From contig CAWECS010000010.1 of assembly GCA_963807455.1 (NCBI GenBank), positions 31,524 through 95,523 on the forward strand: a stretch of DNA of 64,000 nucleotides, given 5' to 3'. Positions 1 to 64,000 of the stretch are shown here, piece by piece. A program made the translations under genes and the position numbers. Below the pieces are notes generated by a model that ran no database searches, had not been told where the DNA came from, and was given only the letters and a program-made list of their open reading frames with translations. Numbering within the stretch: position 1 is the first letter of the stretch; every line of letters starts with the position of its first letter. This DNA is from an uncultured Gammaproteobacteria bacterium. Its GTDB lineage: Bacteria > Pseudomonadota > Gammaproteobacteria > JAADHQ01.

Positions 1-235
1 CACTGGCAAATAATTCCTCGATGCGAATATGCGCAATGTCAACAAGCAGCATCTGATCTGTCACTTGCTGATCATCAGTGATGAGCAACTTGTCTCCAAC
101 CACCAGTAACCAGGTGTCACCAAAATCACCATTGGCCGAAATATCACTTTGTATAGCATATTCAACAGACTCGACCGCAAAAGCCTTATCTCTCATATCG
201 TGCAAAATGCTATCTGGTAGCTGCAAATGATCCAT
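1..235 (-). CDS. Partial CDS, N-terminal part only; the gene continues past the window start. Hypothetical protein.
   Basis: Reverse-strand reading frame opens with ATG at 233–235 and runs to position 1 without a stop (MDHLQLPDSILHDMRDKAFAVESVEY...). No recognisable family. Not in the ORF track because it has no stop inside the window. Confidence 0.35.
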   Translation of the reverse strand, partial: MDHLQLPDSILHDMRDKAFAVESVEYAIQSDISANGDFGDTWLLVVGDKLLITDDQQVTDQMLLVDIAHIRIEELFAS

Positions 236-264
236 TGATCGCCCGTCAAATTTAATATCTGACA

Positions 265-564
265 CTAGAGTTTCTCCAGTGGCAGTAGATTTTGTAGTGA
301 CAGTACATATTGTTGAAAATGCTGTCTTCCCTTGTCTGTCAGGCTATAGAAAGTCTGATTGCGCTTGTTGATCTGTTGCTTGCGACTTACTATATAGTCT
401 ACAGCAGATAATTTTTTTATATGCGCATCGAGATTCCCATCGGTCACTTGTAACAGCTCTTTCAGTTCCTTGAAAGTCGCCTCACCACGCCCGGCAAGAA
501 ACGCAACCAGGCGTGTACGCACCGGTTGATGCAGAATCGGATCCAGGGATTTTCCAGCGCTCAT
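265..564 (-). CDS. Small winged-helix transcriptional regulator
   Basis: 99 aa with a helix-turn-helix-like core (TFKELKELLQVTDGNLDAHIKKLSAVDYI). The stop and the downstream gene's start are 1 nt apart, so it is likely co-transcribed with the membrane protein at 566–1651. Confidence 0.5.
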   Translation of the reverse strand: MSAGKSLDPILHQPVRTRLVAFLAGRGEATFKELKELLQVTDGNLDAHIKKLSAVDYIVSRKQQINKRNQTFYSLTDKGRQHFQQYVLSLQNLLPLEKL

Positions 565-565
565 A

Positions 566-1651
566 CTATTCGTCCAGCAAGCCTCCCAGACGTCTTTGTG
601 TCCCTAAGTCCAGTGCACGCACCAGCTGCGGTCCTTGCTCGTTGCTCAAGATAGTTTTACGAACAAACTGACGGGTAAACAGCGCATCATTCCTTTCAAG
701 CCAGGGCCCATCAATGACCCGGTAGATACCCGTTGGATTTCCATCTTTAAATTCAAGATCAATGTCTTTAGAAATCTTCAAATTCAGACTGGTCTTTGCT
801 GCACCTTCAAACACATCACCACTAATACTGATATCAACGGGAACTTCAGTGCCTGCAGGTAGCCTGACAACATACATGCCTTCAGGTTTATGTTTCTGAA
901 ATTCAGACCATGACATGACTGTCTCACCATCGGCACTAATATCCAGATAATAATCCAGTCGATAGGCAAGCGCTGTTGTCATGAAGGCAACCAGCACCCA
1001 TGCCAGGGATAACATTATACATCTTGCTCTATTGGTCGCTAAGGGTTGCAACAATGCGATCGCGCAACTTCCTACTATAAAAATCGATGCTGTCAGCAGG
1101 CGAGACATATTGCCGGGATGCAAGATAAACATGATACCCAAGCCCAGCAACACCAAAACGATACCTGACCATCGGTACCAAAGTTCTGAATATAAGCCAA
1201 ACATGCTTAGCGCAATCCCGGTCAACAAAATGTAGACACCGAACATCTGGCGACCACCACCGAGAGATAGATTGGCATATACATCCAGCAGAAAGGCAAA
1301 TGCAAACAACATCCAGATAGCTAGCGTCACTTTATGCTGCACTATCGAAATGGATTCATCACGTAAGGCTCTTGCTGATCGCGTCATATGATAATCAATC
1401 CATATCACCGCCAGCAGTACAATGGCTAATAGACTAAAATGAAATACCTGACCCCAAACAGGATCGATCTCAAAAACCGATCTGGATATATCGTGCGAGA
1501 AGGCGGTAAGCAATCCAATCCCCCCTCCCCACAGCGGCAAGGTATGCTTTTCAAGTCGTATGCTGTTATGCCCATAAGCCAGCATTGACTGGATCGACTC
1601 CAGTTGAGTGTCTGCACTTATATTTTGTTTTTTCATGGACAGTAACCTCAA
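566..1651 (-). CDS. Membrane protein with about 7 TM helices and a C-terminal soluble domain; possibly DUF4401/GDYXXLXY-like.
   Basis: 361 aa. The N-terminal two thirds are strongly hydrophobic, and the C-terminal ~120 aa are hydrophilic. Forms an operon with the regulator. Confidence 0.45.
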   Translation of the reverse strand: MRLLSMKKQNISADTQLESIQSMLAYGHNSIRLEKHTLPLWGGGIGLLTAFSHDISRSVFEIDPVWGQVFHFSLLAIVLLAVIWIDYHMTRSARALRDESISIVQHKVTLAIWMLFAFAFLLDVYANLSLGGGRQMFGVYILLTGIALSMFGLYSELWYRWSGIVLVLLGLGIMFILHPGNMSRLLTASIFIVGSCAIALLQPLATNRARCIMLSLAWVLVAFMTTALAYRLDYYLDISADGETVMSWSEFQKHKPEGMYVVRLPAGTEVPVDISISGDVFEGAAKTSLNLKISKDIDLEFKDGNPTGIYRVIDGPWLERNDALFTRQFVRKTILSNEQGPQLVRALDLGTQRRLGGLLDE

Positions 1652-1855
1652 TAGTCAGAAAACTTCCACTCTGCAATACAGAGTGACATTTCAAAGATAC
1701 ACTCTGTAATGCAGAGCGTCAACTCATTATGAAAAAAAATTGATCAATATCATCATTGCCATTGTCAACCTCTCTACAATTACAATAATGATTTAGCTTT
1801 TTCATCATCAGGTTTTAGATGGCCAATACAAGTCACCAACACAAATACAGGAAGA

Positions 1856-3040
1856 TTGATCATTAATAATAACAAATCTCCGGCGGCCTTTCTCAGCCTG
1901 GGCTTCAGACCATTTTTTCTTGGTGCCGGGCTGTTCGCGTTTAGCGCCATTGCTCTGTGGATGGCTAGCTATACATTTAACTACAAACTCGGGATTAATC
2001 ATTTAACACTCTTGCAATGGCATGCCCATGAAATGATTTACGGCTATGGTATGGCTGTGATTGCCGGCTTTTTGCTGACGGCTGTCACTAACTGGACAGG
2101 CATTAAGACGCTAACAGGCTACTCACTGCTGATGCTGTTTGCATTATGGGTGCTGGCAAGGCTGTTACCATTTATGCAGATCGAAAACGGACTGGCATTA
2201 ATGTTCACCCTTGACTGCCTGTTTGGTGCGTACCTGGTCATTGCGTTAAGCATCCCTGTGATCAAAGCACGGCAATGGAAACAAATCGGTATAATTTCAA
2301 AAATTTTACTGCTGTTGATTGCCAATGTCGTGTTCTATCTGGGCGCCATGGGTTACCTCGAACAAGGCATACATTGGGGCACTTACGCAGGCATCTACCT
2401 CATTCTTGCACTGGTCTTGATGATGGCCAGACGTGTTCTCCCTTTCTTTATCGAGAAAAGCTGTGGCCTGACAACACCACTCATTAATCGGCCCTGGCTG
2501 GATAATGGCAGCCTGATCATATTCCTGTTTTTTATGCTTAGTGACATCATTGATCCATACACTTGGCTGACTTCATTATTGGCAACTGCACTCGCATTAC
2601 TGCATAGCTTGCGCCTGTATCACTGGCATGTTAAAGGTATCTGGAACAGGCCTTTGCTTTGGATTTTATATACCGCTTATTGTTTTATTACACTCGGTTT
2701 TGTCTTAAAGGCTGCTGTATTTTTGTTTGATATATCAGGCTTTCTGGCCTTACATGCATTTGCATTAGGTGGGATTAGTATTATGAGCATCGGCATGATG
2801 GCACGAGTCTCACTGGGACATACAGGCAGACCTGTAGATAAACCGCCATCAGCTTTAGCATGGATATTTACTTTCATAGTTGCAGCAGCATGCATGCGGG
2901 TCATTATGCCAATGATAGATTTTCAGCACTATTCACTATGGATTTTTATATCGCAGTTATTATGGCTATGTGCCTTCAGTGGATTTGTCGCGGTTTATTT
3001 TTCTGTGCTTACGCAGAAAAATGTTATCAGCAATCAGTAA
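1856..3040 (+). CDS. nnrS: NnrS-family haem-copper membrane protein (NO-response)
   Basis: 394 aa polytopic membrane protein. Carries the NnrS-type N-terminal motif LGFRPFFLGAGLF and conserved His in TM helices. Confidence 0.7.
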   Translation: MIINNNKSPAAFLSLGFRPFFLGAGLFAFSAIALWMASYTFNYKLGINHLTLLQWHAHEMIYGYGMAVIAGFLLTAVTNWTGIKTLTGYSLLMLFALWVLARLLPFMQIENGLALMFTLDCLFGAYLVIALSIPVIKARQWKQIGIISKILLLLIANVVFYLGAMGYLEQGIHWGTYAGIYLILALVLMMARRVLPFFIEKSCGLTTPLINRPWLDNGSLIIFLFFMLSDIIDPYTWLTSLLATALALLHSLRLYHWHVKGIWNRPLLWILYTAYCFITLGFVLKAAVFLFDISGFLALHAFALGGISIMSIGMMARVSLGHTGRPVDKPPSALAWIFTFIVAAACMRVIMPMIDFQHYSLWIFISQLLWLCAFSGFVAVYFSVLTQKNVISNQ

Positions 3041-3669
3041 GTTCTGTATTGAGACTTGCTATCAAAAAACTCATCGTTCAGATACTCAGCGACAGCCAGC
3101 ATGGTAGCGGCCGATGTACCCAGCTGGATATTCCTCATACTTTTTACATTGCTAACGATGGTTTCATCAATCAACAAGTCCGGCTTGGCAGTCCAGGCTT
3201 GATAGGCTTGTCGTTGCTGAGTACTACCAACAGCAATACATTCCGGATAGGCTGCCGGATAAAGACTTTCTTTTTGTCCGCGATCGGCATTTCCAACAGC
3301 GGCATATATTTTACAATGGGTATTGGCAAGAATTTCAAGTGCAGCCTTGACACTTGAGTTCGGTTTCATAAGACCTAATGGCAACACAACAACGTCAGCA
3401 TAGAGCTCCGCAGCCCAAACCAGCCCTCGTGCAAACGCCTGCGGTGAGCCAGCATTGGTGTCAGCAATCACTTTGCCCATGCTAACCTTAACTGTGCCTT
3501 TAAGGTTCTTCGACAAAATTTTCAACATAGATGAACCATGCGAAGCCGAATCTTCCAGGAACGGTTCATTGCAAAAAGTTTGCATGTAGCCACGCTCAAG
3601 ATTGAGATTATCCTGTTCTGACCAGTTTGCGCCGGTATCCAGCATAACTACATGGGGTACTTTAGCCAT
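3034..3669 (-). CDS. Minimal subtilisin-like (S8) serine peptidase with no signal peptide or pro-domain
   Basis: Asp/His/Ser triad motifs appear in subtilisin order (VVMLDTG, SASHGSS, GTSAATMLAVAEY). Likely start at the internal ATG at 3669, preceded by GGGAGAAAG. The 3' end overlaps the nnrS 3' end convergently by 7 nt. Confidence 0.55.
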   Translation of the reverse strand: MAKVPHVVMLDTGANWSEQDNLNLERGYMQTFCNEPFLEDSASHGSSMLKILSKNLKGTVKVSMGKVIADTNAGSPQAFARGLVWAAELYADVVVLPLGLMKPNSSVKAALEILANTHCKIYAAVGNADRGQKESLYPAAYPECIAVGSTQQRQAYQAWTAKPDLLIDETIVSNVKSMRNIQLGTSAATMLAVAEYLNDEFFDSKSQYRTY

Positions 3670-4153
3670 TCTTACTTTCTCCCTGAGAATATGATTTGGC
3701 ATTAACATAGATAATGGCTATTACACATTTCTAAACCGATATCTCCTTGTTTGTATCATTATATTGTCATGAACTTACAAATGACTTATTTAAATATATA
3801 TTAGCATAATCTAATATTTACTTCACTGGCAAACAAAATAGGGTTCGAACACCCTTACTGTGGATTCAAACCAACCCGTGTTCAAGTGAATAAAACACAT
3901 CGAAAACGTTAATATTCACCACTAAACACCAAAAGCACTATTCTACTTTTATTGTATGGTTTTTGGCAATAAATTGCCTGTGTTATCACCTAATCATCCA
4001 TTAATTAGCAAAAGAACAGGACGAAAATCAATAATTGGGCTATTATTCCCAATAATAGTGATGGCAGTCACAGAATTCAATAGCCACATTCTAAATAATT
4101 AAGCCCATAGCGTGATTCGGCCGCTACCACTATAAGCCCAATTAAATTTTATT

Positions 4154-5047
4154 ATGTCCACAACAAACACTGACACTTTACAAAACAATTTCGGAAAAAT
4201 TAATCCGAGAAGTATTAGCACTAAAAAAACGCTAGGTACGCGCGTATTCTTTGGTTTGATGTTTTTTGCCATTATTTACGGCTGGCTCAAACATGATGAT
4301 TTTTATTTATCCGCTGAAAGCGGCTTTGGATACTATCTGGGTATAGCCGGTGGTATCAGCATGCTGGTGCTACTGCTCTACCCCATCAGAAAGAAAGTCA
4401 GCGCCCTGAGAAATTTTGGACCTATCAGGTATTGGTTCAAAGCGCACATGGCTCTCGGCATTATCGGCCCAACACTGATTCTTTACCATGCTAATTATAG
4501 TCTTGGTTCCATCAATAGCAATGTCGCTCTCCTGTGTATGATTGTTGTCTCATTGAGTGGATTAGTAGGTCGTTTCATCTATACCCGTATTCATTATGGT
4601 TTGTATGGAGAAAAAATGACCCTGGCAGATTTGAAAGCAGACCTGGAAAAATCCCGATTAGACATAAACAAGCAATTTCTTTCATTCCCGGATATACAGG
4701 AGCAACTCAATCAGCTCGAAGCCATGGTGGCAAGAAGACGTAATTTTCTGGCACAAATAATAGTTATACCTGTGATCGCAATACGGATTTATTTTCGTCG
4801 TAAAAAAATCAAACGAACTTTGAAACAAGACCTGAAAAATAACAAAACCAGGCTAAACGATATAAATATGGATTTGTTAAAAGCATCCCTGCAAACCATC
4901 TATAACTATATTGAAACGATCCGACGTCTCGGACAACTGATGACCTATGAAAGACTATTTTCACTTTGGCATATTTTGCACCTGCCATTATTTATTATGC
5001 TGGTGATAACCGGGATCATTCATGTATTTGCTGTACATATGTATTAA
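4154..5047 (+). CDS. Integral membrane protein with 4–5 TM helices and paired His in the helices; possible b-type cytochrome or quinol-interacting anchor of the cytochrome cluster.
   Basis: 297 aa. Helices carry KAHMALGIIGPTLILYH and WHILHLPLFIMLVITGIIHVFAVH. A ~110-aa charged coiled-coil region lies between TM3/4 and the last TM. First gene after a 445-bp AT-rich spacer and directly upstream of the multiheme cytochromes. Confidence 0.4.
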   Translation: MSTTNTDTLQNNFGKINPRSISTKKTLGTRVFFGLMFFAIIYGWLKHDDFYLSAESGFGYYLGIAGGISMLVLLLYPIRKKVSALRNFGPIRYWFKAHMALGIIGPTLILYHANYSLGSINSNVALLCMIVVSLSGLVGRFIYTRIHYGLYGEKMTLADLKADLEKSRLDINKQFLSFPDIQEQLNQLEAMVARRRNFLAQIIVIPVIAIRIYFRRKKIKRTLKQDLKNNKTRLNDINMDLLKASLQTIYNYIETIRRLGQLMTYERLFSLWHILHLPLFIMLVITGIIHVFAVHMY

Positions 5048-5086
5048 AGAAGATCTTAAATCGTTGCAATAGAATGTTTAAGATCA

Positions 5087-6644
5087 ATGGATTCGGTTAT
5101 GAAAACGATTTTCGTGATAATGATGCTACTTGTAGCACCCTGTTTGTTTGCAGGCGCATTGGAAACACTGATGATGCCCGGGAAGCTGATTCAGCAACAT
5201 GAAAAATATGAGATTAAATGCGAAAACTGTCATGAAGTTTTCAGCAAAAAGAAACAGACGCGATTATGCAGGCAATGTCATGAGGAAGTTGATAAGGACA
5301 TAAAAGCAGAAAAAGGATTTCATGGAAGAATACCTAACATAAACAAAATTGAGTGCAATGCATGCCATACGGACCACAAAGGTAGAAATATCGATATTGT
5401 GAAACTGGACAAACAAACATTTGATCACGACAAGACTGATTTTAACCTAAAAGGAAAACATCAGTTTATCGCCTGTGATAGCTGTCATCAGCAGAAAAAG
5501 TACAGAGACACAAGCTCTCAATGCTACTCCTGCCATAAACAAAGTGACATTCATCACGGACGACTTGGAAAAAAATGCCAACAATGTCATTCCTCGGAAA
5601 GTTGGCTAGCAGCAGAATTCGATCACGAAAAGACAGACTTCAAGCTTAGAGGAAAACATAAAAAAACCAATTGTAACAATTGCCATATAAATCAGGAATA
5701 CAAAAAAACCCCTACACAATGCCATCAGTGCCATATAACCAAAGATATACATAACGGCATTTTTGGAAAAAAATGCGGCGATTGTCATAACACCAAACAA
5801 TGGGACGATTGCTGTATTTAATCATGACAAACAGACCGACTATAAACTGTCAGGCAAGCATCGTGACATTCAATGTGAATCCTGCCACCGTAATAATCCA
5901 TACCTGCATAAAACACCCAGCCAATGTAGCAAATGTCACAAAGACGAAGATGTGCATCAGGGTGTATACGGGCAGCAATGCCACTCGTGTCATTCAAGCA
6001 AAAACTGGCAGTCAATACATTTCGATCATAACCGTGATACTGACTTCAAGCTGAATAATAAGCATAATCTTACGCGTTGTGACAGTTGCCATAGGAGCAA
6101 CCCCTATAAAAACAAAACCGTGAGAAGCTGTTACTCTTGCCATAAACCAGATGACAAGCACCAGGGATCACAAGGAAAACAATGTGAGAATTGTCATAAT
6201 GATAAAAGCTGGTCGGACAAGGTAGCGTTTGATCACGATATTTCCAACTTCCCGCTGATTGGCTTACATGCCTCGGTTGCCTGTGAAGGTTGCCATATAG
6301 ACACTCACTACCGTAAAACCCCAAAGAATTGCAATGACTGCCATCAACAGGATGATGTCCACAAAGGTATGTTCAGTGAGAAATGTAATGATTGCCATAA
6401 CCCCAATGCCTGGAGTCGCTGGCAATTCGATCACAATACACAAACTGATTATCATTTAGAAGAATCGCATGAGAATCTGGAATGTCATGCCTGTCATTTA
6501 GTTGACCAGAAAATGACTAAACCGGATCAATTTTGTAATAGCTGCCATGCTAATGATGATGAGCATAATGGAAGTTTTGGTATCCAGTGCGACCGCTGCC
6601 ATACACAAGAGTCTTTCAGCATCATAAAAATGTCAGGCCATTAA
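5087..6644 (+). CDS. Periplasmic multiheme cytochrome c, about 21 CXXCH, of the paired/doubled-CXXCH (cytochrome c3/c7-like) module type. Split in this sequence by a +1 frameshift near 5809.
   Basis: Track ORFs 5087–5821 and 5763–6644 overlap in different frames. Both halves carry the same repeated unit W-x2-A-x-F-D/N-H-x2-T-D-F/Y-x-L-x-G-K-H-x5-C-x2-CH. Removing one T from gaTTgct restores ...KQWDDAVFNHDKQTDYKLSGKH... across the junction. N-terminal signal peptide present. Confidence 0.8.
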
Positions 6645-6656
6645 CATCAGCACTAA

Positions 6657-8247
6657 ATGGAGAAAACGATGAATATAAAATGGAAAAGAATAATACTCGT
6701 TAGCCTGTTGTTACTACCGGGAATAGCTTCATCTGCTGATACTTCAAAGCCTTTTGATCATTTTAATACCGGTTACCCGCTCGAAGGTGCTCATATGCAA
6801 GTAGAGTGTGAAACTTGCCATGTCAGAGGCATTTTTAAAGGAACACCAACACAATGTTCAGGTTGCCACAGTGCGGGCAGCACCATCAGTGCCAGCAAAA
6901 AGCCCTCTCATCATATTCAAAGTAATGAGAATTGTGGCGATTGTCATACCGACAAGAATTGGTCATCCGCACGAATGGATCATTCTTCTGTCACGGGTTC
7001 CTGTTTGACTTGTCATAATGGTACTACCGCTACGGGCAAGCATGCGCTGCATGTTCAAAGTAATAATACCTGCGAGGACTGCCACACCAGTAGCGCCTGG
7101 ATTCCCGCGCGCTTCGACCATAGTTCGGTCACAGCCACTTGTTCGACTTGCCACAATGGCACCACCGCCACCGGTAAACATGCCACGCATATCCAGAGCA
7201 ACAACACCTGTGATGATTGCCATACCAGCAGCGCCTGGATTCCCGCGCGCTTTGATCATACCAACATTACCGCCGCCTGCTTCTACCTGTCACAATGGCA
7301 CGACTGCCACCGGTAAACATGCCACGCATATCCAAAGCAACAACACTTGTGATGATTGCCATACCAGTAGCGCCTGGATACCTGCCCGCTTTGATCATAT
7401 TAATATTACAGCAGCCTGCTCTACCTGCCACAATGGCACGACGGCCACGGGTAAAAATCCGACACATATCCAGGCCAACAATACCTGTGATGACTGCCAC
7501 ACGACCAATGCCTGGATCCCGGCACGTTTTGACCACACCAACATTACCGCCGCCTGTTCTACCTGTCACAATGGCACCACGGCCACGGGTAAAAATCCAA
7601 CACATATCCAGTCAAACAATGTTTGCGATGATTGTCATACCACCAACGCCTGGATTCCAGCGAGATTCGATCACAATGCAGTCACGGCTGCGTGCTCTAC
7701 CTGCCATAATGGCACCACGGCCACGGGTAAAAATGCGACACACATCCAGACCAATAACACTTGCGATGATTGCCATACCACTACCGCCTGGATTCCGGCG
7801 AGATTCGATCACAATGCAGTCACGGCACCATGCTCTTCATGCCACAACGGTCAACAAGCTACGGGCAAGTCAAGTAGTCATTTCATCACCAGTCGACAGT
7901 GCGATAACTGCCATCGTAATACTAACTGGACGCCCAGTATTTTTACTCACGCAACAATGAATTATCCTGGCGACCATGGCGTTTCTCTAAATTGCATCGA
8001 TTGTCATACCGGCAATAACGAAACAGTTAACTGGAAAAATGCCGCTTACAAACCTGACTGTGCTGCATGCCATAGTGGTGATTTTAAATCTGGCCCGCAT
8101 AAAAAATATGAGAACCCGGATACCACTTATACTGTCAGTGAATTACGAGACTGCACAAGTAGCTGCCATATCTATACCAACAGCACTTTAACAACAATTA
8201 AAGAAAACAGGAATAGAGAACACTCTGTTACAAATAGAGAATTCTAG
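6657..8247 (+). CDS. Periplasmic multiheme cytochrome c, about 19–20 CXXCH, built from seven tandem 46-aa dihaem modules. Split in this sequence by a +1 frameshift near 7281.
   Basis: Track ORFs 6657–7316 and 7018–8247 lie in different frames. Repeat unit: ARFDHxxxTAxCSTCHNGTTATGKxxTHIQSNNTCDDCHTxxAWIP. The third repeat reads tgcTtctacc where all other copies read tgctctacc; the extra T breaks the frame. Signal peptide present. A CX3CH-like motif (CTSSCH) lies near the C-terminus. Confidence 0.8.
6960..7860 (+). repeat. Seven tandem ~138-bp repeats, about 85–95% nucleotide identity, inside the cytochrome gene
   Basis: Near-identical blocks recur at ~7050, 7188, 7320, 7460, 7598 and 7740 (for example catgccacgcatatccagagcaacaacacctgtgatgattgccatacc...). 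This also produces several long antisense and out-of-frame artefact ORFs in the track. Confidence 0.8.
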
Positions 8248-8253
8248 ATAACA

Positions 8254-8694
8254 GTGTTAGCACAAATTAAAAAAATGGATACGACGAGTTTAGCAATGTA
8301 CAAAGGATTTATTCTGGCTTTAGTCCTATGTAATGCTCCAGACTTGCATGCAGAGCCCCTGATAGACCATGTGAATAATGAGGTACAGAATAACCAGGAA
8401 ATTGTAGAAATTATTTTCAATACCCCGGTACAGTACCTTTACCACACACCAAAATCTGGCACGAAAACCATGTTGCTTGGTTTTTATATTCACCCATCAT
8501 GGAAGCAGAGCAGATCCTGGCACAGGCCGATATCATTCAAGCGCACCAAATACTTGCAAAGCATGGATATATATTCTGAACAGGGATTCAACCCGCATCT
8601 ATATCTTGAGTTTAATACCTTTGTGAATATTCAAGTACAACCGAGGAAGAACCTTCGTGGTTTTGTTTTAACACTAAGTGAACAAGAAAAATAA
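8254..8694 (+). CDS. Small lipoprotein-like protein, paralogous to the N-terminal domain of the downstream beta-barrel protein
   Basis: 146 aa. ...CNAPDLHAEPLIDHVNNEVQNNQEIVEIIFNTPVQYLYH... aligns with ...CIAITQPIIDHVDFNESAESIDIVLTFTLPVSYLSH... of the 819-aa protein. Confidence 0.5.
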   Translation: MLAQIKKMDTTSLAMYKGFILALVLCNAPDLHAEPLIDHVNNEVQNNQEIVEIIFNTPVQYLYHTPKSGTKTMLLGFYIHPSWKQSRSWHRPISFKRTKYLQSMDIYSEQGFNPHLYLEFNTFVNIQVQPRKNLRGFVLTLSEQEK

Positions 8695-11137
8695 TAAAAT
8701 GATCTCTACCAGGAAGCATTTAATAACTGTTTTGGCGTTCTTTTTAATGCTCTCTGCAAACAATACCTGCATAGCCATCACTCAGCCCATTATTGATCAT
8801 GTGGATTTTAATGAAAGCGCTGAAAGCATTGATATCGTCCTGACTTTTACCCTGCCCGTAAGTTATTTAAGTCATTTTCCTGCCTCTTCAGGAAAACAAC
8901 TGGATATTATGACTTTACCGATTGCTAATAGCGATGATCAAAAGCAAGCTGTAAATACGCCTCAACGACTGGCATTCACTGCCAATGCTTCAAATCCATT
9001 ACAACTGATACGCTATGAACCTAATAACCCTGCCGGTAAAGTACTCTCTTTGCTTTTCAATTCCACGACAAAATTCTCGGTACCGGCTCAACAGGAACCC
9101 AACGTAATCACGATCAGGTTATTAAAAAAAATAAAACTAAAGACATCTGAACCGGACAAACAGACGCCTGTCACTTTGGAAGACAGTGACAACTTTAAAT
9201 ACCTTATCAATTTAGTGTCGTCTCAAGATACCATCAAGCCATTTACGCACACAGATTACCCCTACCTGAAGCCATACCTGATTTATACAACCCGCTTTTC
9301 TATTGATTCAGTTCAATGGAACCGTATCAGACTTGGTTTCTTCCGAACCAAGAATGAAGCACAAACACAACTCAAACATGTTTTAAAGGACTTCCCTCGT
9401 GCCTGGGTTGACAGGGCAAAAGACGAGGAAAGAGAACACATCCAACCCTGGCTATTTGCTCTGGCAAGAAATAATAATCAGATAGCCCTGGCACAGACCG
9501 TACAGGTAAAACCCGAGAGACCAACACTCATTACAACGAAAAGCCAGCAATTATTCGCTGATGCTAAAAAAAATATAATCAATGGCGATTATCGCAAGGC
9601 AATTTTGATTCTTACCAAGTTATTAAATCTGCCTGAGAATGAATCAACTGAAGCAGCACAGGAATTGATAGGTGTTGCGCGAGAGAAAAATCGGCAAATT
9701 GCACATGCAATTGCCGAATACAAAAACTATCTTAAAAGATATCCCAAAGGGGAATTCCAGCACCGTGTAAAACAACGCCTGGATGGCCTTACCAATGCAC
9801 GTAGAACATCCAGAAAAAAATTACGCAAAGCTAAAAAACGTACTGGCGAAACGCCCTGGCAAGTCTATGGCACTGTATTTCAATTCTATCGACGGGATGT
9901 AGACACGACAGAATCCAATGATGCCGTCCTTAACTCCTCATTGGATACCGATCTGTCCCTCTCAGCCAGAAAACGTACTAAATCGCTGGACATCAGAACA
10001 CAACTTACCGGTAGCTATCAATATAACCTTGAAGAGAGCAATGAAAATGAATTCCGTGTCAGCTCACTTTATGTTGATGCTGCTGATCGCAAACGCAACT
10101 GGAATGCACGCATGGGTCGACAATCCCAGAACACGGGTGGTGTATTGGGAAGATTCGATGGAATCACACTGGGTTACCGCTTAAGCCCGAAATGGAAACT
10201 CAATGCCGTCACCGGCTTTCCTGTTGTTATCTCTTCCTCGAACCAGTTTCAAACGGACAAGGTTTTTTACGGTATGAGTCTGGATGCGGGCACATTTAAT
10301 AAATACTGGAACGCGAGCACTTTTATTATCAAGCAAACGGCAAATGATCTGGATGACCGAACAGCCGTGGGCGCAGAACTACGTTACCTGCATCCTAAAA
10401 CCACTGTATTCGGATTACTAGATTATGATATTGATTACAATTCTCTAAATATAGCCCAGCTTATTGCCAATGCCAGATTGCCTTTCGACACATCTATTAA
10501 TCTCGTCGCCGACTATCGAAATGGCCCCATTTTAACTACCAGCAATGCATTACAAGGTCAAACCAGCACAACACTGGAAGAGCTTCTATTAACTTATACA
10601 GAAGACGAAATTAAACAACTGGCCAAAGACAGAACCACTGTATTTCGCTCGGTTAGTGGCACGCTCAGCAAACCATTAACAGAAACGCTGCTACTCAGTC
10701 TGGACCTGGCAGCCTCACATCTTGAATCAAGCCCGGCTTCAGGTGGAATCGAGGCAACACCGAGTACCGGGATAGAATATTTTTACGGCGCCCAGCTTAT
10801 CGCCAATAGCATCTTCAAGAAAGGAGATACCTCACTGTTTGGAATCAGGTATGCTGATACTTCATCTTCTGACACAGTAACATTATCCATTAACAGTCGT
10901 TACCCCTATAAAAAAGACTGGCGCTTCAACCCCCGTATACGTGTTGACAGTCAAACACGCAATGATGATTCAACCATTCTTAAATTTCGGCCTTCATTCA
11001 GAGTTGACTATCGCGCCATGCGCAAAGTTAAAGTTGAGCTCGAACTCGGTTATGAGTATTCCAACATAGACGACACCTTTGGCACCCGAACGGAATCTAA
11101 TTATTTTATTAACATGGGCTATATCGCTGATTTCTGA
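8678..11137 (+). CDS. Outer-membrane beta-barrel protein with an N-terminal AMIN-like domain, a SPOR-like domain and TPR repeats
   Basis: 819 aa with signal peptide. Possible start at 8699. SPOR-like segment YLIYTTRFSIDSVQWNRIRLGFFRTKNEAQTQLKHVLKDFPRAWV. TPR-like region around residues 290–370. The C-terminal ~450 aa have alternating beta-strand character and end in the outer-membrane-type terminal motif ...GYIADF. Confidence 0.6.
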   Translation: MNKKNNKMISTRKHLITVLAFFLMLSANNTCIAITQPIIDHVDFNESAESIDIVLTFTLPVSYLSHFPASSGKQLDIMTLPIANSDDQKQAVNTPQRLAFTANASNPLQLIRYEPNNPAGKVLSLLFNSTTKFSVPAQQEPNVITIRLLKKIKLKTSEPDKQTPVTLEDSDNFKYLINLVSSQDTIKPFTHTDYPYLKPYLIYTTRFSIDSVQWNRIRLGFFRTKNEAQTQLKHVLKDFPRAWVDRAKDEEREHIQPWLFALARNNNQIALAQTVQVKPERPTLITTKSQQLFADAKKNIINGDYRKAILILTKLLNLPENESTEAAQELIGVAREKNRQIAHAIAEYKNYLKRYPKGEFQHRVKQRLDGLTNARRTSRKKLRKAKKRTGETPWQVYGTVFQFYRRDVDTTESNDAVLNSSLDTDLSLSARKRTKSLDIRTQLTGSYQYNLEESNENEFRVSSLYVDAADRKRNWNARMGRQSQNTGGVLGRFDGITLGYRLSPKWKLNAVTGFPVVISSSNQFQTDKVFYGMSLDAGTFNKYWNASTFIIKQTANDLDDRTAVGAELRYLHPKTTVFGLLDYDIDYNSLNIAQLIANARLPFDTSINLVADYRNGPILTTSNALQGQTSTTLEELLLTYTEDEIKQLAKDRTTVFRSVSGTLSKPLTETLLLSLDLAASHLESSPASGGIEATPSTGIEYFYGAQLIANSIFKKGDTSLFGIRYADTSSSDTVTLSINSRYPYKKDWRFNPRIRVDSQTRNDDSTILKFRPSFRVDYRAMRKVKVELELGYEYSNIDDTFGTRTESNYFINMGYIADF

Positions 11138-11315
11138 CTCTCTCCCAAGAGCTATATTCACTGGACTATACGCCTTAAACTTGGCATGATTAAGCTATTC
11201 ATTTTATCACTCGATGGCGATGAATTTTCCACGCCTGAAACATGATTAAGACATAAAATAAATATGTTATTCAATCTTAATATGAACATAATCTAATGCC
11301 AGGGAACGAATCAAC

Positions 11316-12503
11316 ATGATACTCAAACCCATAACAGAGTTCTTGCGACTGGAAGCATCGGGCGGTATTTTACTCCTGATCGCTGCAATCCTTGCTGTCA
11401 TTGCCGAAAATTCGGCTGCCAGGGGTTTATACGAGTCCCTTCTCGGTACCCCACTTGAGATAAGAATCGGCCAATTTGAAATTGCCAAGCCATTACTACT
11501 CTGGATTAATGATGGCTTGATGGCTATTTTCTTTTTTCTTATTGGGCTAGAAGTTAAACGCGAAGTTCTGGATGGTGAATTATCAGAACCATCAAGAATT
11601 GTATTACCCGTGATCGCCGCTATCGGTGGCATGGCCATGCCTGCTCTGATTTACAGCTATATTAATTGGGGAAACCCGATGGCCATGAGAGGCTGGGCCA
11701 TTCCTTCGGCCACCGATATTGCATTCGCATTGGCCGTACTGGCATTACTCGGTAGTCGTATTCCTAACACATTAAAGTTATTCCTGATGACCTTGGCTAT
11801 TGTCGATGATCTGGGCGCAATTGTGATTATCGCGATTTTTTATACTTCCGATTTATCGGTATCATCCCTGATCGTGGCCGGGCTTGCTATTGCTGGTTTA
11901 TATGCACTGAACCGCAAAGGCGTATTATCGCTAGCACCCTATTTGTTCATCGGCCTTATTTTATGGGTAGCCGTACTAAAATCTGGTGTTCACGCCACTT
12001 TGGCCGGTGTTCTGATTGCCTTGTTTATTCCTTACCGGAAAATGGAAGGTGAACAGAAAACACAGCTGGAACATCTGGAACATGACCTGCATCCGACTGT
12101 TATCTATGGTGTTCTGCCACTTTTTGCATTTGCCAATACCGGTATTTCATTTGATGGTCTTACGCTACAATCATTTCTAAATCCGGTGCCCCTGGGTATT
12201 GCAGCGGGTTTATTTTTTGGCAACCAGCTAGGTGTTTTTGGTTTCAGCTGGCTGGCCGTCAAGGCAGGGATCGCCCAATTACCGGCCGGTGCAAACTGGT
12301 TGCAAATATACGGCTTGTCAATGGTCTGCGGTGTTGGCTTTACCATGAGCTTATTTATCAGCTCATTGGCATTTGAGCAAGGGGCAACAGAATATGCCAT
12401 TGATGATCGACTGGGTATTATTATTGGCTCGATTGTATCTGCCACTCTGGGTTACCTGACCTTACGCTTTGCTTCCAGCAACAAAACAGGCGACAATACC
12501 TGA
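11316..12503 (+). CDS. nhaA: Na+/H+ antiporter NhaA
   Basis: 395 aa. Strong family-level similarity throughout, including the conserved TM4/TM5 region (...ATDIAFALAVLALLGSRIP..., ...LAIVDDLGAIVIIAIFYT...). Confidence 0.9.
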   Translation: MILKPITEFLRLEASGGILLLIAAILAVIAENSAARGLYESLLGTPLEIRIGQFEIAKPLLLWINDGLMAIFFFLIGLEVKREVLDGELSEPSRIVLPVIAAIGGMAMPALIYSYINWGNPMAMRGWAIPSATDIAFALAVLALLGSRIPNTLKLFLMTLAIVDDLGAIVIIAIFYTSDLSVSSLIVAGLAIAGLYALNRKGVLSLAPYLFIGLILWVAVLKSGVHATLAGVLIALFIPYRKMEGEQKTQLEHLEHDLHPTVIYGVLPLFAFANTGISFDGLTLQSFLNPVPLGIAAGLFFGNQLGVFGFSWLAVKAGIAQLPAGANWLQIYGLSMVCGVGFTMSLFISSLAFEQGATEYAIDDRLGIIIGSIVSATLGYLTLRFASSNKTGDNT

Positions 12504-12567
12504 TGATTGAAATATCAGCACTCCAGGACTAGCCAGGTTAACATCCTTGTTAGCAGGAAAATAATAC

Positions 12568-12976
12568 ATGAATAACATGAGATCCTTCGGCCATAAAGGA
12601 CTTACCTGGGATACAGGAAATTGGTCTGTTAGTTATTGCCATCGCTACTGTCATAGCATTGGGACTAGAAATTCATTCAATGATAAATGCCATGACGGTG
12701 ACGCTGGCAGATCTATTACTCATGTTTATTTATCTTTAAATACTGGCCATGGTCACTATCTATCTTGATTCAGGCAGGCTGCCAATCAGGATCCCTCTCT
12801 ATATTGCCATTGTCGCACTGGCGCGCTACATGATACTAAATATGAAAAATCTTGATACGGTTAGAATGCTGGATGTGGCGGGAGCAGTATTAATCATCTC
12901 TATTTCCGTGCTGATTAAACGCTACGGCCATTCCAGGTACCCTTATAATGACTCAGAACATGAGTGTTATTGCTAG
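12568..12976 (+). pseudogene. psiE: psiE-like (phosphate-starvation-inducible protein E) gene disrupted by an N-terminal frameshift (~12600) and an in-frame TAA (12737–12739)
   Basis: Three track pieces. Frame 1: MNNMRSFGHKGLTW. Frame 2: ...LPGIQEIGLLVIAIATVIALGLEIHSMINAMTVTLADLLLMFIYL*. The same frame continues after the TAA as MVTIYLDSGRLPIRIPLYIAIVALARYMIL...VLIISISVLIKRY. Joined across the frameshift and the stop, the pieces cover the whole length of the ~135-aa PsiE family. Confidence 0.55.
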
Positions 12977-13418
12977 TCTCTGTCACCAGATATTAAGGAA
13001 CCCGGATTTGCTACAGCAGGAAAAACATTATGCAACACTGGCCCCGATAATGTCGTTGGCTGGTATATTTGCGCATCCTGCAGCCAGCATAGCATTACCC
13101 TTGATACTGTTTTTCATATTTAACTGGCGGCAAATGGATTTTGCCAGACGCACTGCAATCCGGGCAGCCGACCTCGCCTTTACCATTTATTTATTTTTAA
13201 TACTGTCGAGTGCGTTATTGGCCGTCTATATTTCATTTAACCCTATGACCGATATACAGGCGCGTAGTATTACCATGAATATTACTATCGCTGCTGTTCT
13301 TTATCTTGGCATCTCTTTATTGATCGGCACTATTCAATCTTTTCGCGGCAAGTCATTCAAATATATTCTTTCATTGAAAATAGCAGAACGATTTCTATTA
13401 CTTCCAGAAGCACCCTGA
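12948..13418 (+). CDS. Hypothetical small membrane protein with 3–4 TM helices
   Basis: 156 aa, hydrophobic. The start is uncertain because the 5' end overlaps the psiE remnant. Confidence 0.4.
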   Translation: MTQNMSVIASLCHQILRNPDLLQQEKHYATLAPIMSLAGIFAHPAASIALPLILFFIFNWRQMDFARRTAIRAADLAFTIYLFLILSSALLAVYISFNPMTDIQARSITMNITIAAVLYLGISLLIGTIQSFRGKSFKYILSLKIAERFLLLPEAP

Positions 13419-13434
13419 CTTCTGGTGGCTTTTT

Positions 13435-14124
13435 TCAGGAAGTTAATAAGTCTTTAACCGCACAATCCAGTTTCGGGTACAAATCATTAGCCAAAGCTAA
13501 AAACAGTTCAGCCGTTGCCAGTGCATCACTGAGCGCATTATGTGCTTTATAGGCAGGCAATCCATGACTGTTACGTAAATTAAACAAGCGTAATGCACCC
13601 ATCCTGAAATGACCCTGCTGCCGTTGCAGTTGACGTTGCGCCAACAATTGCGTATCAATCATTGGGATAATAAACTTCTGACCATACAAGGCTTGTGTAA
13701 TTTTATTGAGAAATGCAAGTTCGATATTTACATGATGTGCGATCAACACTTTACCTTTGAGTCTCTCTAATAGCTTTGGCATGACATCTTCCAGGTTTTC
13801 GCCTTCGGCCACCATGTCGTCTGTTATCTGATGAATGACTGCCGTATTCTGCGGCATGTCCTGACTGGTTTTAATAATTTGATGCCAGGCCGTATTCAGG
13901 TGAATACCCATATTCTGTATCTCGACCAGGCCAATACTGATGATATGATCCTTATTTATATCCAGTCCGGTGGCTTCAAAGTCCAGTACAACAAAATCGG
14001 CTTCACGTATTGGAATTTTGTAGTTGGCAACACGCTGCAAATAATAATCCTTCAGCGGTCCGGGTTGAGTTTTCTTTTGCAGTTGTAAACGCTGCCGTTC
14101 CAGGCTAAATAGTCTTGTCCACAT
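13435..14124 (-). CDS. DnaQ-like 3'-5' exonuclease (DEDDh family)
   Basis: Exo I motif VVLDFEATGLD. Exo III motif YKAHNALSDALATAELF. 229 aa. Lies directly downstream of the DUF294 gene, the usual partner. Confidence 0.75.
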   Translation of the reverse strand: MWTRLFSLERQRLQLQKKTQPGPLKDYYLQRVANYKIPIREADFVVLDFEATGLDINKDHIISIGLVEIQNMGIHLNTAWHQIIKTSQDMPQNTAVIHQITDDMVAEGENLEDVMPKLLERLKGKVLIAHHVNIELAFLNKITQALYGQKFIIPMIDTQLLAQRQLQRQQGHFRMGALRLFNLRNSHGLPAYKAHNALSDALATAELFLALANDLYPKLDCAVKDLLTS

Positions 14125-14126
14125 GT

Positions 14127-15989
14127 TTATGTGAGTCTGCCCGTTTGGTGGCGATTCTCTAGCACTTCCTGCATATCCTTGATGATACTAAATGCATCTT
14201 TCAAATGTCCGCGCTCCAGGCCGCTGAGAAATTTCGGATCAATATAGTTATCAACAGGAATTTTCTGGCGAATTTGACTTGCCTGATGTTGCAAGCGCAA
14301 GCTGGAAATATATTCCAGGGCATCCAGTAAATTCTCACTCATTTCTGAACTCATCGCACCGGTTTCATGCGCCATTTGCAATCTTTCTGTGGTATTGCTG
14401 GCTGCGATGCCATTCGACAATGCATACACGCGTGCGATATCAACGATGGGAACGATTCCTCTATGCTTGAGATCGAGTGTTTTATCATGTTTTTCATCAT
14501 GAATCAGGACGAAATTCCTGAAGAACCCTAATGGCGGCCGATGTGTTAAGGCATTCGACACCATATAGGCAATAAAAATTTGATTATCACGCGCTTTTTT
14601 TAGCATTTTTTCATGCACTACTTCAAATAATGAACGATCTCCGTACACAGGCCTGAGATCAAAGAAAATACTGGATAGCATCAGTGCTTTCTTTTCGGGT
14701 TCATCGATCCAGCGATTGAAATATTGACTCCATACTTTCACTGTCTGTCGCCAGGCCGGGTTGCTGGCCATGGCATTCCCCGGACAATAGACGTAACCAC
14801 AAGCATTAAGGCCATCACTGACAAACTGGCTTAAAGCTGCAAAATAAGGTTCATGCTCAGATCGCATGCCATCATCAATAAACATCGCATTATCCTGATC
14901 GGTGTGCGAGGTTTGCTCATTACGACCTTGCGAGCCTCCCGCCAACCAGACATAGGGAACCGGAGGTTCGCCAAGTTGCTGTTCAGCCAGCATCAACAAG
15001 CGCCTGGTCAATGCATCGGTAATTGACGATATTACCTCACCCATTTGCCTGGCGCTGGTATTTTGCATGGCCAGATTAGATTGTAACTCTGGCAAATGCC
15101 GGCTAATTTGCACCAGTCGCTCGACCGTGTTGGCTTTCTCAATATCACTGGCAATATAGGCTGAATTGGTTCCGAGATAGTGCATCAATTCAGTCACGCT
15201 CAAAATTCCCACCGCTTTGCCTGCTCGCATAACCGGCAAATGGTGTATCTGATGCCTGGTCATGGTTAATAACGCATCTGATAAAATAGTATTCTCTTCA
15301 ATACTGATCAGCTCAGTACTCATTATTTTACTGACGGGTTCGTGACGACTGATATTTGTCGCAAGACAACGCTTTCTCAAATCTGTATCACTAATAATTC
15401 CGACCAATTGATCTTCATTCACGACAAGAACAGACGAAGCGTTTTTTTCAGTCATACTAATGGCCGCACTGACTATACTGGTATTGATATCGATAATAAG
15501 CGGCTCATGATCAGTTAATTTACTCACACGTTGCTGCATTACCATCGCTGACTGTTTGCCATTCTTCGAGTTATTCAGTGCCAGCTTCATACGTTGCTGC
15601 ACAGATGTCAGAAAATGCTTTTCAAACGCACTGGACTTTTCGCGCAAGGATTGAATAACTTCGCAAGGGATCATATAGAGCAAACAGTCTTCGCTGGCAT
15701 GACTCTTTGAATAGTCCTGTTCATTGATTGACAGGCATTCGAGTAAGTAACAATCTCCTTCTGCCAATTTATCGACCAGATAACCCTGTTCATCACGCCA
15801 GTCGATGGCACCACTACGCACTAAATATAAATAATCACCTTCAACATCAGCTAACGGGAATGATCCTCCACGTCGCAAATAGCGTATTTCCAGCTCATTA
15901 ACCAGTAACACGAGTGAATGTTGAGGCAGCTCATTAAATAATGTCTGCTGTGATAAGAAATCGACTATTTCCTGTAATTCAATTTCCAT
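14127..15989 (-). CDS. Signalling protein with a cyclic-nucleotide-binding domain, 2 CBS domains and DUF294 nucleotidyltransferase plus substrate-binding domains
   Basis: 620 aa. N-terminal cNMP-binding fold, tandem CBS domains (residues ~160–290), then the DUF294 nucleotidyltransferase core (...GGSQGRNEQTSHTDQDNAMF...). Confidence 0.8.
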   Translation of the reverse strand: MEIELQEIVDFLSQQTLFNELPQHSLVLLVNELEIRYLRRGGSFPLADVEGDYLYLVRSGAIDWRDEQGYLVDKLAEGDCYLLECLSINEQDYSKSHASEDCLLYMIPCEVIQSLREKSSAFEKHFLTSVQQRMKLALNNSKNGKQSAMVMQQRVSKLTDHEPLIIDINTSIVSAAISMTEKNASSVLVVNEDQLVGIISDTDLRKRCLATNISRHEPVSKIMSTELISIEENTILSDALLTMTRHQIHHLPVMRAGKAVGILSVTELMHYLGTNSAYIASDIEKANTVERLVQISRHLPELQSNLAMQNTSARQMGEVISSITDALTRRLLMLAEQQLGEPPVPYVWLAGGSQGRNEQTSHTDQDNAMFIDDGMRSEHEPYFAALSQFVSDGLNACGYVYCPGNAMASNPAWRQTVKVWSQYFNRWIDEPEKKALMLSSIFFDLRPVYGDRSLFEVVHEKMLKKARDNQIFIAYMVSNALTHRPPLGFFRNFVLIHDEKHDKTLDLKHRGIVPIVDIARVYALSNGIAASNTTERLQMAHETGAMSSEMSENLLDALEYISSLRLQHQASQIRQKIPVDNYIDPKFLSGLERGHLKDAFSIIKDMQEVLENRHQTGRLT

Positions 15990-16070
15990 TTATATCCGGA
16001 ATATTTCGCAGGGTGAATTCCCTATTTTTTAATAATAGACTCATCGTACAAATGATAATACATTATGAAT

Positions 16071-16094
16071 AAAAAAGCCCCGCCTGAGCGGGGC
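16071..16094 (-). terminator. Rho-independent terminator for the symporter operon
   Basis: GCCCCGC-ctga-GCGGGGC hairpin, followed on the minus strand by TTTTTT, 23 nt downstream of the symporter stop codon. Confidence 0.7.
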
Positions 16095-16116
16095 CAGACT
16101 TCATGATAAAACTGAA

Positions 16117-17895
16117 CTAATGACTGGAAGCAACACCAGCTCCTTTAGGCACCCTGATATCTTCCACAAGATGCTGGATATGTTCAGGTGGAGCCTTGGT
16201 CAGCTTGCAAATGACAAGGGCAACAGCAAAGTTGATCAGCGCACCCACGGCACCAAAAGACTCTGGCTGAATACCGAATAACCAGTTATCTGCGGTGTTT
16301 GGTAGATTGTTGGATCCCGGAATAAAGAACCAGCCCTTATAGATAAAAATATAAACAAGGGTTGATCCCAGGCCCGCCAACATGCCAAACACAGCGCCGG
16401 TATTATTCATCTTCTTATAGAAAATACCCATCATCAACGCCGGAAAAATCGACGACGCCGCCAGCCCAAAGGCCAGTGCCACTACCTGTGCCGCGAAACC
16501 GGGTGGATTCATACCCAGGTAACCGGCCACTGCGATGGCGCCCGCCATGGCGATACGCCCTGCCATCAATTCTTTCTTTTCAGAAATATCCGGCATGAAC
16601 ACACCCTTGAGCAGATCATGTGATATTGATGAAGAGATTGCCAGTAACAAGCCAGCCGCAGTCGATAGTGCCGCCGCGAGTCCACCTGCCGCTACCAGTG
16701 CGATAACCCAGAAGGGTAAATTGGAAATTTCAGGGTTGGCCAATACCATAATATCGCGATCGACTTTCACCATTTCATTACCTTTCCAGCCAAAGCCATC
16801 TGCTTTCTGCGCAAACTCTTTGTTCTTGTCATTGTAATACTGGATTCGCCCATCTCCATTTTTGTCTTCAAATTTCAGCAAGCCTGTCTTTTCCCAGTTT
16901 TTAAACCAGCTGGGCGCTTGTGCGTAAACCAGGTTTCCTTGTGGGTCACCTACCGGGCCAGACTGAATGGTATTGGTCAGATTAAATCTGGCCATTGAGC
17001 CGACAGCAGGTGCGGTTGTATAAAGAATAGCGATAAACAACAACGCCCATCCTGCCGATGCACGGGCATCACGTACTTTGGGTACGGTAAAAAAACGAAT
17101 GATAACGTGTGGCAATCCAGCCGTACCAATCATTAATGACATTGTCAGCAACACCATATTTAACGTTGTGCCCTTCTGGTCTGTGTACTTGGAAAAACCC
17201 AGGTCAGTTATTGTCTGGTCGAGCCGGTCAAGCAGGAATCCGCTCTTGTCTATCAATTCACTACCCAGACCCATCTGCGGTAACGGATTTCCGGTCAGGT
17301 TAAGGGAGATGAAAATCGCGGGAATCGTATATGCAAATATTAGTACACAATATTGAGCAATTTGCGTGTAAGTAATACCTTTCATACCACCGAGTACTGC
17401 ATAGATAAACACAATACCCATACCGACAAACACACCTGTTTCAAAATCCACTTCCAGAAAGCGGCCGAAGGCGACACCAACACCTTTCATTTGACCGATA
17501 ACATATGTGAGTGATGCAACAATCAGACAAATGACGGCAACAATACGCGCGGTTTTTGAATAATAGCGTTCACCAATGAATTCAGGAACGGTAAATTTGC
17601 CGAACTTGCGCAGGTAAGGTGCCAATAACATCGCCAGCAATACATAGCCACCTGTCCAACCCATCAGATAGACGGAAGCATCATAGCCATTAAAAGCAAT
17701 TAATCCGGCCATTGATATAAACGAGGCTGCCGACATCCAGTCCGCCGCAGTCGCCATACCATTAGCAACCGGGTGTATACCTTTACCCGCCACATAGAAT
17801 TCACCCGTGGTTGAGGCTCGCGCCCAGATAGCGATACCGATATACATTAAGAAAGTACCGCCAACAAAAATATAAATCAGTGTTTGTAATTCCAT
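16117..17895 (-). CDS. actP: Sodium:solute symporter family permease, ActP-like cation/acetate symporter
   Basis: 592 aa with about 13–14 TM helices and typical SSF motifs. Overlaps the upstream DUF4212 gene by 1 nt. Confidence 0.8.
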   Translation of the reverse strand: MELQTLIYIFVGGTFLMYIGIAIWARASTTGEFYVAGKGIHPVANGMATAADWMSAASFISMAGLIAFNGYDASVYLMGWTGGYVLLAMLLAPYLRKFGKFTVPEFIGERYYSKTARIVAVICLIVASLTYVIGQMKGVGVAFGRFLEVDFETGVFVGMGIVFIYAVLGGMKGITYTQIAQYCVLIFAYTIPAIFISLNLTGNPLPQMGLGSELIDKSGFLLDRLDQTITDLGFSKYTDQKGTTLNMVLLTMSLMIGTAGLPHVIIRFFTVPKVRDARASAGWALLFIAILYTTAPAVGSMARFNLTNTIQSGPVGDPQGNLVYAQAPSWFKNWEKTGLLKFEDKNGDGRIQYYNDKNKEFAQKADGFGWKGNEMVKVDRDIMVLANPEISNLPFWVIALVAAGGLAAALSTAAGLLLAISSSISHDLLKGVFMPDISEKKELMAGRIAMAGAIAVAGYLGMNPPGFAAQVVALAFGLAASSIFPALMMGIFYKKMNNTGAVFGMLAGLGSTLVYIFIYKGWFFIPGSNNLPNTADNWLFGIQPESFGAVGALINFAVALVICKLTKAPPEHIQHLVEDIRVPKGAGVASSH

Positions 17896-18239
17896 TACTT
17901 ACGCTCCTCGTCTTCATGAACATTGAACTTGCGGTCAAGTGCGTTCATTTTTATTGCATAGACGAAAATCAGGATCAGGAAAGTAAAAATTGATCCCTGT
18001 TGTGCAAACCAGAAACCCAAACCAATTCCTCCAATGCGAATATTGTTTAGCACATCCACGAGAATGATCCCGAACAGAAATGAAACAACAAACCAGATAA
18101 CTAGAAGAATGGATACCAGGCGCAGGTTCGCTTTCCAGTATTCATTAGCAGAATTATTCATGAGCGGGCTGACTCCTTTTATTGTTATATTCAGGACAGG
18201 CTTGTTGTTGTCATCATGACTCAGTGTCACAACGGCCAT
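17895..18239 (-). CDS. DUF4212 small membrane protein (symporter-associated)
   Basis: Two TM helices. Conserved position directly upstream of, and overlapping, the ActP-like symporter. Alternative start at 18161 (MNNSANEYW), preceded by AAGGAGT. Confidence 0.65.
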   Translation of the reverse strand: MAVVTLSHDDNNKPVLNITIKGVSPLMNNSANEYWKANLRLVSILLVIWFVVSFLFGIILVDVLNNIRIGGIGLGFWFAQQGSIFTFLILIFVYAIKMNALDRKFNVHEDEERK

Positions 18240-18418
18240 CAGGCCTGTCAGTTTAGAATTTAATTATAAGGAATGACTATCTTAAGATAACTTTTGCTAA
18301 TGGTACAGAGAGCAATTGTTAAAATCGATGAATTAACCGCAAGGAAGGCATTGGCTAATAATATACTAATTTTCTAATAGATAACTCCAAACGATAACAT
18401 GGTCACATATGGCATTAC

Positions 18419-18808
18419 ATGCCTTCGAGCGTAGCGCCAGCGATAGCCAGTGACCTATCTAAAAAGAAAGACTGGCATATTGCCCGCACTTCACTGAAGA
18501 CCCGCAACCCCGCGAACACCCCGGAGGCATGGGAACGGCAGGTATTAACCCGGTTTGAAGATCAAAAAACTCAAGGGATAGATCCAACAAAAATGGAATA
18601 CCATCAGGTTGTCAATGTAAGCTGAGTAAGAAAGTTTCGTTACATGAAAGCGATTCCGACAGGCGGAGTTTGCATCGCCTGTCATGGCGCCGAACTTGAT
18701 CCTGCCATCGCACAGAAGATTAATGAACTATACCCTGACGATCAGGCGACAGGATACAAGCCAGGAGATATACGTGGCGCATTTACAATCAGCCAAACAA
18801 TCCAGTAA
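18419..18808 (+). pseudogene. DUF3365 (Tll0287-like haem-binding domain) gene remnant: N-terminally truncated and carrying an in-frame TGA at 18623–18625
   Basis: Reads ...WHIARTSLKTRNPANTPEAWERQVLTRFED...QVVNVS*VRKFRYMKAIPTGGVCIACHGAELDPAIAQKINELYPDDQATGYKPGDIRGAFTISQ. This carries the conserved DUF3365 motifs (RNPxN, CxACHG, YPxDxAxGY). There is a stop 8 codons upstream of the first ATG, and the signal peptide plus ~70 N-terminal residues are missing. Confidence 0.5.
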
Positions 18809-19065
18809 TTAGGTGAGAGTTGTCGGTATTAACACTTAGCTTGCAGTACCTGTTACTGTATTTAACATTTGGCATTAAAGCTCATAGCAAAATTATCTAT
18901 TCGCTTGTCAATTAGATTAATTTTCTATTCTGCCTCGAATATCTTAAAAACTCACTGGCATAATTATTATTTTTCTCTATATTAGTGTTGGGTGATGGTG
19001 AAGCACGAAGGACTAGTAGAACCGCACTCATAATTGATACAAACAACGTTCACAAGGAGTTAACG

Positions 19066-19389
19066 ATGATCAAACATTCACTAATAATTTCAACTTTAGC
19101 CGCTGTTACAATTCTATCCAGCACACCTAATTTTGCTGCAGACCAGGATCTTATTTATGGGAGTCAACTCATGACTTCAGAGGAAAGATTTGAATACCGC
19201 AAGAAAAATATGAATGCAAAAACGGAAGCGGAGCGTGCACAATTACGTGAGCAACATCAGGCAATGATACAACAAAGAGCAAAGGAACGTAATATGAAAC
19301 TACCTGATGCAGCGCCTGCCAGTGGTGCCGGTATGGGTACTGGCGGCGGCATGAAGTCCGGTGGTGGAATGGGCGGAGGTAATAGATAG
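19066..19389 (+). CDS. Small secreted protein with a Gly/Met-rich C-terminal tail
   Basis: Signal peptide MIKHSLIISTLAAVTILSSTPNFAA. AAGGAGT ribosome-binding site 5 nt upstream of the ATG at 19066. Tail GAGMGTGGGMKSGGGMGGG. Confidence 0.5.
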   Translation: MIKHSLIISTLAAVTILSSTPNFAADQDLIYGSQLMTSEERFEYRKKNMNAKTEAERAQLREQHQAMIQQRAKERNMKLPDAAPASGAGMGTGGGMKSGGGMGGGNR

Positions 19390-19965
19390 CTTAGACAACA
19401 CGGCTAAAATTTATCACGGCATGCAGTATGGCATGTCGTGATATTGATTGATCAAATAATAGAGCACGTTTCTACCTGCTTTTTGTACCCACAACACAAA
19501 TAATTCGACATAAGCATGAGTAGAATTGATATCCATTCACTACAATAAAATGGCGCCTGAAATTCTCTGCTTATATTTTTAACATTGCAGCACTGCTTTA
19601 CGTCGACCAGGCAATATATTTAATTTTCAGAAGAAATCGATGAATACCCGACATCACAAGCGGAAATTCGACTATTTCTAGCTTTGCATCTGAGTACCAC
19701 CAATAGGTGCTTCTATAATTTCGGTCAGGCAAAGAAAACCCCGTAAAACGACCTGGCTTGCTTTTCCATGCAGCCAAGAGGCTGACTAATACTCATTGAT
19801 CTTTGATAAAGCAGGGTTTTTCAGGGTAATGAGGCTCATTCGCTAATACAGCTTTGCTGGCATTACTTCATAGGCATGTTACTTCCTTTCTATTCTATGC
19901 AATTTTTTTACAGTTTGCGGATCATGGTATAGTGGCACACTGCATATTTTGGTAAAATTTTTGTT

Positions 19966-21429
19966 ATGAAAAATACATGGTTACTGACGATACTGACCCT
20001 GCAGAGCTCACCTGCTCTGGCATTGACATTCGACCTTTTTAAAGATGAACACGGCAAAAGGAACTGGCAGTATATTGCTAACTATACTGGTTCCACACTG
20101 CTGATTTTATTAACAATTATGACCGTCTATCTATTTATAGCCCGGCGTAGAGTTCATCAGGCCAACCTTGAGTTAACCGCTATTCGAAATGAATTGGAGA
20201 TGCGCGTACAGGAACGAACAGCAACACTGGATCAATCCAATCAACTGCTGCTGGAAAGTAACAGGCTGCTAGAGAAAGAGATCTCGCAGCATGTCATTAC
20301 TACCGATCAGTTACGATCTTCCGAGTCTTATATCAAAGATATTTTAACCTCGATGCCCTTGATGCTGGTGGGCCTCGATAAAAATGGCTGCGTCACCCAG
20401 TGGAACAAGCAGATAGAAGAGGTTTCGGGTATATCATCAGAAGATGCATTGGGTAAAACGCTATGGGAAGCTTATCCGCAGATGACTGTTCTTCCTGAGC
20501 ATGTTCAGCAATCGATCCAAGATAACAAAATTATTCATCTCAGGCATTGCCAGCGCAGCCTCTATCACTACGATATTACTATTTACCCGTTACAGGAGCA
20601 GGAGGCCGGGGTTGTTATTCTGGTCGATGACGTGACCAAGCAAGTCACTGCTGAAAATATGCTGATTCATAATGATAAAATGTCATTTATGGCTGAGTTG
20701 GCCTCATCCATGGCTCATGATATTAATCTGCCACTGCAGGCACTAATGATGGATCTGCGGCGCTTTCAGTTACTTATCAGTAGTCGCAACGTCAGTGAAA
20801 CTTTGCAGGCCTCCGATAGCATACAGGCACAAAAGCTTAATACCATCACCACCGATATGTCTGCCAAGGCTGAGCAGGCATCGACCATTATCAGTAATTT
20901 GCTGAGCTTTGCCCGTAGCCGTAAAGGCGAAAAGCAGATGGCTGACATTATAGAAGTGATGGAAAACACTATCAGCCTTGCCAATGAAGTGGTTTCTATC
21001 TCGGGCGACCTGCCTTTTAATCAGATTAAACTTGAAAGGGACTTCGAAAAAAACCTGCCCTTATTGCCCTGCTATATCACAGAACTACAGCAAGTTTTCC
21101 TCAGCATTTTTCGTCATGCCTGTCATGCATTAGCGCTGAAAAAAGCGGCTGAGGGTTTCGAACCATCAGTTAAAATTATTCTGTCTGAAAATTATGACCA
21201 TCTGTGGATCAAAATCCAGCACAATGGACTTGGTCTGACAGCTGAAGAACAGATGAATCTGTTTGAACCTTTTTTCACCGATAAATCTTCAGCAAAGGAT
21301 TTTGACGCCCGTCAGCGTCTCTCTTTCTCGTATTATATTGTCACCGAACAGCATCAGGGCAATATGACAGTAACATCCGATGTAGATTTGGGGTCTACCA
21401 TCCATATTCAGCTGCCGATCCGGCATTGA
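19966..21429 (+). CDS. PAS-domain sensor histidine kinase with two N-terminal TM helices and a very short extracytoplasmic loop
   Basis: 487 aa. Order: TM, coiled coil, PAS (...GLDKNGCVTQWNKQIEEVSGI...), HisKA with conserved His (MAHDINLPLQ), HATPase_c. No adjacent response regulator. Confidence 0.8.
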   Translation: MKNTWLLTILTLQSSPALALTFDLFKDEHGKRNWQYIANYTGSTLLILLTIMTVYLFIARRRVHQANLELTAIRNELEMRVQERTATLDQSNQLLLESNRLLEKEISQHVITTDQLRSSESYIKDILTSMPLMLVGLDKNGCVTQWNKQIEEVSGISSEDALGKTLWEAYPQMTVLPEHVQQSIQDNKIIHLRHCQRSLYHYDITIYPLQEQEAGVVILVDDVTKQVTAENMLIHNDKMSFMAELASSMAHDINLPLQALMMDLRRFQLLISSRNVSETLQASDSIQAQKLNTITTDMSAKAEQASTIISNLLSFARSRKGEKQMADIIEVMENTISLANEVVSISGDLPFNQIKLERDFEKNLPLLPCYITELQQVFLSIFRHACHALALKKAAEGFEPSVKIILSENYDHLWIKIQHNGLGLTAEEQMNLFEPFFTDKSSAKDFDARQRLSFSYYIVTEQHQGNMTVTSDVDLGSTIHIQLPIRH

Positions 21430-21557
21430 TTAGGTTATATGTTGCGCCACAAAACAAGGCTTATATAAACGTTTTAGTAGTGCTAGAACTGCTTTGTATC
21501 GACCTTGAAATCCTCTGACGGCGCACTACTGTCTCGTTATAAAAGCATACGCATCAT

Positions 21558-22013
21558 CTACTCTGCCAACATTTCACCTGAACCGCCTGCTTCTAATGGA
21601 AGGTCCTTAAACTTGGGTAAACCATCCTGCATAGAATGCATTGTCTCTTGATAGTGCACATGAAATCCAGGCTTGAAGCTGAAGTTAGTGATAACTGCAG
21701 ACGGCACGTCGATAAGCCCCATGATTGGATGATCGGTGTAGATATGTCCTCCACAGCTCTTGCACCACTTACGCTTACTAACAACTGTTTGATCATTTGG
21801 GTCAGGGTTCTTGTCGAATGAGGCAATATTATCCACACCCCTGGTAATCCGGAGGGAATCAGGCTTCCACAGGGTAAATGCATTGACGGGTCCAGCTGAC
21901 CAATGCCTACATGAGTCACAGTGACAATAGGCCATGGCTTCAGGCTCACCATGTAATGTAAACTTCACGCTGCCGCAAAAACAACTACCTTTATAATCTT
22001 CTTTCTCATTCAT
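21558..22013 (-). CDS. GFA-family protein (glutathione-dependent formaldehyde-activating / CENP-V-like zinc-binding fold)
   Basis: Cys pattern CFCGSV...CHCDSC...CKSCG. Probable start at the internal ATG at 22013, with AGGAGA 6 nt upstream. Confidence 0.65.
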   Translation of the reverse strand: MNEKEDYKGSCFCGSVKFTLHGEPEAMAYCHCDSCRHWSAGPVNAFTLWKPDSLRITRGVDNIASFDKNPDPNDQTVVSKRKWCKSCGGHIYTDHPIMGLIDVPSAVITNFSFKPGFHVHYQETMHSMQDGLPKFKDLPLEAGGSGEMLAE

Positions 22014-22067
22014 GATCTTTCTCCTGATGACACTTTCAATGTAATGCAATGACTTTATATAAATGCT

Positions 22068-23006
22068 CTAGTCTTCAAATACCACGGGTGATTGTGGCTT
22101 GTTATTAACATGTAATTGAAAAATATCGGGACGTGAATAATGCCCCGTGACATCAAAGGCTCTTTTAGAAATGCTGACTTTCTCTCGATCCACATCACAA
22201 TATAAAATGCCAGCTTCCTCTCGCATCGGGCCAGCAACAATTTCTCCTCCGGGTGCAATCACTATAGAATCACCCGGATTTACCCATTCGGCCGGGTCCG
22301 GGTATAAGGTCTCTCTCTCAGGGAAGTCCTGTGGAATATCACTGCCTTTCATGAGATTCCCACAACCCACTACCCAACAACAGCCTTCCCGTGCGATATG
22401 CTGCAAAGTACCAATCCAGGCATCACCACTATCGTAAGTGGGCGCAATGTAAATCTCAACGCCTTGTGAATACAAGGCATAACGTGCGAGTGGCATATAG
22501 TTTTCCCAACATAACAAGGCACCCACACGACCACAGGGGGTATCAACCACTTTTAAACCGGATGCATCACCAAATCCCCATACCATGCGCTCAGGATTTG
22601 TTGGCATTAACTTTCGGTGCTTATTCAATAATGCACCATCCGAACCGATAATAATAACCGTGTTATAAATCGTCGATTGACTGAGTTGACTGTCACGCTC
22701 TTCAATACCACAGACAATCGTCACATTAAATTTTTTCGCCGCATCATACAGTGGCACTAAATCATCAGACTCCATCACGACGGCATTATTTAATAATTTT
22801 TCATGCAATGCTTCTGACAAGTTCCAGTCACCACCGGGTCTTAGCCGCCAGATCCAGGTGGGATAGCCCGGTATAAAGGCCTCGGTGAATACCACCAGTT
22901 CCGCACCATTATCAGCAGCTTCCTTTACTGTGGTGACTGCAAGCTCGATGGTTTTTTGTTTATCCAGAAAAACCGGCGGCTTTTGTACAATCGCTAATTT
23001 GGACAT
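22068..23006 (-). CDS. Nitrilase, carbon-nitrogen hydrolase superfamily
   Basis: Glu/Lys/Cys triad context (VVFTEAFIPGYP, HRKLMPT, GALLCWENYMP). Start at ATG 23006, with AAGGAG 6 nt upstream. Confidence 0.8.
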   Translation of the reverse strand: MSKLAIVQKPPVFLDKQKTIELAVTTVKEAADNGAELVVFTEAFIPGYPTWIWRLRPGGDWNLSEALHEKLLNNAVVMESDDLVPLYDAAKKFNVTIVCGIEERDSQLSQSTIYNTVIIIGSDGALLNKHRKLMPTNPERMVWGFGDASGLKVVDTPCGRVGALLCWENYMPLARYALYSQGVEIYIAPTYDSGDAWIGTLQHIAREGCCWVVGCGNLMKGSDIPQDFPERETLYPDPAEWVNPGDSIVIAPGGEIVAGPMREEAGILYCDVDREKVSISKRAFDVTGHYSRPDIFQLHVNNKPQSPVVFED

Positions 23007-23017
23007 TTTCTTCTCCT

Positions 23018-23896
23018 TTATTTTGTGCCAACAGCCACTAACATTTCGCATGGCCCTTCAAACTGACCATTAGCTTCAAATTGCCCCAAAGCCTCTTCAA
23101 TTTCACACCAGGCTTCATCTTGCTCCAACTCTGATAACCCTGACAGCATTTGATGTAATGCACCGAAAGATTCCTGCTCAAACTGCAAACATTCCGCTGC
23201 CGAGGACACTCGAACCGGAGCATTAATGGTTTCAACCGCTATGTTTCCAAGTCCAGCCTGGGCAAAAAGGTCTTCCAGTTTACCTTTATTACCCAGACTA
23301 AAAGGTCCTGGTTGGCCGGCCAGCGGGGCAGGAAGATGGGCACGACGTCGAATGATGGAAACGGGAATCGAAAAAAATGGGTTGGTTTCAGCCGTGGAAT
23401 AAACCATCGCTGCAAGCTTTCCACCTGGTCTTAATTGCTGCTTCATGCCTGCCAGCGCTTTTTGTTGATCAGGAAAATAAATCAAACCCACGCGGGAAAT
23501 CACCGCATCGAATGCTTGTGCGCTGAGTCCTGCCAGGTTCTCAGCATCGATCACCTGGGTTTGTATATTACTCATACCTGCCAGCTTAGCTGATGCAATG
23601 GCAAATTGCAGAATTTCCGCTGAAATATCCGTAGCCAGAACCTGCCCGTTGTTGCCAATACGTTTTGCCACCGTCATGGTTTGCTCGCCAGCACCGGCGG
23701 CAACATCCAGTACCCGACTACCCTTTTTTATACCACACATATCCAGCATGGTTTCGGTGGCCGGGCCTAACCATCTGGACAATAATGGCCCCCATCGGTG
23801 CCAGGCTTCAGCAGCACTATCCCACTGTCGCAGGGTTGTTTGCTTGTATTGGATGGCATCAAATTGTGGTGGGTTTTTAGTCATCACTCTCTCCAT
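23018..23896 (-). CDS. Class I SAM-dependent methyltransferase
   Basis: SAM motif I VLDVAAGAGEQT. 292 aa. Confidence 0.75.
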   Translation of the reverse strand: MERVMTKNPPQFDAIQYKQTTLRQWDSAAEAWHRWGPLLSRWLGPATETMLDMCGIKKGSRVLDVAAGAGEQTMTVAKRIGNNGQVLATDISAEILQFAIASAKLAGMSNIQTQVIDAENLAGLSAQAFDAVISRVGLIYFPDQQKALAGMKQQLRPGGKLAAMVYSTAETNPFFSIPVSIIRRRAHLPAPLAGQPGPFSLGNKGKLEDLFAQAGLGNIAVETINAPVRVSSAAECLQFEQESFGALHQMLSGLSELEQDEAWCEIEEALGQFEANGQFEGPCEMLVAVGTK

Positions 23897-24002
23897 TGGG
23901 CATGTTGTCAGTATGAAATAGAGTGTATCCCTATTAATTTTGCTTACAATTCGCTATTAAAACAAACATACTGTGCATTTATGCACAGATGGATAAAAGA
24001 CA

Positions 24003-24884
24003 ATGAACTGGGATGATATGAGGCTTTTTCTGGCGGTAGCTCGCGCCGGCTCCATCAGTGGTGGCGCCAAGCTACTGGGGGTTCAGCATTCAACAGTATC
24101 TCGACGTTTGCGTTCTTTGGAAGAAAAACTGGGGGCCCGTTTAATCGAGCGAAAAAAAACCGGTTACGAACTGACCGTTGCCGGCGAAAATATCAAACAA
24201 TCCGCACTACGTATTGAAAGAGAAATGCTCGGCGTGGATGAAACACTACTGGGAAAAGATACCAACCTGGTTGGGCCTCTGCGGGTGACCGCCATTAATA
24301 ATATGGCCTCATCCGTGTTAATGCCCATGTTTGCCCGTTTTAGTCATGAGCATCCACGGGTGGATTTACACATCATTGTATCTAACATGGATGCCAGCCT
24401 GGCACAACGAGAGGCAGACATTGCCATTCGCCTGACCAATACTCCTACGGATACACTGATTGGAAAACGTCTGCTAACAGTTGCATCCACCATTTACGGC
24501 AGTCGTGACTATATTAAGAAAATCAAACAACAAGCAGCAGAACCCAAATGGATTGGAGTTGAATGCTGTGTATTTCATAAAACCTGGACCAAGCAATATT
24601 GCGATCATCAATCACATAATTTTTATAGCGATGATACCTTACTGACTCTGTCGGCGATAAAAGCAGACTTGGGCGTTTCTTATTTACCCTGCTTTCTCGG
24701 GGATGCAGATCCCATGCTGGAACGCTATTGCGAGCCGGACGTACAACATGAACTGGGTTTATGGATATTGCTGCACCCAGACCTGAAACGGACAGCTAGA
24801 GTGCTGGCGTTTCGAGATCATATGATTCAGAGTATCGAAGAGAAGCGAGATTTGTTTGAAGGGAAATTTGAAAATAGCGCCTGA
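24003..24884 (+). CDS. LysR-family transcriptional regulator
   Basis: N-terminal HTH (MNWDDMRLFLAVARAGSISGGAKLLGVQHSTVSRRLRSLEE) plus the LysR substrate-binding domain. Divergent from the methyltransferase, nitrilase and GFA genes. Confidence 0.85.
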   Translation: MNWDDMRLFLAVARAGSISGGAKLLGVQHSTVSRRLRSLEEKLGARLIERKKTGYELTVAGENIKQSALRIEREMLGVDETLLGKDTNLVGPLRVTAINNMASSVLMPMFARFSHEHPRVDLHIIVSNMDASLAQREADIAIRLTNTPTDTLIGKRLLTVASTIYGSRDYIKKIKQQAAEPKWIGVECCVFHKTWTKQYCDHQSHNFYSDDTLLTLSAIKADLGVSYLPCFLGDADPMLERYCEPDVQHELGLWILLHPDLKRTARVLAFRDHMIQSIEEKRDLFEGKFENSA

Positions 24885-25101
24885 CTAGAATCTTACGCTT
24901 GCCAAAATAATATATAGATAAAGTGACGGCCTCAATTGATCGATGCAACACATGCATTATATAATATTTTTTGCATCTATTTAAAATAGTCCGAACCAAT
25001 CACTTTTTTCTGCGGCTTCAAGCTTACCTGCCAATGCCTGATTGCCTGACTGGCGAGCTAAATCAGCAGCCGTGTGTTTATCTTTATTGCGCATAGAAGC
25101 A

Positions 25102-26898
25102 TTAGCGCCATTCTTCAATAATAAGTTTTATTATGGCATCATTGCCTTTTTCAGCAGCATACATTAAAGCGGTATAGCCGTGTTTGTTGGTATTATTTAC
25201 ATCCACTTTCTTTTGCAAAAACAGTTTCACCAGCTCAAGCCGCCCGGATTTTGAGGCAATCATTAATCCGTTATTTCCACTACTGGTGGTTTGATGTGCA
25301 TCCGCGCCTGCTTTCAGTAATAAATTAATACTGGCCTTGTCTCCACGGGCAGTCAATTCAGTCAGCAAAGTGGCGCCGTCCAGATTGCGTTGATTAATAT
25401 CTGTTTTGTTTTTCAGTAATACTCTGGCCGCTTCACGATGACCGGCAAGCAGTGCATACCATAATGCATTCTGTTGTTGCTTGTCTTGTAGCAGTGAGTC
25501 GGCGCCACAAGCTAACAATGCCGTGACAACACGGGTATGCCCCTGATCGGCTGACAACATTAATGCTGTCAAACCATCTTTTCTGCGCGAATTTATGCTG
25601 CCTGGAGTTTTCCTGCATAATGTAGAAACGACTTGTTTATGACCATGACGTGATGACAACATTAATGCTGTTTGCCCAACCTGGTCTTTTTGTGCTGGAT
25701 TCGCACCATGTGAGAGCAGGTGCGCTACTACACTGGCATGGCCAGCACGTGCTGACAACATTAGCGCGGTCAACTGTTGCTTGGATGCCTGATTAACATT
25801 AGCGCCTTTATTAATGAGTTTATTTACCATACTCATGCGCCCCTTCCATGCTGCGCGCATTAAAGCTGTGTAACCTTCCTTGTCTACTGCATTCAGGTTT
25901 TGCTGTAGATTGATCTGCTCGTTAAAAATTGCTTGTTCGCCTGTCCATGCGGCCAGCATTAATAGCGTCCAGCCTTTATACGGGCCGTTAGTGATTAAAG
26001 CCTGCTGTTGCTTTATCCGTTGCTGTTGACTGACCCGTGGCTTTTGACTCTTTTTATTATCTACATAGGTTTGCAGTAAATCCGCTACTTTTTTATGTTT
26101 GTACTCAACGGCCAGTTGATGGGCCGTTAGATTATCTGCATTTTTGAAGCGCACATTTGCTCCGGCACTCACTAACAGGCTAACTATTGGGTAATCACCC
26201 TGTCTGGCTGCAAGCATTAACGCCGTCATACTGTCATTATTACGCGCATTCAGGTTTGCTTTATAACTAATCAGTAATTTAACCATGCGCTGATGACCTT
26301 GTATCACCGCGATTTGCAGCAAACTGTTACCTTTTTTATCGGCGGCATTACTATTTTCACCCTGTCGCAACATTGATCTGGCGCGTTCAACATCACCCTT
26401 TTTTACGACTTGTGGTAATAAACGATTGTTGCTGCCGGTTGACAGGCTGCCCTGGGTAATTTGCTTTTGCAGTTTTAGTAATGCCTGTTTTGCATGGCGG
26501 TTATTTTGAGCGGCAGATTTTTGATACCAGGCACTGGCTGCTTGCAGATCCTGTTTTACACCAAGACCTTGTTGGTACATTTGACCCAGTTGGTATTGGG
26601 ATTTCGCATGACCCTGCTGGGCCGCGCGCCGATACCAATCTGCAGCCTTATCATGACTACGACTCACGCCAGTTCCATTGCGATAAAATGTTGCCAGTTT
26701 GTACTGCGCGTCAACATTATTATTTTTTGCCAATGGCTGGCAAAGTCTGAACGCCTCTTTAAAATCTTTCAGTCTGATGGCCTGATTGACTGCCTCCAGA
26801 TCATTGGCAAGCAACAAACTGGAGGTGCACAGTAACAACAAACCTGCTATCCACTGAATCATTCTATTACTCGGTTCCATACTTGGTTTCAACTTCAA
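25102..26898 (-). CDS. Secreted Sel1-repeat plus ankyrin-repeat protein
   Basis: Signal peptide. Four or more Sel1/TPR-like repeats (AQYKLATFYRNGTGV..., SQYQLGQMYQQGLGV...). About 10 ankyrin repeats follow (GNSLLQIAVIQGHQRMVKLLISYKANLNARN..., repeating TALMLAAxxGH...LLxxGAxVN). Confidence 0.8.
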   Translation of the reverse strand: MKLKPSMEPSNRMIQWIAGLLLLCTSSLLLANDLEAVNQAIRLKDFKEAFRLCQPLAKNNNVDAQYKLATFYRNGTGVSRSHDKAADWYRRAAQQGHAKSQYQLGQMYQQGLGVKQDLQAASAWYQKSAAQNNRHAKQALLKLQKQITQGSLSTGSNNRLLPQVVKKGDVERARSMLRQGENSNAADKKGNSLLQIAVIQGHQRMVKLLISYKANLNARNNDSMTALMLAARQGDYPIVSLLVSAGANVRFKNADNLTAHQLAVEYKHKKVADLLQTYVDNKKSQKPRVSQQQRIKQQQALITNGPYKGWTLLMLAAWTGEQAIFNEQINLQQNLNAVDKEGYTALMRAAWKGRMSMVNKLINKGANVNQASKQQLTALMLSARAGHASVVAHLLSHGANPAQKDQVGQTALMLSSRHGHKQVVSTLCRKTPGSINSRRKDGLTALMLSADQGHTRVVTALLACGADSLLQDKQQQNALWYALLAGHREAARVLLKNKTDINQRNLDGATLLTELTARGDKASINLLLKAGADAHQTTSSGNNGLMIASKSGRLELVKLFLQKKVDVNNTNKHGYTALMYAAEKGNDAIIKLIIEEWR

Positions 26899-28166
26899 TT
26901 CCGACTTCTTTCAACATGGGAGTAGGTAAGATACCGCCTGCACTGACAATAATGGCATCATTATCAATTTCGATGCGATCACCTTGCTGCTCGATTTCGA
27001 CTGAATTTTTATGTATTTGCTGAACATTGGATTTAAACATCACCCTTAGTCGACCCGCTTTTTCAGCTTGCTCTACTTTTTGTCTGTTTTTTTCCTTGGC
27101 ACGCGCAAAGGCTTCACTACGATAAGACAAGGTCACCGTAGTTCCCTGCTGTTCAGCAATACTGGTGGCAGCCTCCAGTGCGCTGTCACCACCACCCACG
27201 ACCAATACATGCTGGCCTTTGTATTGCTCAGGATCGATCAAGCGATACACCACCTTGGGTAGTTCCTCCCCCGGTACACCGAGTTTCCTAGGGCTGCCAC
27301 GTCTGCCAATCGCGAGCAATACCTTTGCAGTTGTGTAACTCGCTTTGTTTGTTTTGATTTCAAAACCTTGATCTGTGGGTGTTATCGATCAGCATGTTTT
27401 CCTGGTAGTTAATTTTAATGCCGGTTTTTTTCTCGACCTCCTGCCACATTTCCAGCAGGGCCTCTTTGGTCGTTTCCCTTACTTTGACTTTACCTATAAT
27501 GGGCAACTGCATGGGTTGGGTCATGACAATTTTTCCGCGTGGAAAATTAAATACGGTACCCCCCAGACTTTCCTGTTCGAGTGTCAGGTATCTGAGCCCT
27601 TTTTGCTTTGCTCCCAGAGTAGCCGAGAATCCTGCGGGTCCGGCACCAATGATGATGACATCATAATCACCCGATCCATTTTTGTTATTGGCAATAGCTT
27701 CCAGGGCCTGGCGTCCCTGTTCGACTGCATTTCGAATCAAACCCATGCCACCCAGTTCGCCGGCGATATAGATACCCGGCACATTGGTTTGAAAATCCGG
27801 ATTTACCTGCGGAATATCCACCCCGCGTTTTTCTGTCCCGAACACCAGTGTAATCGCATCGACTGGACAAGCTGTTTTACACGCACCATGACCAATGCAA
27901 TGCGATGGGTTGATCAGGTGAGATTTCCCTTGAATCAGTCCGAGCACATCTCCTTCGGGGCAGGCTGTAATGCAGGATGCACAACCAATACATTTGTGCA
28001 CTTCAATGACCGGGTGCAAAGATGCCGGCTCTGCAAGCCCTTCTGCTTCTGCTTGTTTTAATTTGGACAGGTTGCCTGACTGCTTACGCGTCTGATAAAT
28101 CGCATACAAGGCGATAAAAATCACCGGTAGTGAATAAAATACCCATTGAATCTGATCGGCATCCAT
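26867..28166 (-). CDS. Membrane-anchored FAD/NAD(P)-dependent oxidoreductase with an N-terminal 2x[4Fe-4S] ferredoxin domain, split by an apparent 1-nt frameshift near 27390
   Basis: Track ORFs 27360–28166 (TM helix, two Cx2Cx2Cx3CP motifs, FAD fold DYDVIIIGAGPAGFSA...) and 26867–27319 (NAD fold VLVVGGGDSALEAA...) are in different frames. The downstream frame, read upstream of its annotated start, encodes the protein-like stretch SITPTDQGFEIKTNKASYTTAKVLLAIGRRG; removing one nucleotide near 27390 joins it to the upstream ORF (...KINYQENML-SITPT...), so the two pieces form one gene. Confidence 0.6.
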
Positions 28167-28506
28167 TATGTGATTTCTTTGTGATTAAAAACTGCCTTCA
28201 TGCACTCATTGTAATGCAAGAAACCATGCAATATCGTTGCAGCTATCACATAAGAGCAAGCAGCAGGAACTGCTGCTCGCACAGGAAGCTTAGTATTTAA
28301 CCTGTAGACCGGAATTATCATTAATACCATATAATTAATATTGTTTATGGTGAATAACAGGGTATCTATAGCGCCTGCCAGAAAATATTATCATCTACTT
28401 ATATTTATAGCTAAATATATGTTTAAACAAAGATTATAGTGATTTATCCTGCGATTGAACCATGTTATCCTTGCATGTTCTTATACCTTATATATTAAAC
28501 ACCCGC

Positions 28507-29148
28507 ATGGACTTGGCAATACAGGATACAACTTCACTCAAAGCTGACCGGCTCGCCTGTGTACGCAGTGAAATCGAGCTTTTTCGAGAATTAAGCTTTG
28601 AACTACTACCCGGTCAGCTGATCCAGATCGAGGGCGCCAACGGCTGTGGAAAAACCAGCCTGCTGCGTATTCTGTGTGGCCTGAGTCGGGCCGCCGAAGG
28701 GGAAGTATTGTGGCGCAGTCGAGAGATTGAACACTGTCGCCAGGAGTATTATGCCGAAATGACCTATGTCGGTCACAATAATGGTCTCAAAGCTAACCTG
28801 ACCTGTGAAGAGAACCTGAAAGTGTCCGCACTGCAGAATCACTTGCGAGCAGAGCATGATATTGAACAGGCGCTGGAAAAAATGGGGCTGGAAGAGCTCA
28901 TCGACGAATTTGCTGGTAAGTTATCAGCAGGCCAGCAACGGCGGCTGGCTTTAGCGCGCCTGTTATTGACCGATGCACCGCTATGGATACTCGATGAACC
29001 CTTTACAGCACTGGACCTTGCCAGCCGTGAACTGATGGAAGGTATTTTTGATCAACATTGCCAGACAGGCGGCATGATCATACTAACCACGCATCACCAC
29101 ATGACGATTCCACATACAGAAGTTAAATTACTGAAAATAAACGCATGA
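28507..29148 (+). CDS. ccmA: Cytochrome c biogenesis ATP-binding export protein CcmA
   Basis: Walker A GANGCGKTSLLR and ABC signature LSAGQQRRLALARL. Start taken at ATG 28507 by homology to CcmA N-termini. Confidence 0.85.
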   Translation: MDLAIQDTTSLKADRLACVRSEIELFRELSFELLPGQLIQIEGANGCGKTSLLRILCGLSRAAEGEVLWRSREIEHCRQEYYAEMTYVGHNNGLKANLTCEENLKVSALQNHLRAEHDIEQALEKMGLEELIDEFAGKLSAGQQRRLALARLLLTDAPLWILDEPFTALDLASRELMEGIFDQHCQTGGMIILTTHHHMTIPHTEVKLLKINA

Positions 29149-29825
29149 CCAATACCAGCACACATGCCCTGAAAACCTTGTTATGGCGTGACTTTACCCT
29201 TGCAGCCAGAAATAAATCCGAATGGATGAACCCGCTGCTGTTTTTTATTTTTGCTGCGGTACTATTTCCGTTAGGCATAGGTCCTGATACGGTGATTTTA
29301 AAACAAATAGCACCAGGCATTATTTGGGTTGTAGCCCTATTGGCGGCATTGCTATCTCTGGATACGCTATTTCGTGCAGATTACGAGGATGGCAGCCTGG
29401 AACAACTAACGCTATCGCCCTATTCATTTTCCACCTTGATACTGGGGAAGATATCAGTGCACTGGCTGTTGACCGGACTGCCGTTGATTTTACTCTCGCC
29501 TTTACTGGCCACTTTTTTTCACCTGGATGCCGCTGCAACTTTTATCCTGATGCAAACTCTATTACTTGGAACACCTGTTTTAAGTCTGGTTGGCGCAATA
29601 GGCAGTGCATTAACAGTCGGATTAAAACGTGGCAGTATGCTGATTTCACTGCTGGTATTACCATTATATGTACCGGTGTTGATATTTGGTGCCAATGCTG
29701 TTTCCGCCTCGACCGCCGGTCTTGATATTAGCGGACATTTAATGTTGATCGGCTCGTTACTGGTGCTGGCCATTACGTTGGCACCTCTGGCAACCGCAGC
29801 TGCCCTGCGCGCAAGTATAGGATAA
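29145..29825 (+). CDS. ccmB: Haem exporter protein CcmB
   Basis: 226 aa, 6 TM helices, CcmB family. ATGA overlap with ccmA. Confidence 0.85.
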   Translation: MTNTSTHALKTLLWRDFTLAARNKSEWMNPLLFFIFAAVLFPLGIGPDTVILKQIAPGIIWVVALLAALLSLDTLFRADYEDGSLEQLTLSPYSFSTLILGKISVHWLLTGLPLILLSPLLATFFHLDAAATFILMQTLLLGTPVLSLVGAIGSALTVGLKRGSMLISLLVLPLYVPVLIFGANAVSASTAGLDISGHLMLIGSLLVLAITLAPLATAAALRASIG

Positions 29826-29828
29826 GTT

Positions 29829-30569
29829 ATGTTACAAACCATTACTAAACTGGCCTCGTTAAGAAATTTTTATTTTTTCTGCGGAAAATTATTACCCTGG
29901 TTTGCCTGGCCTACATTGATTTTAATGCTTGTCGGCCTGTACTGGGGACTGGTCGAGGCACCCGCTGACTACCAGCAGAAAGATAGCTATCGCATTATCT
30001 TCATACATGTGCCGGCAGCATGGATGTCACTGTTTGTTTATATGGTGATGGCTACGTCTGCTGCCGCTTCATTGATCTGGAAGACCAAGGCATCCGAAGT
30101 GGTTGCTAATAGTTGCGCACCAGTTGGTGCTGCATTTACTTTTCTGGCGCTGGCTACTGGCTCTTTATGGGGTAAGCCCATGTGGGGTACCTGGTGGGAA
30201 TGGGATGCGCGCCTGACGTCGGAACTGGTATTGCTATTTTTATACCTGGGTTATATAGCATTGCAATCGGCCTTTGAAGACAAGCGTACAGCGGCCAGGG
30301 CTACCGCCATACTGGCCATTGTCGGTGTCGTTAACATTCCTATTATTCATTACTCGGTAGAATGGTGGTACACGCTGCATCAGGGCCCCACCGTACAGGT
30401 CATGAAAAATAAACAGGCTATGGATATCAGCATGCTGATTCCGTTGCTGATTATGGCGACCGCTTTCAAGTTTTATTTTGCTACCGTGCTATTGATGTTT
30501 AGCCGGAACGAAATCCTCGAAAGAGAGTCCCATACAAAATGGGTGCAAGAAGAGAGAGAACGATTATGA
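29829..30569 (+). CDS. ccmC: Haem exporter protein CcmC
   Basis: WWD-domain signature (GKPMWGTWWEWDARL) and conserved His. Confidence 0.9.
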   Translation: MLQTITKLASLRNFYFFCGKLLPWFAWPTLILMLVGLYWGLVEAPADYQQKDSYRIIFIHVPAAWMSLFVYMVMATSAAASLIWKTKASEVVANSCAPVGAAFTFLALATGSLWGKPMWGTWWEWDARLTSELVLLFLYLGYIALQSAFEDKRTAARATAILAIVGVVNIPIIHYSVEWWYTLHQGPTVQVMKNKQAMDISMLIPLLIMATAFKFYFATVLLMFSRNEILERESHTKWVQEERERL

Positions 30570-30733
30570 CTCTGTCAGAATTTTTTTATATGGACGGTTA
30601 CTACCTGTATGTCTGGGTCTCATATGGCCTGGCCCTGGTAGTGATGCTGGCCCTGTTTATCAACCCTATTCGACGTAAACGCCAGTTATTGAAACAACTG
30701 GGACGAAAAAAGAGACGAGGACAACGTATATGA
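30566..30733 (+). CDS. ccmD: Haem exporter protein CcmD
   Basis: About 55-aa single-TM protein (MTLSEFFYMDGYYLYVWVSYGLALVVML...). ATGA overlaps with ccmC and ccmE. Confidence 0.6.
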   Translation: MTLSEFFYMDGYYLYVWVSYGLALVVMLALFINPIRRKRQLLKQLGRKKRRGQRI

Positions 30734-31179
30734 CTCCAACGCGTAAACGCAGACTGATGGTTGTGTCCCTGATTATTCTGGGTGTTGGCACGGCCGCCGC
30801 TCTGGCACTGACTGCCTTCAATAAAAACCTGATGTTTTTCTATTCACCCAGCCAGGTTGCTGCCGGTGAGGCACCAATGAACCGATCATTCAGAGTCGGC
30901 GGCATGGTCAAGAACAACAGTCTTGTTCGTGACAAGGACGGCCTCACTGTTCGCTTTGTTGTGCATGATAACGTCAAGGAAGTCAGCATTGCCTATAAAG
31001 GTATTCTTCCGGACTTGTTCAGGGAAGGTCAGGGTATCGTGGCTCAGGGCAAGCTGAATTCCGAGAAACAATTCATTGCCGATGAAGTATTGGCCAAACA
31101 TGATGAAAATTATATGCCGCCGGAAGTCGCTGCAGCGATGAAACCTATAGGCATCGACAAAACACCCAAAGGTCAATAA
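30730..31179 (+). CDS. ccmE: Cytochrome c-type biogenesis haem chaperone CcmE
   Basis: N-terminal TM anchor and OB fold. Haem-binding His context (...FREGQGIVAQGKL...). Confidence 0.85.
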   Translation: MTPTRKRRLMVVSLIILGVGTAAALALTAFNKNLMFFYSPSQVAAGEAPMNRSFRVGGMVKNNSLVRDKDGLTVRFVVHDNVKEVSIAYKGILPDLFREGQGIVAQGKLNSEKQFIADEVLAKHDENYMPPEVAAAMKPIGIDKTPKGQ

Positions 31180-31182
31180 TCC

Positions 31183-33141
31183 ATGATTCCAGAAATTGGT
31201 CACTTCGCGCTCATTCTCGCCCTGTGTATGGCAATTACCCAGGCATTTTTCCCGATTGCAGGTGCCGCAATGGGCAAAGCCCGCTGGATGGCCATGGCCA
31301 AACCGACCGCACGCGGGCAGTTTATTTTCCTGCTGATCGCCTATATCTGTCTGACCTATGGATTTATTGTTAACGATTTTTCTATTGCTTACGTCGCTAA
31401 AAACTCCAACTCACTACTACCATTGCAATATCGGATCTCGGCGGTATGGGGTTCACACGAAGGCTCCCTGTTGCTATGGGGGTTGATCCTCGGCACCTGG
31501 ACATTGGCCGTGACTATCTTCAGTCGCCATTTGCCACAAGCTATGTTGGCGCGTGTTATTGGTGTCATGGGCCTGATCAGCATAGGCTTCCTGCTGTTCA
31601 TGTTACTGACTTCCAACCCCTTTGACAGGCTGTTACCAGCAGCGCCGGATGGCAATGACCTGAACCCACTATTACAGGACTTTGGCCTGATCATTCACCC
31701 GCCCATGTTATATATGGGCTATGTCGGTTTCTCTGTTGCTTTTGCATTTGCGATTGCGGCGCTACTAGGAGGCCAGCTGGATAGTGCCTGGGCACGCTGG
31801 TCTCGACCCTGGACAACCATGGCATGGGCCTTCCTGACGGTGGGTATCGCGCTCGGAAGTTGGTGGGCCTATTACGAACTGGGCTGGGGTGGCTGGTGGT
31901 TCTGGGACCCGGTTGAAAATGCCTCTTTCATGCCCTGGTTGGTGGGCACAGCATTAATTCATTCACTGGCGGTTGCAGAAAAACGCGGCGCCTTCAAAAG
32001 CTGGACAGTGATGTTGGCCATACTGGCTTTCTCACTGAGTTTACTGGGAACCTTCCTGGTTCGTTCCGGAGTACTCAACTCGGTGCATGCTTTTGCTACC
32101 GACCCGGCCAGGGGTGTATTTATTCTGATCTTCCTCGGTATTGTGATTGGTGGTTCGTTATTACTGTATGCATTCCGCGCCAACAGCATTCAATCGATTG
32201 GCAAATTCAGTCTGTTCTCGCGGGAAACGCTATTACTCACCAATAACGTCATTCTCGTGGTTGCCTGTGCTACCGTATTATTCGGCACTTTGTACCCCCT
32301 GTTGATTGATGCATTATTTAATGAAAAATTATCTGTGGGCCCGCCTTATTTCCAATCAGTTTTCGTGCCCTTGATGATTCCGATTCTGTTTTTGTCTGCT
32401 GTTGGCCCCATGACACGCTGGAAACAGGATAGCATTGCACGACTGGCCAATGACCTCAAATTCATGTTTGTGTTTGCACTCCTGACTGGTATCGCTGCCT
32501 ATTATATCCTCGGCGATATCTCCTGGCCGGTCGCCATGATCATCGCCCTGTTTACCTGGATGGTCGCCAGCAGTTTCTTTAATCTGTACAAGCATGTGCA
32601 AAACAAAACCAACAAACTGACTGCGCTGCTCCACGTACCACGAAGTTTTTATGGCATGTTTCTCGCGCATATTGGAGTGGCTGTTTTCATGCTTGGAGTG
32701 ACTTTTACCAGTAACTACAGTATCGAACAGGACATCCGCATGAAGCCTGGCGAAAGCCTGAGCCTGGGTGGCTATGATTTCCTTTTCAATGGCGCCACCG
32801 AAGTCATTGGTCCCAATTACCGGGCGCAGGAAGGCAATATCACTGTCACGCGCAACGGCCAACCCTATACGGAACTGAAACCACAAAAGCGCTTGTATGT
32901 AGTCCAACGCAGTCCTATGACTGAAGCGGCCATTGATGCCGGCCTGATGCGTGACCTGTTCGTGGCCATGGGTGAACCGCTGGAGAATGGCGAATGGAGT
33001 GTACGCATGCAATATAAACCGCTGATTCGCTGGATCTGGCTGGGCACATTGATCATGGCGTTGGGTGGGGTGTTGGCACTCAGTGACAAGCGCTATCGCT
33101 TGAAGCGTAAAAACGAAAAATCCGTGGTGCAAGCAACATGA
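31183..33141 (+). CDS. ccmF: Cytochrome c-type biogenesis haem lyase CcmF
   Basis: 652 aa, polytopic. WWD domain (WGGWWFWDPVEN). Confidence 0.9.
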   Translation: MIPEIGHFALILALCMAITQAFFPIAGAAMGKARWMAMAKPTARGQFIFLLIAYICLTYGFIVNDFSIAYVAKNSNSLLPLQYRISAVWGSHEGSLLLWGLILGTWTLAVTIFSRHLPQAMLARVIGVMGLISIGFLLFMLLTSNPFDRLLPAAPDGNDLNPLLQDFGLIIHPPMLYMGYVGFSVAFAFAIAALLGGQLDSAWARWSRPWTTMAWAFLTVGIALGSWWAYYELGWGGWWFWDPVENASFMPWLVGTALIHSLAVAEKRGAFKSWTVMLAILAFSLSLLGTFLVRSGVLNSVHAFATDPARGVFILIFLGIVIGGSLLLYAFRANSIQSIGKFSLFSRETLLLTNNVILVVACATVLFGTLYPLLIDALFNEKLSVGPPYFQSVFVPLMIPILFLSAVGPMTRWKQDSIARLANDLKFMFVFALLTGIAAYYILGDISWPVAMIIALFTWMVASSFFNLYKHVQNKTNKLTALLHVPRSFYGMFLAHIGVAVFMLGVTFTSNYSIEQDIRMKPGESLSLGGYDFLFNGATEVIGPNYRAQEGNITVTRNGQPYTELKPQKRLYVVQRSPMTEAAIDAGLMRDLFVAMGEPLENGEWSVRMQYKPLIRWIWLGTLIMALGGVLALSDKRYRLKRKNEKSVVQAT

Positions 33142-33671
33142 AATTACGTTCACTGATACCACTGATCGCTTTTCTGGTACTGGTTATTTTTCTCGCCATT
33201 GGACTGACACGTGATCCAAAAAAGATTCCATCGCCACTGATCGGCAAACCATCGCCGCAATTTGAATTACCCGCTGTTCTGCAACCGGGACAGAAAGTCA
33301 GTCAGAGTGATTTTCTCGGTAAGGTGGTGTTATTCAATGTCTGGGCATCATGGTGCGTTGCCTGTCGACAGGAACATCCGTTATTGGTGGAATTTGCAAA
33401 AAACCATAACACTCCCGTCTATGGCCTTAACTACAAGGATCAACGCACTGATGCGATTCGTTGGTTGCAGGCTTTCGGTAATCCTTACATCAGCAGTGCC
33501 TATGATGTCACCGGAACAGCAGGAATAGACTGGGGTGTATACGGTGTACCGGAAACTTTCCTGATCGATAAAAAAGGCATCATACGTTACAAACAAATCG
33601 GCCCGGTAACTGAAGACGTCATCAGCAATGAAATACTGCCACTCATCCGGAAACTGGAACAGGAATCATGA
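33138..33671 (+). CDS. ccmG: Thiol:disulfide interchange protein CcmG/DsbE
   Basis: Thioredoxin fold with WCVAC active site (WASWCVACRQEHP). N-terminal anchor. Confidence 0.85.
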   Translation: MKLRSLIPLIAFLVLVIFLAIGLTRDPKKIPSPLIGKPSPQFELPAVLQPGQKVSQSDFLGKVVLFNVWASWCVACRQEHPLLVEFAKNHNTPVYGLNYKDQRTDAIRWLQAFGNPYISSAYDVTGTAGIDWGVYGVPETFLIDKKGIIRYKQIGPVTEDVISNEILPLIRKLEQES

Positions 33672-34150
33672 AATCCATAAACATCGCCTTGTTAGCTTTT
33701 TTATTGTCTCTGATCTCGGTCAATGCCTATTCGGCATTCAATACCTACCAGTTTGACGATCCGATCAAGAAACAGCGCTTTGATAAATTGATCAATGAAT
33801 TACGTTGCACCGTTTGTCAGAACCAGACCATTGCCGGTTCCAATGCCGACCTCGCTAAAGATCTACGCGACAAAGTCTATAAAATGGTCAATGAAGGAAA
33901 AACAGAACAAGAGATCAAGGACTTTATGGTCGACCGTTTTACCGACTTTGTTTTATATAATCCTCCCTTGAAAGAAAGCACCTATCTGTTATGGTGGGGA
34001 CCCTTTTTTTTACTGGTGTTTGCCGTCATCATGCTGATTGTACAAATACGTAAACGCACGCAAGCACCATCCATCGACATCAACCCGCAGCAACATGAGC
34101 GCATTCAGCAACTGCTGAAGACAGAACAAAAGGATAACAACAATGATTAG
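33668..34150 (+). CDS. ccmH: Cytochrome c-type biogenesis protein CcmH
   Basis: LRCxxCQ motif (LRCTVCQNQTIAGSNADLAKDLR). C-terminal TM. Confidence 0.8.
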   Translation: MKSINIALLAFLLSLISVNAYSAFNTYQFDDPIKKQRFDKLINELRCTVCQNQTIAGSNADLAKDLRDKVYKMVNEGKTEQEIKDFMVDRFTDFVLYNPPLKESTYLLWWGPFFLLVFAVIMLIVQIRKRTQAPSIDINPQQHERIQQLLKTEQKDNNND

Positions 34151-35405
34151 CTTTTCCATCATCGCGGCCCTGATGCTGCTGGGCGCACTGATACTGATCA
34201 TCCGTCCCTTGATGCGCGCTCCCAAGGATAGTCAGGTTGAACGCCAGCAGATCAACCTGGATATCTACAAACAGCGATTGACTGAACTGGAAAATGACCT
34301 GGCCGAAGGACAGATAGAACAACACGAATATTCTGCTGCACAACAGGACCTGGAAAAACAACTTATTTTCGATATACCGGAACACAGCGCGCAAAAAAAT
34401 ATTGATGCCCGGCGCAGTCAGGGCAGCCTGATCACACTCGTGATAGCATTGCCTGCATCCGCTCTGGGGCTTTATCTCTACCTCGGCAACCCCACTGCTA
34501 TCAATCCAGACGCAACACAAACACAGGCAGCAAGCCCACATGCCGGCGCGGTCAAATCTGACAAACCAATGCCCAGCGTTACAGAAATGATTGTAAAAAT
34601 AAAACAACGCCTGCAGGAAAACCCCACAGACCCTAAAGGCTGGAACCTGCTGGCCCGTTCATACATGCACACAAAACAATTTGACAAGGCTGAACAGGCA
34701 CTGGAAAAGCTCACCGAACTGGTAACAGATGATCCTAATATATGGGCCAATTATGCTGATGTGGCTGCTGTTAACCAGCAGGGGAAACTTGATGGCAAAC
34801 CCTATGAATTTACCAAACGTGCCCTGTCACTGGAACCCAAACATCCAAAGGCACTGTGGTTGGCTGGCACATATCATTTCCAACAGCAAAGTTATGACAA
34901 GGCGATACGCTTCTGGGAAATCCTGCAGCGTCTGTTACCACCTGAGTCTAAAGATGCCGAGATGATCAATAACAGTATTGCTGATGCCCGCAAACAATTA
35001 GGTATCAGTCCTGCTGACACTCAAGCATCAATCAAACCTGCCATGCCCATGGCAGCGGCTGTCAGCATTTCCGGACAGGTGAGCCTGGCCGAACAGCTCA
35101 AGGACAAAGTAAGTCCGGATGACACTGTGTTCGTTTATGCGCGTGCAGCCAGCGGCCCACGCATGCCACTGGCCGTGGTACGCAAACAGGTCAAGGACCT
35201 GCCTTTTGAATTTACACTGGATGACAGCATGGCGATGATGCCGCAGATGAAACTATCCGGATTTGATAAGGTGGTCGTGAGTGCACGAATTTCAAAATCC
35301 GGTAATGCCATCACACAAAGTGGTGACCTGAGCAGTGACAAACTGGAAGTCTTAACAAGCAAGCATGACCCTGTTACTCTGGAAATTAATACATTAGTAC
35401 CATAA
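34143..35405 (+). CDS. ccmI: Cytochrome c-type biogenesis protein CcmI/CycH (TPR)
   Basis: N-terminal TM and coiled coil, C-terminal TPR repeats. Last gene of the ccm operon. Confidence 0.7.
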   Translation: MISFSIIAALMLLGALILIIRPLMRAPKDSQVERQQINLDIYKQRLTELENDLAEGQIEQHEYSAAQQDLEKQLIFDIPEHSAQKNIDARRSQGSLITLVIALPASALGLYLYLGNPTAINPDATQTQAASPHAGAVKSDKPMPSVTEMIVKIKQRLQENPTDPKGWNLLARSYMHTKQFDKAEQALEKLTELVTDDPNIWANYADVAAVNQQGKLDGKPYEFTKRALSLEPKHPKALWLAGTYHFQQQSYDKAIRFWEILQRLLPPESKDAEMINNSIADARKQLGISPADTQASIKPAMPMAAAVSISGQVSLAEQLKDKVSPDDTVFVYARAASGPRMPLAVVRKQVKDLPFEFTLDDSMAMMPQMKLSGFDKVVVSARISKSGNAITQSGDLSSDKLEVLTSKHDPVTLEINTLVP

Positions 35406-35422
35406 GTCTAAATTCTTCAGAC

Positions 35423-35460
35423 AAAAAAAGCCCCGTTCAATACATGCACGGGGCTTTTCA
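35423..35460. terminator. Bidirectional rho-independent terminator between ccmI (+) and the porin (-)
   Basis: aaaaaaa-GCCCCG-ttcaatacatgca-CGGGGC-tttt. An A-tract upstream and a T-tract downstream. Coordinates approximate. Confidence 0.65.
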
Positions 35461-35474
35461 AACTATCCTTGTTT

Positions 35475-36548
35475 CTAGAATTTTACATTCAAATTCGCCT
35501 GAATCCTGTATCGATCCCGATCATTGAATCTGGCATCACTTGTGCTTGCACCTAATGTTGCTGTATCCACTATTCTTTCCATGTCATAGTACCTCAAATC
35601 CAGAGCAACTCTTTTCGCTAACTGGTAATCCAGCTGCAAGCGAAAACCATCAAAGTTGGAAACACCCGTACTACCCGGGTTTGGAAAATCGTCCTGTGAA
35701 AAGGTACCATCACCCAAAGGCGCGTGCGCTTCAACATCGAAGTAATACAGTCGCAATCCCACTTTATTATTTACTTTATAACGACCTTCCAGCACATACG
35801 CTGTATCATTAGTATTGGCATCACTCTTCAAGTATTCCAAACCAAAACGCCATGGCCCTGTCCTTAGCTCACCGTTAAGCATCCAGTGGTCTTCTGCCTG
35901 AAATGTACCCGTTGGTGCATCAAGCATGGCGCCACCCAGAGCCGCCTTGAATTTCATGCCTTCTATTACGCCTGCATAAACGGCTTGATATAGGAAAACA
36001 TCCGTATCATCACCCCAGGATCCTTCATTCACCATGGCATAGGCACCATTGAGTGTCAGCGGGCCATTATTATAAACGACGGTAAAAGCATCCGGATTAA
36101 TATCTTTATCCCAGAACATTTCGCTGGATTGCCAGTAATTTAATGGCGTCTTACCTGCATGCAGTGTCAGGCTTGAATAGGGTTTATAGGCAACATAAGC
36201 CTGATCAAAACCAATGTCAGCATTTTTGGAACCATCATTTGTGCCAAAAGTAATATGCGGTGAATTTAGCGCACTGGTGCCGGTGGCCAAACGCAATACG
36301 CCTGACCATTGATCATCCACTTTGTAACTGAGGCCCAGGCGTGCCCGATAACGAAAGCGATCTCGGTCCTGGCCAACACCTGCCGAAGTGGTGCGATCAT
36401 CATATTCGGCACGCAAACGAAAATCGCCATACAGTTTTACATTGCCGTCCTTATCCAGATCGATCGCGGCTTGTGCTAGTCCTGTCGATGCCGTCATTGA
36501 CGCAATCAGGGCAACATTTATTACCGACTTGTTGTTCATGATTTTCAT
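35475..36548 (-). CDS. Outer-membrane beta-barrel porin
   Basis: Signal peptide. Alternating-polarity beta strands throughout. Terminal motif ...ANLNVKF. 357 aa. Confidence 0.6.
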   Translation of the reverse strand: MKIMNNKSVINVALIASMTASTGLAQAAIDLDKDGNVKLYGDFRLRAEYDDRTTSAGVGQDRDRFRYRARLGLSYKVDDQWSGVLRLATGTSALNSPHITFGTNDGSKNADIGFDQAYVAYKPYSSLTLHAGKTPLNYWQSSEMFWDKDINPDAFTVVYNNGPLTLNGAYAMVNEGSWGDDTDVFLYQAVYAGVIEGMKFKAALGGAMLDAPTGTFQAEDHWMLNGELRTGPWRFGLEYLKSDANTNDTAYVLEGRYKVNNKVGLRLYYFDVEAHAPLGDGTFSQDDFPNPGSTGVSNFDGFRLQLDYQLAKRVALDLRYYDMERIVDTATLGASTSDARFNDRDRYRIQANLNVKF

Positions 36549-36579
36549 AGCAAAGCCCTTCCTCTCTATTTAATAATAG

Positions 36580-37161
36580 TTATTTAAAACGTAACGCAGA
36601 CATGCTGTCATTTATTATTTCCTTTACCTTGGCATAGTCGTTATATAAAAACACAATATAGGCATCGGCATGATTGTCCTTGTGCAATGTCAGCATCAAG
36701 GCCTGACGATAGTGTGCTGAATAGCTGTCACTCACATCAAGCACCGCGGCAGCGGCCCAGCCAGCATTGAAGCGTTGCTGTGATTGCTCAGTCGGGTATT
36801 CCTTTCTGGGACTGTGACCACCATCCGATAATTGCGTGACGATCGTCTCAAACATCATATTAAACAAATGGTTTGGTTCGGGCGCATTATTATGCGGGTC
36901 TTCATAGTCGACCTTGATGCGCTTGATCGGCCTTATACTGTACCTGATCTCCATCAAATCACTAACATGACGCAGTGCATATTCATACGGCAGTACATCA
37001 TCCCTGGCGGGTGGTATTTCCTTAAACCCCGGTATCTCCGTCATTCTAAGTCCCGACTCCTGCAGTAAAGCAGCAAAGTCCAGCGTGTTTTTCGCCGCGC
37101 ATAACTGAACTGAAGAAACCAGAAAAACAAATCCGAAAAATAATTTGAATGAACTTGCCAT
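36580..37161 (-). CDS. Secreted hypothetical protein
   Basis: Start at internal ATG 37161 (MASSFKLFFGFVFLVSSVQLCAA signal peptide). The upstream extension in the track overlaps the preceding gene. Confidence 0.5.
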   Translation of the reverse strand: MASSFKLFFGFVFLVSSVQLCAAKNTLDFAALLQESGLRMTEIPGFKEIPPARDDVLPYEYALRHVSDLMEIRYSIRPIKRIKVDYEDPHNNAPEPNHLFNMMFETIVTQLSDGGHSPRKEYPTEQSQQRFNAGWAAAAVLDVSDSYSAHYRQALMLTLHKDNHADAYIVFLYNDYAKVKEIINDSMSALRFK

Positions 37162-37177
37162 CAACTCAACCAGGTAT

Positions 37178-37963
37178 TCATGATTTATCGGTCGCCTTGC
37201 CCGCCTTCCCTTGCCATTCATCCAGCAGTTTTTGTGCCGTCTGTTTCCAGGACTCGCTCTCACTCAAATCGATAAATCGTTGCAGATCGGCGATAGCCAA
37301 CGGTTTTTTATCCATCGCATCATACACTGCAGCGCGATTGAAGTAGGGTGCCGCAACGTCAGGTTGAACTTCAATACAGGCATTGAAGTCGGCCAATGCA
37401 GACTTGTATTCGCCACTGCTGAAACGGATTGCGCCACGATTGAAATGTGCCGCCACCAGGCCAGGCTCCAGTTTCAGTGCCTGCTCAAGGTCCTTCAATG
37501 CCTCTTCTATACTGCCAAAGCTGCGATAGGCCTGGGCACGATTAACATGCAACAAGGCATTATGCGGCTCAATAGCAATGGCTGCCTCCAGATCTTGCAA
37601 TGCCATGCTGGCCTTGCCTGACTCCAACAGGAGACTGGCACGCACAGAAAGCAACTCTGCATTATTGGAATATTGCTTGATCGCCTGATCGAGAACAGCA
37701 AAGGCCTCTTGCGGCCTGCCCTCCTGGTGATGTTGCAACGCAACCAGGATGTGCTTGTCCGGCATAAGCGCGGCATGTGGATCATAGGGGCCATGTGCGC
37801 CAGAGCGTTTTTTGACAGAGGTATCAGCACCCGCCATTGCCTTGCTGACATCCATGCTTGTCGATGATGCTGTCGCGGCAGCTTTATCACCCCGGTCGCA
37901 CGCCCCTATCCCGATCATAGACACTAGTAAGAACAGCAGTGTCCAGTATGTTAATCTTTGCAT
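37178..37963 (-). CDS. TPR-repeat lipoprotein
   Basis: Lipobox LVSMIGIGAC. Five or more TPR units (...AELLSVRASLLLESGKASMALQDLEAAIAIEPHNALLHVNRAQAY...). Confidence 0.7.
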   Translation of the reverse strand: MQRLTYWTLLFLLVSMIGIGACDRGDKAAATASSTSMDVSKAMAGADTSVKKRSGAHGPYDPHAALMPDKHILVALQHHQEGRPQEAFAVLDQAIKQYSNNAELLSVRASLLLESGKASMALQDLEAAIAIEPHNALLHVNRAQAYRSFGSIEEALKDLEQALKLEPGLVAAHFNRGAIRFSSGEYKSALADFNACIEVQPDVAAPYFNRAAVYDAMDKKPLAIADLQRFIDLSESESWKQTAQKLLDEWQGKAGKATDKS

Positions 37964-37991
37964 ACCATTCCTTTCTTCTGCTTTTCAGTGT

Positions 37992-40397
37992 CTATTTCTT
38001 TGACTTACTTCCAGCATAAGTCTTGAACATCTTGTTCATCAACTCAATGTGCTGATCATCGGTCAGTGTTCCAGGCTGGGCCACCTTACCCCAAAGCTGC
38101 TCATTGGTCATTTCACGGTGACAACCCATACACAGACCGGTGCGCTTCATACCATCGCGCATTTCCTTGGTCAGGGACCTGGACAATGGCCAATGGGTAC
38201 CCACCGTTGCTACCTGCTCGCCCTTCTCGTTGACAATCGTGGACAAGTCGAAATCCAACCCGTCTATCTTAGGTATCTGGATCTGATAACGTCCCGGAAT
38301 TGGCTTTCCGGTCTTCTGGTCAATCAGGTCCTCGATCACATTTTCTGTGCTACGGGCCATAAATACGCCTCCAGAGATACCGTAACCCATGGCCTTCGGG
38401 TTGTTATGACAACTCTCACAGGTACGCGCCTTGCGCTGTGCTGAATGTGGCTGCACCGGTGCCATATCGATTCCCAACGGTATACGCTTCTGACCTAATT
38501 GCTTCGCCTCGTCGGTAGACCGGCCTGTCTGGTTCAACGCAATGGTCTTGCCCTTACGGTCAATCACAGTATAGATCACCTGGCAACCCGGCATCAGCGG
38601 AGTGACACGACCTTCACCATTGATGCCCAGAACCGGCTCTTCCCAACGCAAATAGGAACGGGTTTCAAACGCTTTACCTGGGCTCTTGATACCGCCTGTT
38701 CCCAGGATGGATTCAGCCGTTTCACCATCCGATGTACGCTTGTTACCGGAAGCGACCCAGTCAATATCCTGATATGGTTTGCCTTTACTGTCATTGCTGT
38801 AGTCCATTTTCACGTGACAGCCATAGCACTGCGGTACCCAGGAAGCATGACAGGCATAACATTCAAGACTCTCCGAATGTTTTTCTACCCGGTCCATAGC
38901 CACCATAGCATTCGGGCTCTTCCAGTTGTCATCCAGAGCCAACTGCTTGAGTATCGGCACTTCAAAATCATTACCTGTGGCTGAATGCAGTAAGACTTTT
39001 TTGCCATCCTTAACGACATTGCCAAAAGGATTACCGCGCGCAGTAACAAGATATCCATCTTTCTTGTCATAATGCGTTGCATAGGCTGAGGTTTCTGGCA
39101 ATGCAGCATCGGTGAGGCCACGCGGCTTGCTCGATAGCTTCTTGCCGAACTCCTCGCCATAACCCAATGGCAATTCCCACGGGAATTTACGTGGGGTGCC
39201 ATGGCAGTCTTCACATTCAATCTCTACCTGTGCCAACGTGGTGCCGAAGATGTTGCCGTCGCCATGCATATCAATGGTGGTATGACAGTCCTGGCACAAC
39301 AAGCCCCCTTTGGGATTACCTTTGCGGCTCTTGATCTGGTGATGCAGGTCATCGGAGATAAACAGGTATTTCTTGGTATGCAGTTTGGGCTGCTTCTTGC
39401 CCTGCTCATTGAATGGGCTGCCATAGGGGAATTCCATTAGACCCTGATAGGTCACACCAATACGCTTACCGCGATTATGGCAAGAGTTACAGGATTCTAC
39501 CGGAATACCAGAATAGGTTGTTGTGGGCGTTTTAACCTTGGCTTCGCGTGTAGCCTGGATGCTGTGTACCAGCATATGGCCCTGCTTGGTTTTATCGATA
39601 GTCGGATCGCCACCTTCGTAGTAGGCATCGTTACTGTAAGGTATATGGCAGGAGGAACAACCCATACCACGAAAGTCACCACGCTTCTCGCGTCCGCGCA
39701 CACCAACATGGCAGCGTTGACACTGCTGGCGCTGATAGGTCATGCCAGCAAGCTTGGGATCTTTTTCGATTTCCTCGACTGTGGGTTGTGGCACCATTTT
39801 CAGTTCTTTCGGGAACTGCTTGGGATGCGCCTTGGTCATAGCCACCATGTAATCTTTATATTCTTGCGTGCCGATATTCGGGATAGGGCCATCGGTATCT
39901 TTTACATCATAGTTACCCCACGGCACATTGTGATCAAACACTTCCTTGATGCCCCAGGTATGCAGGTTACCCTGAATCTTGCCAGCTTCTGTATTCATCA
40001 GGGATTTTTCCAGACGCTCTGAATAACTCTGGTGACAGCCGGCTTGACTGCATGTGAACTTGTTAATCCATATACTTCCTGGATCACGATAAAATTCCTG
40101 CGGACCCTTGGCTGCTTTCAGGCTCTCGGGACTGCCTGCATGCGCATCATTCTTGGTGGTTGCCTTGGGATTGCCGCCATGACACACAACACAACCATTC
40201 GCATCACCATGACCACTACCCACGCCCTTGATCTGCAACATCATCGCACTGGTATTTTCGCGAATCGGCTCCAGGCCTTCATGGCAAGCCAGACAGCCCT
40301 TCTCGTCAGCGAGCTTTTTCGAAACGGTGTCCATTTTAGCAATGGCGGTGGAAGATACAGTCAACATTAACAGCGCAAGAAGAGTGGTTATTTTCAT
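37992..40397 (-). CDS. Periplasmic multiheme cytochrome c, about 11–12 haem sites, of unassigned family
   Basis: 801 aa with signal peptide. Motifs CLACH, CVVCH, CSQAGCH (CX4CH-like), CQRCH, CSSCH, CNSCH, CQDCH, CEDCH, CYACH, CYGCH, CESCH, CMGCH. Confidence 0.8.
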   Translation of the reverse strand: MKITTLLALLMLTVSSTAIAKMDTVSKKLADEKGCLACHEGLEPIRENTSAMMLQIKGVGSGHGDANGCVVCHGGNPKATTKNDAHAGSPESLKAAKGPQEFYRDPGSIWINKFTCSQAGCHQSYSERLEKSLMNTEAGKIQGNLHTWGIKEVFDHNVPWGNYDVKDTDGPIPNIGTQEYKDYMVAMTKAHPKQFPKELKMVPQPTVEEIEKDPKLAGMTYQRQQCQRCHVGVRGREKRGDFRGMGCSSCHIPYSNDAYYEGGDPTIDKTKQGHMLVHSIQATREAKVKTPTTTYSGIPVESCNSCHNRGKRIGVTYQGLMEFPYGSPFNEQGKKQPKLHTKKYLFISDDLHHQIKSRKGNPKGGLLCQDCHTTIDMHGDGNIFGTTLAQVEIECEDCHGTPRKFPWELPLGYGEEFGKKLSSKPRGLTDAALPETSAYATHYDKKDGYLVTARGNPFGNVVKDGKKVLLHSATGNDFEVPILKQLALDDNWKSPNAMVAMDRVEKHSESLECYACHASWVPQCYGCHVKMDYSNDSKGKPYQDIDWVASGNKRTSDGETAESILGTGGIKSPGKAFETRSYLRWEEPVLGINGEGRVTPLMPGCQVIYTVIDRKGKTIALNQTGRSTDEAKQLGQKRIPLGIDMAPVQPHSAQRKARTCESCHNNPKAMGYGISGGVFMARSTENVIEDLIDQKTGKPIPGRYQIQIPKIDGLDFDLSTIVNEKGEQVATVGTHWPLSRSLTKEMRDGMKRTGLCMGCHREMTNEQLWGKVAQPGTLTDDQHIELMNKMFKTYAGSKSKK

Positions 40398-40610
40398 TAT
40401 GCCCCCTAGCAGTCACAGATAAGCCAGCTGATTACAACTTATTTTTAAAATCGTAGTAGACAGATACTGTTAAAGCAATTACATACCATACTTCTACACG
40501 GCGTCGATGCAATGTCATTGACCCAGATCAATTACTGGTAAATTCTTGATAACTGTTATTTACAAAAAATAAGCCATCCTGACACCACAGAAAACAAGAC
40601 GGTCCCAAAT

Positions 40611-40645
40611 AATAAAGCCGGGCTAATTGCGTAGCCCGGCTTTTA
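40611..40645 (-). terminator. Rho-independent terminator downstream of the YkgJ-family gene
   Basis: AGCCGGGCTA-attgcg-TAGCCCGGCT hairpin flanked by A/T runs. Coordinates approximate. Confidence 0.65.
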
Positions 40646-40680
40646 ATCACTCGCCAATAAAATTCTATTATTCAGATCAT

Positions 40681-41610
40681 CTATTTCTCAGCACCTTCCT
40701 GAGGATCTCGCACATGATACTTTTTGATATTTTCTTCATGCTTTTTCTGGATGACATCCTTGCGTTGTTCATAGCGTTGTTTGGCTGCACCTTCTTTAAG
40801 TTTGATAGAATGCTCGCCAAACAGAACCTGTTTCAGGAAACGCATACAAAATCCGACCAACACTTCATCATCTTCATCAATGCCTTTGCGCATCTCGTCA
40901 TCGATGTCGAACATGTTGACAAAACCATCGCTCTGGGTAAACAAACGAAAGGCGTCCATATCATAGGACATGGAAAATAATTGCATGCTGCGTTCACTCG
41001 GCGCGCCGACGGTTGGGCCGGCTGAGCGTTTCTTAACAATGATATCCAGCCACTCACGGTTCATGTCGTCGTAGATTTCAACGCCCTGCTGCTTGCGGAA
41101 CTCAGCAATGGTCATTGGATTATCTTCCTCATGGCCTTTGCAATGATCTTCTTTCACCACAAAATAAAGGTCTTCAAATTTTTCAGCACCTTTACGATGC
41201 ATACCCATGGTGCCATAGGGATAATAGCGACAGGCAGTGGGTCGGTTTTCATAAACGCTACATCCTTCGTCTGTCATGAACTGGCAGGCAGTACCGCCAT
41301 CCACTGGACGCATTTTTGTGCCGGGCATGCCATGAAAATCCATCTCGTAAGGACGCGTATATTTTAGTTGAGCCTGCCAGGTAGAAATATCGAAATGTCT
41401 CGCCAGTCTCAAAATGTCATAAGGCGTCAAGGTGATATCGATATTGCTGCAACAGGCATTGAAACACTTAATGCCTTTATAGCAGCTGAATGAAATCTTC
41501 GAATCCAGGGATAACTGTTGCGGCTGCACAGCAGTCTTGAAGGGTAGATCCATTTCCTTGAAAATGTTCTCGTCAGTAAATTTTTCAATGGTTGGTTTAT
41601 CGTCGCTCAT
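40681..41610 (-). CDS. YkgJ/UPF0153-family cysteine-cluster (CxxCxxCC) putative Fe-S or zinc protein
   Basis: 309 aa. Motifs CYKGIKCFNACCS and further Cys pairs (CQFMTDEGCSVYENRPTACRYYPY). The C-terminus is Lys/Glu-rich. Confidence 0.55.
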   Translation of the reverse strand: MSDDKPTIEKFTDENIFKEMDLPFKTAVQPQQLSLDSKISFSCYKGIKCFNACCSNIDITLTPYDILRLARHFDISTWQAQLKYTRPYEMDFHGMPGTKMRPVDGGTACQFMTDEGCSVYENRPTACRYYPYGTMGMHRKGAEKFEDLYFVVKEDHCKGHEEDNPMTIAEFRKQQGVEIYDDMNREWLDIIVKKRSAGPTVGAPSERSMQLFSMSYDMDAFRLFTQSDGFVNMFDIDDEMRKGIDEDDEVLVGFCMRFLKQVLFGEHSIKLKEGAAKQRYEQRKDVIQKKHEENIKKYHVRDPQEGAEK

Positions 41611-41730
41611 ACCACTTTTCCTAGCGCTTTCCGAGTTTTGTTTGCGAGCCGAGTATTCTAACAGAATTCGGCTTATATCTCACTTATAGGGCCTGCTTTA
41701 GTGTGAAAACACTATTTATAATGAATGTTT

Positions 41731-41821
41731 AACCACGGAGGACACGGAGTCAACAGAGGGAGAAAAACATAACACTAATAACCACATCATAAACTCCGTG
41801 CTCTCCGTGTCCTCCGTGGTT
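41731..41821. repeat. Perfect 19-bp inverted repeat (AACCACGGAGGACACGGAG / CTCCGTGTCCTCCGTGGTT) separated by 53 nt
   Basis: Arms at 41731–41749 and 41803–41821. Located in the 485-bp non-coding spacer between aprA (3' end) and the YkgJ-family gene (5' end). Confidence 0.75.
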
Positions 41822-42095
41822 ACATGGTTTTTTCTGGGAAATAAGCTGCGATAAGTTCGGTGAGAGTCGCTCTCGCCCTTTTGGGTAACTTTGAAATTAA
41901 CTGTACAGTTTAGAACATCGCTCTCGCCCTTCCGTGGGACGCTCCTGCGCATCCTTGCGCCCGCGTCATTTGAACATCCATGTTCTTCGCTTCGCGATGT
42001 ATGCCCATCCATGGGTAACAGGCCATGCCTTCGAAAAGTAAATAAACGGTCCACAAAAACCCGAGGTTTTCACAGAATAATTTCCGAAGTAATTA

Positions 42096-44027
42096 TCAAG
42101 CGTTTTTGATCAACTGAACATAAGGTTCTTTAACCAGAGACCATTCTTTGGTCTTGCGGTCATATGTAGAGTTAACAAAACAGTTCCAGTTCTTGTCGTC
42201 CAGGTCAAGGAAGTCTGCACGATAGTAGTAACCCGGATAACGAGTTTCTTCACGGAACTGAATGTGCTTCATGTGTGCTTCTGCAGCAATGATGCGGTGG
42301 TAGTTTTCCCACGCACGCAGCAGTTCATGCAGGTCTTTCGCACGCATTTTTTCAGCATCTTCCTTCAGCATGCCCAGCTTACGTTCAGCAATACCCATCA
42401 TAGCAGCGTTAGTCTGGTAGTAAGTAGAAACACCGGCTACGTACTCGTCCATGCATTTTTGCAGACGGAACTGCAGCATTTTTGGAGTGATGTAGTTAGG
42501 ATTGATATCAATCGCTGTGGTGTAATCCTTGTGCTCAAGGAAGTTACGTACTGGCTTATAGATTTCTGCGACCAGATCATCAACTGAATCTTCAAGCTCT
42601 GGTTTGTAGTCTTTATTATCCAATGCGAAACGGATCATGGACTTGGCAGCCAGACGACCTTCAGTGAATGCACCTGAAGAGAACTTGTGGCCAGAAGCGC
42701 CAACACCGTCACCGGCAGTGAACAGACCATTAACAGTTGTCATACCACGATACTTGTTGCCGTTTGAACCCCAGCTCCAGTGCTCAGGAACACCTGGCAG
42801 ATCTTCCGGGCCAGAAACCCACAGACCGGCACAGCCAGCGTGTGAACCTAACAGGTAGGGTTCTGTTGGCATCAATTCTGACATTTCTTTATCAGGCTCG
42901 ATGTTTTCACCCGCCCAGATACCACACTGACCGATAGTCATGTCAAGGAAGTCTTCCCAGGCTTCTGCTTCCAGATGCTTGATTTCCTTTGGTGTCATTG
43001 TTTCAGCCAGCTTAGCCAATGCAGATGGAGTGTCCATGAAGATAGGACCCTTACCCGCTTTCATGTCGGCGATCATTAAATGGTTACGTAAACAAGTACC
43101 CATTACGTGACCGTGTACATGTGTACCATAGTTATGCTCTTCTAACAGATGAGCATTTGTTACCTGGTAATCTTCACCCTGTGCATTCATTGCTTTCGCT
43201 TTGAAGAGCAGGAACCACGCGCCTACAGGACCGTAACCGTCTTTGAACCGTGCAGGTACGAAACGGTTTTCAAGCATTGTGCCAGTCGCACCTGCTTCAA
43301 GAGCCATCGCATAAGTAGAACCGGCATTCCATACTGGATACCAGGCACGACCCTGACCTTCACCAACTGAACGTGGACGGAATACGTTAACCGCACCACC
43401 ACATACCAGCAGACAACACTTGAATTTGTAGACGTAAATCTTGTCTTCACGTACTGAGAAACCAACGGCACCAGCAACACGCTTGGGATCGTTCTTGTCA
43501 TTAATCAATTTAACGATAAAGACATGTTCCTGAATGTTTTCTGTTCCGAGCGATTTTTTAGCAGCTTCAGCAACGATCCATTTGTAGGATTCACCGTTGA
43601 TCATGATCTGCCATCTACCTGAACGAACCGGCTTGCCACCTTCGGTCAGTTTCTTGTCTTCGTCACCTAGTTGTTTCCATATAGGCAGACCCCATTCTTC
43701 GAACAGATGAACTGAACTGTCTACATGACGACCTACGTCATAGACCAGGTCTTCACGGATGATGCCCATCAAGTCAGTTTTAACCATACGAACGTAATCT
43801 GAAGGATCGTTGTCACCCATGTAGGTGTTGATCGCTGACAGACCCTGTGCAACAGCACCAGAACGGTCCATAGCTGCTTTATCAACCAGCTTGATGTTCA
43901 GGTCGTTGGCTTCTGCATAACGCATTATTTCAACACCAGCACCACAGGCTGCCATACCGCCACCGATGATAAGAATATCAAGTTCTTCTTCGACGACTTC
44001 CGGATTTCCAAATCCATAACCGGACAT
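42096..44027 (-). CDS. aprA: Adenylylsulfate (APS) reductase alpha subunit AprA
   Basis: FAD-binding GGGMAACGAG. Strong AprA-specific similarity throughout. Start placed at ATG 44027 (MSGYGFGNPEVV), with GAGAGG 6 nt upstream; the track start at 44042 lies inside this ribosome-binding site. Confidence 0.9.
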   Translation of the reverse strand: MSGYGFGNPEVVEEELDILIIGGGMAACGAGVEIMRYAEANDLNIKLVDKAAMDRSGAVAQGLSAINTYMGDNDPSDYVRMVKTDLMGIIREDLVYDVGRHVDSSVHLFEEWGLPIWKQLGDEDKKLTEGGKPVRSGRWQIMINGESYKWIVAEAAKKSLGTENIQEHVFIVKLINDKNDPKRVAGAVGFSVREDKIYVYKFKCCLLVCGGAVNVFRPRSVGEGQGRAWYPVWNAGSTYAMALEAGATGTMLENRFVPARFKDGYGPVGAWFLLFKAKAMNAQGEDYQVTNAHLLEEHNYGTHVHGHVMGTCLRNHLMIADMKAGKGPIFMDTPSALAKLAETMTPKEIKHLEAEAWEDFLDMTIGQCGIWAGENIEPDKEMSELMPTEPYLLGSHAGCAGLWVSGPEDLPGVPEHWSWGSNGNKYRGMTTVNGLFTAGDGVGASGHKFSSGAFTEGRLAAKSMIRFALDNKDYKPELEDSVDDLVAEIYKPVRNFLEHKDYTTAIDINPNYITPKMLQFRLQKCMDEYVAGVSTYYQTNAAMMGIAERKLGMLKEDAEKMRAKDLHELLRAWENYHRIIAAEAHMKHIQFREETRYPGYYYRADFLDLDDKNWNCFVNSTYDRKTKEWSLVKEPYVQLIKNA

Positions 44028-44084
44028 GTCTATACCTCTCAATTCTTTAAATTAATTATCTTGAAAACAATGATTCAATGCGAC

Positions 44085-44543
44085 TTAGGCAAACTGACTC
44101 ATGTCACAAGAATGAACATCATTGTCGAACAGCTTGTCGTAGGCAGCCAGATCAGCAGATGCAGCAGCAGGGCGACCGGCTTGAGGATCTGCAGAACCTT
44201 CAGCTGTTGTTCTAATCGGGAACTTAAAGCGTTTCTCGTTGCCGTTACGGAACTTGATCGTCCACATAATGGAGTTAGTTCCACGCAATGGCTGCACAGA
44301 ACCACCGAGAGGTACGATATCGGCGTAGTGACGACACTCAATTGCTTGCTGAGGACAGATCTTCACACAGGAATAACATTCCCAGCATTGTTCAGGCTCC
44401 TGGTTCCAGGCTTTCATTGCATGACCAGTTTCAGAGCCATCTTTATCAAGCTTCATCAGATCATGTGGACAGATATACATGCATGCAGTTTTGTCCTGAC
44501 CTTTACAGCCGTCACACTTGTCGGTACGTACGAATGTAGGCAT
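44085..44543 (-). CDS. aprB: Adenylylsulfate reductase beta subunit AprB (2x[4Fe-4S])
   Basis: MPTFVRTDKCDGCKGQDKTACMYICPHDLM... with two ferredoxin Cys clusters and the AprB C-terminal tail. Confidence 0.9.
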   Translation of the reverse strand: MPTFVRTDKCDGCKGQDKTACMYICPHDLMKLDKDGSETGHAMKAWNQEPEQCWECYSCVKICPQQAIECRHYADIVPLGGSVQPLRGTNSIMWTIKFRNGNEKRFKFPIRTTAEGSADPQAGRPAAASADLAAYDKLFDNDVHSCDMSQFA

Positions 44544-45012
44544 TTCGTTTTCTCCAAACGTTTACCGCGGTTTAAAAATCCCACTGGATTAATAGTGGCT
44601 CATGAGTTTTGATCTAATGGCCGTAAATCTTAATTCTTGTGTTGTAACGTCCTTAGCTGATGTCACTAAAATCAGCCTTTATCATCAGATAAGGACGCTG
44701 CCAGTCCGCCGAATGCGTGCTTTATTTCAGCCGATTCACGCCGATAACTTGATCCGGGACGCTAACCATATATATTTATACAGACAATGCAAAACAGTTA
44801 TATCTTTGCGGTAGCATAAATCTATCTTATTGAAGAAATGCTAATTTACGACCATATATGCTATTGTTTTTAATGACTATATAAATATTTTTATTTTTAA
44901 CTACCGATATATTAGAATATACTTATTTTATGCTATTCTAAATAATCTTAATTGGTAAGGCCATACGCTTGCCTGTACAGTATACCGACTCTTTTACTAG
45001 GTTATATAATTC

Positions 45013-47919
45013 ATGAGCACACCTAAACCCATACACGACCCTATCACGCAACCTGCAAGTGATCGCATCGAGGTCAAAAATACTACCTGTTATATGTGCG
45101 CCTGCCGTTGTGGTATCCGCGTCACTTTGCGAGACGGTGAAGTCCGCTACATTCAGGGCAATCCTGACCACCCGCTAAATAAGGGGATTATCTGCGCCAA
45201 GGGCTCCTCCGGGATTATGAAGCAATACTCGCCTGCGCGCCTTACCAAGCCGCTACGGCGCAAGGCATCGGCAGATCGTGGTGACAATGAATTCGAGGAA
45301 ATCAGCTGGAATGAAGCCTTCTCGATCATGGAAGAGCGCCTGGCCAAGATTCGCAAGACCGACCCACGTAATTTTGCGCTGTTTACCGGCCGCGACCAGA
45401 TGCAGGCAATGACCGGACTGTTTGCCAAACAATATGGCACACCTAATTACGCGGCCCACGGCGGTTTCTGCTCGGTCAATATGGCGGCTGGTATGATCTA
45501 TACCATTGGTGGTTCCTTCTGGGAATTCGGTGGACCGGATCTGGAGCGCTCGAAGTTATTTGTCATGATCGGTACAGCCGAAGACCATCACTCCAATCCA
45601 CTGAAAATGGAACTGTCCAAGTTCAAGCGCCAGGGTGGCAAGTTTATCTCCATCAACCCGGTACGTACCGGTTACTCTGCCATTGCCGATGAATGGATTC
45701 CGATCAAGCCCGGCACCGATGGTGCGCTATTGATGGCCCTGAACCATGAAATCATCCGCACCGGTCTGTATGACCGCGAATTCCTGATCGAATACAGTAA
45801 CTCGGCAGAACTGATCAACATGGACGACAACAGCACCGAATACGGCATGTTTGTCCGTGCCGAGGTTCCGGAAGAAGAAGGCTGCTTTGATCCGCAAAAC
45901 AAACTCTGGTGGGATCGCAACACTGACAAAGCGATTGTTGCAGATCGTGCAATCGACCATGACCCTTACCTACTGGGCGAATATGCGCTTCAGGACGGTA
46001 CGCCGGTAAAGACCTCGTTCCAATTGCTGCATGAGCGCCTGGAAAAATACACCCCGGAATGGGCAGAAAATATTACCGGTATTCCTGCTGAAACCATACG
46101 ACGACTGGCACATGAAATGGGCATTACCGCCCGTGATGAAAAAATAGAATTACCGATCGCCTGGACCGATGTCTGGGGACGTGAGCATGATACCGTTACC
46201 GGTAATCCAGTCTCATTCCATGCCATGCGTGGCCTGGCTGCACATTCAAATGGTTTCCACTCGATTCGCGCACTGTCTATATTAATGAGTTTGCTCGGCA
46301 CCATTGACCGTCCCGGCGGTTTCCGTCACAAGGCACCGTTCCCACGACCGATTCCGCCTTGTGCGAAAACCCCGAAGGGACCGGAAGATGTGCAGCCGGA
46401 AACCCCTCTGAATGGCATGCCGCTGGGCTGGCCCGCCGATCCGGATGACCTGTTTGTCGATGACAAGGGTGGGCCGGTACGCCTGGACAAGGCCTTTTCA
46501 TGGGAATTCCCGCTGTCTGTGCATGGTATGATGCATAATGCGATCACCAATGCGTGGCGTGGCGACCCGTACCCGATCGACACGATGATGATTTTCATGG
46601 CCAACATGGCCTGGAACTCCAGCATGAATACCGAGCAGGTACGTGAAATGCTCAACGACAAGGATGACAACGGTGAGTACAAAATACCTTATCTGATCGT
46701 TTGTGACGCCTTCCAGTCGGAAATGGTTGCATATGCGGATCTGGTGTTACCTGATACCACGTACCTCGAACGACACGACGTCATGTCCATGCTCGATCGC
46801 CCTATCTCGGAATATGATGGTCCGGCTGATTCTGTCCGCATACCGGTAGTACCACCCACAGGCGAGTGTAAACCGTTCCAGGAAGTATTGATTGAAATGG
46901 GATCGCGCCTGAAATTACCGGCGTTTGTCAAAGAAGATGGTTCACGCAAATTCCGCGACTATCCGGATTTCGTCGTTAATTTTGAAACTGAACCGGGCTC
47001 CGGCATTGGCTTCCTGTCTGGCTGGCGTGGCAAGGGCGGCGAAAAATTCATGAAGGGCGAGCCTAATCCGAACCAGTGGGAAATGTACGAGAAAAACAAT
47101 TGCGTTTTCCATTACGAATTACCACGTTCCTTCCAGTATATGCGTAACTGGAACAAGGGTTATCTGGAATGGGCCCAGGAACATCGCCTGACGCGTTACG
47201 CCGAGCCCATTAACATTCATATCTATTCTGAAGTGTTACAGAAATTCCGCATGGCCGCGCAAGGCAAGACAGATGGTAAACAACCACCGGATCATTTGCG
47301 CAAACGCGTCGAGACCTACTTTGATCCGTTACCATTTTACTATGAGCCGCTGGAATCGCAGCTAACTGACAAACACAAGTACCCGTTGAATGCGGTCACT
47401 CAACGTCCCATGGCGATGTATCATTCCTGGGATTCACAAAATGCCTGGTTGCGACAGATCCATACCTATAATTATCTGTACGTCAACCCGGTCACTGCCA
47501 AAACACAAGGCATTGGAGATGGCGACTGGATCTGGGTTGAATCGCAATGGGGCAAGGTACGCTGCATGTGCCGCTTCACCGAAGCGCTGGAACCGGGCAC
47601 CGTCTGGACCTGGAACGCAATCGGCAAAGCCAGTGGAGCGTGGAATCTGGAACCGGATGCCAACGAATCCAAACAGGGTTTCTTGCTGAACCATGTGATC
47701 TCGGAAGAATTACCGAAGCACGATGCAGGCGAACATGTTTCCAACTCTGACCCTGTCACCGGTCAGGCTGGCTGGTATGACGTGCGCGTTCGTATATACA
47801 AGACTGAGGCCAATGAAGCGCCAGTGACCATGCCACAGTTCGATGCGGTCAAACCGGCACCCGGGCAAGCAAAACGAAAATCCTGGTTAGGTTTTTTTGC
47901 TGGCGGCAAAAAACAGTAG
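45013..47919 (+). CDS. soeA: Molybdopterin oxidoreductase catalytic subunit with no Tat signal; best fit is sulfite-oxidising enzyme SoeA
   Basis: 968 aa. N-terminal [4Fe-4S] motif CYMCACRCG with no twin-arginine leader. Followed by FeS and membrane-anchor subunits of the sizes known for SoeABC (about 108, 27 and 36 kDa). Next to aprBA. Confidence 0.65.
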   Translation: MSTPKPIHDPITQPASDRIEVKNTTCYMCACRCGIRVTLRDGEVRYIQGNPDHPLNKGIICAKGSSGIMKQYSPARLTKPLRRKASADRGDNEFEEISWNEAFSIMEERLAKIRKTDPRNFALFTGRDQMQAMTGLFAKQYGTPNYAAHGGFCSVNMAAGMIYTIGGSFWEFGGPDLERSKLFVMIGTAEDHHSNPLKMELSKFKRQGGKFISINPVRTGYSAIADEWIPIKPGTDGALLMALNHEIIRTGLYDREFLIEYSNSAELINMDDNSTEYGMFVRAEVPEEEGCFDPQNKLWWDRNTDKAIVADRAIDHDPYLLGEYALQDGTPVKTSFQLLHERLEKYTPEWAENITGIPAETIRRLAHEMGITARDEKIELPIAWTDVWGREHDTVTGNPVSFHAMRGLAAHSNGFHSIRALSILMSLLGTIDRPGGFRHKAPFPRPIPPCAKTPKGPEDVQPETPLNGMPLGWPADPDDLFVDDKGGPVRLDKAFSWEFPLSVHGMMHNAITNAWRGDPYPIDTMMIFMANMAWNSSMNTEQVREMLNDKDDNGEYKIPYLIVCDAFQSEMVAYADLVLPDTTYLERHDVMSMLDRPISEYDGPADSVRIPVVPPTGECKPFQEVLIEMGSRLKLPAFVKEDGSRKFRDYPDFVVNFETEPGSGIGFLSGWRGKGGEKFMKGEPNPNQWEMYEKNNCVFHYELPRSFQYMRNWNKGYLEWAQEHRLTRYAEPINIHIYSEVLQKFRMAAQGKTDGKQPPDHLRKRVETYFDPLPFYYEPLESQLTDKHKYPLNAVTQRPMAMYHSWDSQNAWLRQIHTYNYLYVNPVTAKTQGIGDGDWIWVESQWGKVRCMCRFTEALEPGTVWTWNAIGKASGAWNLEPDANESKQGFLLNHVISEELPKHDAGEHVSNSDPVTGQAGWYDVRVRIYKTEANEAPVTMPQFDAVKPAPGQAKRKSWLGFFAGGKKQ

Positions 47920-47986
47920 CGAGTGACTAGTGGCTAGTAGCTAGGCTCTTTCTTTCCTCGCTACTAGCTACTCGATACTAGTCACT
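47917..47986. repeat. REP-like imperfect palindromic element in the soeA-soeB spacer
   Basis: tagCGAGTGACTAGTGGCTAGTAGCTAGG ... CCTCGCTACTAGCTACtcgatACTAGTCAC. The outer 8-bp stem TGACTAGT/ACTAGTCA pairs with an inner stem GGCTAGTAGCTAGG/CCTCGCTACTAGC. Confidence 0.7.
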
Positions 47987-48023
47987 TTTATATGCAATGA
48001 AATTTTATTAGGAACTGTCAAAC

Positions 48024-48755
48024 ATGACACAACTAGCATTAGTAATAGATTTAAACGTCTGCGTCGGCTGCCATGCCTGCGTGACCAGCTGTAAGCAATG
48101 GAACACATCTGGTCCTGCCGGTGCGATGAGTGATGATAACCCTTACGGCAAGGATCCCACCGGTACTTTTTTTAACCGCGTGCAATCATTTGAAATTGGC
48201 ACTTATCCGAACACAGAGCTGGTACATTTTCCTAAAAGTTGCTTGCATTGTGAAGAGCCTCCCTGTGTACCTGTTTGCCCGACGGGTGCCAGCTACAAGC
48301 GTGAGTCCGATGGTATTGTACTGGTCGATTATGACAAGTGTATCGGCTGCAAATATTGCTCATGGGCCTGCCCTTATGGTGCCCGTGAACTGGATGAACA
48401 TGAAAAGGTCATGAAAAAATGCACCCTTTGTGTCGATCGTATTTATGATGAATCATTACCTGAATCCGAGCGCAAACCAGCCTGTGTGCTGGCCTGCCCA
48501 ACCAATGCCCGTCTGTTTGGTGATGTACATGATTCTGAATCAGAAGTATCCGTGACCATCCGTGAATCCGGTGGCTATCAGCTGATGCCTGAGTGGGGTA
48601 CCAGCCCGGCCAACCATTATCTGCCCAGACGCAAGACCAAGATCAAGATTCATGAAGATGAATTGATACGCGCAGATAATCCGTTGAAGAAAGAAGGCCA
48701 GAAACCCAAGACGATTGTTGATGGTACTACTCTGGATGATATTACCAGTTGGTAA
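48024..48755 (+). CDS. soeB: Four-cluster ferredoxin subunit of the Mo-oxidoreductase (DmsB/PsrB-like; SoeB)
   Basis: 243 aa with four Cx2Cx2Cx3CP-type motifs. Confidence 0.65.
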   Translation: MTQLALVIDLNVCVGCHACVTSCKQWNTSGPAGAMSDDNPYGKDPTGTFFNRVQSFEIGTYPNTELVHFPKSCLHCEEPPCVPVCPTGASYKRESDGIVLVDYDKCIGCKYCSWACPYGARELDEHEKVMKKCTLCVDRIYDESLPESERKPACVLACPTNARLFGDVHDSESEVSVTIRESGGYQLMPEWGTSPANHYLPRRKTKIKIHEDELIRADNPLKKEGQKPKTIVDGTTLDDITSW

Positions 48756-48761
48756 CATCAT

Positions 48762-48887
48762 CAGTAGCGAGGAACTAGTAGCTAGTGGCTAGAAAAGTCA
48801 AAAGCAAAAGTCCTCAAAATAAATTATTTATTGAATTCAACGTAGCAAATGCCTTTCCTAGACACTAGCTACTAGCAACTAGCAACT
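48762..48887. repeat. REP-like inverted repeat pair in the soeB-soeC spacer, same family
   Basis: cAGTAGCGAGGaaCTAGTAGCTAGTGGCTAG --65 nt AT-rich-- CTAGACACTAGCTACTAGCAACTAGCAACT. Confidence 0.7.
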
Positions 48888-48890
48888 GGA

Positions 48891-49880
48891 GTGAAACGAC
48901 CCATGCATCCCGCATTTTCAGTCATATTTTTAACGACACTTATCGGTGCAGGCCAGGGTCTGTTCCTGGCACTGTTCACGGCACAAAGTTATGCTGCGGT
49001 AGGTTTTGTCAGTATACAAAACCCGCATCAGTTCTACGCCTACGGCAGTGGTATTGCTTTGCTGTTATTGATTGGCGGCCTGCTGGCTTCCTTTTTTCAC
49101 CTGGGACATCCTGAACGAGCCTGGCGCTCGGCAGCCCGCTGGCGCACATCCTGGCTGTCACGAGAAGTTATCGTGCTGCCGGCATTTATGTTTTTTGTTT
49201 TTATCTATGGCGTCATGCATTTTTTCGGCTGGGATCCCATCGTTATTGATACGCAGCAACCTCTGCAGGGCCAGCTCAGTTTATATGTTGGCATTATAGG
49301 CACAGTGCTTAGCTTTGCTTTATTTATCAGTACTGCGATGATCTACGCCTGCCTGAAATTCCTGCAGGAATGGCACAGCCCGTTAACTGTCATCAATTAT
49401 ACATTACTGGGAACAGCCTCAGGATTTACACTCGCAACCGCCTATTCCGCGATCATGGCACCTGAGCTGGTGACCCTGTTTGGCACCTGGGCAACTATTA
49501 TCACTCTGACAGCACTGGTTAGTCGTAGCGCTTCACTACTACGAAATTCACGCATCAAACATAAATCCAGCCTGCAAACGGCAATTGGTGTGCGTCATAC
49601 CAGGATTGAGCAGAAAGCCATGGGACTGATGGGTGGTTCTTTCAATACCCGCGAGTTTTTCCATGGCGCAAAAATGAGTGTATTTAAATCGATAAAATGG
49701 ATATTCCTGATATTGGTTTTCCTGGTGCCGGTCATTTTACTGACTATCGGTATGAAAAGCTCTAACCTCGATATACTGATTAGCTCGTTTGTTGTTCAAT
49801 ATATCGGCTTACTGGCAGAACGCTGGTTTTTCTTTGCACAGGCAAAACACCCTCAAAACCTGTATTACGAAACAGTGTAA
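48891..49880 (+). CDS. soeC: NrfD/PsrC-family membrane anchor subunit (SoeC)
   Basis: 329 aa with about 8 TM helices. The track start is GTG 48891. ATG 48903 (MHPAFSV...), with GGAGTG upstream, is the more likely start. Confidence 0.6.
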   Translation: MKRPMHPAFSVIFLTTLIGAGQGLFLALFTAQSYAAVGFVSIQNPHQFYAYGSGIALLLLIGGLLASFFHLGHPERAWRSAARWRTSWLSREVIVLPAFMFFVFIYGVMHFFGWDPIVIDTQQPLQGQLSLYVGIIGTVLSFALFISTAMIYACLKFLQEWHSPLTVINYTLLGTASGFTLATAYSAIMAPELVTLFGTWATIITLTALVSRSASLLRNSRIKHKSSLQTAIGVRHTRIEQKAMGLMGGSFNTREFFHGAKMSVFKSIKWIFLILVFLVPVILLTIGMKSSNLDILISSFVVQYIGLLAERWFFFAQAKHPQNLYYETV

Positions 49881-49936
49881 CGCCTGGTGGTTTGTTTACG
49901 GCGCGATGCGACTATTTATTTAAGGTAAGCCTGCCA

Positions 49937-49978
49937 AACCAAAACAGCCAGTAGCTTACTGGCTGTTTTGGTTTTTAG
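49937..49978. terminator. Bidirectional rho-independent terminator between soeC (+) and the GGDEF regulator (-)
   Basis: AACCAAAACAGCCAGTA-gctt-ACTGGCTGTTTTGGTT followed by TTT. Confidence 0.75.
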
Positions 49979-50071
49979 TTCTGAAGAACTGTCTCCATCA
50001 CAAGAGCATCAACGCTCTTGCAAACGTCATACACAAATTCCATATTACCCGTTGCAAAACTTCAATAACTA

Positions 50072-51679
50072 TTATTCAGAGCAAACAATTCTGTTACGCC
50101 CGGCTTTTTTCGCTTGATACAAGGCCTCATCCGCCAGTCGAATCAATTGATTTTCATCTAGATTGGCTGTGGCTTGCGCCAGACCGGCACTGAATGAACA
50201 GGTAAAGTTGCCATGCCCATGCAATTGCACAATAGCCGAAAATTGTTCGCGTAAATTATCAATAATAATATAAGCATCATCGACACTGGTATCAGTCAGA
50301 ATAATAGCAAACTCTTCACCACCATACCTTCCAATCAAATCTGACTTGCGTAATCGCTGTTGAAACAGGCGTGACAAGTTTTTGATGACCCTGTCTCCCA
50401 CTTGATGGCCATATTGATCATTCACCTGCTTGAACAAATCTATATCAATCATTGCAAATACCAATGGACTAGCCTGTCTGACAGACCGCATTACCTCGGC
50501 TTCCAGTCGCAGTTTTATAGTGACGTGGTTCAGCAGGCCCGTCAGGCTATCGTGATACATTAATGTACGCAGTTTCCTGAAACGTTCAACGCGCAAATTG
50601 ACCGCAATGACTAAGCCATCATCGGATACCGGCTTTTGCAAAAAATCATCCGCACCCATCTGCATGGCCGCCACCTGTTGTTGGGGATCTCTCTCCGTGG
50701 ACAAAAAGACAATGGGGATTCCGGCTAGCTCATCTTTCTGACGGATAATTTTGGCAGCCTCAAGGCCACTACATTCAGGCATGAAAATATCCATTAAAAT
50801 AAGCTCGGGATCGAATTCTTTTATGCTCTCAAATACAAGCGTTGGATCAGTTAATACTTCGGCCTGCATGCCTGAATTACGTAACACCAGGGCATAATGC
50901 TCAGCTAGTAGCGGCATATCATCTACCACGAGGATTCGATAGGGCTCAGTTTGCTTGCCTGCAATTAAAATTTCGAGACGATCCAACACCTCACTATAGT
51001 CAAGTGGCTTTTGGTAATAGCAGTCTCCACCCGCGCGTACTGCAGCAAGCCGGGCTTGCCAATCATCACGGGTAGACATAAAAATCACCGGAATAGGCGT
51101 ATCCAGCTGCTTGACAAAATCCATAACAAATTCAGGTCCGGTTAATTCACCCTCGGGCAGATTCACATCAACAATAAAGGCATCTGGAAGCCGATGTTGC
51201 ATGGCTTCAGAGGCCGTGCTGGAATCCGGAAAAACCTCCACTTGATAATCATAATGCATTAATTGGGTTTTTATTTCATCGGCCACCAATGGTTCATCTT
51301 CGATCACATAGACGCGAGGTGCGCCTCCTGTATTAACCTGCGCAACTTCACGTTGCTTGTTATCAATTTGATAAACAATATCAGGTTCATTGTGCGAGAG
51401 TTTTTCAATATCGTGTAGAGTCAGTGCGATGACATCCAGCTCATCGCTATCCGGCGTTTTATTATGCAAAGAAGTCAGCGTCTTCTCCAACTCCCGCGAT
51501 AGCTTACTCATGGCTGAATAACCAAAGGTGCCTGCTGAACCCGCCAGGTTATGGATATTCCTACTTAATTCCTTGAGTAAATCCGCATCCCTGGTGTCCA
51601 ACCACTGCTGCCACTGCTGCTGAATGGTAGCAATTTTGTCAGGCAGGACCGCGATATATTGCTCCTGCAGTTGCCTCAA
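50072..51679 (-). CDS. Hpt-REC-REC-GGDEF response regulator / diguanylate cyclase
   Basis: N-terminal Hpt (HNLAGSAGTFG). Two receiver domains (VIEDEPLVADE...D, ILVVDDMPLLAE...D). C-terminal GGDEF with intact RYGGEEF active site. Confidence 0.8.
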   Translation of the reverse strand: MRQLQEQYIAVLPDKIATIQQQWQQWLDTRDADLLKELSRNIHNLAGSAGTFGYSAMSKLSRELEKTLTSLHNKTPDSDELDVIALTLHDIEKLSHNEPDIVYQIDNKQREVAQVNTGGAPRVYVIEDEPLVADEIKTQLMHYDYQVEVFPDSSTASEAMQHRLPDAFIVDVNLPEGELTGPEFVMDFVKQLDTPIPVIFMSTRDDWQARLAAVRAGGDCYYQKPLDYSEVLDRLEILIAGKQTEPYRILVVDDMPLLAEHYALVLRNSGMQAEVLTDPTLVFESIKEFDPELILMDIFMPECSGLEAAKIIRQKDELAGIPIVFLSTERDPQQQVAAMQMGADDFLQKPVSDDGLVIAVNLRVERFRKLRTLMYHDSLTGLLNHVTIKLRLEAEVMRSVRQASPLVFAMIDIDLFKQVNDQYGHQVGDRVIKNLSRLFQQRLRKSDLIGRYGGEEFAIILTDTSVDDAYIIIDNLREQFSAIVQLHGHGNFTCSFSAGLAQATANLDENQLIRLADEALYQAKKAGRNRIVCSE

Positions 51680-52092
51680 TTTTTCGAATTTGTCCGTGCT
51701 ATCTGTAATATCTATAACCTCATTCAGTTATCCTGATATAACATCAGGCGATACATAAAAATTAACTTCCGCGAACATTATTTGAAACCTGATACCCAAA
51801 CTGCACTGATAACCTAGTAGATAATAGATAAAACAATTGAATTTATCCAGAACAATCAACGAATAGTAGACGAAACACTGACATCCTGCCTGTCCTGCTC
51901 GCCCATGGATTGATTTAGCACCCGCCTGATGGTCTTCACTAATTTTTCGCTGTCTGTTTTTGATTTGCTAAGGGCGGCGGCCACTTTTTCACTCACTGCC
52001 TTGTCAGTATCTACTCCCGAAAATATAGCCACGGGACAATCACAGAATATTAATCTACATTGGTTTACTCGACATACTCATATGATGGCGCT

Positions 52093-52737
52093 TTAATTAT
52101 CGCCAGACCAGCTCATGCCTTTATGGCAATCATTACATGGACGCTTGCTATCCTCAAACTGCTTATGTAGCTTGCCATCACTATCGAAATCCGCCGGCAA
52201 TTGATGGGCGATACCCATATGACAGTCAATACAGGTCATATTCTCACTGATGGCGCGCTTGTGTTTCACATAGGATAATTTGCTTTGACTGGCCAGCGCC
52301 ATAGACTTTATGCTGTGACAATTTCGACATTCATGCGAGTCCGATTCCTGCATAGAACCCCACACATGAGTTGCCAATGTCAGACGCTTTGCCTCAAATT
52401 TCTCTTTGGTATCGATGCTACCTATAATTTTATGAAACAATTCGTTGGTCGCCTTGACCTTGCGGATAAATTTATGCGTCCATTCACGCGGCACATGACA
52501 ATCGGGACAGGTGGCTCGCACACCGGTTCGATTCTCATAATGAATGGTATTTTTGTATTCCGTGTAAACATTCTCTTTCATCTCATGACAGGATATACAA
52601 AATGCCTCCGTATTAGTCAGCTCCATGGCAGTATTGAAGCCACCCCAGAAAATGATGCCTAGAATAAAAAACAAAATTAATGCCATGACTGGATAACGCA
52701 GGTTAAAATTGAGTATTTTTTTTATAAAATTTCTCAT
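52093..52737 (-). CDS. NapC/NirT/NrfH-family membrane quinol dehydrogenase cytochrome, with five CXXCH motifs
   Basis: N-terminal TM. Motifs CISCH, CPDCH, CRNCH, CIDCH and an extra C-terminal CNDCH. 214 aa. Overlaps the upstream napF-like gene by 4 nt. Confidence 0.75.
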   Translation of the reverse strand: MRNFIKKILNFNLRYPVMALILFFILGIIFWGGFNTAMELTNTEAFCISCHEMKENVYTEYKNTIHYENRTGVRATCPDCHVPREWTHKFIRKVKATNELFHKIIGSIDTKEKFEAKRLTLATHVWGSMQESDSHECRNCHSIKSMALASQSKLSYVKHKRAISENMTCIDCHMGIAHQLPADFDSDGKLHKQFEDSKRPCNDCHKGMSWSGDN

Positions 52738-53318
52738 GATTCAGTTTTTGCCTGCAAGGAAGTGATCAATACGGCCTTAGGCTCGACAATACAGGCTTCC
52801 CTGCACAGGCCACAACCGACACAAGTGCTCTGATTAATTCTCGGCTTTTCCATTTCCCATATCAGTGTGTCCGGCAATGGACAACTTCCATAACAGGCGC
52901 CACACTCAGGTCCCGAATAAGGCAAGCAATCGGCTGTATTAATCATTGCCTTGGCCAGTAAGGGCAAAGTAATTTCATCATCCTCTTCAACATCATCTAT
53001 AAGTAGTGCCTTTGGCTCACATGCTTTCACACAAGGCCAGTCAGCACATAAGTGACAAGCCTTGTTGAGTAAATCCAATGCCGGAGTATTCACTACTTTG
53101 GCACCCAATCTGGCCTTGAGTGGAAATATCACCTGATGTGGACAAGCACTAATACATTCACCACAACGCGTACAGGTAAGCAGAAATTCCAGCTCCTCCA
53201 GCGCATAAGGAGGACGAATCCAGCGAACAGCATCGGCTTTAACTTTATCATCCGCTTCTTTTACAACTGTCTCGGTTGCTTTACTTATTGTCTGCCTGAA
53301 AAATGCTCTTCTATCCAT
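52734..53318 (-). CDS. napF: NapF-like ferredoxin-type protein (multiple 4Fe-4S)
   Basis: 194 aa with three or four Cx2Cx2Cx3CP-like motifs (CTRCGECISACP, CHLCADWPCVKACEP, CGACYGSCP, CVGCGLCREAC). Confidence 0.6.
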   Translation of the reverse strand: MDRRAFFRQTISKATETVVKEADDKVKADAVRWIRPPYALEELEFLLTCTRCGECISACPHQVIFPLKARLGAKVVNTPALDLLNKACHLCADWPCVKACEPKALLIDDVEEDDEITLPLLAKAMINTADCLPYSGPECGACYGSCPLPDTLIWEMEKPRINQSTCVGCGLCREACIVEPKAVLITSLQAKTES

Positions 53319-53391
53319 TGTTTGCCTCGTAGCCCTCTGTTTGCTCCTGATGAACCCTTGAGACTCACCACTTCGTTGCAGTAACTCACTA

Positions 53392-53462
53392 AGTAGCGAG
53401 TGGCGAGTAGCAAGGATTTAACCTGGTTTTCCTCGCTACTAGCCACTCGCCACCAGCTACTA
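53392..53462. repeat. REP-like palindromic element (same family as the soe spacers) between the napH-like and napF-like genes
   Basis: AGTAGCGAGTGGCGAGTAGCAAGG -15 nt- CCTCGCTACTAGCCACTCGCCACCAGCTACT then TTTTTT. Confidence 0.7.
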
Positions 53463-53468
53463 TTTTTT

Positions 53469-54878
53469 CTACATCCTCATCGTCATGGGCTGTGCCATTA
53501 ACCACAGGTCAAATCCATGCATTAATAATGCGAAAATAATAATCGGTAACACCCAGAGTTTACTGGTTGCGTGAAGGCTAAAGCCCCGATAACGAATCAC
53601 CTGTATCGCTAACCAGAAACCGAATAACATCAGACCAGCCTGCAACCAGAACAGCGTATCCTGCGAAATAATCATTTGCATATGACGCTGATGTTTTTCC
53701 ATCATACTTAACGGTTGTGTTCCTATGCCCAAAGGATTCAGGAACAGAGCCACAAGATCATGTGACTCCCTGACCAGGTGATTCAGGTTATGGGCAATAT
53801 GATAGGAAAATGCCAATGGCAGGGACACGAACGCCAGTGCTGAAAAAACCTGCCGGTATCGATTCCCTGCTGCCATCCATTTATTGGCCCAATACACCAG
53901 CAACGCATATATACCGATAGGTGCCAACATGATAAACAACATGCCCACACTAAAACTGAATAGTAACTGTCCCGAATCACCGACCCAGCGACCGAATTGA
54001 CTCATGCCATCGAACCAGAATGGCAACATGGTAATACCGTGAAAACTGGTCAGGGTCAGTAGACCAAGCATGAACCAGGCCTCATCCCAGCGTGGTCTTG
54101 CATCCTGCTTCACTTCGACACTCTGTGGACGCAGTTGCCAGGATATATTCTGATGCGGACAACTCTGAACACAATTGCCACAAGAGGTACAAAAGGTATT
54201 TTGTTTGAGCGTTCCCATGACCAGGTTGGTGGGGCACGGCTCGATCAGGTCGGATCCATGATAACATTCCAGTGTCTTACAATCCGCACACACATCGTGA
54301 TTAATAGGCCTCAATTCCACGGGTGCCAGCTGCGAATAATAACCTACCGTTCTCCCTACTGGACAAAAATAGTGACAAAATGCCTTGTTCTCGAATAACG
54401 CCAGGGAGATCGTTGCCATGACCACCATTAGCAATGATAGCAGTGCTGTCGCATAAGGGGCCGTGGTCACACCGACACCCAGTTCAAACCAGGTCAGCGC
54501 CATAAACATCAGCAAGGCAGGCCAGACATTGCGTAACCAGGCAGGCACTTTCAGGTTAAGACTGTTATTAGGCTTGGCCCGCTTCCATAGTCGCCGGCGT
54601 ACGAGCCAGGTGGCGATCGCATCCCATGGGCAGATGGCACACCAGGCCGAGCCCAGAAAGAAAATGACAATAATCAGACCTGCCCACCACAAATTCCAGG
54701 TCAATACCGTGGCCAGGTTTCGCTCCGGTACCTGGGTCCCCTGCAGTCCCGCGATGATCACTGTCATAAAGATAGTCACTGCCACTATTTTCAAAAACAA
54801 TAATGGCCATGGACTCGCATTCAGGAAGCGCACCAGCCATCCAATGAGCGGAATCTTGCCTAGGGACAGACTCAGCAT
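53469..54878 (-). CDS. NapH/MauN-family integral-membrane polyferredoxin, long form with an extra C-terminal membrane domain
   Basis: CxxxCP-type motifs in a membrane context (SAWCAICPW, FCHYFCPVG) plus two soluble ferredoxin motifs (CTSCGNCVQSCP). 469 aa. Confidence 0.65.
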   Translation of the reverse strand: MLSLSLGKIPLIGWLVRFLNASPWPLLFLKIVAVTIFMTVIIAGLQGTQVPERNLATVLTWNLWWAGLIIVIFFLGSAWCAICPWDAIATWLVRRRLWKRAKPNNSLNLKVPAWLRNVWPALLMFMALTWFELGVGVTTAPYATALLSLLMVVMATISLALFENKAFCHYFCPVGRTVGYYSQLAPVELRPINHDVCADCKTLECYHGSDLIEPCPTNLVMGTLKQNTFCTSCGNCVQSCPHQNISWQLRPQSVEVKQDARPRWDEAWFMLGLLTLTSFHGITMLPFWFDGMSQFGRWVGDSGQLLFSFSVGMLFIMLAPIGIYALLVYWANKWMAAGNRYRQVFSALAFVSLPLAFSYHIAHNLNHLVRESHDLVALFLNPLGIGTQPLSMMEKHQRHMQMIISQDTLFWLQAGLMLFGFWLAIQVIRYRGFSLHATSKLWVLPIIIFALLMHGFDLWLMAQPMTMRM

Positions 54879-55560
54879 GCCTTGCCTTGACAGGCACCCT
54901 GGCTAACAACGCCCATACTGATACCAGCAACATAAAGGCCCAGACCAGATAGACCAGATACTCAGGCAAGCCCGGATGGCTCATCACCATCAGGCTTTTA
55001 TCCTGCTGAGCCGTCTGTATCTTCCCTCTCAGCAAACGTTTTCTTTGTGCAATATTGACCAGCACGAGTACAGAAAAAATCGCCATCGCGGCTATACCAA
55101 TCGGACCAATGGCTGAATCCTGCCCTATCTTTAATGGAAAATCGATCGTGTAGGGCTCACCTTGCGCGTGAAAATTTGCGCTGATAATATATTTACCCGC
55201 TTCATTGATCAGAAAGCCCTGCCGGTAAACTCCATCATCAATATTCTGCGTTCCCAAAGTTTCTCGATGGCCACCGAACCAGCGATCATCACGTATTGTA
55301 AATTCGACCTGGCCATCAAATGGCTTGCCACTGTCACGATGCGTAGCATACAGATTCAAGCGCCCCTGCTTACCCGGCTCGGGAAAGGCGGGATAAACCA
55401 TGTAGGTGACGTAGTAATTACCTATCTGGGTTTCAACCTGCATACTGGGCGGGGTGTTGGAATCCTCACTCAGGCTGTAAGCAGGTCGACCGAGGACATG
55501 GTGTGCGCTAACACTGTCACTAACTAAAATTGCCATCAAGCAGATCAGTGTTCGAATCAT
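54879..55560 (-). CDS. Periplasmic protein with signal peptide and His-His motif, ending in a TM helix. Its frame runs without a stop into the napH-like gene; the 3' boundary is unresolved and a frameshifted fusion is possible.
   Basis: The track ORF 54568–55560 is protein-like only for its first ~225 aa (MIRTLICLMAILVSDSVSAHHVLGRPAYS...TM LVYLVWAFMLLVSVWALLA). The remainder overlaps the napH-like gene out of frame. Confidence 0.4.
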
Positions 55561-55631
55561 CTATTTAAAAACCTTTATGTAAATTAAATAATATTAAGCT
55601 CTGGCGCATATCATCACTTTATTTTTACCTG

Positions 55632-56264
55632 TCATCGTATCCATTTATGCCGTTGACCAGCACCATGCTTTGCTATTGTACCATCCTCACGATTGACTAC
55701 CCAGATAGGCAGACTCGGGTGGGGACAGACTTCAACACATAAACCGCAACCGACACAACCATCACGCACAACCGGCTTATAGAAATTAGCGAAATCAAAT
55801 CCGATCGCTCGATCCCCCAATGGGCATATCGCCACACAGGCACCACAGACGCCCTGATCAACCCAGGGATAACAAGCACTCTGATCGATTTGCGCAATAC
55901 CCATATCGACCTCGAGTCTTGGTGTCGGTGTCAGCGATTCTGTCGGGCATACGTCCATACATTTATCACACAGAATACAGGCCTTTTGTTCAGGATCAAT
56001 ATAGGGGGTATTGATTTTATCTCCGCCTTCACGGGTATAAAAACGGATACAACGTGGAGGGCAAACTTCACCACAGAGGCCGCAGCCAATACAGGCTGAT
56101 ATAAATGCTTGATCATCTTTCAATGCACCCGGCGGGCGTAGACGCCGACGCACATCCGCCTGTGCCGAGGGTGAAATAACCCTTGAAAAACCGAATGGCA
56201 ATGACGCCGCCAGTAGCACGACCAGGGAGCGTGCTGTTGTTGTCAGAAAACTGCGTCTTTTCAT
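55632..56264 (-). CDS. napG: NapG/MauM-family periplasmic 4x[4Fe-4S] ferredoxin with Tat signal, second copy
   Basis: MKRRSFLTTTARSLVVLLAASLP Tat leader. Four Cx2Cx2Cx3CP motifs. Confidence 0.75.
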   Translation of the reverse strand: MKRRSFLTTTARSLVVLLAASLPFGFSRVISPSAQADVRRRLRPPGALKDDQAFISACIGCGLCGEVCPPRCIRFYTREGGDKINTPYIDPEQKACILCDKCMDVCPTESLTPTPRLEVDMGIAQIDQSACYPWVDQGVCGACVAICPLGDRAIGFDFANFYKPVVRDGCVGCGLCVEVCPHPSLPIWVVNREDGTIAKHGAGQRHKWIR

Positions 56265-56278
56265 GATTGCATGCTCAA

Positions 56279-57307
56279 TTAGACGTTTTGATCCGTCGCT
56301 GTTTTTGTCTGCTCACGTTTATACGTTCTACTCAGGTGACCAGGGCCCTGATATGGCTGGTCTTTTATACCTAGTTTGAATTCAAACGCATCGGTCGGAC
56401 AAATCGCAATGCAGGCCGTGCAGTTATTACACTCTTGGCCGAAATCATCACGCAACGGGTCCAGGCCAAACTCACAGATAGCATTACACTTGGCACAATC
56501 ATTACAATCCTCGACCACACGCTGTATACGCAACAAACGAAAGCGCCCCAGAAGTGAATACAATGCCCCTCCCGGGCACAGATAACGACAGAAACCTCGC
56601 CGTGATACAAACAGATCAAATAACAGCGTGGCAAAGAAAAACACAGCGCCGGCACCAAAACCACCCAGCACCACATGACTGTAACCACCTAAAGCGATGC
56701 CATAATAAATTTCCCGCCCGACAATGGCCGGTGGATAAATAGCCGCCGTCAGCACGGCACCTGTTAATGCAGATAACACGAGTCCAACCACCAATACCAA
56801 ATACTTGAAACGGCGGTCGAGACGGCGATTACCCGTATGCAAACCCAGCTTATGTAACAAGACGGCCAGATTGGTATTCAATTCATACAAGAACGTCGCT
56901 GGACATATCCAGCCACAATAAAAACGTCCTAGTAACATCGTCAATATCAACGGTATCAAAGCGGTCAATGCAAACGGCCAATAGACTGTCATTGCGGCTG
57001 CCGTCTGCGATACGACTGCCAAAGGATCGCTTAGCTTCAATCCAAAAAATGTCCCTGACCAGGTATTACCTTTTATATTATCCAACTGTGTTTCCGGATC
57101 GGATACAAATGGCGAAGTCAGTGTCTCCATGACGGTATAGATCTGTTTCTCACCTGGGGACAACAGGTCATAGGCATGTGAGGCTATGTAGGTTTGATAC
57201 AAATGAATAAAAGGGAGTAACAACAGCATTAAAAACACGAACGTCAACACAAACCAACGTAACTTGTTTATATGACGTATATGAAAAATCTTATTCGCAG
57301 ATGACAT
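56279..57307 (-). CDS. napH: NapH-family membrane-bound quinol dehydrogenase ferredoxin
   Basis: 342 aa. Membrane CxxxCP motifs (FYCGWICPATF, FCRYLCPGGALY) plus two C-terminal 4Fe-4S motifs (CNDCAKCNAICEF, CNNCTACIAICP). Confidence 0.8.
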   Translation of the reverse strand: MSSANKIFHIRHINKLRWFVLTFVFLMLLLLPFIHLYQTYIASHAYDLLSPGEKQIYTVMETLTSPFVSDPETQLDNIKGNTWSGTFFGLKLSDPLAVVSQTAAAMTVYWPFALTALIPLILTMLLGRFYCGWICPATFLYELNTNLAVLLHKLGLHTGNRRLDRRFKYLVLVVGLVLSALTGAVLTAAIYPPAIVGREIYYGIALGGYSHVVLGGFGAGAVFFFATLLFDLFVSRRGFCRYLCPGGALYSLLGRFRLLRIQRVVEDCNDCAKCNAICEFGLDPLRDDFGQECNNCTACIAICPTDAFEFKLGIKDQPYQGPGHLSRTYKREQTKTATDQNV

Positions 57308-57356
57308 AATAATTAACTCAAGCTTTCAGCTTAACGCTGGCTGGCGGATAACATGC

Positions 57357-57935
57357 TTAACCGTAATCCGGGATGATACGAATAGCCTGGGGGATTTGAA
57401 TACATGAGCGTTCACACAAACCGCAGCCGACACAACCATCAAGCACATGCGGTTGCTCTAGCATGCCGATACGGATGGCCACGTCCTGTAACTTACAGGC
57501 ACGATAACAGACCCCGCAGGTTTTGCCTTGAAATGACAGGCACAGGGTCTCATCGACGCGCGCCTTGCCCATTTTGACCTTACTGACAATATCTTCGAAT
57601 GTCTTTTTAATCGGCTGGATAGCCCCGGATGGACACACATCTCCGCATTTCATGCACAAAATACAGGCCTTTTCACGCGGAACAATAAAGGGTGTATCCA
57701 GCACTTGAGTGCCATTGGCCAGTCCGAAATAGGTAATACAACGATTGGGACATACCTCGCCACATTGGCCACAGCGAATGCATTGTGATTGAAATTCTTC
57801 TTCAGGCAATGCACCTGGTGGGCGCAAAAAGCGGATACCCGTCTTGTTGACCCTGGCTTCGGTTACGCTTACCGGCAATGTCACCGCAAGCGCAGCGCCA
57901 TAGATCAGGTCAGCGAGAAATTGTCGTCTTTTCAT
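57357..57935 (-). CDS. napG: NapG-family periplasmic ferredoxin with Tat signal
   Basis: Start at ATG 57935 (MKRRQFLADLIYGAALAV). Four 4Fe-4S motifs. Confidence 0.8.
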   Translation of the reverse strand: MKRRQFLADLIYGAALAVTLPVSVTEARVNKTGIRFLRPPGALPEEEFQSQCIRCGQCGEVCPNRCITYFGLANGTQVLDTPFIVPREKACILCMKCGDVCPSGAIQPIKKTFEDIVSKVKMGKARVDETLCLSFQGKTCGVCYRACKLQDVAIRIGMLEQPHVLDGCVGCGLCERSCIQIPQAIRIIPDYG

Positions 57936-58030
57936 TTTAATTCCGGGACCAGAAACGAGAGACCGGGTAACAGGCAAGCCCTGTAATACAAACCTGATCC
58001 CTCGTTGCTAATACCTAGTCCCTTTGCACG

Positions 58031-60733
58031 TTAGACTTTTTCGATCCGAACAGCCAATTTCTTGAAATCCACCTGACCTGAAACGACATCCCATACACGG
58101 CTGGATGTATTGTTCACTAGCCATTTGTTCTTCTTCGGGTCAGCACTGTCAGCGACTGACAGGTTCCATGGGCTGAACATATAACCACGTGGCACGACGT
58201 TACGCGCTGGCTTAACCAAACTATCAATACCCACCTGTGCCTTGGCCTCGTAGTGGCCTCGACGGGAAATCAATCGAACCTTGTCGCCGTCCTTGATACC
58301 CAGATCCTTGGCATCATCGGGATGCATTTCAACGTACATCTCTGGCACCAGGCGGCGTGTGGTGGGGCTACGATTAGACTTGGCGGTATGGAAGTGCTCA
58401 TACACCACACCGAGTCCGAGCCAGTAAGGAAATTTATCCTTGGATACCTTATCCCATTTCTTGCCGCGTTCCTTTTCATCGGGCAGATCAGGGGTCAACC
58501 CCATATCACGTGCCTGTTTCAGCAACGGGATATTGTCGATGGTGTAGACACCCTCCTTGCTACCGAACTCCATCAGCTTTTTGGTGATCTCTTCACGTCT
58601 GCTGTAGTCCTGCAGACATAGCTTGATATGCACCTTGCCGTCCTTGGTGCGGAAGTAGCCATAGGGTTTGTTCTTCCACTGGCCTTCCTGCATCATGTAG
58701 CGACGTTTGGTGCCACCATTCTTGGCGATCTCATAGGTCGGTGCAGGCCATTGAATGCCGCGCAGATCACGTAACTGCTGATACGGTGTCTTGCCATCCA
58801 GCTTTTCAACTTCAAGCAACCCGGTCAGGTCGGTATCGGTACCTTCTGATGCCGCCACGATATCGCGGAAAATCTCCTGCGAATCATAGAAACCATCTTT
58901 CTGGCGTTTCCATGGAAAGATCTTGTCTGCGTTCAGTCCGAGCAAATGGGCGATCTCACGTCCCTTATCGATAACCATATCCATATCGGGACGACATCCT
59001 GGAGGTGGCTCAGCCGCCTTCTCGACACGATTAATGCGACGTTCGGAACTGATATAGGTACCATCTACCTCACCCCAGGTTGCGGCCGGGAAAATCACAT
59101 CGGCATACAGGTTGTTAGGGGCATGACGATAGATTTCCTGCACCACATTAAAGGTCTTCGACATCGCCGGACGAATCAGATTTTGCTGGTCTGGCAGGTC
59201 GATATGCGTTGCATACACAAACACCATCGCCTTCACATCGTCTTTCAGTGCACGCTCCATCATGCCAATGGCATACCCTGGATTTTTCGCATTCATCGCA
59301 GTAATCAGGTTCTTTTCCGGTACACGCCAATGTTTAGCCATGTGCTTACGATGTGACGCATTCTTCAGTGGTTGATTGAATGGCAGACGCCCGGTCAGAC
59401 CACCGGTAAAACGTTCACCCATCGCATTCGGTTGTCCGGTCATCGAGAACGGGCCACAACCCGGCTTGGCCAGGTTACCGGTCATGGTCAGCAGGTTAAC
59501 GATTGAAATGGTGTTGTGCTGGCCATGGATGTGCTGGTTATATCCGATACCCCACATGATGATGACACCGCCATAACCCTTGCCTTCCTGCTTACCTTTA
59601 CTACGTTCCAGACGCTTACGTGTGGCATCGGCAAACATGCCGGCGACCTTGCGAATCATCGCTGGCGAAACATCATGGCCAGGTCCACCCATGCGGTCCT
59701 GAACCTGTTCCGGGCTATAGTCTTTCAATACACCATCGGTATATTCCTTCCAGCCGGTGGTGTGCTGCTTGAGAAAATCCCAGTCAACAATGTCCTTGTG
59801 GTCCTTGAGGATGACATGTGCCAGCGAGTTCAGGAAACTGATGTCGCCATTAAGGATCGGTACATGTACCGAATTCTTTGGATTAATATCCTCATAGCCC
59901 TTGGACGTGCCGGTATATCGCGGATCAACCACCACAGTCGGGATATCTTTCTTGCGCTTGTGATCAGCCGCACGCCAGAAAATAATCGGATGCGCCTCAC
60001 GCGCATTATGACCAAAGTGCATAATCATGTCGCACAGTTCGATATCATCATAAGCCAGCGGCGGTGTATCCGAGCCCAGTGTCGCGAAATATCCGGTGAC
60101 TGCCGAGGTCATACACATACGCGCATTGGCCTCGATGGTATTGGAACCCAGCACACCCTTCATAAACAGGTTTTCCAGATACTGGCCTTCCACCGTCAAC
60201 TGACCGGAGCCATACAGAGCAATCGAGTTACCTGTATATTTTTTGGCAAGATGCGCCAGCTTGTGAGCGACCATATCAGAGGCCTTTTCATAAGGCACCC
60301 GCACAAAATGCTCTTCATCAAATGAGCCTTTGGTCTTACTGGTATATTCAAGGTTGCCATGACCCTTCTTGTTCCACTCGGCCCAGACATCCTTACGTAC
60401 ATAACTTTCGCCTTCCATACGGTCAACATAGATCGGTTCTGCCGCGGTCAGCCCCTTGATACATTGCAAACCATAGTTGGTGGGGTGATCCTTGTCCGGA
60501 CGCATGGAGACAATCTTGCCGTTCTCCGCCTGGATGATGGTGCCACAACCGACACCGCAATAAGGACATTGAGCAATAGCTGTCTTGCGTTCAGTTGATG
60601 CCTTGGCCGCACTTATTGGCGCTGCCTCAAGCTCAGGATTAGCGCCTACCATCAAACCGGCTGCACCGGCGGACCCTGTAATGAAAGCACTACTTTTTAG
60701 AAAATCTCTGCGGTTCATTTTGATACGTTTCAT
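58031..60733 (-). CDS. napA: Tat-exported molybdopterin oxidoreductase of the NapA (periplasmic nitrate reductase) family, long form
   Basis: RRDFLK Tat motif. N-terminal CPYCGVGCG cluster. NapA-type Mo-ligand context NARMCMTSA, IGYNQHIHG, PFSMTGQPNAMG. C-terminal FKKLAVRIEKV. 900 aa. Confidence 0.7.
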   Translation of the reverse strand: MKRIKMNRRDFLKSSAFITGSAGAAGLMVGANPELEAAPISAAKASTERKTAIAQCPYCGVGCGTIIQAENGKIVSMRPDKDHPTNYGLQCIKGLTAAEPIYVDRMEGESYVRKDVWAEWNKKGHGNLEYTSKTKGSFDEEHFVRVPYEKASDMVAHKLAHLAKKYTGNSIALYGSGQLTVEGQYLENLFMKGVLGSNTIEANARMCMTSAVTGYFATLGSDTPPLAYDDIELCDMIMHFGHNAREAHPIIFWRAADHKRKKDIPTVVVDPRYTGTSKGYEDINPKNSVHVPILNGDISFLNSLAHVILKDHKDIVDWDFLKQHTTGWKEYTDGVLKDYSPEQVQDRMGGPGHDVSPAMIRKVAGMFADATRKRLERSKGKQEGKGYGGVIIMWGIGYNQHIHGQHNTISIVNLLTMTGNLAKPGCGPFSMTGQPNAMGERFTGGLTGRLPFNQPLKNASHRKHMAKHWRVPEKNLITAMNAKNPGYAIGMMERALKDDVKAMVFVYATHIDLPDQQNLIRPAMSKTFNVVQEIYRHAPNNLYADVIFPAATWGEVDGTYISSERRINRVEKAAEPPPGCRPDMDMVIDKGREIAHLLGLNADKIFPWKRQKDGFYDSQEIFRDIVAASEGTDTDLTGLLEVEKLDGKTPYQQLRDLRGIQWPAPTYEIAKNGGTKRRYMMQEGQWKNKPYGYFRTKDGKVHIKLCLQDYSRREEITKKLMEFGSKEGVYTIDNIPLLKQARDMGLTPDLPDEKERGKKWDKVSKDKFPYWLGLGVVYEHFHTAKSNRSPTTRRLVPEMYVEMHPDDAKDLGIKDGDKVRLISRRGHYEAKAQVGIDSLVKPARNVVPRGYMFSPWNLSVADSADPKKNKWLVNNTSSRVWDVVSGQVDFKKLAVRIEKV

Positions 60734-60750
60734 AATCTTGATCCTTTGTC

Positions 60751-61410
60751 TTAGTGCTTGATGCTGCGCATATAGGTGATGATGTCATCAATTTCTTTAT
60801 CGGTGAGGTTAGCCATCGCTGCCGGCCCCGAGTAACCGATCATTCGAGTATTGGATCGACCGTATTTAATTGTTTGACGTATAAAGCCGTCACTGGCCTT
60901 GGTCAGGAAGCTGGCACTACCAATCGCGGTGCCGGTACCCCCTTCAAGGTAACCATCACCATTGACGCCATGACAAGTTGAACAAATCTGGTCAAACCAT
61001 AATTTACCCAGGCGCTCATCACCCAGGGCCTGCGGCTGCTTGTCTATTTGTGCTGACTGATTCGGCATTTTCTCGAAAGAACGCAGATAAGCCAGGATGG
61101 CATCAATACCACTTTTGCCAAGATGGGCAAACGGTGGCATGCCCGTGCCTGTGCGCCCATCGCGAATGGTTCCTTTGAGGAATTTGTCTGATGCCGTCGC
61201 CAGTAACTCTGGATTGGTCAATGAAGGCGCAATGCCGGCTTTACCGATGGCATCAGCCTGATGACAGAATATGCAATTCTGCTGGTAGAGTTTTTTACCC
61301 TGTTCAATGTTCGCACTGTCTTCTGCAAAAACGGCCGGCGAACTACCAACGCTGGCCAGCATGGCTAATACCAGTGTCAGGCCCTTGTTCTTCAATATAT
61401 ATTGCACGCG
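60751..61410 (-). CDS. Class I dihaem cytochrome c (c4/c553-like), first gene of the nap-like operon
   Basis: Two CXXCH (CIFCH, CSTCH), each with a downstream Met ligand. Start at GTG 61410 with a perfect AAGGAG 7 nt upstream. The track start at 61509 is unlikely. Confidence 0.7.
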   Translation of the reverse strand, partial: RVQYILKNKGLTLVLAMLASVGSSPAVFAEDSANIEQGKKLYQQNCIFCHQADAIGKAGIAPSLTNPELLATASDKFLKGTIRDGRTGTGMPPFAHLGKSGIDAILAYLRSFEKMPNQSAQIDKQPQALGDERLGKLWFDQICSTCHGVNGDGYLEGGTGTAIGSASFLTKASDGFIRQTIKYGRSNTRMIGYSGPAAMANLTDKEIDDIITYMRSIKH

Positions 61411-61926
61411 AGCGCTCCTTTTTCTTTTGTTTGAGAGATTCAATAACAGCGTGCTGTTACAGTGCGCTCGCAGACACTGCGACATATTGACGCAGGTCAA
61501 TAAACGCACTGAAAATGTGCAAACAAATCCATTTTTTGCAGCAAATCAGTGCCTGCAACTATTAACTCTGCTTAAACGTTTCACACGATCATGGATATCT
61601 GACAGGCTTTTTTAGACGATTATTTATTTTATATTCATATAGTTATACAATTTATGACTTCATATGAATAAACAAATTCCGGATTGCTTATTCGCCATAT
61701 TTATAAAGGCATTACTAATCTAATGGCAAATAGCGGATCATCCTGCCCCACTCGGCCGGCTTCCTCTGTTATAGTTCGCTCACATTATTGGCCTGACAAG
61801 ATTCGGCGAAGGTGCATGAGAACACTCCCCGCCGCAGCCATACTCTGTCATAAGCGTCAGAGAGCAGTGTTGTTACCAATAGATGCCAATAACATTACAT
61901 TTTGATATCACTAAGAGGATAGACAC

Positions 61927-63112
61927 ATGATCAAGCCTATTGGATCAGACGAACTGATGCCGTTGTTTGTTTATGACACTGATAAACATGATGCTATAAG
62001 CAAAGAAGCCGAGGGCTTGCCTTCGGTCATTATCAGTTCAGCTGCTGCGGGTAATGCCGTCATGATGGGAGGTGGTTACTTCACACCGCTGACCGGTTAC
62101 ATGAACGTTGCCGATGCGGTCAGTGTCGCTGAATACCATGAAAACCACATCTGGCCAATTCTTTCCGGTGCCGGTTTTAAACCTGGTTGAAAATGCCGAT
62201 GGCATTAAAGTCGGTAGCCGCATCGCCCTGCGTGACCCCAATGTCGATGGCAATCCTGTCATTGCCGTGCAAACAGTTGAAGCCATCGAAACCGTCACTG
62301 ATGAACAAATGGCTCACATGACCGACAAGGTCTATCGTACTGACGATATGGAACACCCTGGTGTTAACGCCTTCAATACAGTGGGCCGTATAGCTATTTC
62401 AGGCCCAATTGAGGTTCTCAACTTCAGTTACTTCAACACTGAATTCCCGGATACTTTCCGCACTGCGGTTGAAATACGCAACGAGATTATGGAACACGGC
62501 TGGAAGAAGGTCGTAGCCTTCCAGACCCGTAACCCCATGCATCTGGCTCACGAAGAACTTTGCCATATGGCCATGGAACGCCTGGGTTGTGACGGCCTGG
62601 TTATCCATATGTTACTGGGCAAGCTCAAGCCTGGCGATATCCCTGCACCTGTACGTGATGCAGCTATTCGTAAAATGGTTGAAGTCTACTTCCCGCCCAA
62701 TAGCGCCATGGTCACCGGCTACGGTTTCGACATGCTCTATGCCGGCCCACGTGAAGCAGTGTTGCATGCCTATTTCCGTCAAAATATGGGCGCAACGCAC
62801 TTTATCATTGGCCGTGATCACGCCGGTGTTGGTGATTACTATGGTGCCTTCGATGCACAAACCATCTTCGAAACTGATGTACCTGCAGGTGCGCTGGAAA
62901 TTGAAATGTTTATGGCTGACCATACTGCCTGGTCGAAGAAGTTGGACAAGGTTGTCATGATGCGCGAAGTTGACGATCACGCGAAAGAAGACTTTGTGCT
63001 CTTGTCGGGAACCAAGGTACGCGAAATGCTCGGTAATGGCGAAGCGCCACCGAAGGAATTTTCACGTCCTGAAGTAGCCAAAATATTGATTGATTATTAC
63101 CAGAGCCTATAG
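61927..63112 (+). CDS. sat: Sulfate adenylyltransferase (dissimilatory ATP sulfurylase) Sat, interrupted by a 1-nt frameshift at ~62134–62137
   Basis: Track ORFs 61927–62190 (MIKPIGSDELMPLFVYD...NAVMMGGGYFTPLTGYMNVADA...) and 62108–63112 (...GQFFPVPVL...QTRNPMHLAHEEL...GRDHAGVGDYYG...) are in different frames. Dropping one base in gaaTACCatg gives a continuous ~395-aa Sat. Confidence 0.8.
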
Positions 63113-63129
63113 TTTTTTTACCTGGCTTA

Positions 63130-63164
63130 AAAAAACAAACCCTCCTGATGGAGGGTTTGTTTTG
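63130..63164. terminator. Bidirectional rho-independent terminator between sat (+) and cheV (-)
   Basis: aaaaaa-CAAACCCTCC-tgat-GGAGGGTTTG-ttttg. Confidence 0.8.
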
Positions 63165-63181
63165 CCTGATAACAAAGCAAT

Positions 63182-64000
63182 TTATGTCATACTTTCTTCT
63201 GCGGTTTTTTTCAAAAAGGGTGTTAAGGTTTTTGCCAGTTCTGCGGCATGAAACTTCGGACAATAAGCATCAGCACCGACAGACTTGCCAAGGTTCATAT
63301 TGGCATCGGCTGACAGTGAAGAATGCATTACCACAGGAATATGCTTCAGACGGTTATCAGTCTTCACCTTACGGGTTAACACATAGCCATCCATCCCTGG
63401 CATTTCTATATCAGTCAGTATCAGCGAGACCAGTGTATCTACTGGCACATTGCTCTCTTCTGCTCTGGATGCCAGTTCATCGAGTTTTTCCCAGGCTTCA
63501 ACACCGTTCTTAGCCATGATGGTATTCACACCCATCGCCTTCAGTGCACCCTGAATCTGTTTACGTGCGACTGAGGAATCATCGGCAAACAATACCGTGG
63601 TGCGCACACCGACATCTTCTATTTCTGCAAAGACATCTTCCTCATCACCCATGGAAGATGTTTCGGCCAATACTTTCTCTACGTCCAGCAACATCACAAT
63701 ACGCTGGTCCTTCAACTCCGAAACTGCCGTCACCAGGCCGCCATGACGATGCGCCATCATCGGTGGTGGTACCCTGATATCATTCCATTCCATACGTAAA
63801 ATCTGCTCGACAGAGTTGACCAGAAAACCCTGTATGGCCCTGTTATATTCGGTCACGATCAGAATTTGTGGAGGATCACTTACATCCAGATCGCAAAAAT
63901 GACCCAAATCGATAACCGGAATCATCGTGCCACGTAAACTCACCATGCCCTCAACACCTGGAGGCATATCGGGTGCCCGGGTAATCTCAGGAAGATTCAT
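63182..64000 (-). CDS. cheV: Chemotaxis protein CheV (CheW-like domain plus receiver domain). Partial: the N-terminus continues past the window end.
   Basis: CheW-like region (...ITRAPDMPPGVEGMVSLRGTMIPVIDLGHF...) followed by a REC domain (...ILTDIEMPGMDGYVL...). The CheW domain is missing ~40 aa at the window edge. Confidence 0.7.
   Translation of the reverse strand: MNLPEITRAPDMPPGVEGMVSLRGTMIPVIDLGHFCDLDVSDPPQILIVTEYNRAIQGFLVNSVEQILRMEWNDIRVPPPMMAHRHGGLVTAVSELKDQRIVMLLDVEKVLAETSSMGDEEDVFAEIEDVGVRTTVLFADDSSVARKQIQGALKAMGVNTIMAKNGVEAWEKLDELASRAEESNVPVDTLVSLILTDIEMPGMDGYVLTRKVKTDNRLKHIPVVMHSSLSADANMNLGKSVGADAYCPKFHAAELAKTLTPFLKKTAEESMT

Follow-up and report, generated by a model that had tools for sequence, protein, structure and literature searches.

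A widespread operon for a Nap-related molybdoenzyme that has apparently not been described

Results

Gene layout and regulation

The window, that is, the whole 64-kb stretch of DNA that was searched for open reading frames (ORFs) and with family models, contains nine co-oriented minus-strand genes that form one module at 52093-61407. They encode a dihaem cytochrome c, a molybdenum (Mo) subunit, the proteins here called G1, H1, G2, HisP, H2long and F, and a protein of the NapC/NirT family; all nine ORFs named in the original prediction are present on this strand and in the sequence that it gave. The claim of an atypical layout also stands, since the gene order matches none of the published nap operon types, which are napEDABC, napDAGHB, napCMADGH and napAGHBFLD (PMC13223375). 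An FNR/DNR-type box, TTGACGCAGGTCAA, lies at 61487-61500 (palindromic TTGAY-N4-RTCAA); from its centre to the start codon of the first gene downstream is a distance of 86 nt, and the window has just one other perfect site. Among 74 relatives, 47 carry a perfect box in the 450 nt that precede the first gene of the cluster, the background being 0.045 per kb. FNR-type boxes also drive microaerobic genes.

Beside the cluster, moaA recurs at 11 loci and a gene for an Fnr/Crp regulator at 8, and at one Sulfuriflexus locus Rrf2, globin and reductase genes precede it. In this window and in the nearest relatives, soeABC/aprA and sat enclose the cluster. As a general property, linkage to sulfur oxidation was rejected, being seen at only 5-6 of the 80 loci; the earlier idea of a connection to sulfur oxidation holds, as gene proximity, only for the closest relatives, and the cluster also occurs in diverse families and phyla without such neighbours.

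The dihaem cytochrome and the missing NapB and NapD

The first gene (60751-61407) encodes a periplasmic class-I dihaem cytochrome c of the c4/CcoP-like kind, 218 aa long, with a Sec signal and two CxxCH motifs. Its start had been placed at 61410 or 61509; the actual one is a GTG at 61407, preceded by an AAGGAG ribosome-binding site. The protein matches Pfam Cytochrom_C and Cytochrome_CBB3, each twice, and leaves the NapB model unmatched, while its nearest PDB relatives are the dihaem domains of CcoP and QcrC. The gap to the Mo-subunit gene is 17 nt, and the two genes adjoin in nearly all related loci. A six-frame census of CxxCH motifs over the 64 kb found no NapB-like small dihaem ORF, the c4/CcoP-like protein being the sole dihaem ORF. 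The gaps within the cluster are too small for a NapD-sized ORF, and no small ORF recurs at 80 related loci. The absence of both proteins, noted in the original prediction, was therefore borne out by the census for NapB and by the cluster gaps and related loci for NapD. NapD is part of the published Nap operon types, and its lack speaks against a Nap-like reading.

The Mo subunit

The second gene (58031-60733) encodes a 900-aa Mo-bisPGD/[4Fe-4S] subunit with the Tat motif NRRDFLK, matched by Pfam Molybdop_Fe4S4, Molybdopterin and Molydop_binding. Against the NCBIfam NapA models TIGR01706 and NF010055 it scores 319.6 and 330.3 bits, the cutoffs being 930.55 and 904, whereas the true NapA representative P0299 reaches 1512 and 1546 bits. 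The NCBIfam Fdh-alpha model gives 324.7 bits (cutoff 666), and the NasA and NasC models give 276 and 226 bits (cutoffs 1000 and 1100). The closest PDB match by sequence is the NapA of Desulfovibrio desulfuricans, which is also the closest fold match of the AF2 model (E 2.9e-51, TM 0.88), in which the active-site loops 433-442 and 778-797 have pLDDT below 50. The earlier assignment to the NapA family is thus right as regards the nearest relative by sequence and fold, but the protein falls far under the NapA cutoffs and belongs to a separate clade.

A residue check proposed with the original prediction found the Cys-Met pair and catalytic Arg kept and two acidic channel residues lost. The Mo ligand C207 with M208 ('RMCMTS') and the catalytic R441 ('MGERF') align with D. 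desulfuricans Cys140, Met141 and Arg354. The [4Fe-4S] ligands C56, C59, C63 and C91 and the electron-transfer K93 are invariant, and across 40 diverse members so are the Cys-Met pair, Arg441, Gln434 and Lys93. The equivalent of D. desulfuricans Asp155 is retained ('GSDTPP'); the channel acids Glu156 and Asp355 are replaced by Thr and Phe, respectively. The pterin-binding patch of NapA reads T-G-R-V-L-E-H-W-H-T and includes E. coli Arg720 and Trp725 (PMC13223375). In the Mo subunit, 'GLGVVYEHFHT' replaces 'TGRxxxxWHT', with Arg changed to Val and Trp to Phe, so that the near-universal 'TGR' Arg, common to Nap, Nas and Fdh, is lost. The altered patch is invariant within the clade and in the representatives P0241-P0243, of which P0243 is a 40%-identical relative. 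Conservation is high throughout: 459 of the 900 positions are at least 98% conserved among 81 members, and alpha- and gammaproteobacterial proteins share at least 79% identity.

In a neighbour-joining tree with 100 bootstraps, built on unnamed representatives rather than characterised references, the Mo subunit is placed in a clade of its own, apart from Nap, Nas and Fdh. Bootstrap support is 100 for this clade and 96 for the canonical Nap clade, but a sister relation between them receives only 27. All representatives with a 'CH' (Cys-His) pair form the outgroup, and the Mo subunit has Cys-Met rather than Cys/Sec-His; grouping with formate dehydrogenases, raised earlier as a possible outcome, was not found. 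Identities as formate dehydrogenase, Nas and canonical Nap were rejected on scores below the cutoffs, the Cys-Met pair, the Tat signal and the separate clade.

Putative quinol-dehydrogenase and ferredoxin subunits

G1 (57357-57935) is a NapG-like periplasmic poly-ferredoxin with the Tat signal MKRRQFL, 17 Cys and three CxxCxxCxxxC motifs; it scores 131.8 bits with NCBIfam NapG (cutoff 269), and its gene stays beside that of the Mo subunit in every locus long enough to show it. H1 (56279-57307), a putative membrane quinol-dehydrogenase subunit, is NapH-like but scores below the cutoff of the NCBIfam NapH model (135.3 bits, cutoff 234); it has hydrophobic helices, two CX3CP motifs (CGWICP and CRYLCP) and two CxxCxxCxxxC motifs. 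G2 (55632-56264), a second NapG-like periplasmic ferredoxin, is 40% identical to G1, has the Tat signal MKRRSFL, so that both proteins carry an RRxFL signal, and is missing in about a quarter of related loci.

F (52734-53318) is a NapF-like cytoplasmic poly-ferredoxin, matched by the NCBIfam NapF (68 bits, cutoff 102) and NapG (103 bits) models. It has a vestigial RR motif and no hydrophobic segment, and among relatives its gene keeps a distal place in the cluster. The last gene (52093-52737) encodes a membrane-anchored quinol dehydrogenase of the NapC/NirT family, with an N-terminal anchor and a Pfam Cytochrom_NNT (PF03264) score of 246.9 bits against a threshold of 24.1; the NCBIfam subfamily score, 271.5, is under the cutoff of 310.6. 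The pentahaem character ascribed to it holds on counting: five CxxCH motifs are present instead of four, and the fifth, 'RPC(N/G)DCHK', is kept in 49 of 51 relatives. The position of napC in relatives varies, upstream or downstream of the cluster.

HisP, H2long and an anomaly of frame

HisP (54994-55560), which has no family match, starts with a signal peptide, followed by a beta-sandwich domain, and ends in a membrane helix. None of its 1474 homologues has a Pfam domain, and some are named 'YtkA-like' in UniRef. The predicted mature N-terminus, HHVLGRP, is invariant, with HH retained in a Bacteroidota homologue. The best PDB fold for the AF2 model (pLDDT 84) is the copper-resistance protein CrdA of Helicobacter pylori (TM 0.77). 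H2long (53469-54990) is a polytopic membrane Fe-S protein whose gene is optional in relatives. The long NapH/MauN-like protein of the original prediction is indeed related to NapH, but only distantly: the match is weak (E 2e-10), and identity to H1 is 25% over 98 aa. A PDB sequence search with H2long returned nothing meaningful, and neither it nor HisP showed a significant sequence match to the CcoG, FixH and YtkA models.

When the frames at the junction of the two genes were compared with those of the relatives L001, L002, L027 and L030, together with a DNA alignment, two apparent +1 insertions were seen in this window. One, near 54876-54895, splits the first helix of H2long from its main ORF (ATG 54878); the start in relatives reads 'M(V/I)MTHPGLP', and its counterpart here is the ATG at 54990. 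Because of this anomaly, the HisP ORF runs without a stop as far as 54568.

Distribution

A collection with one genome per species gave 424 matches to the module. The core of c4 cytochrome, Mo subunit, G and H, with HisP, F and C, is conserved across 80 loci; a NapG/NapH pair always lies downstream of the Mo gene, and a NapF-like protein and the pentahaem NapC are usually present too. The GH modules described as duplicated do not amount to a duplication peculiar to this genome. G2 is a paralogue of long standing; H2long, the partner of HisP, is an optional protein of another kind; and the whole arrangement is kept across phyla.

Metagenome-assembled genomes (MAGs) with the module span alpha- and gammaproteobacterial families (Kiloniellaceae, Rhodospirillaceae, Hyphomicrobiaceae and Motiliproteus), and versions of it are known from Bacteroidota, from Myxococcota and from one isolate of the Bacillota. 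Among the hosts are sulfur oxidisers from the sea, as well as MAGs that, to judge by the names of their records, come from oxygen-minimum-zone, hydrothermal-vent and sponge samples. HisP homologues were found in the isolates Sulfuriflexus mobilis, which is capable of anaerobic growth (PMC6397845), Thiogranum longum and Thiohalobacter. In Microaerobacter geothermalis, a 50%-identical relative of the Mo subunit occurs with the core context conserved. This isolate respires nitrate and nitrite and also has narGHJI (PMC9119079), so that its physiology cannot single out the Mo enzyme. A full-text search of the literature found no account of the Mo-subunit clade, and both a NapA phylogeny (PMC12769810) and a 2026 review of Nap (PMC13223375) give only four classical operon types.

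Discussion

From these results, the operon probably encodes a periplasmic respiratory reductase that is induced by oxygen limitation and works in a Nap-like manner, as a separate, conserved and uncharacterised lineage; we hold this reading with moderate confidence. The substrate of the Mo subunit would most likely be nitrate. Quinol would be oxidised by NapH-NapG, NapC or both, and the electrons would pass to the dihaem cytochrome, acting as the docking donor in place of NapB; being of the His/Met type, this cytochrome could also take electrons from the bc1/cytochrome c pool. From there they would travel through the [4Fe-4S] cluster to Mo, where the oxyanion would be reduced. NapF may aid cytoplasmic maturation, substituting for the absent NapD, and G2, HisP and H2long may form an optional membrane and periplasmic accessory module, possibly handling a metal in the way of CcoG/CcoH and CrdA-type proteins. 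Two points count against the Nap-like reading: high-potential cytochromes of the c4/CcoP-like kind more typically partner enzymes that feed electrons to oxidases, and FNR-type boxes are not confined to anaerobic genes but also drive microaerobic ones. Furthermore, with the loss of the pterin-patch Arg and of two acidic residues in the channel, the substrate or the potential of the Mo subunit may differ. A bolder proposal, which we put forward only tentatively, is an unrecognised class of respiratory enzyme without canonical Nap function: either a cytochrome-c-coupled, potentially energy-conserving high-affinity nitrate reductase, with electrons flowing from the bc1/Sox pool to nitrate, or a reductase of another marine oxyanion, with HisP and H2long as a new metal-dependent accessory module in either case.

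The same architecture and direction of electron flow could also serve a substrate other than nitrate, be it an oxyanion or an oxide (for example chlorate, iodate, selenate or nitrite), which we regard as rather unlikely. The surroundings of the active site are invariantly unlike those of all Nap and Nas representatives: the acid that follows the catalytic Arg is lost ('GERF' instead of 'GxRE/D'), the equivalents of D. desulfuricans Glu156 and Met308 are Thr and Ile, the pterin-patch Arg is gone, and the clade stands apart from Nap. The extreme conservation between Alpha- and Gammaproteobacteria (at least 79%) suggests a specialised constraint, M. geothermalis is already equipped with Nar (PMC9119079), and NapA itself is promiscuous for chlorate and perchlorate (PMC12769810). 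However, the characterised Cys-Met enzymes of this branch are all nitrate reductases. Beside the cluster, neither a chlorite dismutase nor a Rieske subunit nor any other substrate-specific accessory gene recurs, and nitrate is the one acceptor common to its very varied habitats.

An oxidative role, in which a periplasmic inorganic donor would deliver electrons through the dihaem cytochrome to a cbb3 oxidase while NapGH and NapC served reverse flow to quinone, appears improbable. A class-I CcoP/c4-like partner is found in periplasmic dehydrogenases, FNR activates genes for microaerobic respiration too, and soeABC/aprA and sat flank the cluster here and in its closest relatives. Nevertheless, this sulfur-gene linkage is confined to those few, the cluster lacking sulfur-oxidation neighbours in diverse alpha- and gammaproteobacterial MAGs, in Myxococcota and Bacteroidota and in the Bacillota isolate; NapC, NapGH and NapF are known from reductive Nap systems; and the active site has the Cys-Met-Arg set of nitrate reductases, not the His of Fdh or the ligand-free site of Aio. 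That the operon is an ordinary nap, or a paralogue of a canonical napDAB elsewhere, odd through gene shuffling alone, is very improbable. Some members, though few, do carry 'nitrate reductase NapA' or 'assimilatory nitrate reductase' as the name given by annotation pipelines, and the accessory genes match Nap models, but the score with the NapA model comes to roughly one third of its cutoff, where the true NapA P0299 reaches 1546; the clade is separate (bootstraps of 100 and 96, sisterhood 27), the pterin-patch Arg is lost, and a cytochrome of unrelated fold takes the place of NapB. Moreover, an arrangement kept across phyla is not a recent rearrangement. A periplasmic formate dehydrogenase is hardly credible: the Fdh-alpha score (325 bits) is on a par with that for NapA, yet Met, not His, follows the Mo-ligand Cys, the 'CH' representatives are the outgroup, and partners of the FdhB or FdhC type are absent.

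In sum, the operon encodes a Nap relative that is widespread and highly conserved and seems to have escaped description. Its Mo enzyme, present in hundreds of species with unusually strong conservation, is missed by the curated NapA, NarG and Nas models and appears in public records as 'molybdopterin-dependent oxidoreductase', 'anaerobic selenocysteine-containing dehydrogenase' or 'assimilatory nitrate reductase', the last being wrong for a Tat-exported protein. If it reduces nitrate, gene-based surveys of the nitrogen cycle would overlook a major type of nitrate reductase, and its class-I cytochrome partner would point to another route for the electrons, one that might conserve energy; if it reduces another substrate, a new respiration would be defined. 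Because isolates (S. mobilis, T. longum, Thiohalobacter and M. geothermalis) carry at least part of the system, its function is directly testable.

Compared with the known Nap systems (napFDAGHBC of E. coli; napAGHBFLD of W. succinogenes and C. jejuni), the operon shares a Tat-exported Mo-bisPGD/[4Fe-4S] subunit with Cys-Met and a catalytic Arg, a dihaem cytochrome partner, proteins like NapG and NapH, NapC/NirT, a NapF-type ferredoxin and an FNR-type box. It differs in that the catalytic subunit stands outside the NapA clade and has lost the 'TGR' Arg and two channel acids, the partner has a class-I c4/CcoP-like fold and is not NapB, NapD and NapL are absent, NapC has a fifth haem, and HisP, H2long and G2 are extra. 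The monomeric NapA of D. desulfuricans (napCMADGH) is similar in working without NapB and with NapC, NapG and NapH; identity to it is only 27%, however, and that enzyme, 755 aa long, has both the TGR patch and the acidic residues of the channel and comes with NapD and a tetrahaem NapM, whereas members of the present family have about 900 aa, with the segment at about 590-765 extra. The Nap of Bacillus azotoformans, which includes both NapB and NapD, is another system again (PMC3475470). With NasA, NasC and NarB the Mo subunit shares the Cys-Met pair and an 'NAMG' motif ahead of the catalytic Arg, and members are often auto-annotated as Nas; Nas enzymes, by contrast, are proteins of the cytoplasm that carry no Tat signal and rely on ferredoxin or NADH as partner, while the present family is exported by Tat, is linked to a cytochrome, has an FNR box upstream and forms a separate clade. 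As for the accessory proteins, H2long resembles CcoG (FixG) as a polytopic Fe-S membrane protein of the NapH/CcoG superfamily, and HisP, whose Ig-like fold is generic, resembles the copper-handling proteins of the CrdA/YtkA type as a membrane-anchored periplasmic beta-sandwich.

Gene content and electron-transfer partners

Family scans and motif counts assigned nine tightly packed minus-strand open reading frames (ORFs) at 52093-61509, exactly in the order claimed by the original prediction. The leading gene encodes a dihaem class-I cytochrome c (60751-61407; two CxxCH motifs), whose true start is a GTG at 61407 preceded by an AAGGAG site, and is followed by that of the 900-aa Mo-bisPGD enzyme, hereafter the Mo subunit (58031-60733; Tat motif NRRDFLK; Fe4S4, molybdopterin and dinucleotide-binding domains). 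Two Tat-signal NapG-like poly-ferredoxins, G1 (57357-57935) and G2 (55632-56264), flank the NapH-like H1 (56279-57307; two CX3CP and two cluster motifs). HisP (from 55560), matching no family in the scans, H2long (53469-54878), a polytopic 469-aa protein with only a weak NapH match, and F (52734-53318), a NapF-like ferredoxin without an export signal, precede C (52093-52737), a NapC/NirT cytochrome. The latter was expected to be pentahaem; it has five CxxCH motifs, the fifth being conserved in 49 of 51 relatives.

The predicted absence was borne out for NapB across the window and for NapD within the cluster: a six-frame CxxCH census of the window revealed no NapB-like small dihaem ORF, the cluster has no space for NapD, and no NapD-sized ORF recurs beside it in 80 related loci. 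The operon cytochrome is similar to the dihaem domains found in CcoP and in actinobacterial QcrC, and not to NapB. Its gene adjoins that of the Mo subunit in every phylum examined, with a gap of 17 nt in the window, which argues for a stoichiometric subunit, putatively a non-orthologous replacement of NapB. The proposed duplication of the GH module stood only in part: NapGH is present, but the second set comprises different accessory genes, as the paralogy of G1 and G2 is old (40% identity), F and G1 share 35% identity, and H1 and H2long merely 25% over 98 residues.

The HisP family (approximately 1,500 sequences) has no Pfam domain; invariant are the mature N-terminus HHVLGRP and about 55 other positions. 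The HisP model (pLDDT 84) shows a beta-sandwich and, at the C-terminus, a membrane helix; its best match among solved structures is the copper-resistance protein CrdA. Together with the CcoG-superfamily type of H2long, this fold match weakly suggests a metal-handling or redox accessory role for the two proteins. Compared with the related loci L001 and L002, the window carries two +1 insertions at 54870-55000 (minus strand). The first, in the HisP tail, abolishes the stop, so that the ORF reads on in frame into the first H2long transmembrane helix; the second, near 54876-54895 at a CAAGG-CAAGG repeat, causes another frameshift and leaves the main H2long ORF starting from ATG 54878 without that helix. 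The same 330-aa ORF is present in the public record. The insertions are either a sequencing/assembly error or a recent inactivation (pseudogenisation) of an optional gene.

Distribution of the cluster

The nap-like arrangement is not a genome-specific oddity. Relatives of the Mo subunit form more than 120 clusters (82-95% identity), named in databases 'molybdopterin oxidoreductase', 'anaerobic selenocysteine-containing dehydrogenase' or, mistakenly, assimilatory nitrate reductase. Scanning a collection with one genome per species confirmed 424 matches, the best 80 of which (79-91% identity) are labelled Thioalkalispiraceae, Sulfuriflexus, Thiohalobacter, Granulosicoccaceae, Ca. Parabeggiatoa, Motiliproteus, Kiloniellaceae, Hyphomicrobiaceae and Rhodospirillaceae. 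Among these 80, the order is cytochrome-Mo-G1-H1-(G2)-HisP-(H2long)-F, with G2 and H2long optional and C at either end. One complete 2.5-Mb genome has cytochrome-Mo-G-H-G2 only. The core order is also kept around a 54%-identical metagenomic Mo protein, in the isolate Microaerobacter geothermalis (50% identity) and in a myxobacterial-type 8-Mb genome, while a Reichenbachiella MAG has Mo-cytochrome-G-H-HisP-H2long-F, its mature HisP likewise beginning with His-His. Across 40 diverse members, identity to the window Mo subunit is 49-91%.

Regulation and genomic neighbourhood

A perfect palindromic box, a predicted FNR/DNR site (TTGACGCAGGTCAA, 61487-61500), lies 86 nt 5' of the first start codon. 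In 47 of 74 related loci, the 450 nt upstream of the leading cluster gene (cytochrome or NapC) contain a perfect TTGAYN4RTCAA site, against a background of 0.045 per kb. The 64 kb hold only two perfect FNR/DNR sites; the other (TTGACCCAGATCAA, 40518-40531) is about 120 nt upstream of a minus-strand gene (37992-40412) for an 801-aa cytochrome with 11 CxxCH motifs and weak similarity to the ExtM selenite/tellurite-operon cytochrome.

Recurrent neighbours are moaA (11 loci), a regulator of the Fnr/Crp family that bears a Cys cluster at its N-terminus (8 loci) and a secreted DUF255/DsbH-type protein, about 790 aa long, whose thioredoxin domain is N-terminal. The last adjoins the cluster in 12 relatives (L026, L032, L035, L040, L042, L044, L055, L056, L058, L061, L064 and L070), after the NapF-like gene except in L040, where it is upstream of the cluster. 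One Sulfuriflexus locus has Rrf2, globin and reductase genes upstream.

Elsewhere in the window, the gene directly downstream (50072-51679, minus strand) encodes a 535-aa protein in which NCBIfam places two receiver domains and, at the C-terminus, a GGDEF domain; by eye, its N-terminal region may be HPt-like. Plus-strand multihaem cytochrome genes at 4154-11137 (9, 12, 7 and 11 CxxCH; weak DmsE/MtrA-type decahaem similarity), followed by an 819-aa ORF with no family match, look like a porin-cytochrome extracellular electron-transfer cluster. Cytochrome c maturation genes (28462-35405, plus strand), of which a CcmF/NrfE-type haem lyase and CcmI were identified, fit with the many c-type cytochromes of the window.

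Proposed function

The operon is best explained as encoding a periplasmic reductase induced by oxygen limitation. NapH-NapG, the pentahaem NapC or both would oxidise quinol, and electrons would pass to the dihaem cytochrome and, through the [4Fe-4S] cluster, to Mo. Being of the His/Met class-I type, the cytochrome could also tap the bc1/cytochrome c pool, from which C. jejuni Nap was shown to draw electrons (PMC6195509). Nitrate is the most probable substrate, short of proof, since all Cys-Met enzymes characterised in this branch are nitrate reducers, the habitats involved all have nitrate in common, and the physiology of M. geothermalis, which respires nitrate and nitrite (PMC9119079), and of S. 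mobilis, which grows anaerobically (PMC6397845), is in line with it. M. geothermalis has narGHJI as well.

The Mo enzyme might instead serve an oxidative role, a minority possibility that the cytochrome type and the sulfur-gene neighbours favour. The window operon lies between aprA with a soeABC-like Mo/Fe-S/membrane trio on one side and sat on the other (42096-49880 and 62108-63112), as in its closest relatives (L001, L002, L015, L016 and L021). This linkage to sulfur-oxidation genes is not general, most other loci having different flanks. The reductive accessory set speaks against an oxidative role, as does the wide occurrence of the cluster outside sulfur-oxidising lineages.

Comparison with known molybdoenzymes

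The Mo subunit has a Nap-like scaffold and lies outside the NapA family as currently defined. Its AlphaFold model (pTM 0.86; active-site loops of low confidence) is closest to D. desulfuricans NapA (TM 0.88), followed by heterodimeric NapAs (0.82) and then Fdh. Against the NapA equivalog the subunit reaches 330 bits (cutoff 904; 1546 for a genuine NapA representative), and against Fdh-alpha 325 (cutoff 666). A search of 1.84 billion representatives found the family isolated, the next relatives having 54%, 50% and 40% identity and all others at most 37%. In neighbour-joining trees of 121-127 representatives, the family and these three relatives form one clade (bootstrap 100%), separate from the canonical Tat/Cys-Met Nap clade (96%); support for the two as sisters is 27%. 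Formate dehydrogenases (Cys-His), raised beforehand as a possible affiliation, form the outgroup. Two relatives on long branches (P0332 and P0368; about 940 aa, with a Tat signal) group with the Mo clade, keep a 'G-x-VYEHY' patch and have 'RLSD' and 'RLRD' without the Mo-ligand Cys; the two could represent an offshoot that is ligand-free or non-catalytic.

The Mo family retains Cys207, the Mo ligand, with Met directly after it, as well as the cysteines of the [4Fe-4S] cluster, the electron-transfer Lys, Gln434 and the catalytic Arg441. With residue roles taken from PMC13223375, invariant differences from almost every Nap, Nas or Fdh representative lie in the pterin patch ('GLGVVYEHFHT' versus 'TGRxxxxWHT', the E. 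coli Arg720 equivalent being gone), after the catalytic Arg ('GERF' versus 'GxRE/D', with loss of the D. desulfuricans Asp355 equivalent) and at D. desulfuricans NapA Glu156 (Thr) and Met308 (Ile). Given such changes near the active site, the substrate or the operating potential could differ. We found no description of this lineage in the full-text literature, including recent Nap phylogeny and review papers, and current annotation models miss it. Set against the known enzymes, the system is distinct, ancient and strongly conserved, and Nap-like.

Follow-up and report, generated by a model that had tools for sequence, protein, structure and literature searches.

The gene for ATP sulfurylase (sat) in the window, the whole 64-kb stretch of DNA analysed here, does not run through in one reading frame. 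This raises the question of whether the organism has lost the enzyme or whether the break lies only in the sequence as deposited, and the preliminary description had allowed for both. The sequence text does contain the split, but most likely the organism itself does not have it. We consider it probable that it is an insertion-type consensus error of sequencing or assembly and not a biological change.

Anatomy of the split in sat

In the window sat consists of two overlapping ORFs on the + strand, at 61927–62190 (87 aa) and 62138–63112 (324 aa). The first runs as far as ...YMNVADAVSVAEY and then adds 17 out-of-frame residues, its C-terminal end as translated being ...GYMNVADAVSVAEYHENHIWPILSGAGFKPG followed by the stop. 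The second, in the +1 frame, can be read to 63112 from 62108 or from the conserved ATG at 62138 (334 or 324 aa) and begins MKTTSGQFFPVPVL..., the N-terminal residues also being given as MKTTSGQFFPVPVLNLVEN.... The Pfam profile PUA_2 is divided between them, with profile positions 1–67 in the first ORF and 68–158 in the second, where the ATP-sulfurylase domain (PF01747, positions 5–211) follows. The NCBIfam model TIGR00339 is divided in a similar way (positions 1–65 and 68–383), with a score of 352 bits for the second ORF (cut-off 323). Past residue 70, the first ORF matched neither PUA_2 nor TIGR00339. The two ORFs are halves of one gene, broken at PUA_2 profile position 67/68.

In tblastn comparisons with four intact relatives (L082, L083, L086 and L087), the first HSP stops at 62133 and the second begins at 62135, and the DNA alignment with the relatives contains exactly one extra column in the window sat. 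The window reads GCT GAA TACC ATG AAA where L082 and L001 have GCT GAA ACC ATG AAA and L083 has GCC GAA TCC ATG AAA; L086 and L087, both metagenomic, have GAA ACC ATG at the junction. From these alignments the lesion is a single inserted base, either T62134 (ancestral codon ACC) or A62135 (ancestral codon TCC), giving a +1 shift. With the extra base, the junction in the deposited sequence reads GAATACCATG.

On the + strand, a Shine-Dalgarno-like AAGAGGA (61913–61919), read directly in the sequence, precedes the start codon of sat by 7 nt. Codons 1–69, encoding the N-terminal part of the PUA-like domain, occupy 61927–62133 in frame 1 (PUA_2, TIGR00339 and tblastn), and the extra base is at 62134–62135 (DNA alignment with L082, L001, L083, L086 and L087). 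Codons 70–394 and the stop, at 62135–63112 in the +1 frame, complete the PUA-like domain and encode the catalytic ATP-sulfurylase domain, as indicated by Pfam, TIGR00339 and the motifs QTRNP and GRDHAG. The translated tail of the first ORF, HENHIWPILSGAGFKPG and then TGA (62136–62190), is a by-product of the shift. The split had been described as falling after about 70 codons and within 62125–62165, and both statements are borne out: the ORFs, Pfam, TIGR00339 and tblastn put it at codon 69/70, and tblastn and the DNA alignment narrow the lesion to 62134–62135. The tyrosine previously given at the junction is one of three equally possible repairs; the relatives carry T (ACC) or S (TCC) at this residue.

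Conservation of sat on both sides of the break

Deletion of T62134 produces a Sat of 394 aa, and an uninterrupted ORF of ~394 codons exists only after one base is removed. That one extra base accounts for the entire split favours an artefact. The best 120 homologues found in a protein search (392–404 residues, top identities 97, 95, 95 and 94%) are all single proteins, and most are 394 aa long. A genome scan with the repaired Sat recovered 80 related loci, nearly all of 394 codons and with protein identity of at most 90%. The gene is uninterrupted and syntenic in 79 of these 80 and in all close metagenomic relatives, and no frameshift in sat was found among the 80, which again favours an artefact. 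The single interrupted sat among the 80 loci, in L051 (JABURU010000115.1), has an in-frame stop at codon ~53 (...VMMGAG, then the stop, then FNPL...). Another of the loci, L021 (JABDRC010000240.1), is from a MAG labelled 'Halobacteria archaeon', and its Sat is 83% identical to that of the window; it is probably a binning contaminant.

The repaired Sat aligns without gaps over residues 1–394 to PDB entries 1JHD (706 bits) and 4DNX (662 bits). It retains 241 of the 242 near-invariant columns (at least 97% conserved among the 120 homologues), the sole departure being I for L at residue 24. The motifs QTRNP (at residue 199) and GRDHAG (at residue 295) are present. The HRAH motif is HLAH in the window Sat, as it is in 117 of the 120 closest homologues, and is not a defect, being the majority form in the clade. 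The family length, the gapless alignment to the two structures and the retention of near-invariant columns all point towards an error in the consensus.

For comparison at the DNA level, L082 (97% aa and 89% nt identity within sat), L083 and L001 were used, and later L086 and L087. Against L082 the dN/dS of sat (Nei-Gojobori) is 0.022 overall, 0.033 for codons 1–70 and 0.020 for codons 71–394; comparison with L083 and L001 gave similar figures. Adjacent intact genes have dN/dS of 0.03–0.16, and that of the molybdenum enzyme near sat is 0.027. There are no internal stops and no second lesion in either part of sat. Neither half has drifted. The one lesion apart, sat is under the strongest purifying selection, and the low dN/dS on both sides of the break is a further reason to favour an artefact. 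The raised dN/dS and several lesions of a degraded pseudogene are not seen. The two-domain order of the Sat family, an N-terminal PUA-like domain and then the ATP-sulfurylase domain, is found across the two ORFs, and the catalytic motifs QTRNPxH and GRDHAG are in place with the near-invariant residues; the only family feature missing from the gene as written is a single ORF of ~394 codons. The gene encodes an unremarkable Sat, the dissimilatory-type ATP sulfurylase found in sulfur-oxidizing Gammaproteobacteria.

The ATG at 62138 lies exactly at the junction and opens a 324-aa ORF that contains the whole catalytic domain. The shift could on this account be real and the function rescued, either by translation of the second ORF alone or by non-covalent assembly of the two pieces, the working enzyme then having its first 70 residues missing or on a separate chain. 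We regard this as highly unlikely. No ribosome-binding motif precedes 62138, and the stop of the first ORF, 50 nt downstream of the ATG, makes a poor arrangement for coupling. The break also cuts through the PUA-like beta-barrel domain (at profile position 67/68 of 159), which all homologues have and which the solved structures, aligned over residues 1–394, include.

Gene neighbourhood and sulfur-oxidation context

Divergent from sat, on its upstream side, are genes for a 900-aa molybdenum enzyme and a dihaem cytochrome c, and this synteny is common to the relatives. They belong to a conserved cluster (52093–61509 on the - strand, corresponding to L083 254–9344) that is syntenic with sat across several related species. 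The molybdenum enzyme of this cluster is a Mo-bisPGD protein with a TAT signal that is NapA-like but far under the NapA cut-offs, and the cluster also encodes several Fe-S and membrane proteins and a NapC/NirT-type cytochrome. Just past the sat stop, folding revealed a terminator-like 14-bp hairpin (63132–63163, +) shared with a convergent cheV-like gene; in L082, cheV is likewise convergent and downstream of sat. The hairpin has a folding energy of -25.3 kcal/mol (z = -6.6), and none of 200 shuffled sequences was equally stable; a simple terminator scan did not call it.

In the relatives, genes for a PPi-dependent phosphofructokinase, an H+-translocating pyrophosphatase and a soluble pyrophosphatase lie a few kb from sat (L082 7426–11852, L083 15783–20223); the window ends short of the corresponding region. 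In sulfur oxidizers, Sat converts APS (from AprBA) and pyrophosphate to sulfate and ATP. The neighbourhood of PPi enzymes in the relatives is in keeping with the need for pyrophosphate when Sat runs from APS to ATP.

The AprBA and SoeABC context that had been claimed for sat is present in the window. The aprB and aprA genes (42096–44543, -) are intact, with scores of 941.7 bits for TIGR02061 (cut-off 641.75) and 193.6 bits for TIGR02060 (cut-off 135.65). Adjoining them is a soeABC-like trio (45013–49880, +) that, from Pfam and NCBIfam matches, encodes a 968-aa Mo-bisPGD protein, a 243-aa Fe-S protein and a 329-aa DmsC-type anchor. The model libraries hold no dedicated Soe model, and the name is given because a cytoplasmic trio of this composition is consistent with SoeABC. 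No second sat was found in the 64-kb window. The retention of the RBS-like motif, of the strong hairpin after the stop and of the partner genes aprBA also favours an artefact.

A separate block of the window (35475–40397, -; L088 10001–14923) encodes an 801-aa ExtM/MtrC-like multihaem cytochrome, a TPR protein, a small protein and a porin. Over 4.9 kb the block matches L088 at 87% identity without gaps, and it resembles an electron conduit of the outer membrane, here in a sulfur oxidizer.

The alternative with most to be said for it is that the frameshift is real and very recent in the sampled strain or population, with Sat inactivated, sulfite oxidized by the SoeABC-like enzyme and the other splits described below being real pseudogenes. 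This is possible, and we hold it to be doubtful. The lesion does stand in the deposited sequence, and the loss would be tolerable, as genetic work in Allochromatium vinosum found the APS route to be dispensable when SoeABC is present; for the same reason, the earlier description of sat as a core gene was overstated. Against it, aprBA is still intact, all relatives have an intact sat, and neither a second lesion nor any relaxation of constraint is seen in the gene, with dN/dS of about 0.02 in both halves and only one near-invariant column changed. The earlier inference that Soe would be left as the remaining sulfite route would follow if the shift were real, but the evidence favours an artefact. 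Were the shift real, APS from AprBA would no longer be converted by Sat to sulfate and ATP, and the locus would be a natural knock-out in which a SoeABC-type enzyme alone carries sulfite oxidation while aprBA is kept, a modest but useful data point.

Other one-base splits in the window

Further split genes were sought by eye and with codon statistics, and then by comparison with relatives (L083, L086 and L087 for 52–64 kb, L088 for 30–40 and 44–50 kb, and L089 for 2–17 kb). Ab initio codon-usage scans for frame switches flagged sat and an oxidoreductase gene and were too noisy for the cytochromes, for which relatives were therefore used instead. Besides sat, five certain +1 one-base splits and one probable stop loss were found in the 64 kb. 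Several other suspected splits (1856/2860, 22068/23018, 36580/37178, 40681/41716 and 50072/51856) proved to be ordinary neighbouring genes or shadow ORFs.

Two of the splits are in adjacent genes for multihaem cytochromes (5087–8247, +), the repaired products of which have 518 aa with ~21 CxxCH motifs and 529 aa with ~18. In the first (5087–6644), the inserted base is at 5807, with tblastn HSPs against L089 meeting at 5806|5808 and the window reading GAC[G]ATT as against GAT-ATT; the closest homologue, P0151, is a single protein of 518 aa, the repaired length. In the second (6657–8247), the insertion is at 7281 (HSPs 7280|7282 against an uninterrupted L089 ORF). Here the window has GCCTGC[T]TCTACC where three in-frame copies of its own 138-nt repeat have GCCTGCTCTACC or similar. 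This cytochrome is made up of tandem 46-aa (138-nt) repeats (CSTCHNGTTATGK...CDDCH...AWIPARFDH), and its relative in L089, with a 713-codon ORF, has more copies of the repeat.

The third split is in a psiE-like gene (12568–12966, +), where alignment with L089 shows GG extended to GGG (TGG[G]ATA) at 12608–12610. This gene has a second lesion, a nonsense TAA at 12737–12739 where L089 has GAA. It is 95% identical to L089 in DNA over the 200 nt aligned, and its dN/dS of 0.096 is like that of its neighbours. In contrast to the genes with a single lesion, this one may truly have become a pseudogene in recent time.

The remaining two certain splits are on the - strand. In a ferredoxin/FAD oxidoreductase gene (28166–26870), positions 1–93 and 106–282 of Pyr_redox_3 fall in different frames, which puts the +1 shift at 27363–27388; for this gene the split was located from Pfam alone. 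Directly downstream of it, 25102–26898 (-) encodes a 598-aa protein with Sel1 and many ankyrin repeats, a protein type that is unusual in a free-living gammaproteobacterium. In the gene for a 506-aa membrane Fe-S protein (54990–53469), comparison with L083 and L086 puts the shift at 54866–54877 (~54872), with residues 1–38 in one frame and 42–506 in the next. The probable case, also on the - strand, is a 190-aa gene (54990–55560) that lacks a stop where L083 and L086 have one. At 54990–54997 an extra C (~54995) gives AGC[C]TGATG, as against the overlapping TAATG in L083; an extra base is probable here, the other possibility being a natural fusion.

With sat, the frame-breaking indels in the 64 kb come to six certain and one probable, every one an insertion; this amounts to ~1 per 9 kb, with about one gene in eight (about 12%) hit. 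Wherever a relative was available, the orthologues of the split genes are intact in the closest relatives. Relatives allowed ~36 kb of coding sequence to be compared, and in it no -1 event was found, nor any further in-frame stop in a real gene. The one-base lesion of sat is thus repeated in at least five nearby genes, and that five or six further conserved genes of the assembly have a lesion of the same +1 type is a reason to favour an artefact. The suggestion that an artefactual split would calibrate the indel error of the assembly has accordingly been followed through, and the figure of ~1 per 9 kb is the result.

The direction of the events bears on both readings. Natural bacterial indels are biased towards deletions, and a two-sided sign test for insertions only gives p ~0.03 for six events and 0.016 for seven. 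Six certain insertions and no deletions are a poor fit to bacterial mutation spectra and speak against a real frameshift in sat; that all events are insertions favours a consensus error. No transposase or IS element was found in the window, nor a large deletion or anything else that would indicate genome decay, which likewise favours an artefact and is hard to reconcile with ~12% of the genes in 64 kb being broken by natural mutation. The psiE-like gene, with its nonsense codon as well as its frameshift, pulls the other way. Its two lesions are independent, and an insertion-only error model leaves the nonsense codon unexplained; at least one real pseudogene may therefore exist in the window, and this raises the prior for real frameshifts. 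The sat site is also outside a homopolymer, the commonest context of technical indels, and this counts against an artefact and in favour of a real frameshift.

No convincing sequence motif is common to the insertion sites, and the six or seven sites share no four-base codon. Collapse of a T/A polymorphism into an extra base was considered, as the relatives have ACC or TCC at the sat site and the repeats of the second cytochrome have TGC or TGT; these two sites fit, the others do not, and the idea was rejected.

All the splits are +1 and the frames downstream of them are perfectly conserved, as would also be predicted if the shifts were programmed or tolerated, the ribosome shifting +1 at GAA-U-ACC or RNA polymerase slipping, and likewise at the other +1 sites, with full-length Sat still produced from the gene as written. 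Recoding of this kind is nevertheless extremely unlikely. The shift is conserved in no relative, and the six or seven sites have no four-base codon or motif in common. The sat site, GAA UAC CAU, includes no in-frame stop and no known hungry or slippery codon, the nearest stop in the 0 frame being 18 codons downstream. There is no Shine-Dalgarno-like stimulator within 40 nt (AGGA, GGAG and GAGG are absent from 62100–62195) and no homopolymer of 5 or more near the site, where the longest run is A4 at 62141–62144. Rescue and recoding taken together are very unlikely. We find it scarcely credible that the seven insertions are all genuine with full-length proteins made by genome-wide +1 recoding in a free-living, sulfur-oxidizing gammaproteobacterium or, in a milder form, that they are real and mark an ongoing burst of gene inactivation in which a sulfur oxidizer with Apr, Sat and Soe has just lost Sat.

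Search for independent copies

Contigs of the Logan collection from run ERR12040029 include two, L090 and L091, from the same species as the window. L091 corresponds to window 55393–57620 at 100% identity. L090 corresponds to 33426–36203 at 99.82% without gaps, with 5 mismatches in 2778 bp, four of them synonymous and one changing L to V. The mismatches resemble true polymorphism and bear the mark of real strain variation, so that substitutions in the window appear accurate and co-occurring strains exist. This supports a real frameshift to some extent and counts against an artefact, as the substitutions look biological and not noisy; L090 and L091 span no frameshift site.

The split products of 87, 324 and 268 aa are on record solely from the source contig although ERR12040029 holds the same organism, which weakly favours an artefact; the contigs in Logan are of short length and contain few of the proteins encoded in the window. 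In that run, neither the 218-aa cytochrome beside sat nor the 268-aa piece of the split oxidoreductase is on record. The evidence is similarly weak from six variants of the repaired Sat and four repaired cytochromes, none of which an exact look-up found in the collection, and from a protein search centred on the junction, which found no conspecific fragment. A tolerant DNA pattern across the junction detected two contigs in JGI metagenomes, with 81–84% DNA identity, both intact. The closest sequences spanning the sat junction are just 81–89% identical in DNA, and no conspecific copy was found, a point against the artefact reading. No relevant report of a frameshift in sat was found in the literature.

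Consequences for the assembly and its metabolism

We infer a technical origin for the lesions from the evidence above, and on this reading the organism would have an intact 394-aa Sat and its AprBA-Sat branch would work beside SoeABC. In metabolic reconstruction, Sat, the two multihaem cytochromes, the Fe-S membrane protein and the oxidoreductase should not be scored as absent or truncated. The split in sat is best handled as a frameshift that annotation should repair. The main value of the observation is as a quality flag, since gene calls across the assembly need frameshift-aware annotation or re-polishing.

Comparison with known systems

After repair, the window Sat has the same two domains and motifs as the dissimilatory-type homo-oligomeric Sat enzymes of known structure, those of the Riftia pachyptila symbiont (1JHD) and Allochromatium vinosum (4DNX), and its genome also carries aprBA and a soeABC-like cluster. 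The gene differs from these in the +1 interruption after codon 69.

Programmed +1 frameshifting of the prfB type resembles the case of sat only in the +1 direction and the intact downstream frame. Unlike prfB, the window sat has no conserved shift, no site of the CUU-UGA type and no upstream Shine-Dalgarno stimulator. Rescue by transcriptional slippage, as at poly-A tracts in endosymbionts, needs a homopolymer of ~9 or more, whereas the longest near the sat site is A4.

Frameshift artefacts of long-read or low-coverage consensus sequences are the problem targeted by length-ratio checks of the IDEEL type. The window shares with the indel-split genes of error-prone assemblies the single-base indels in conserved genes, several per 64 kb and uniform in direction, with intact relatives. 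It differs from that class in that several insertions, including that in sat, are outside homopolymers and in that substitutions appear accurate. The phenomenon matches the known class of indel-split genes, and not programmed frameshifting, slippage rescue or an eroded pseudogene.
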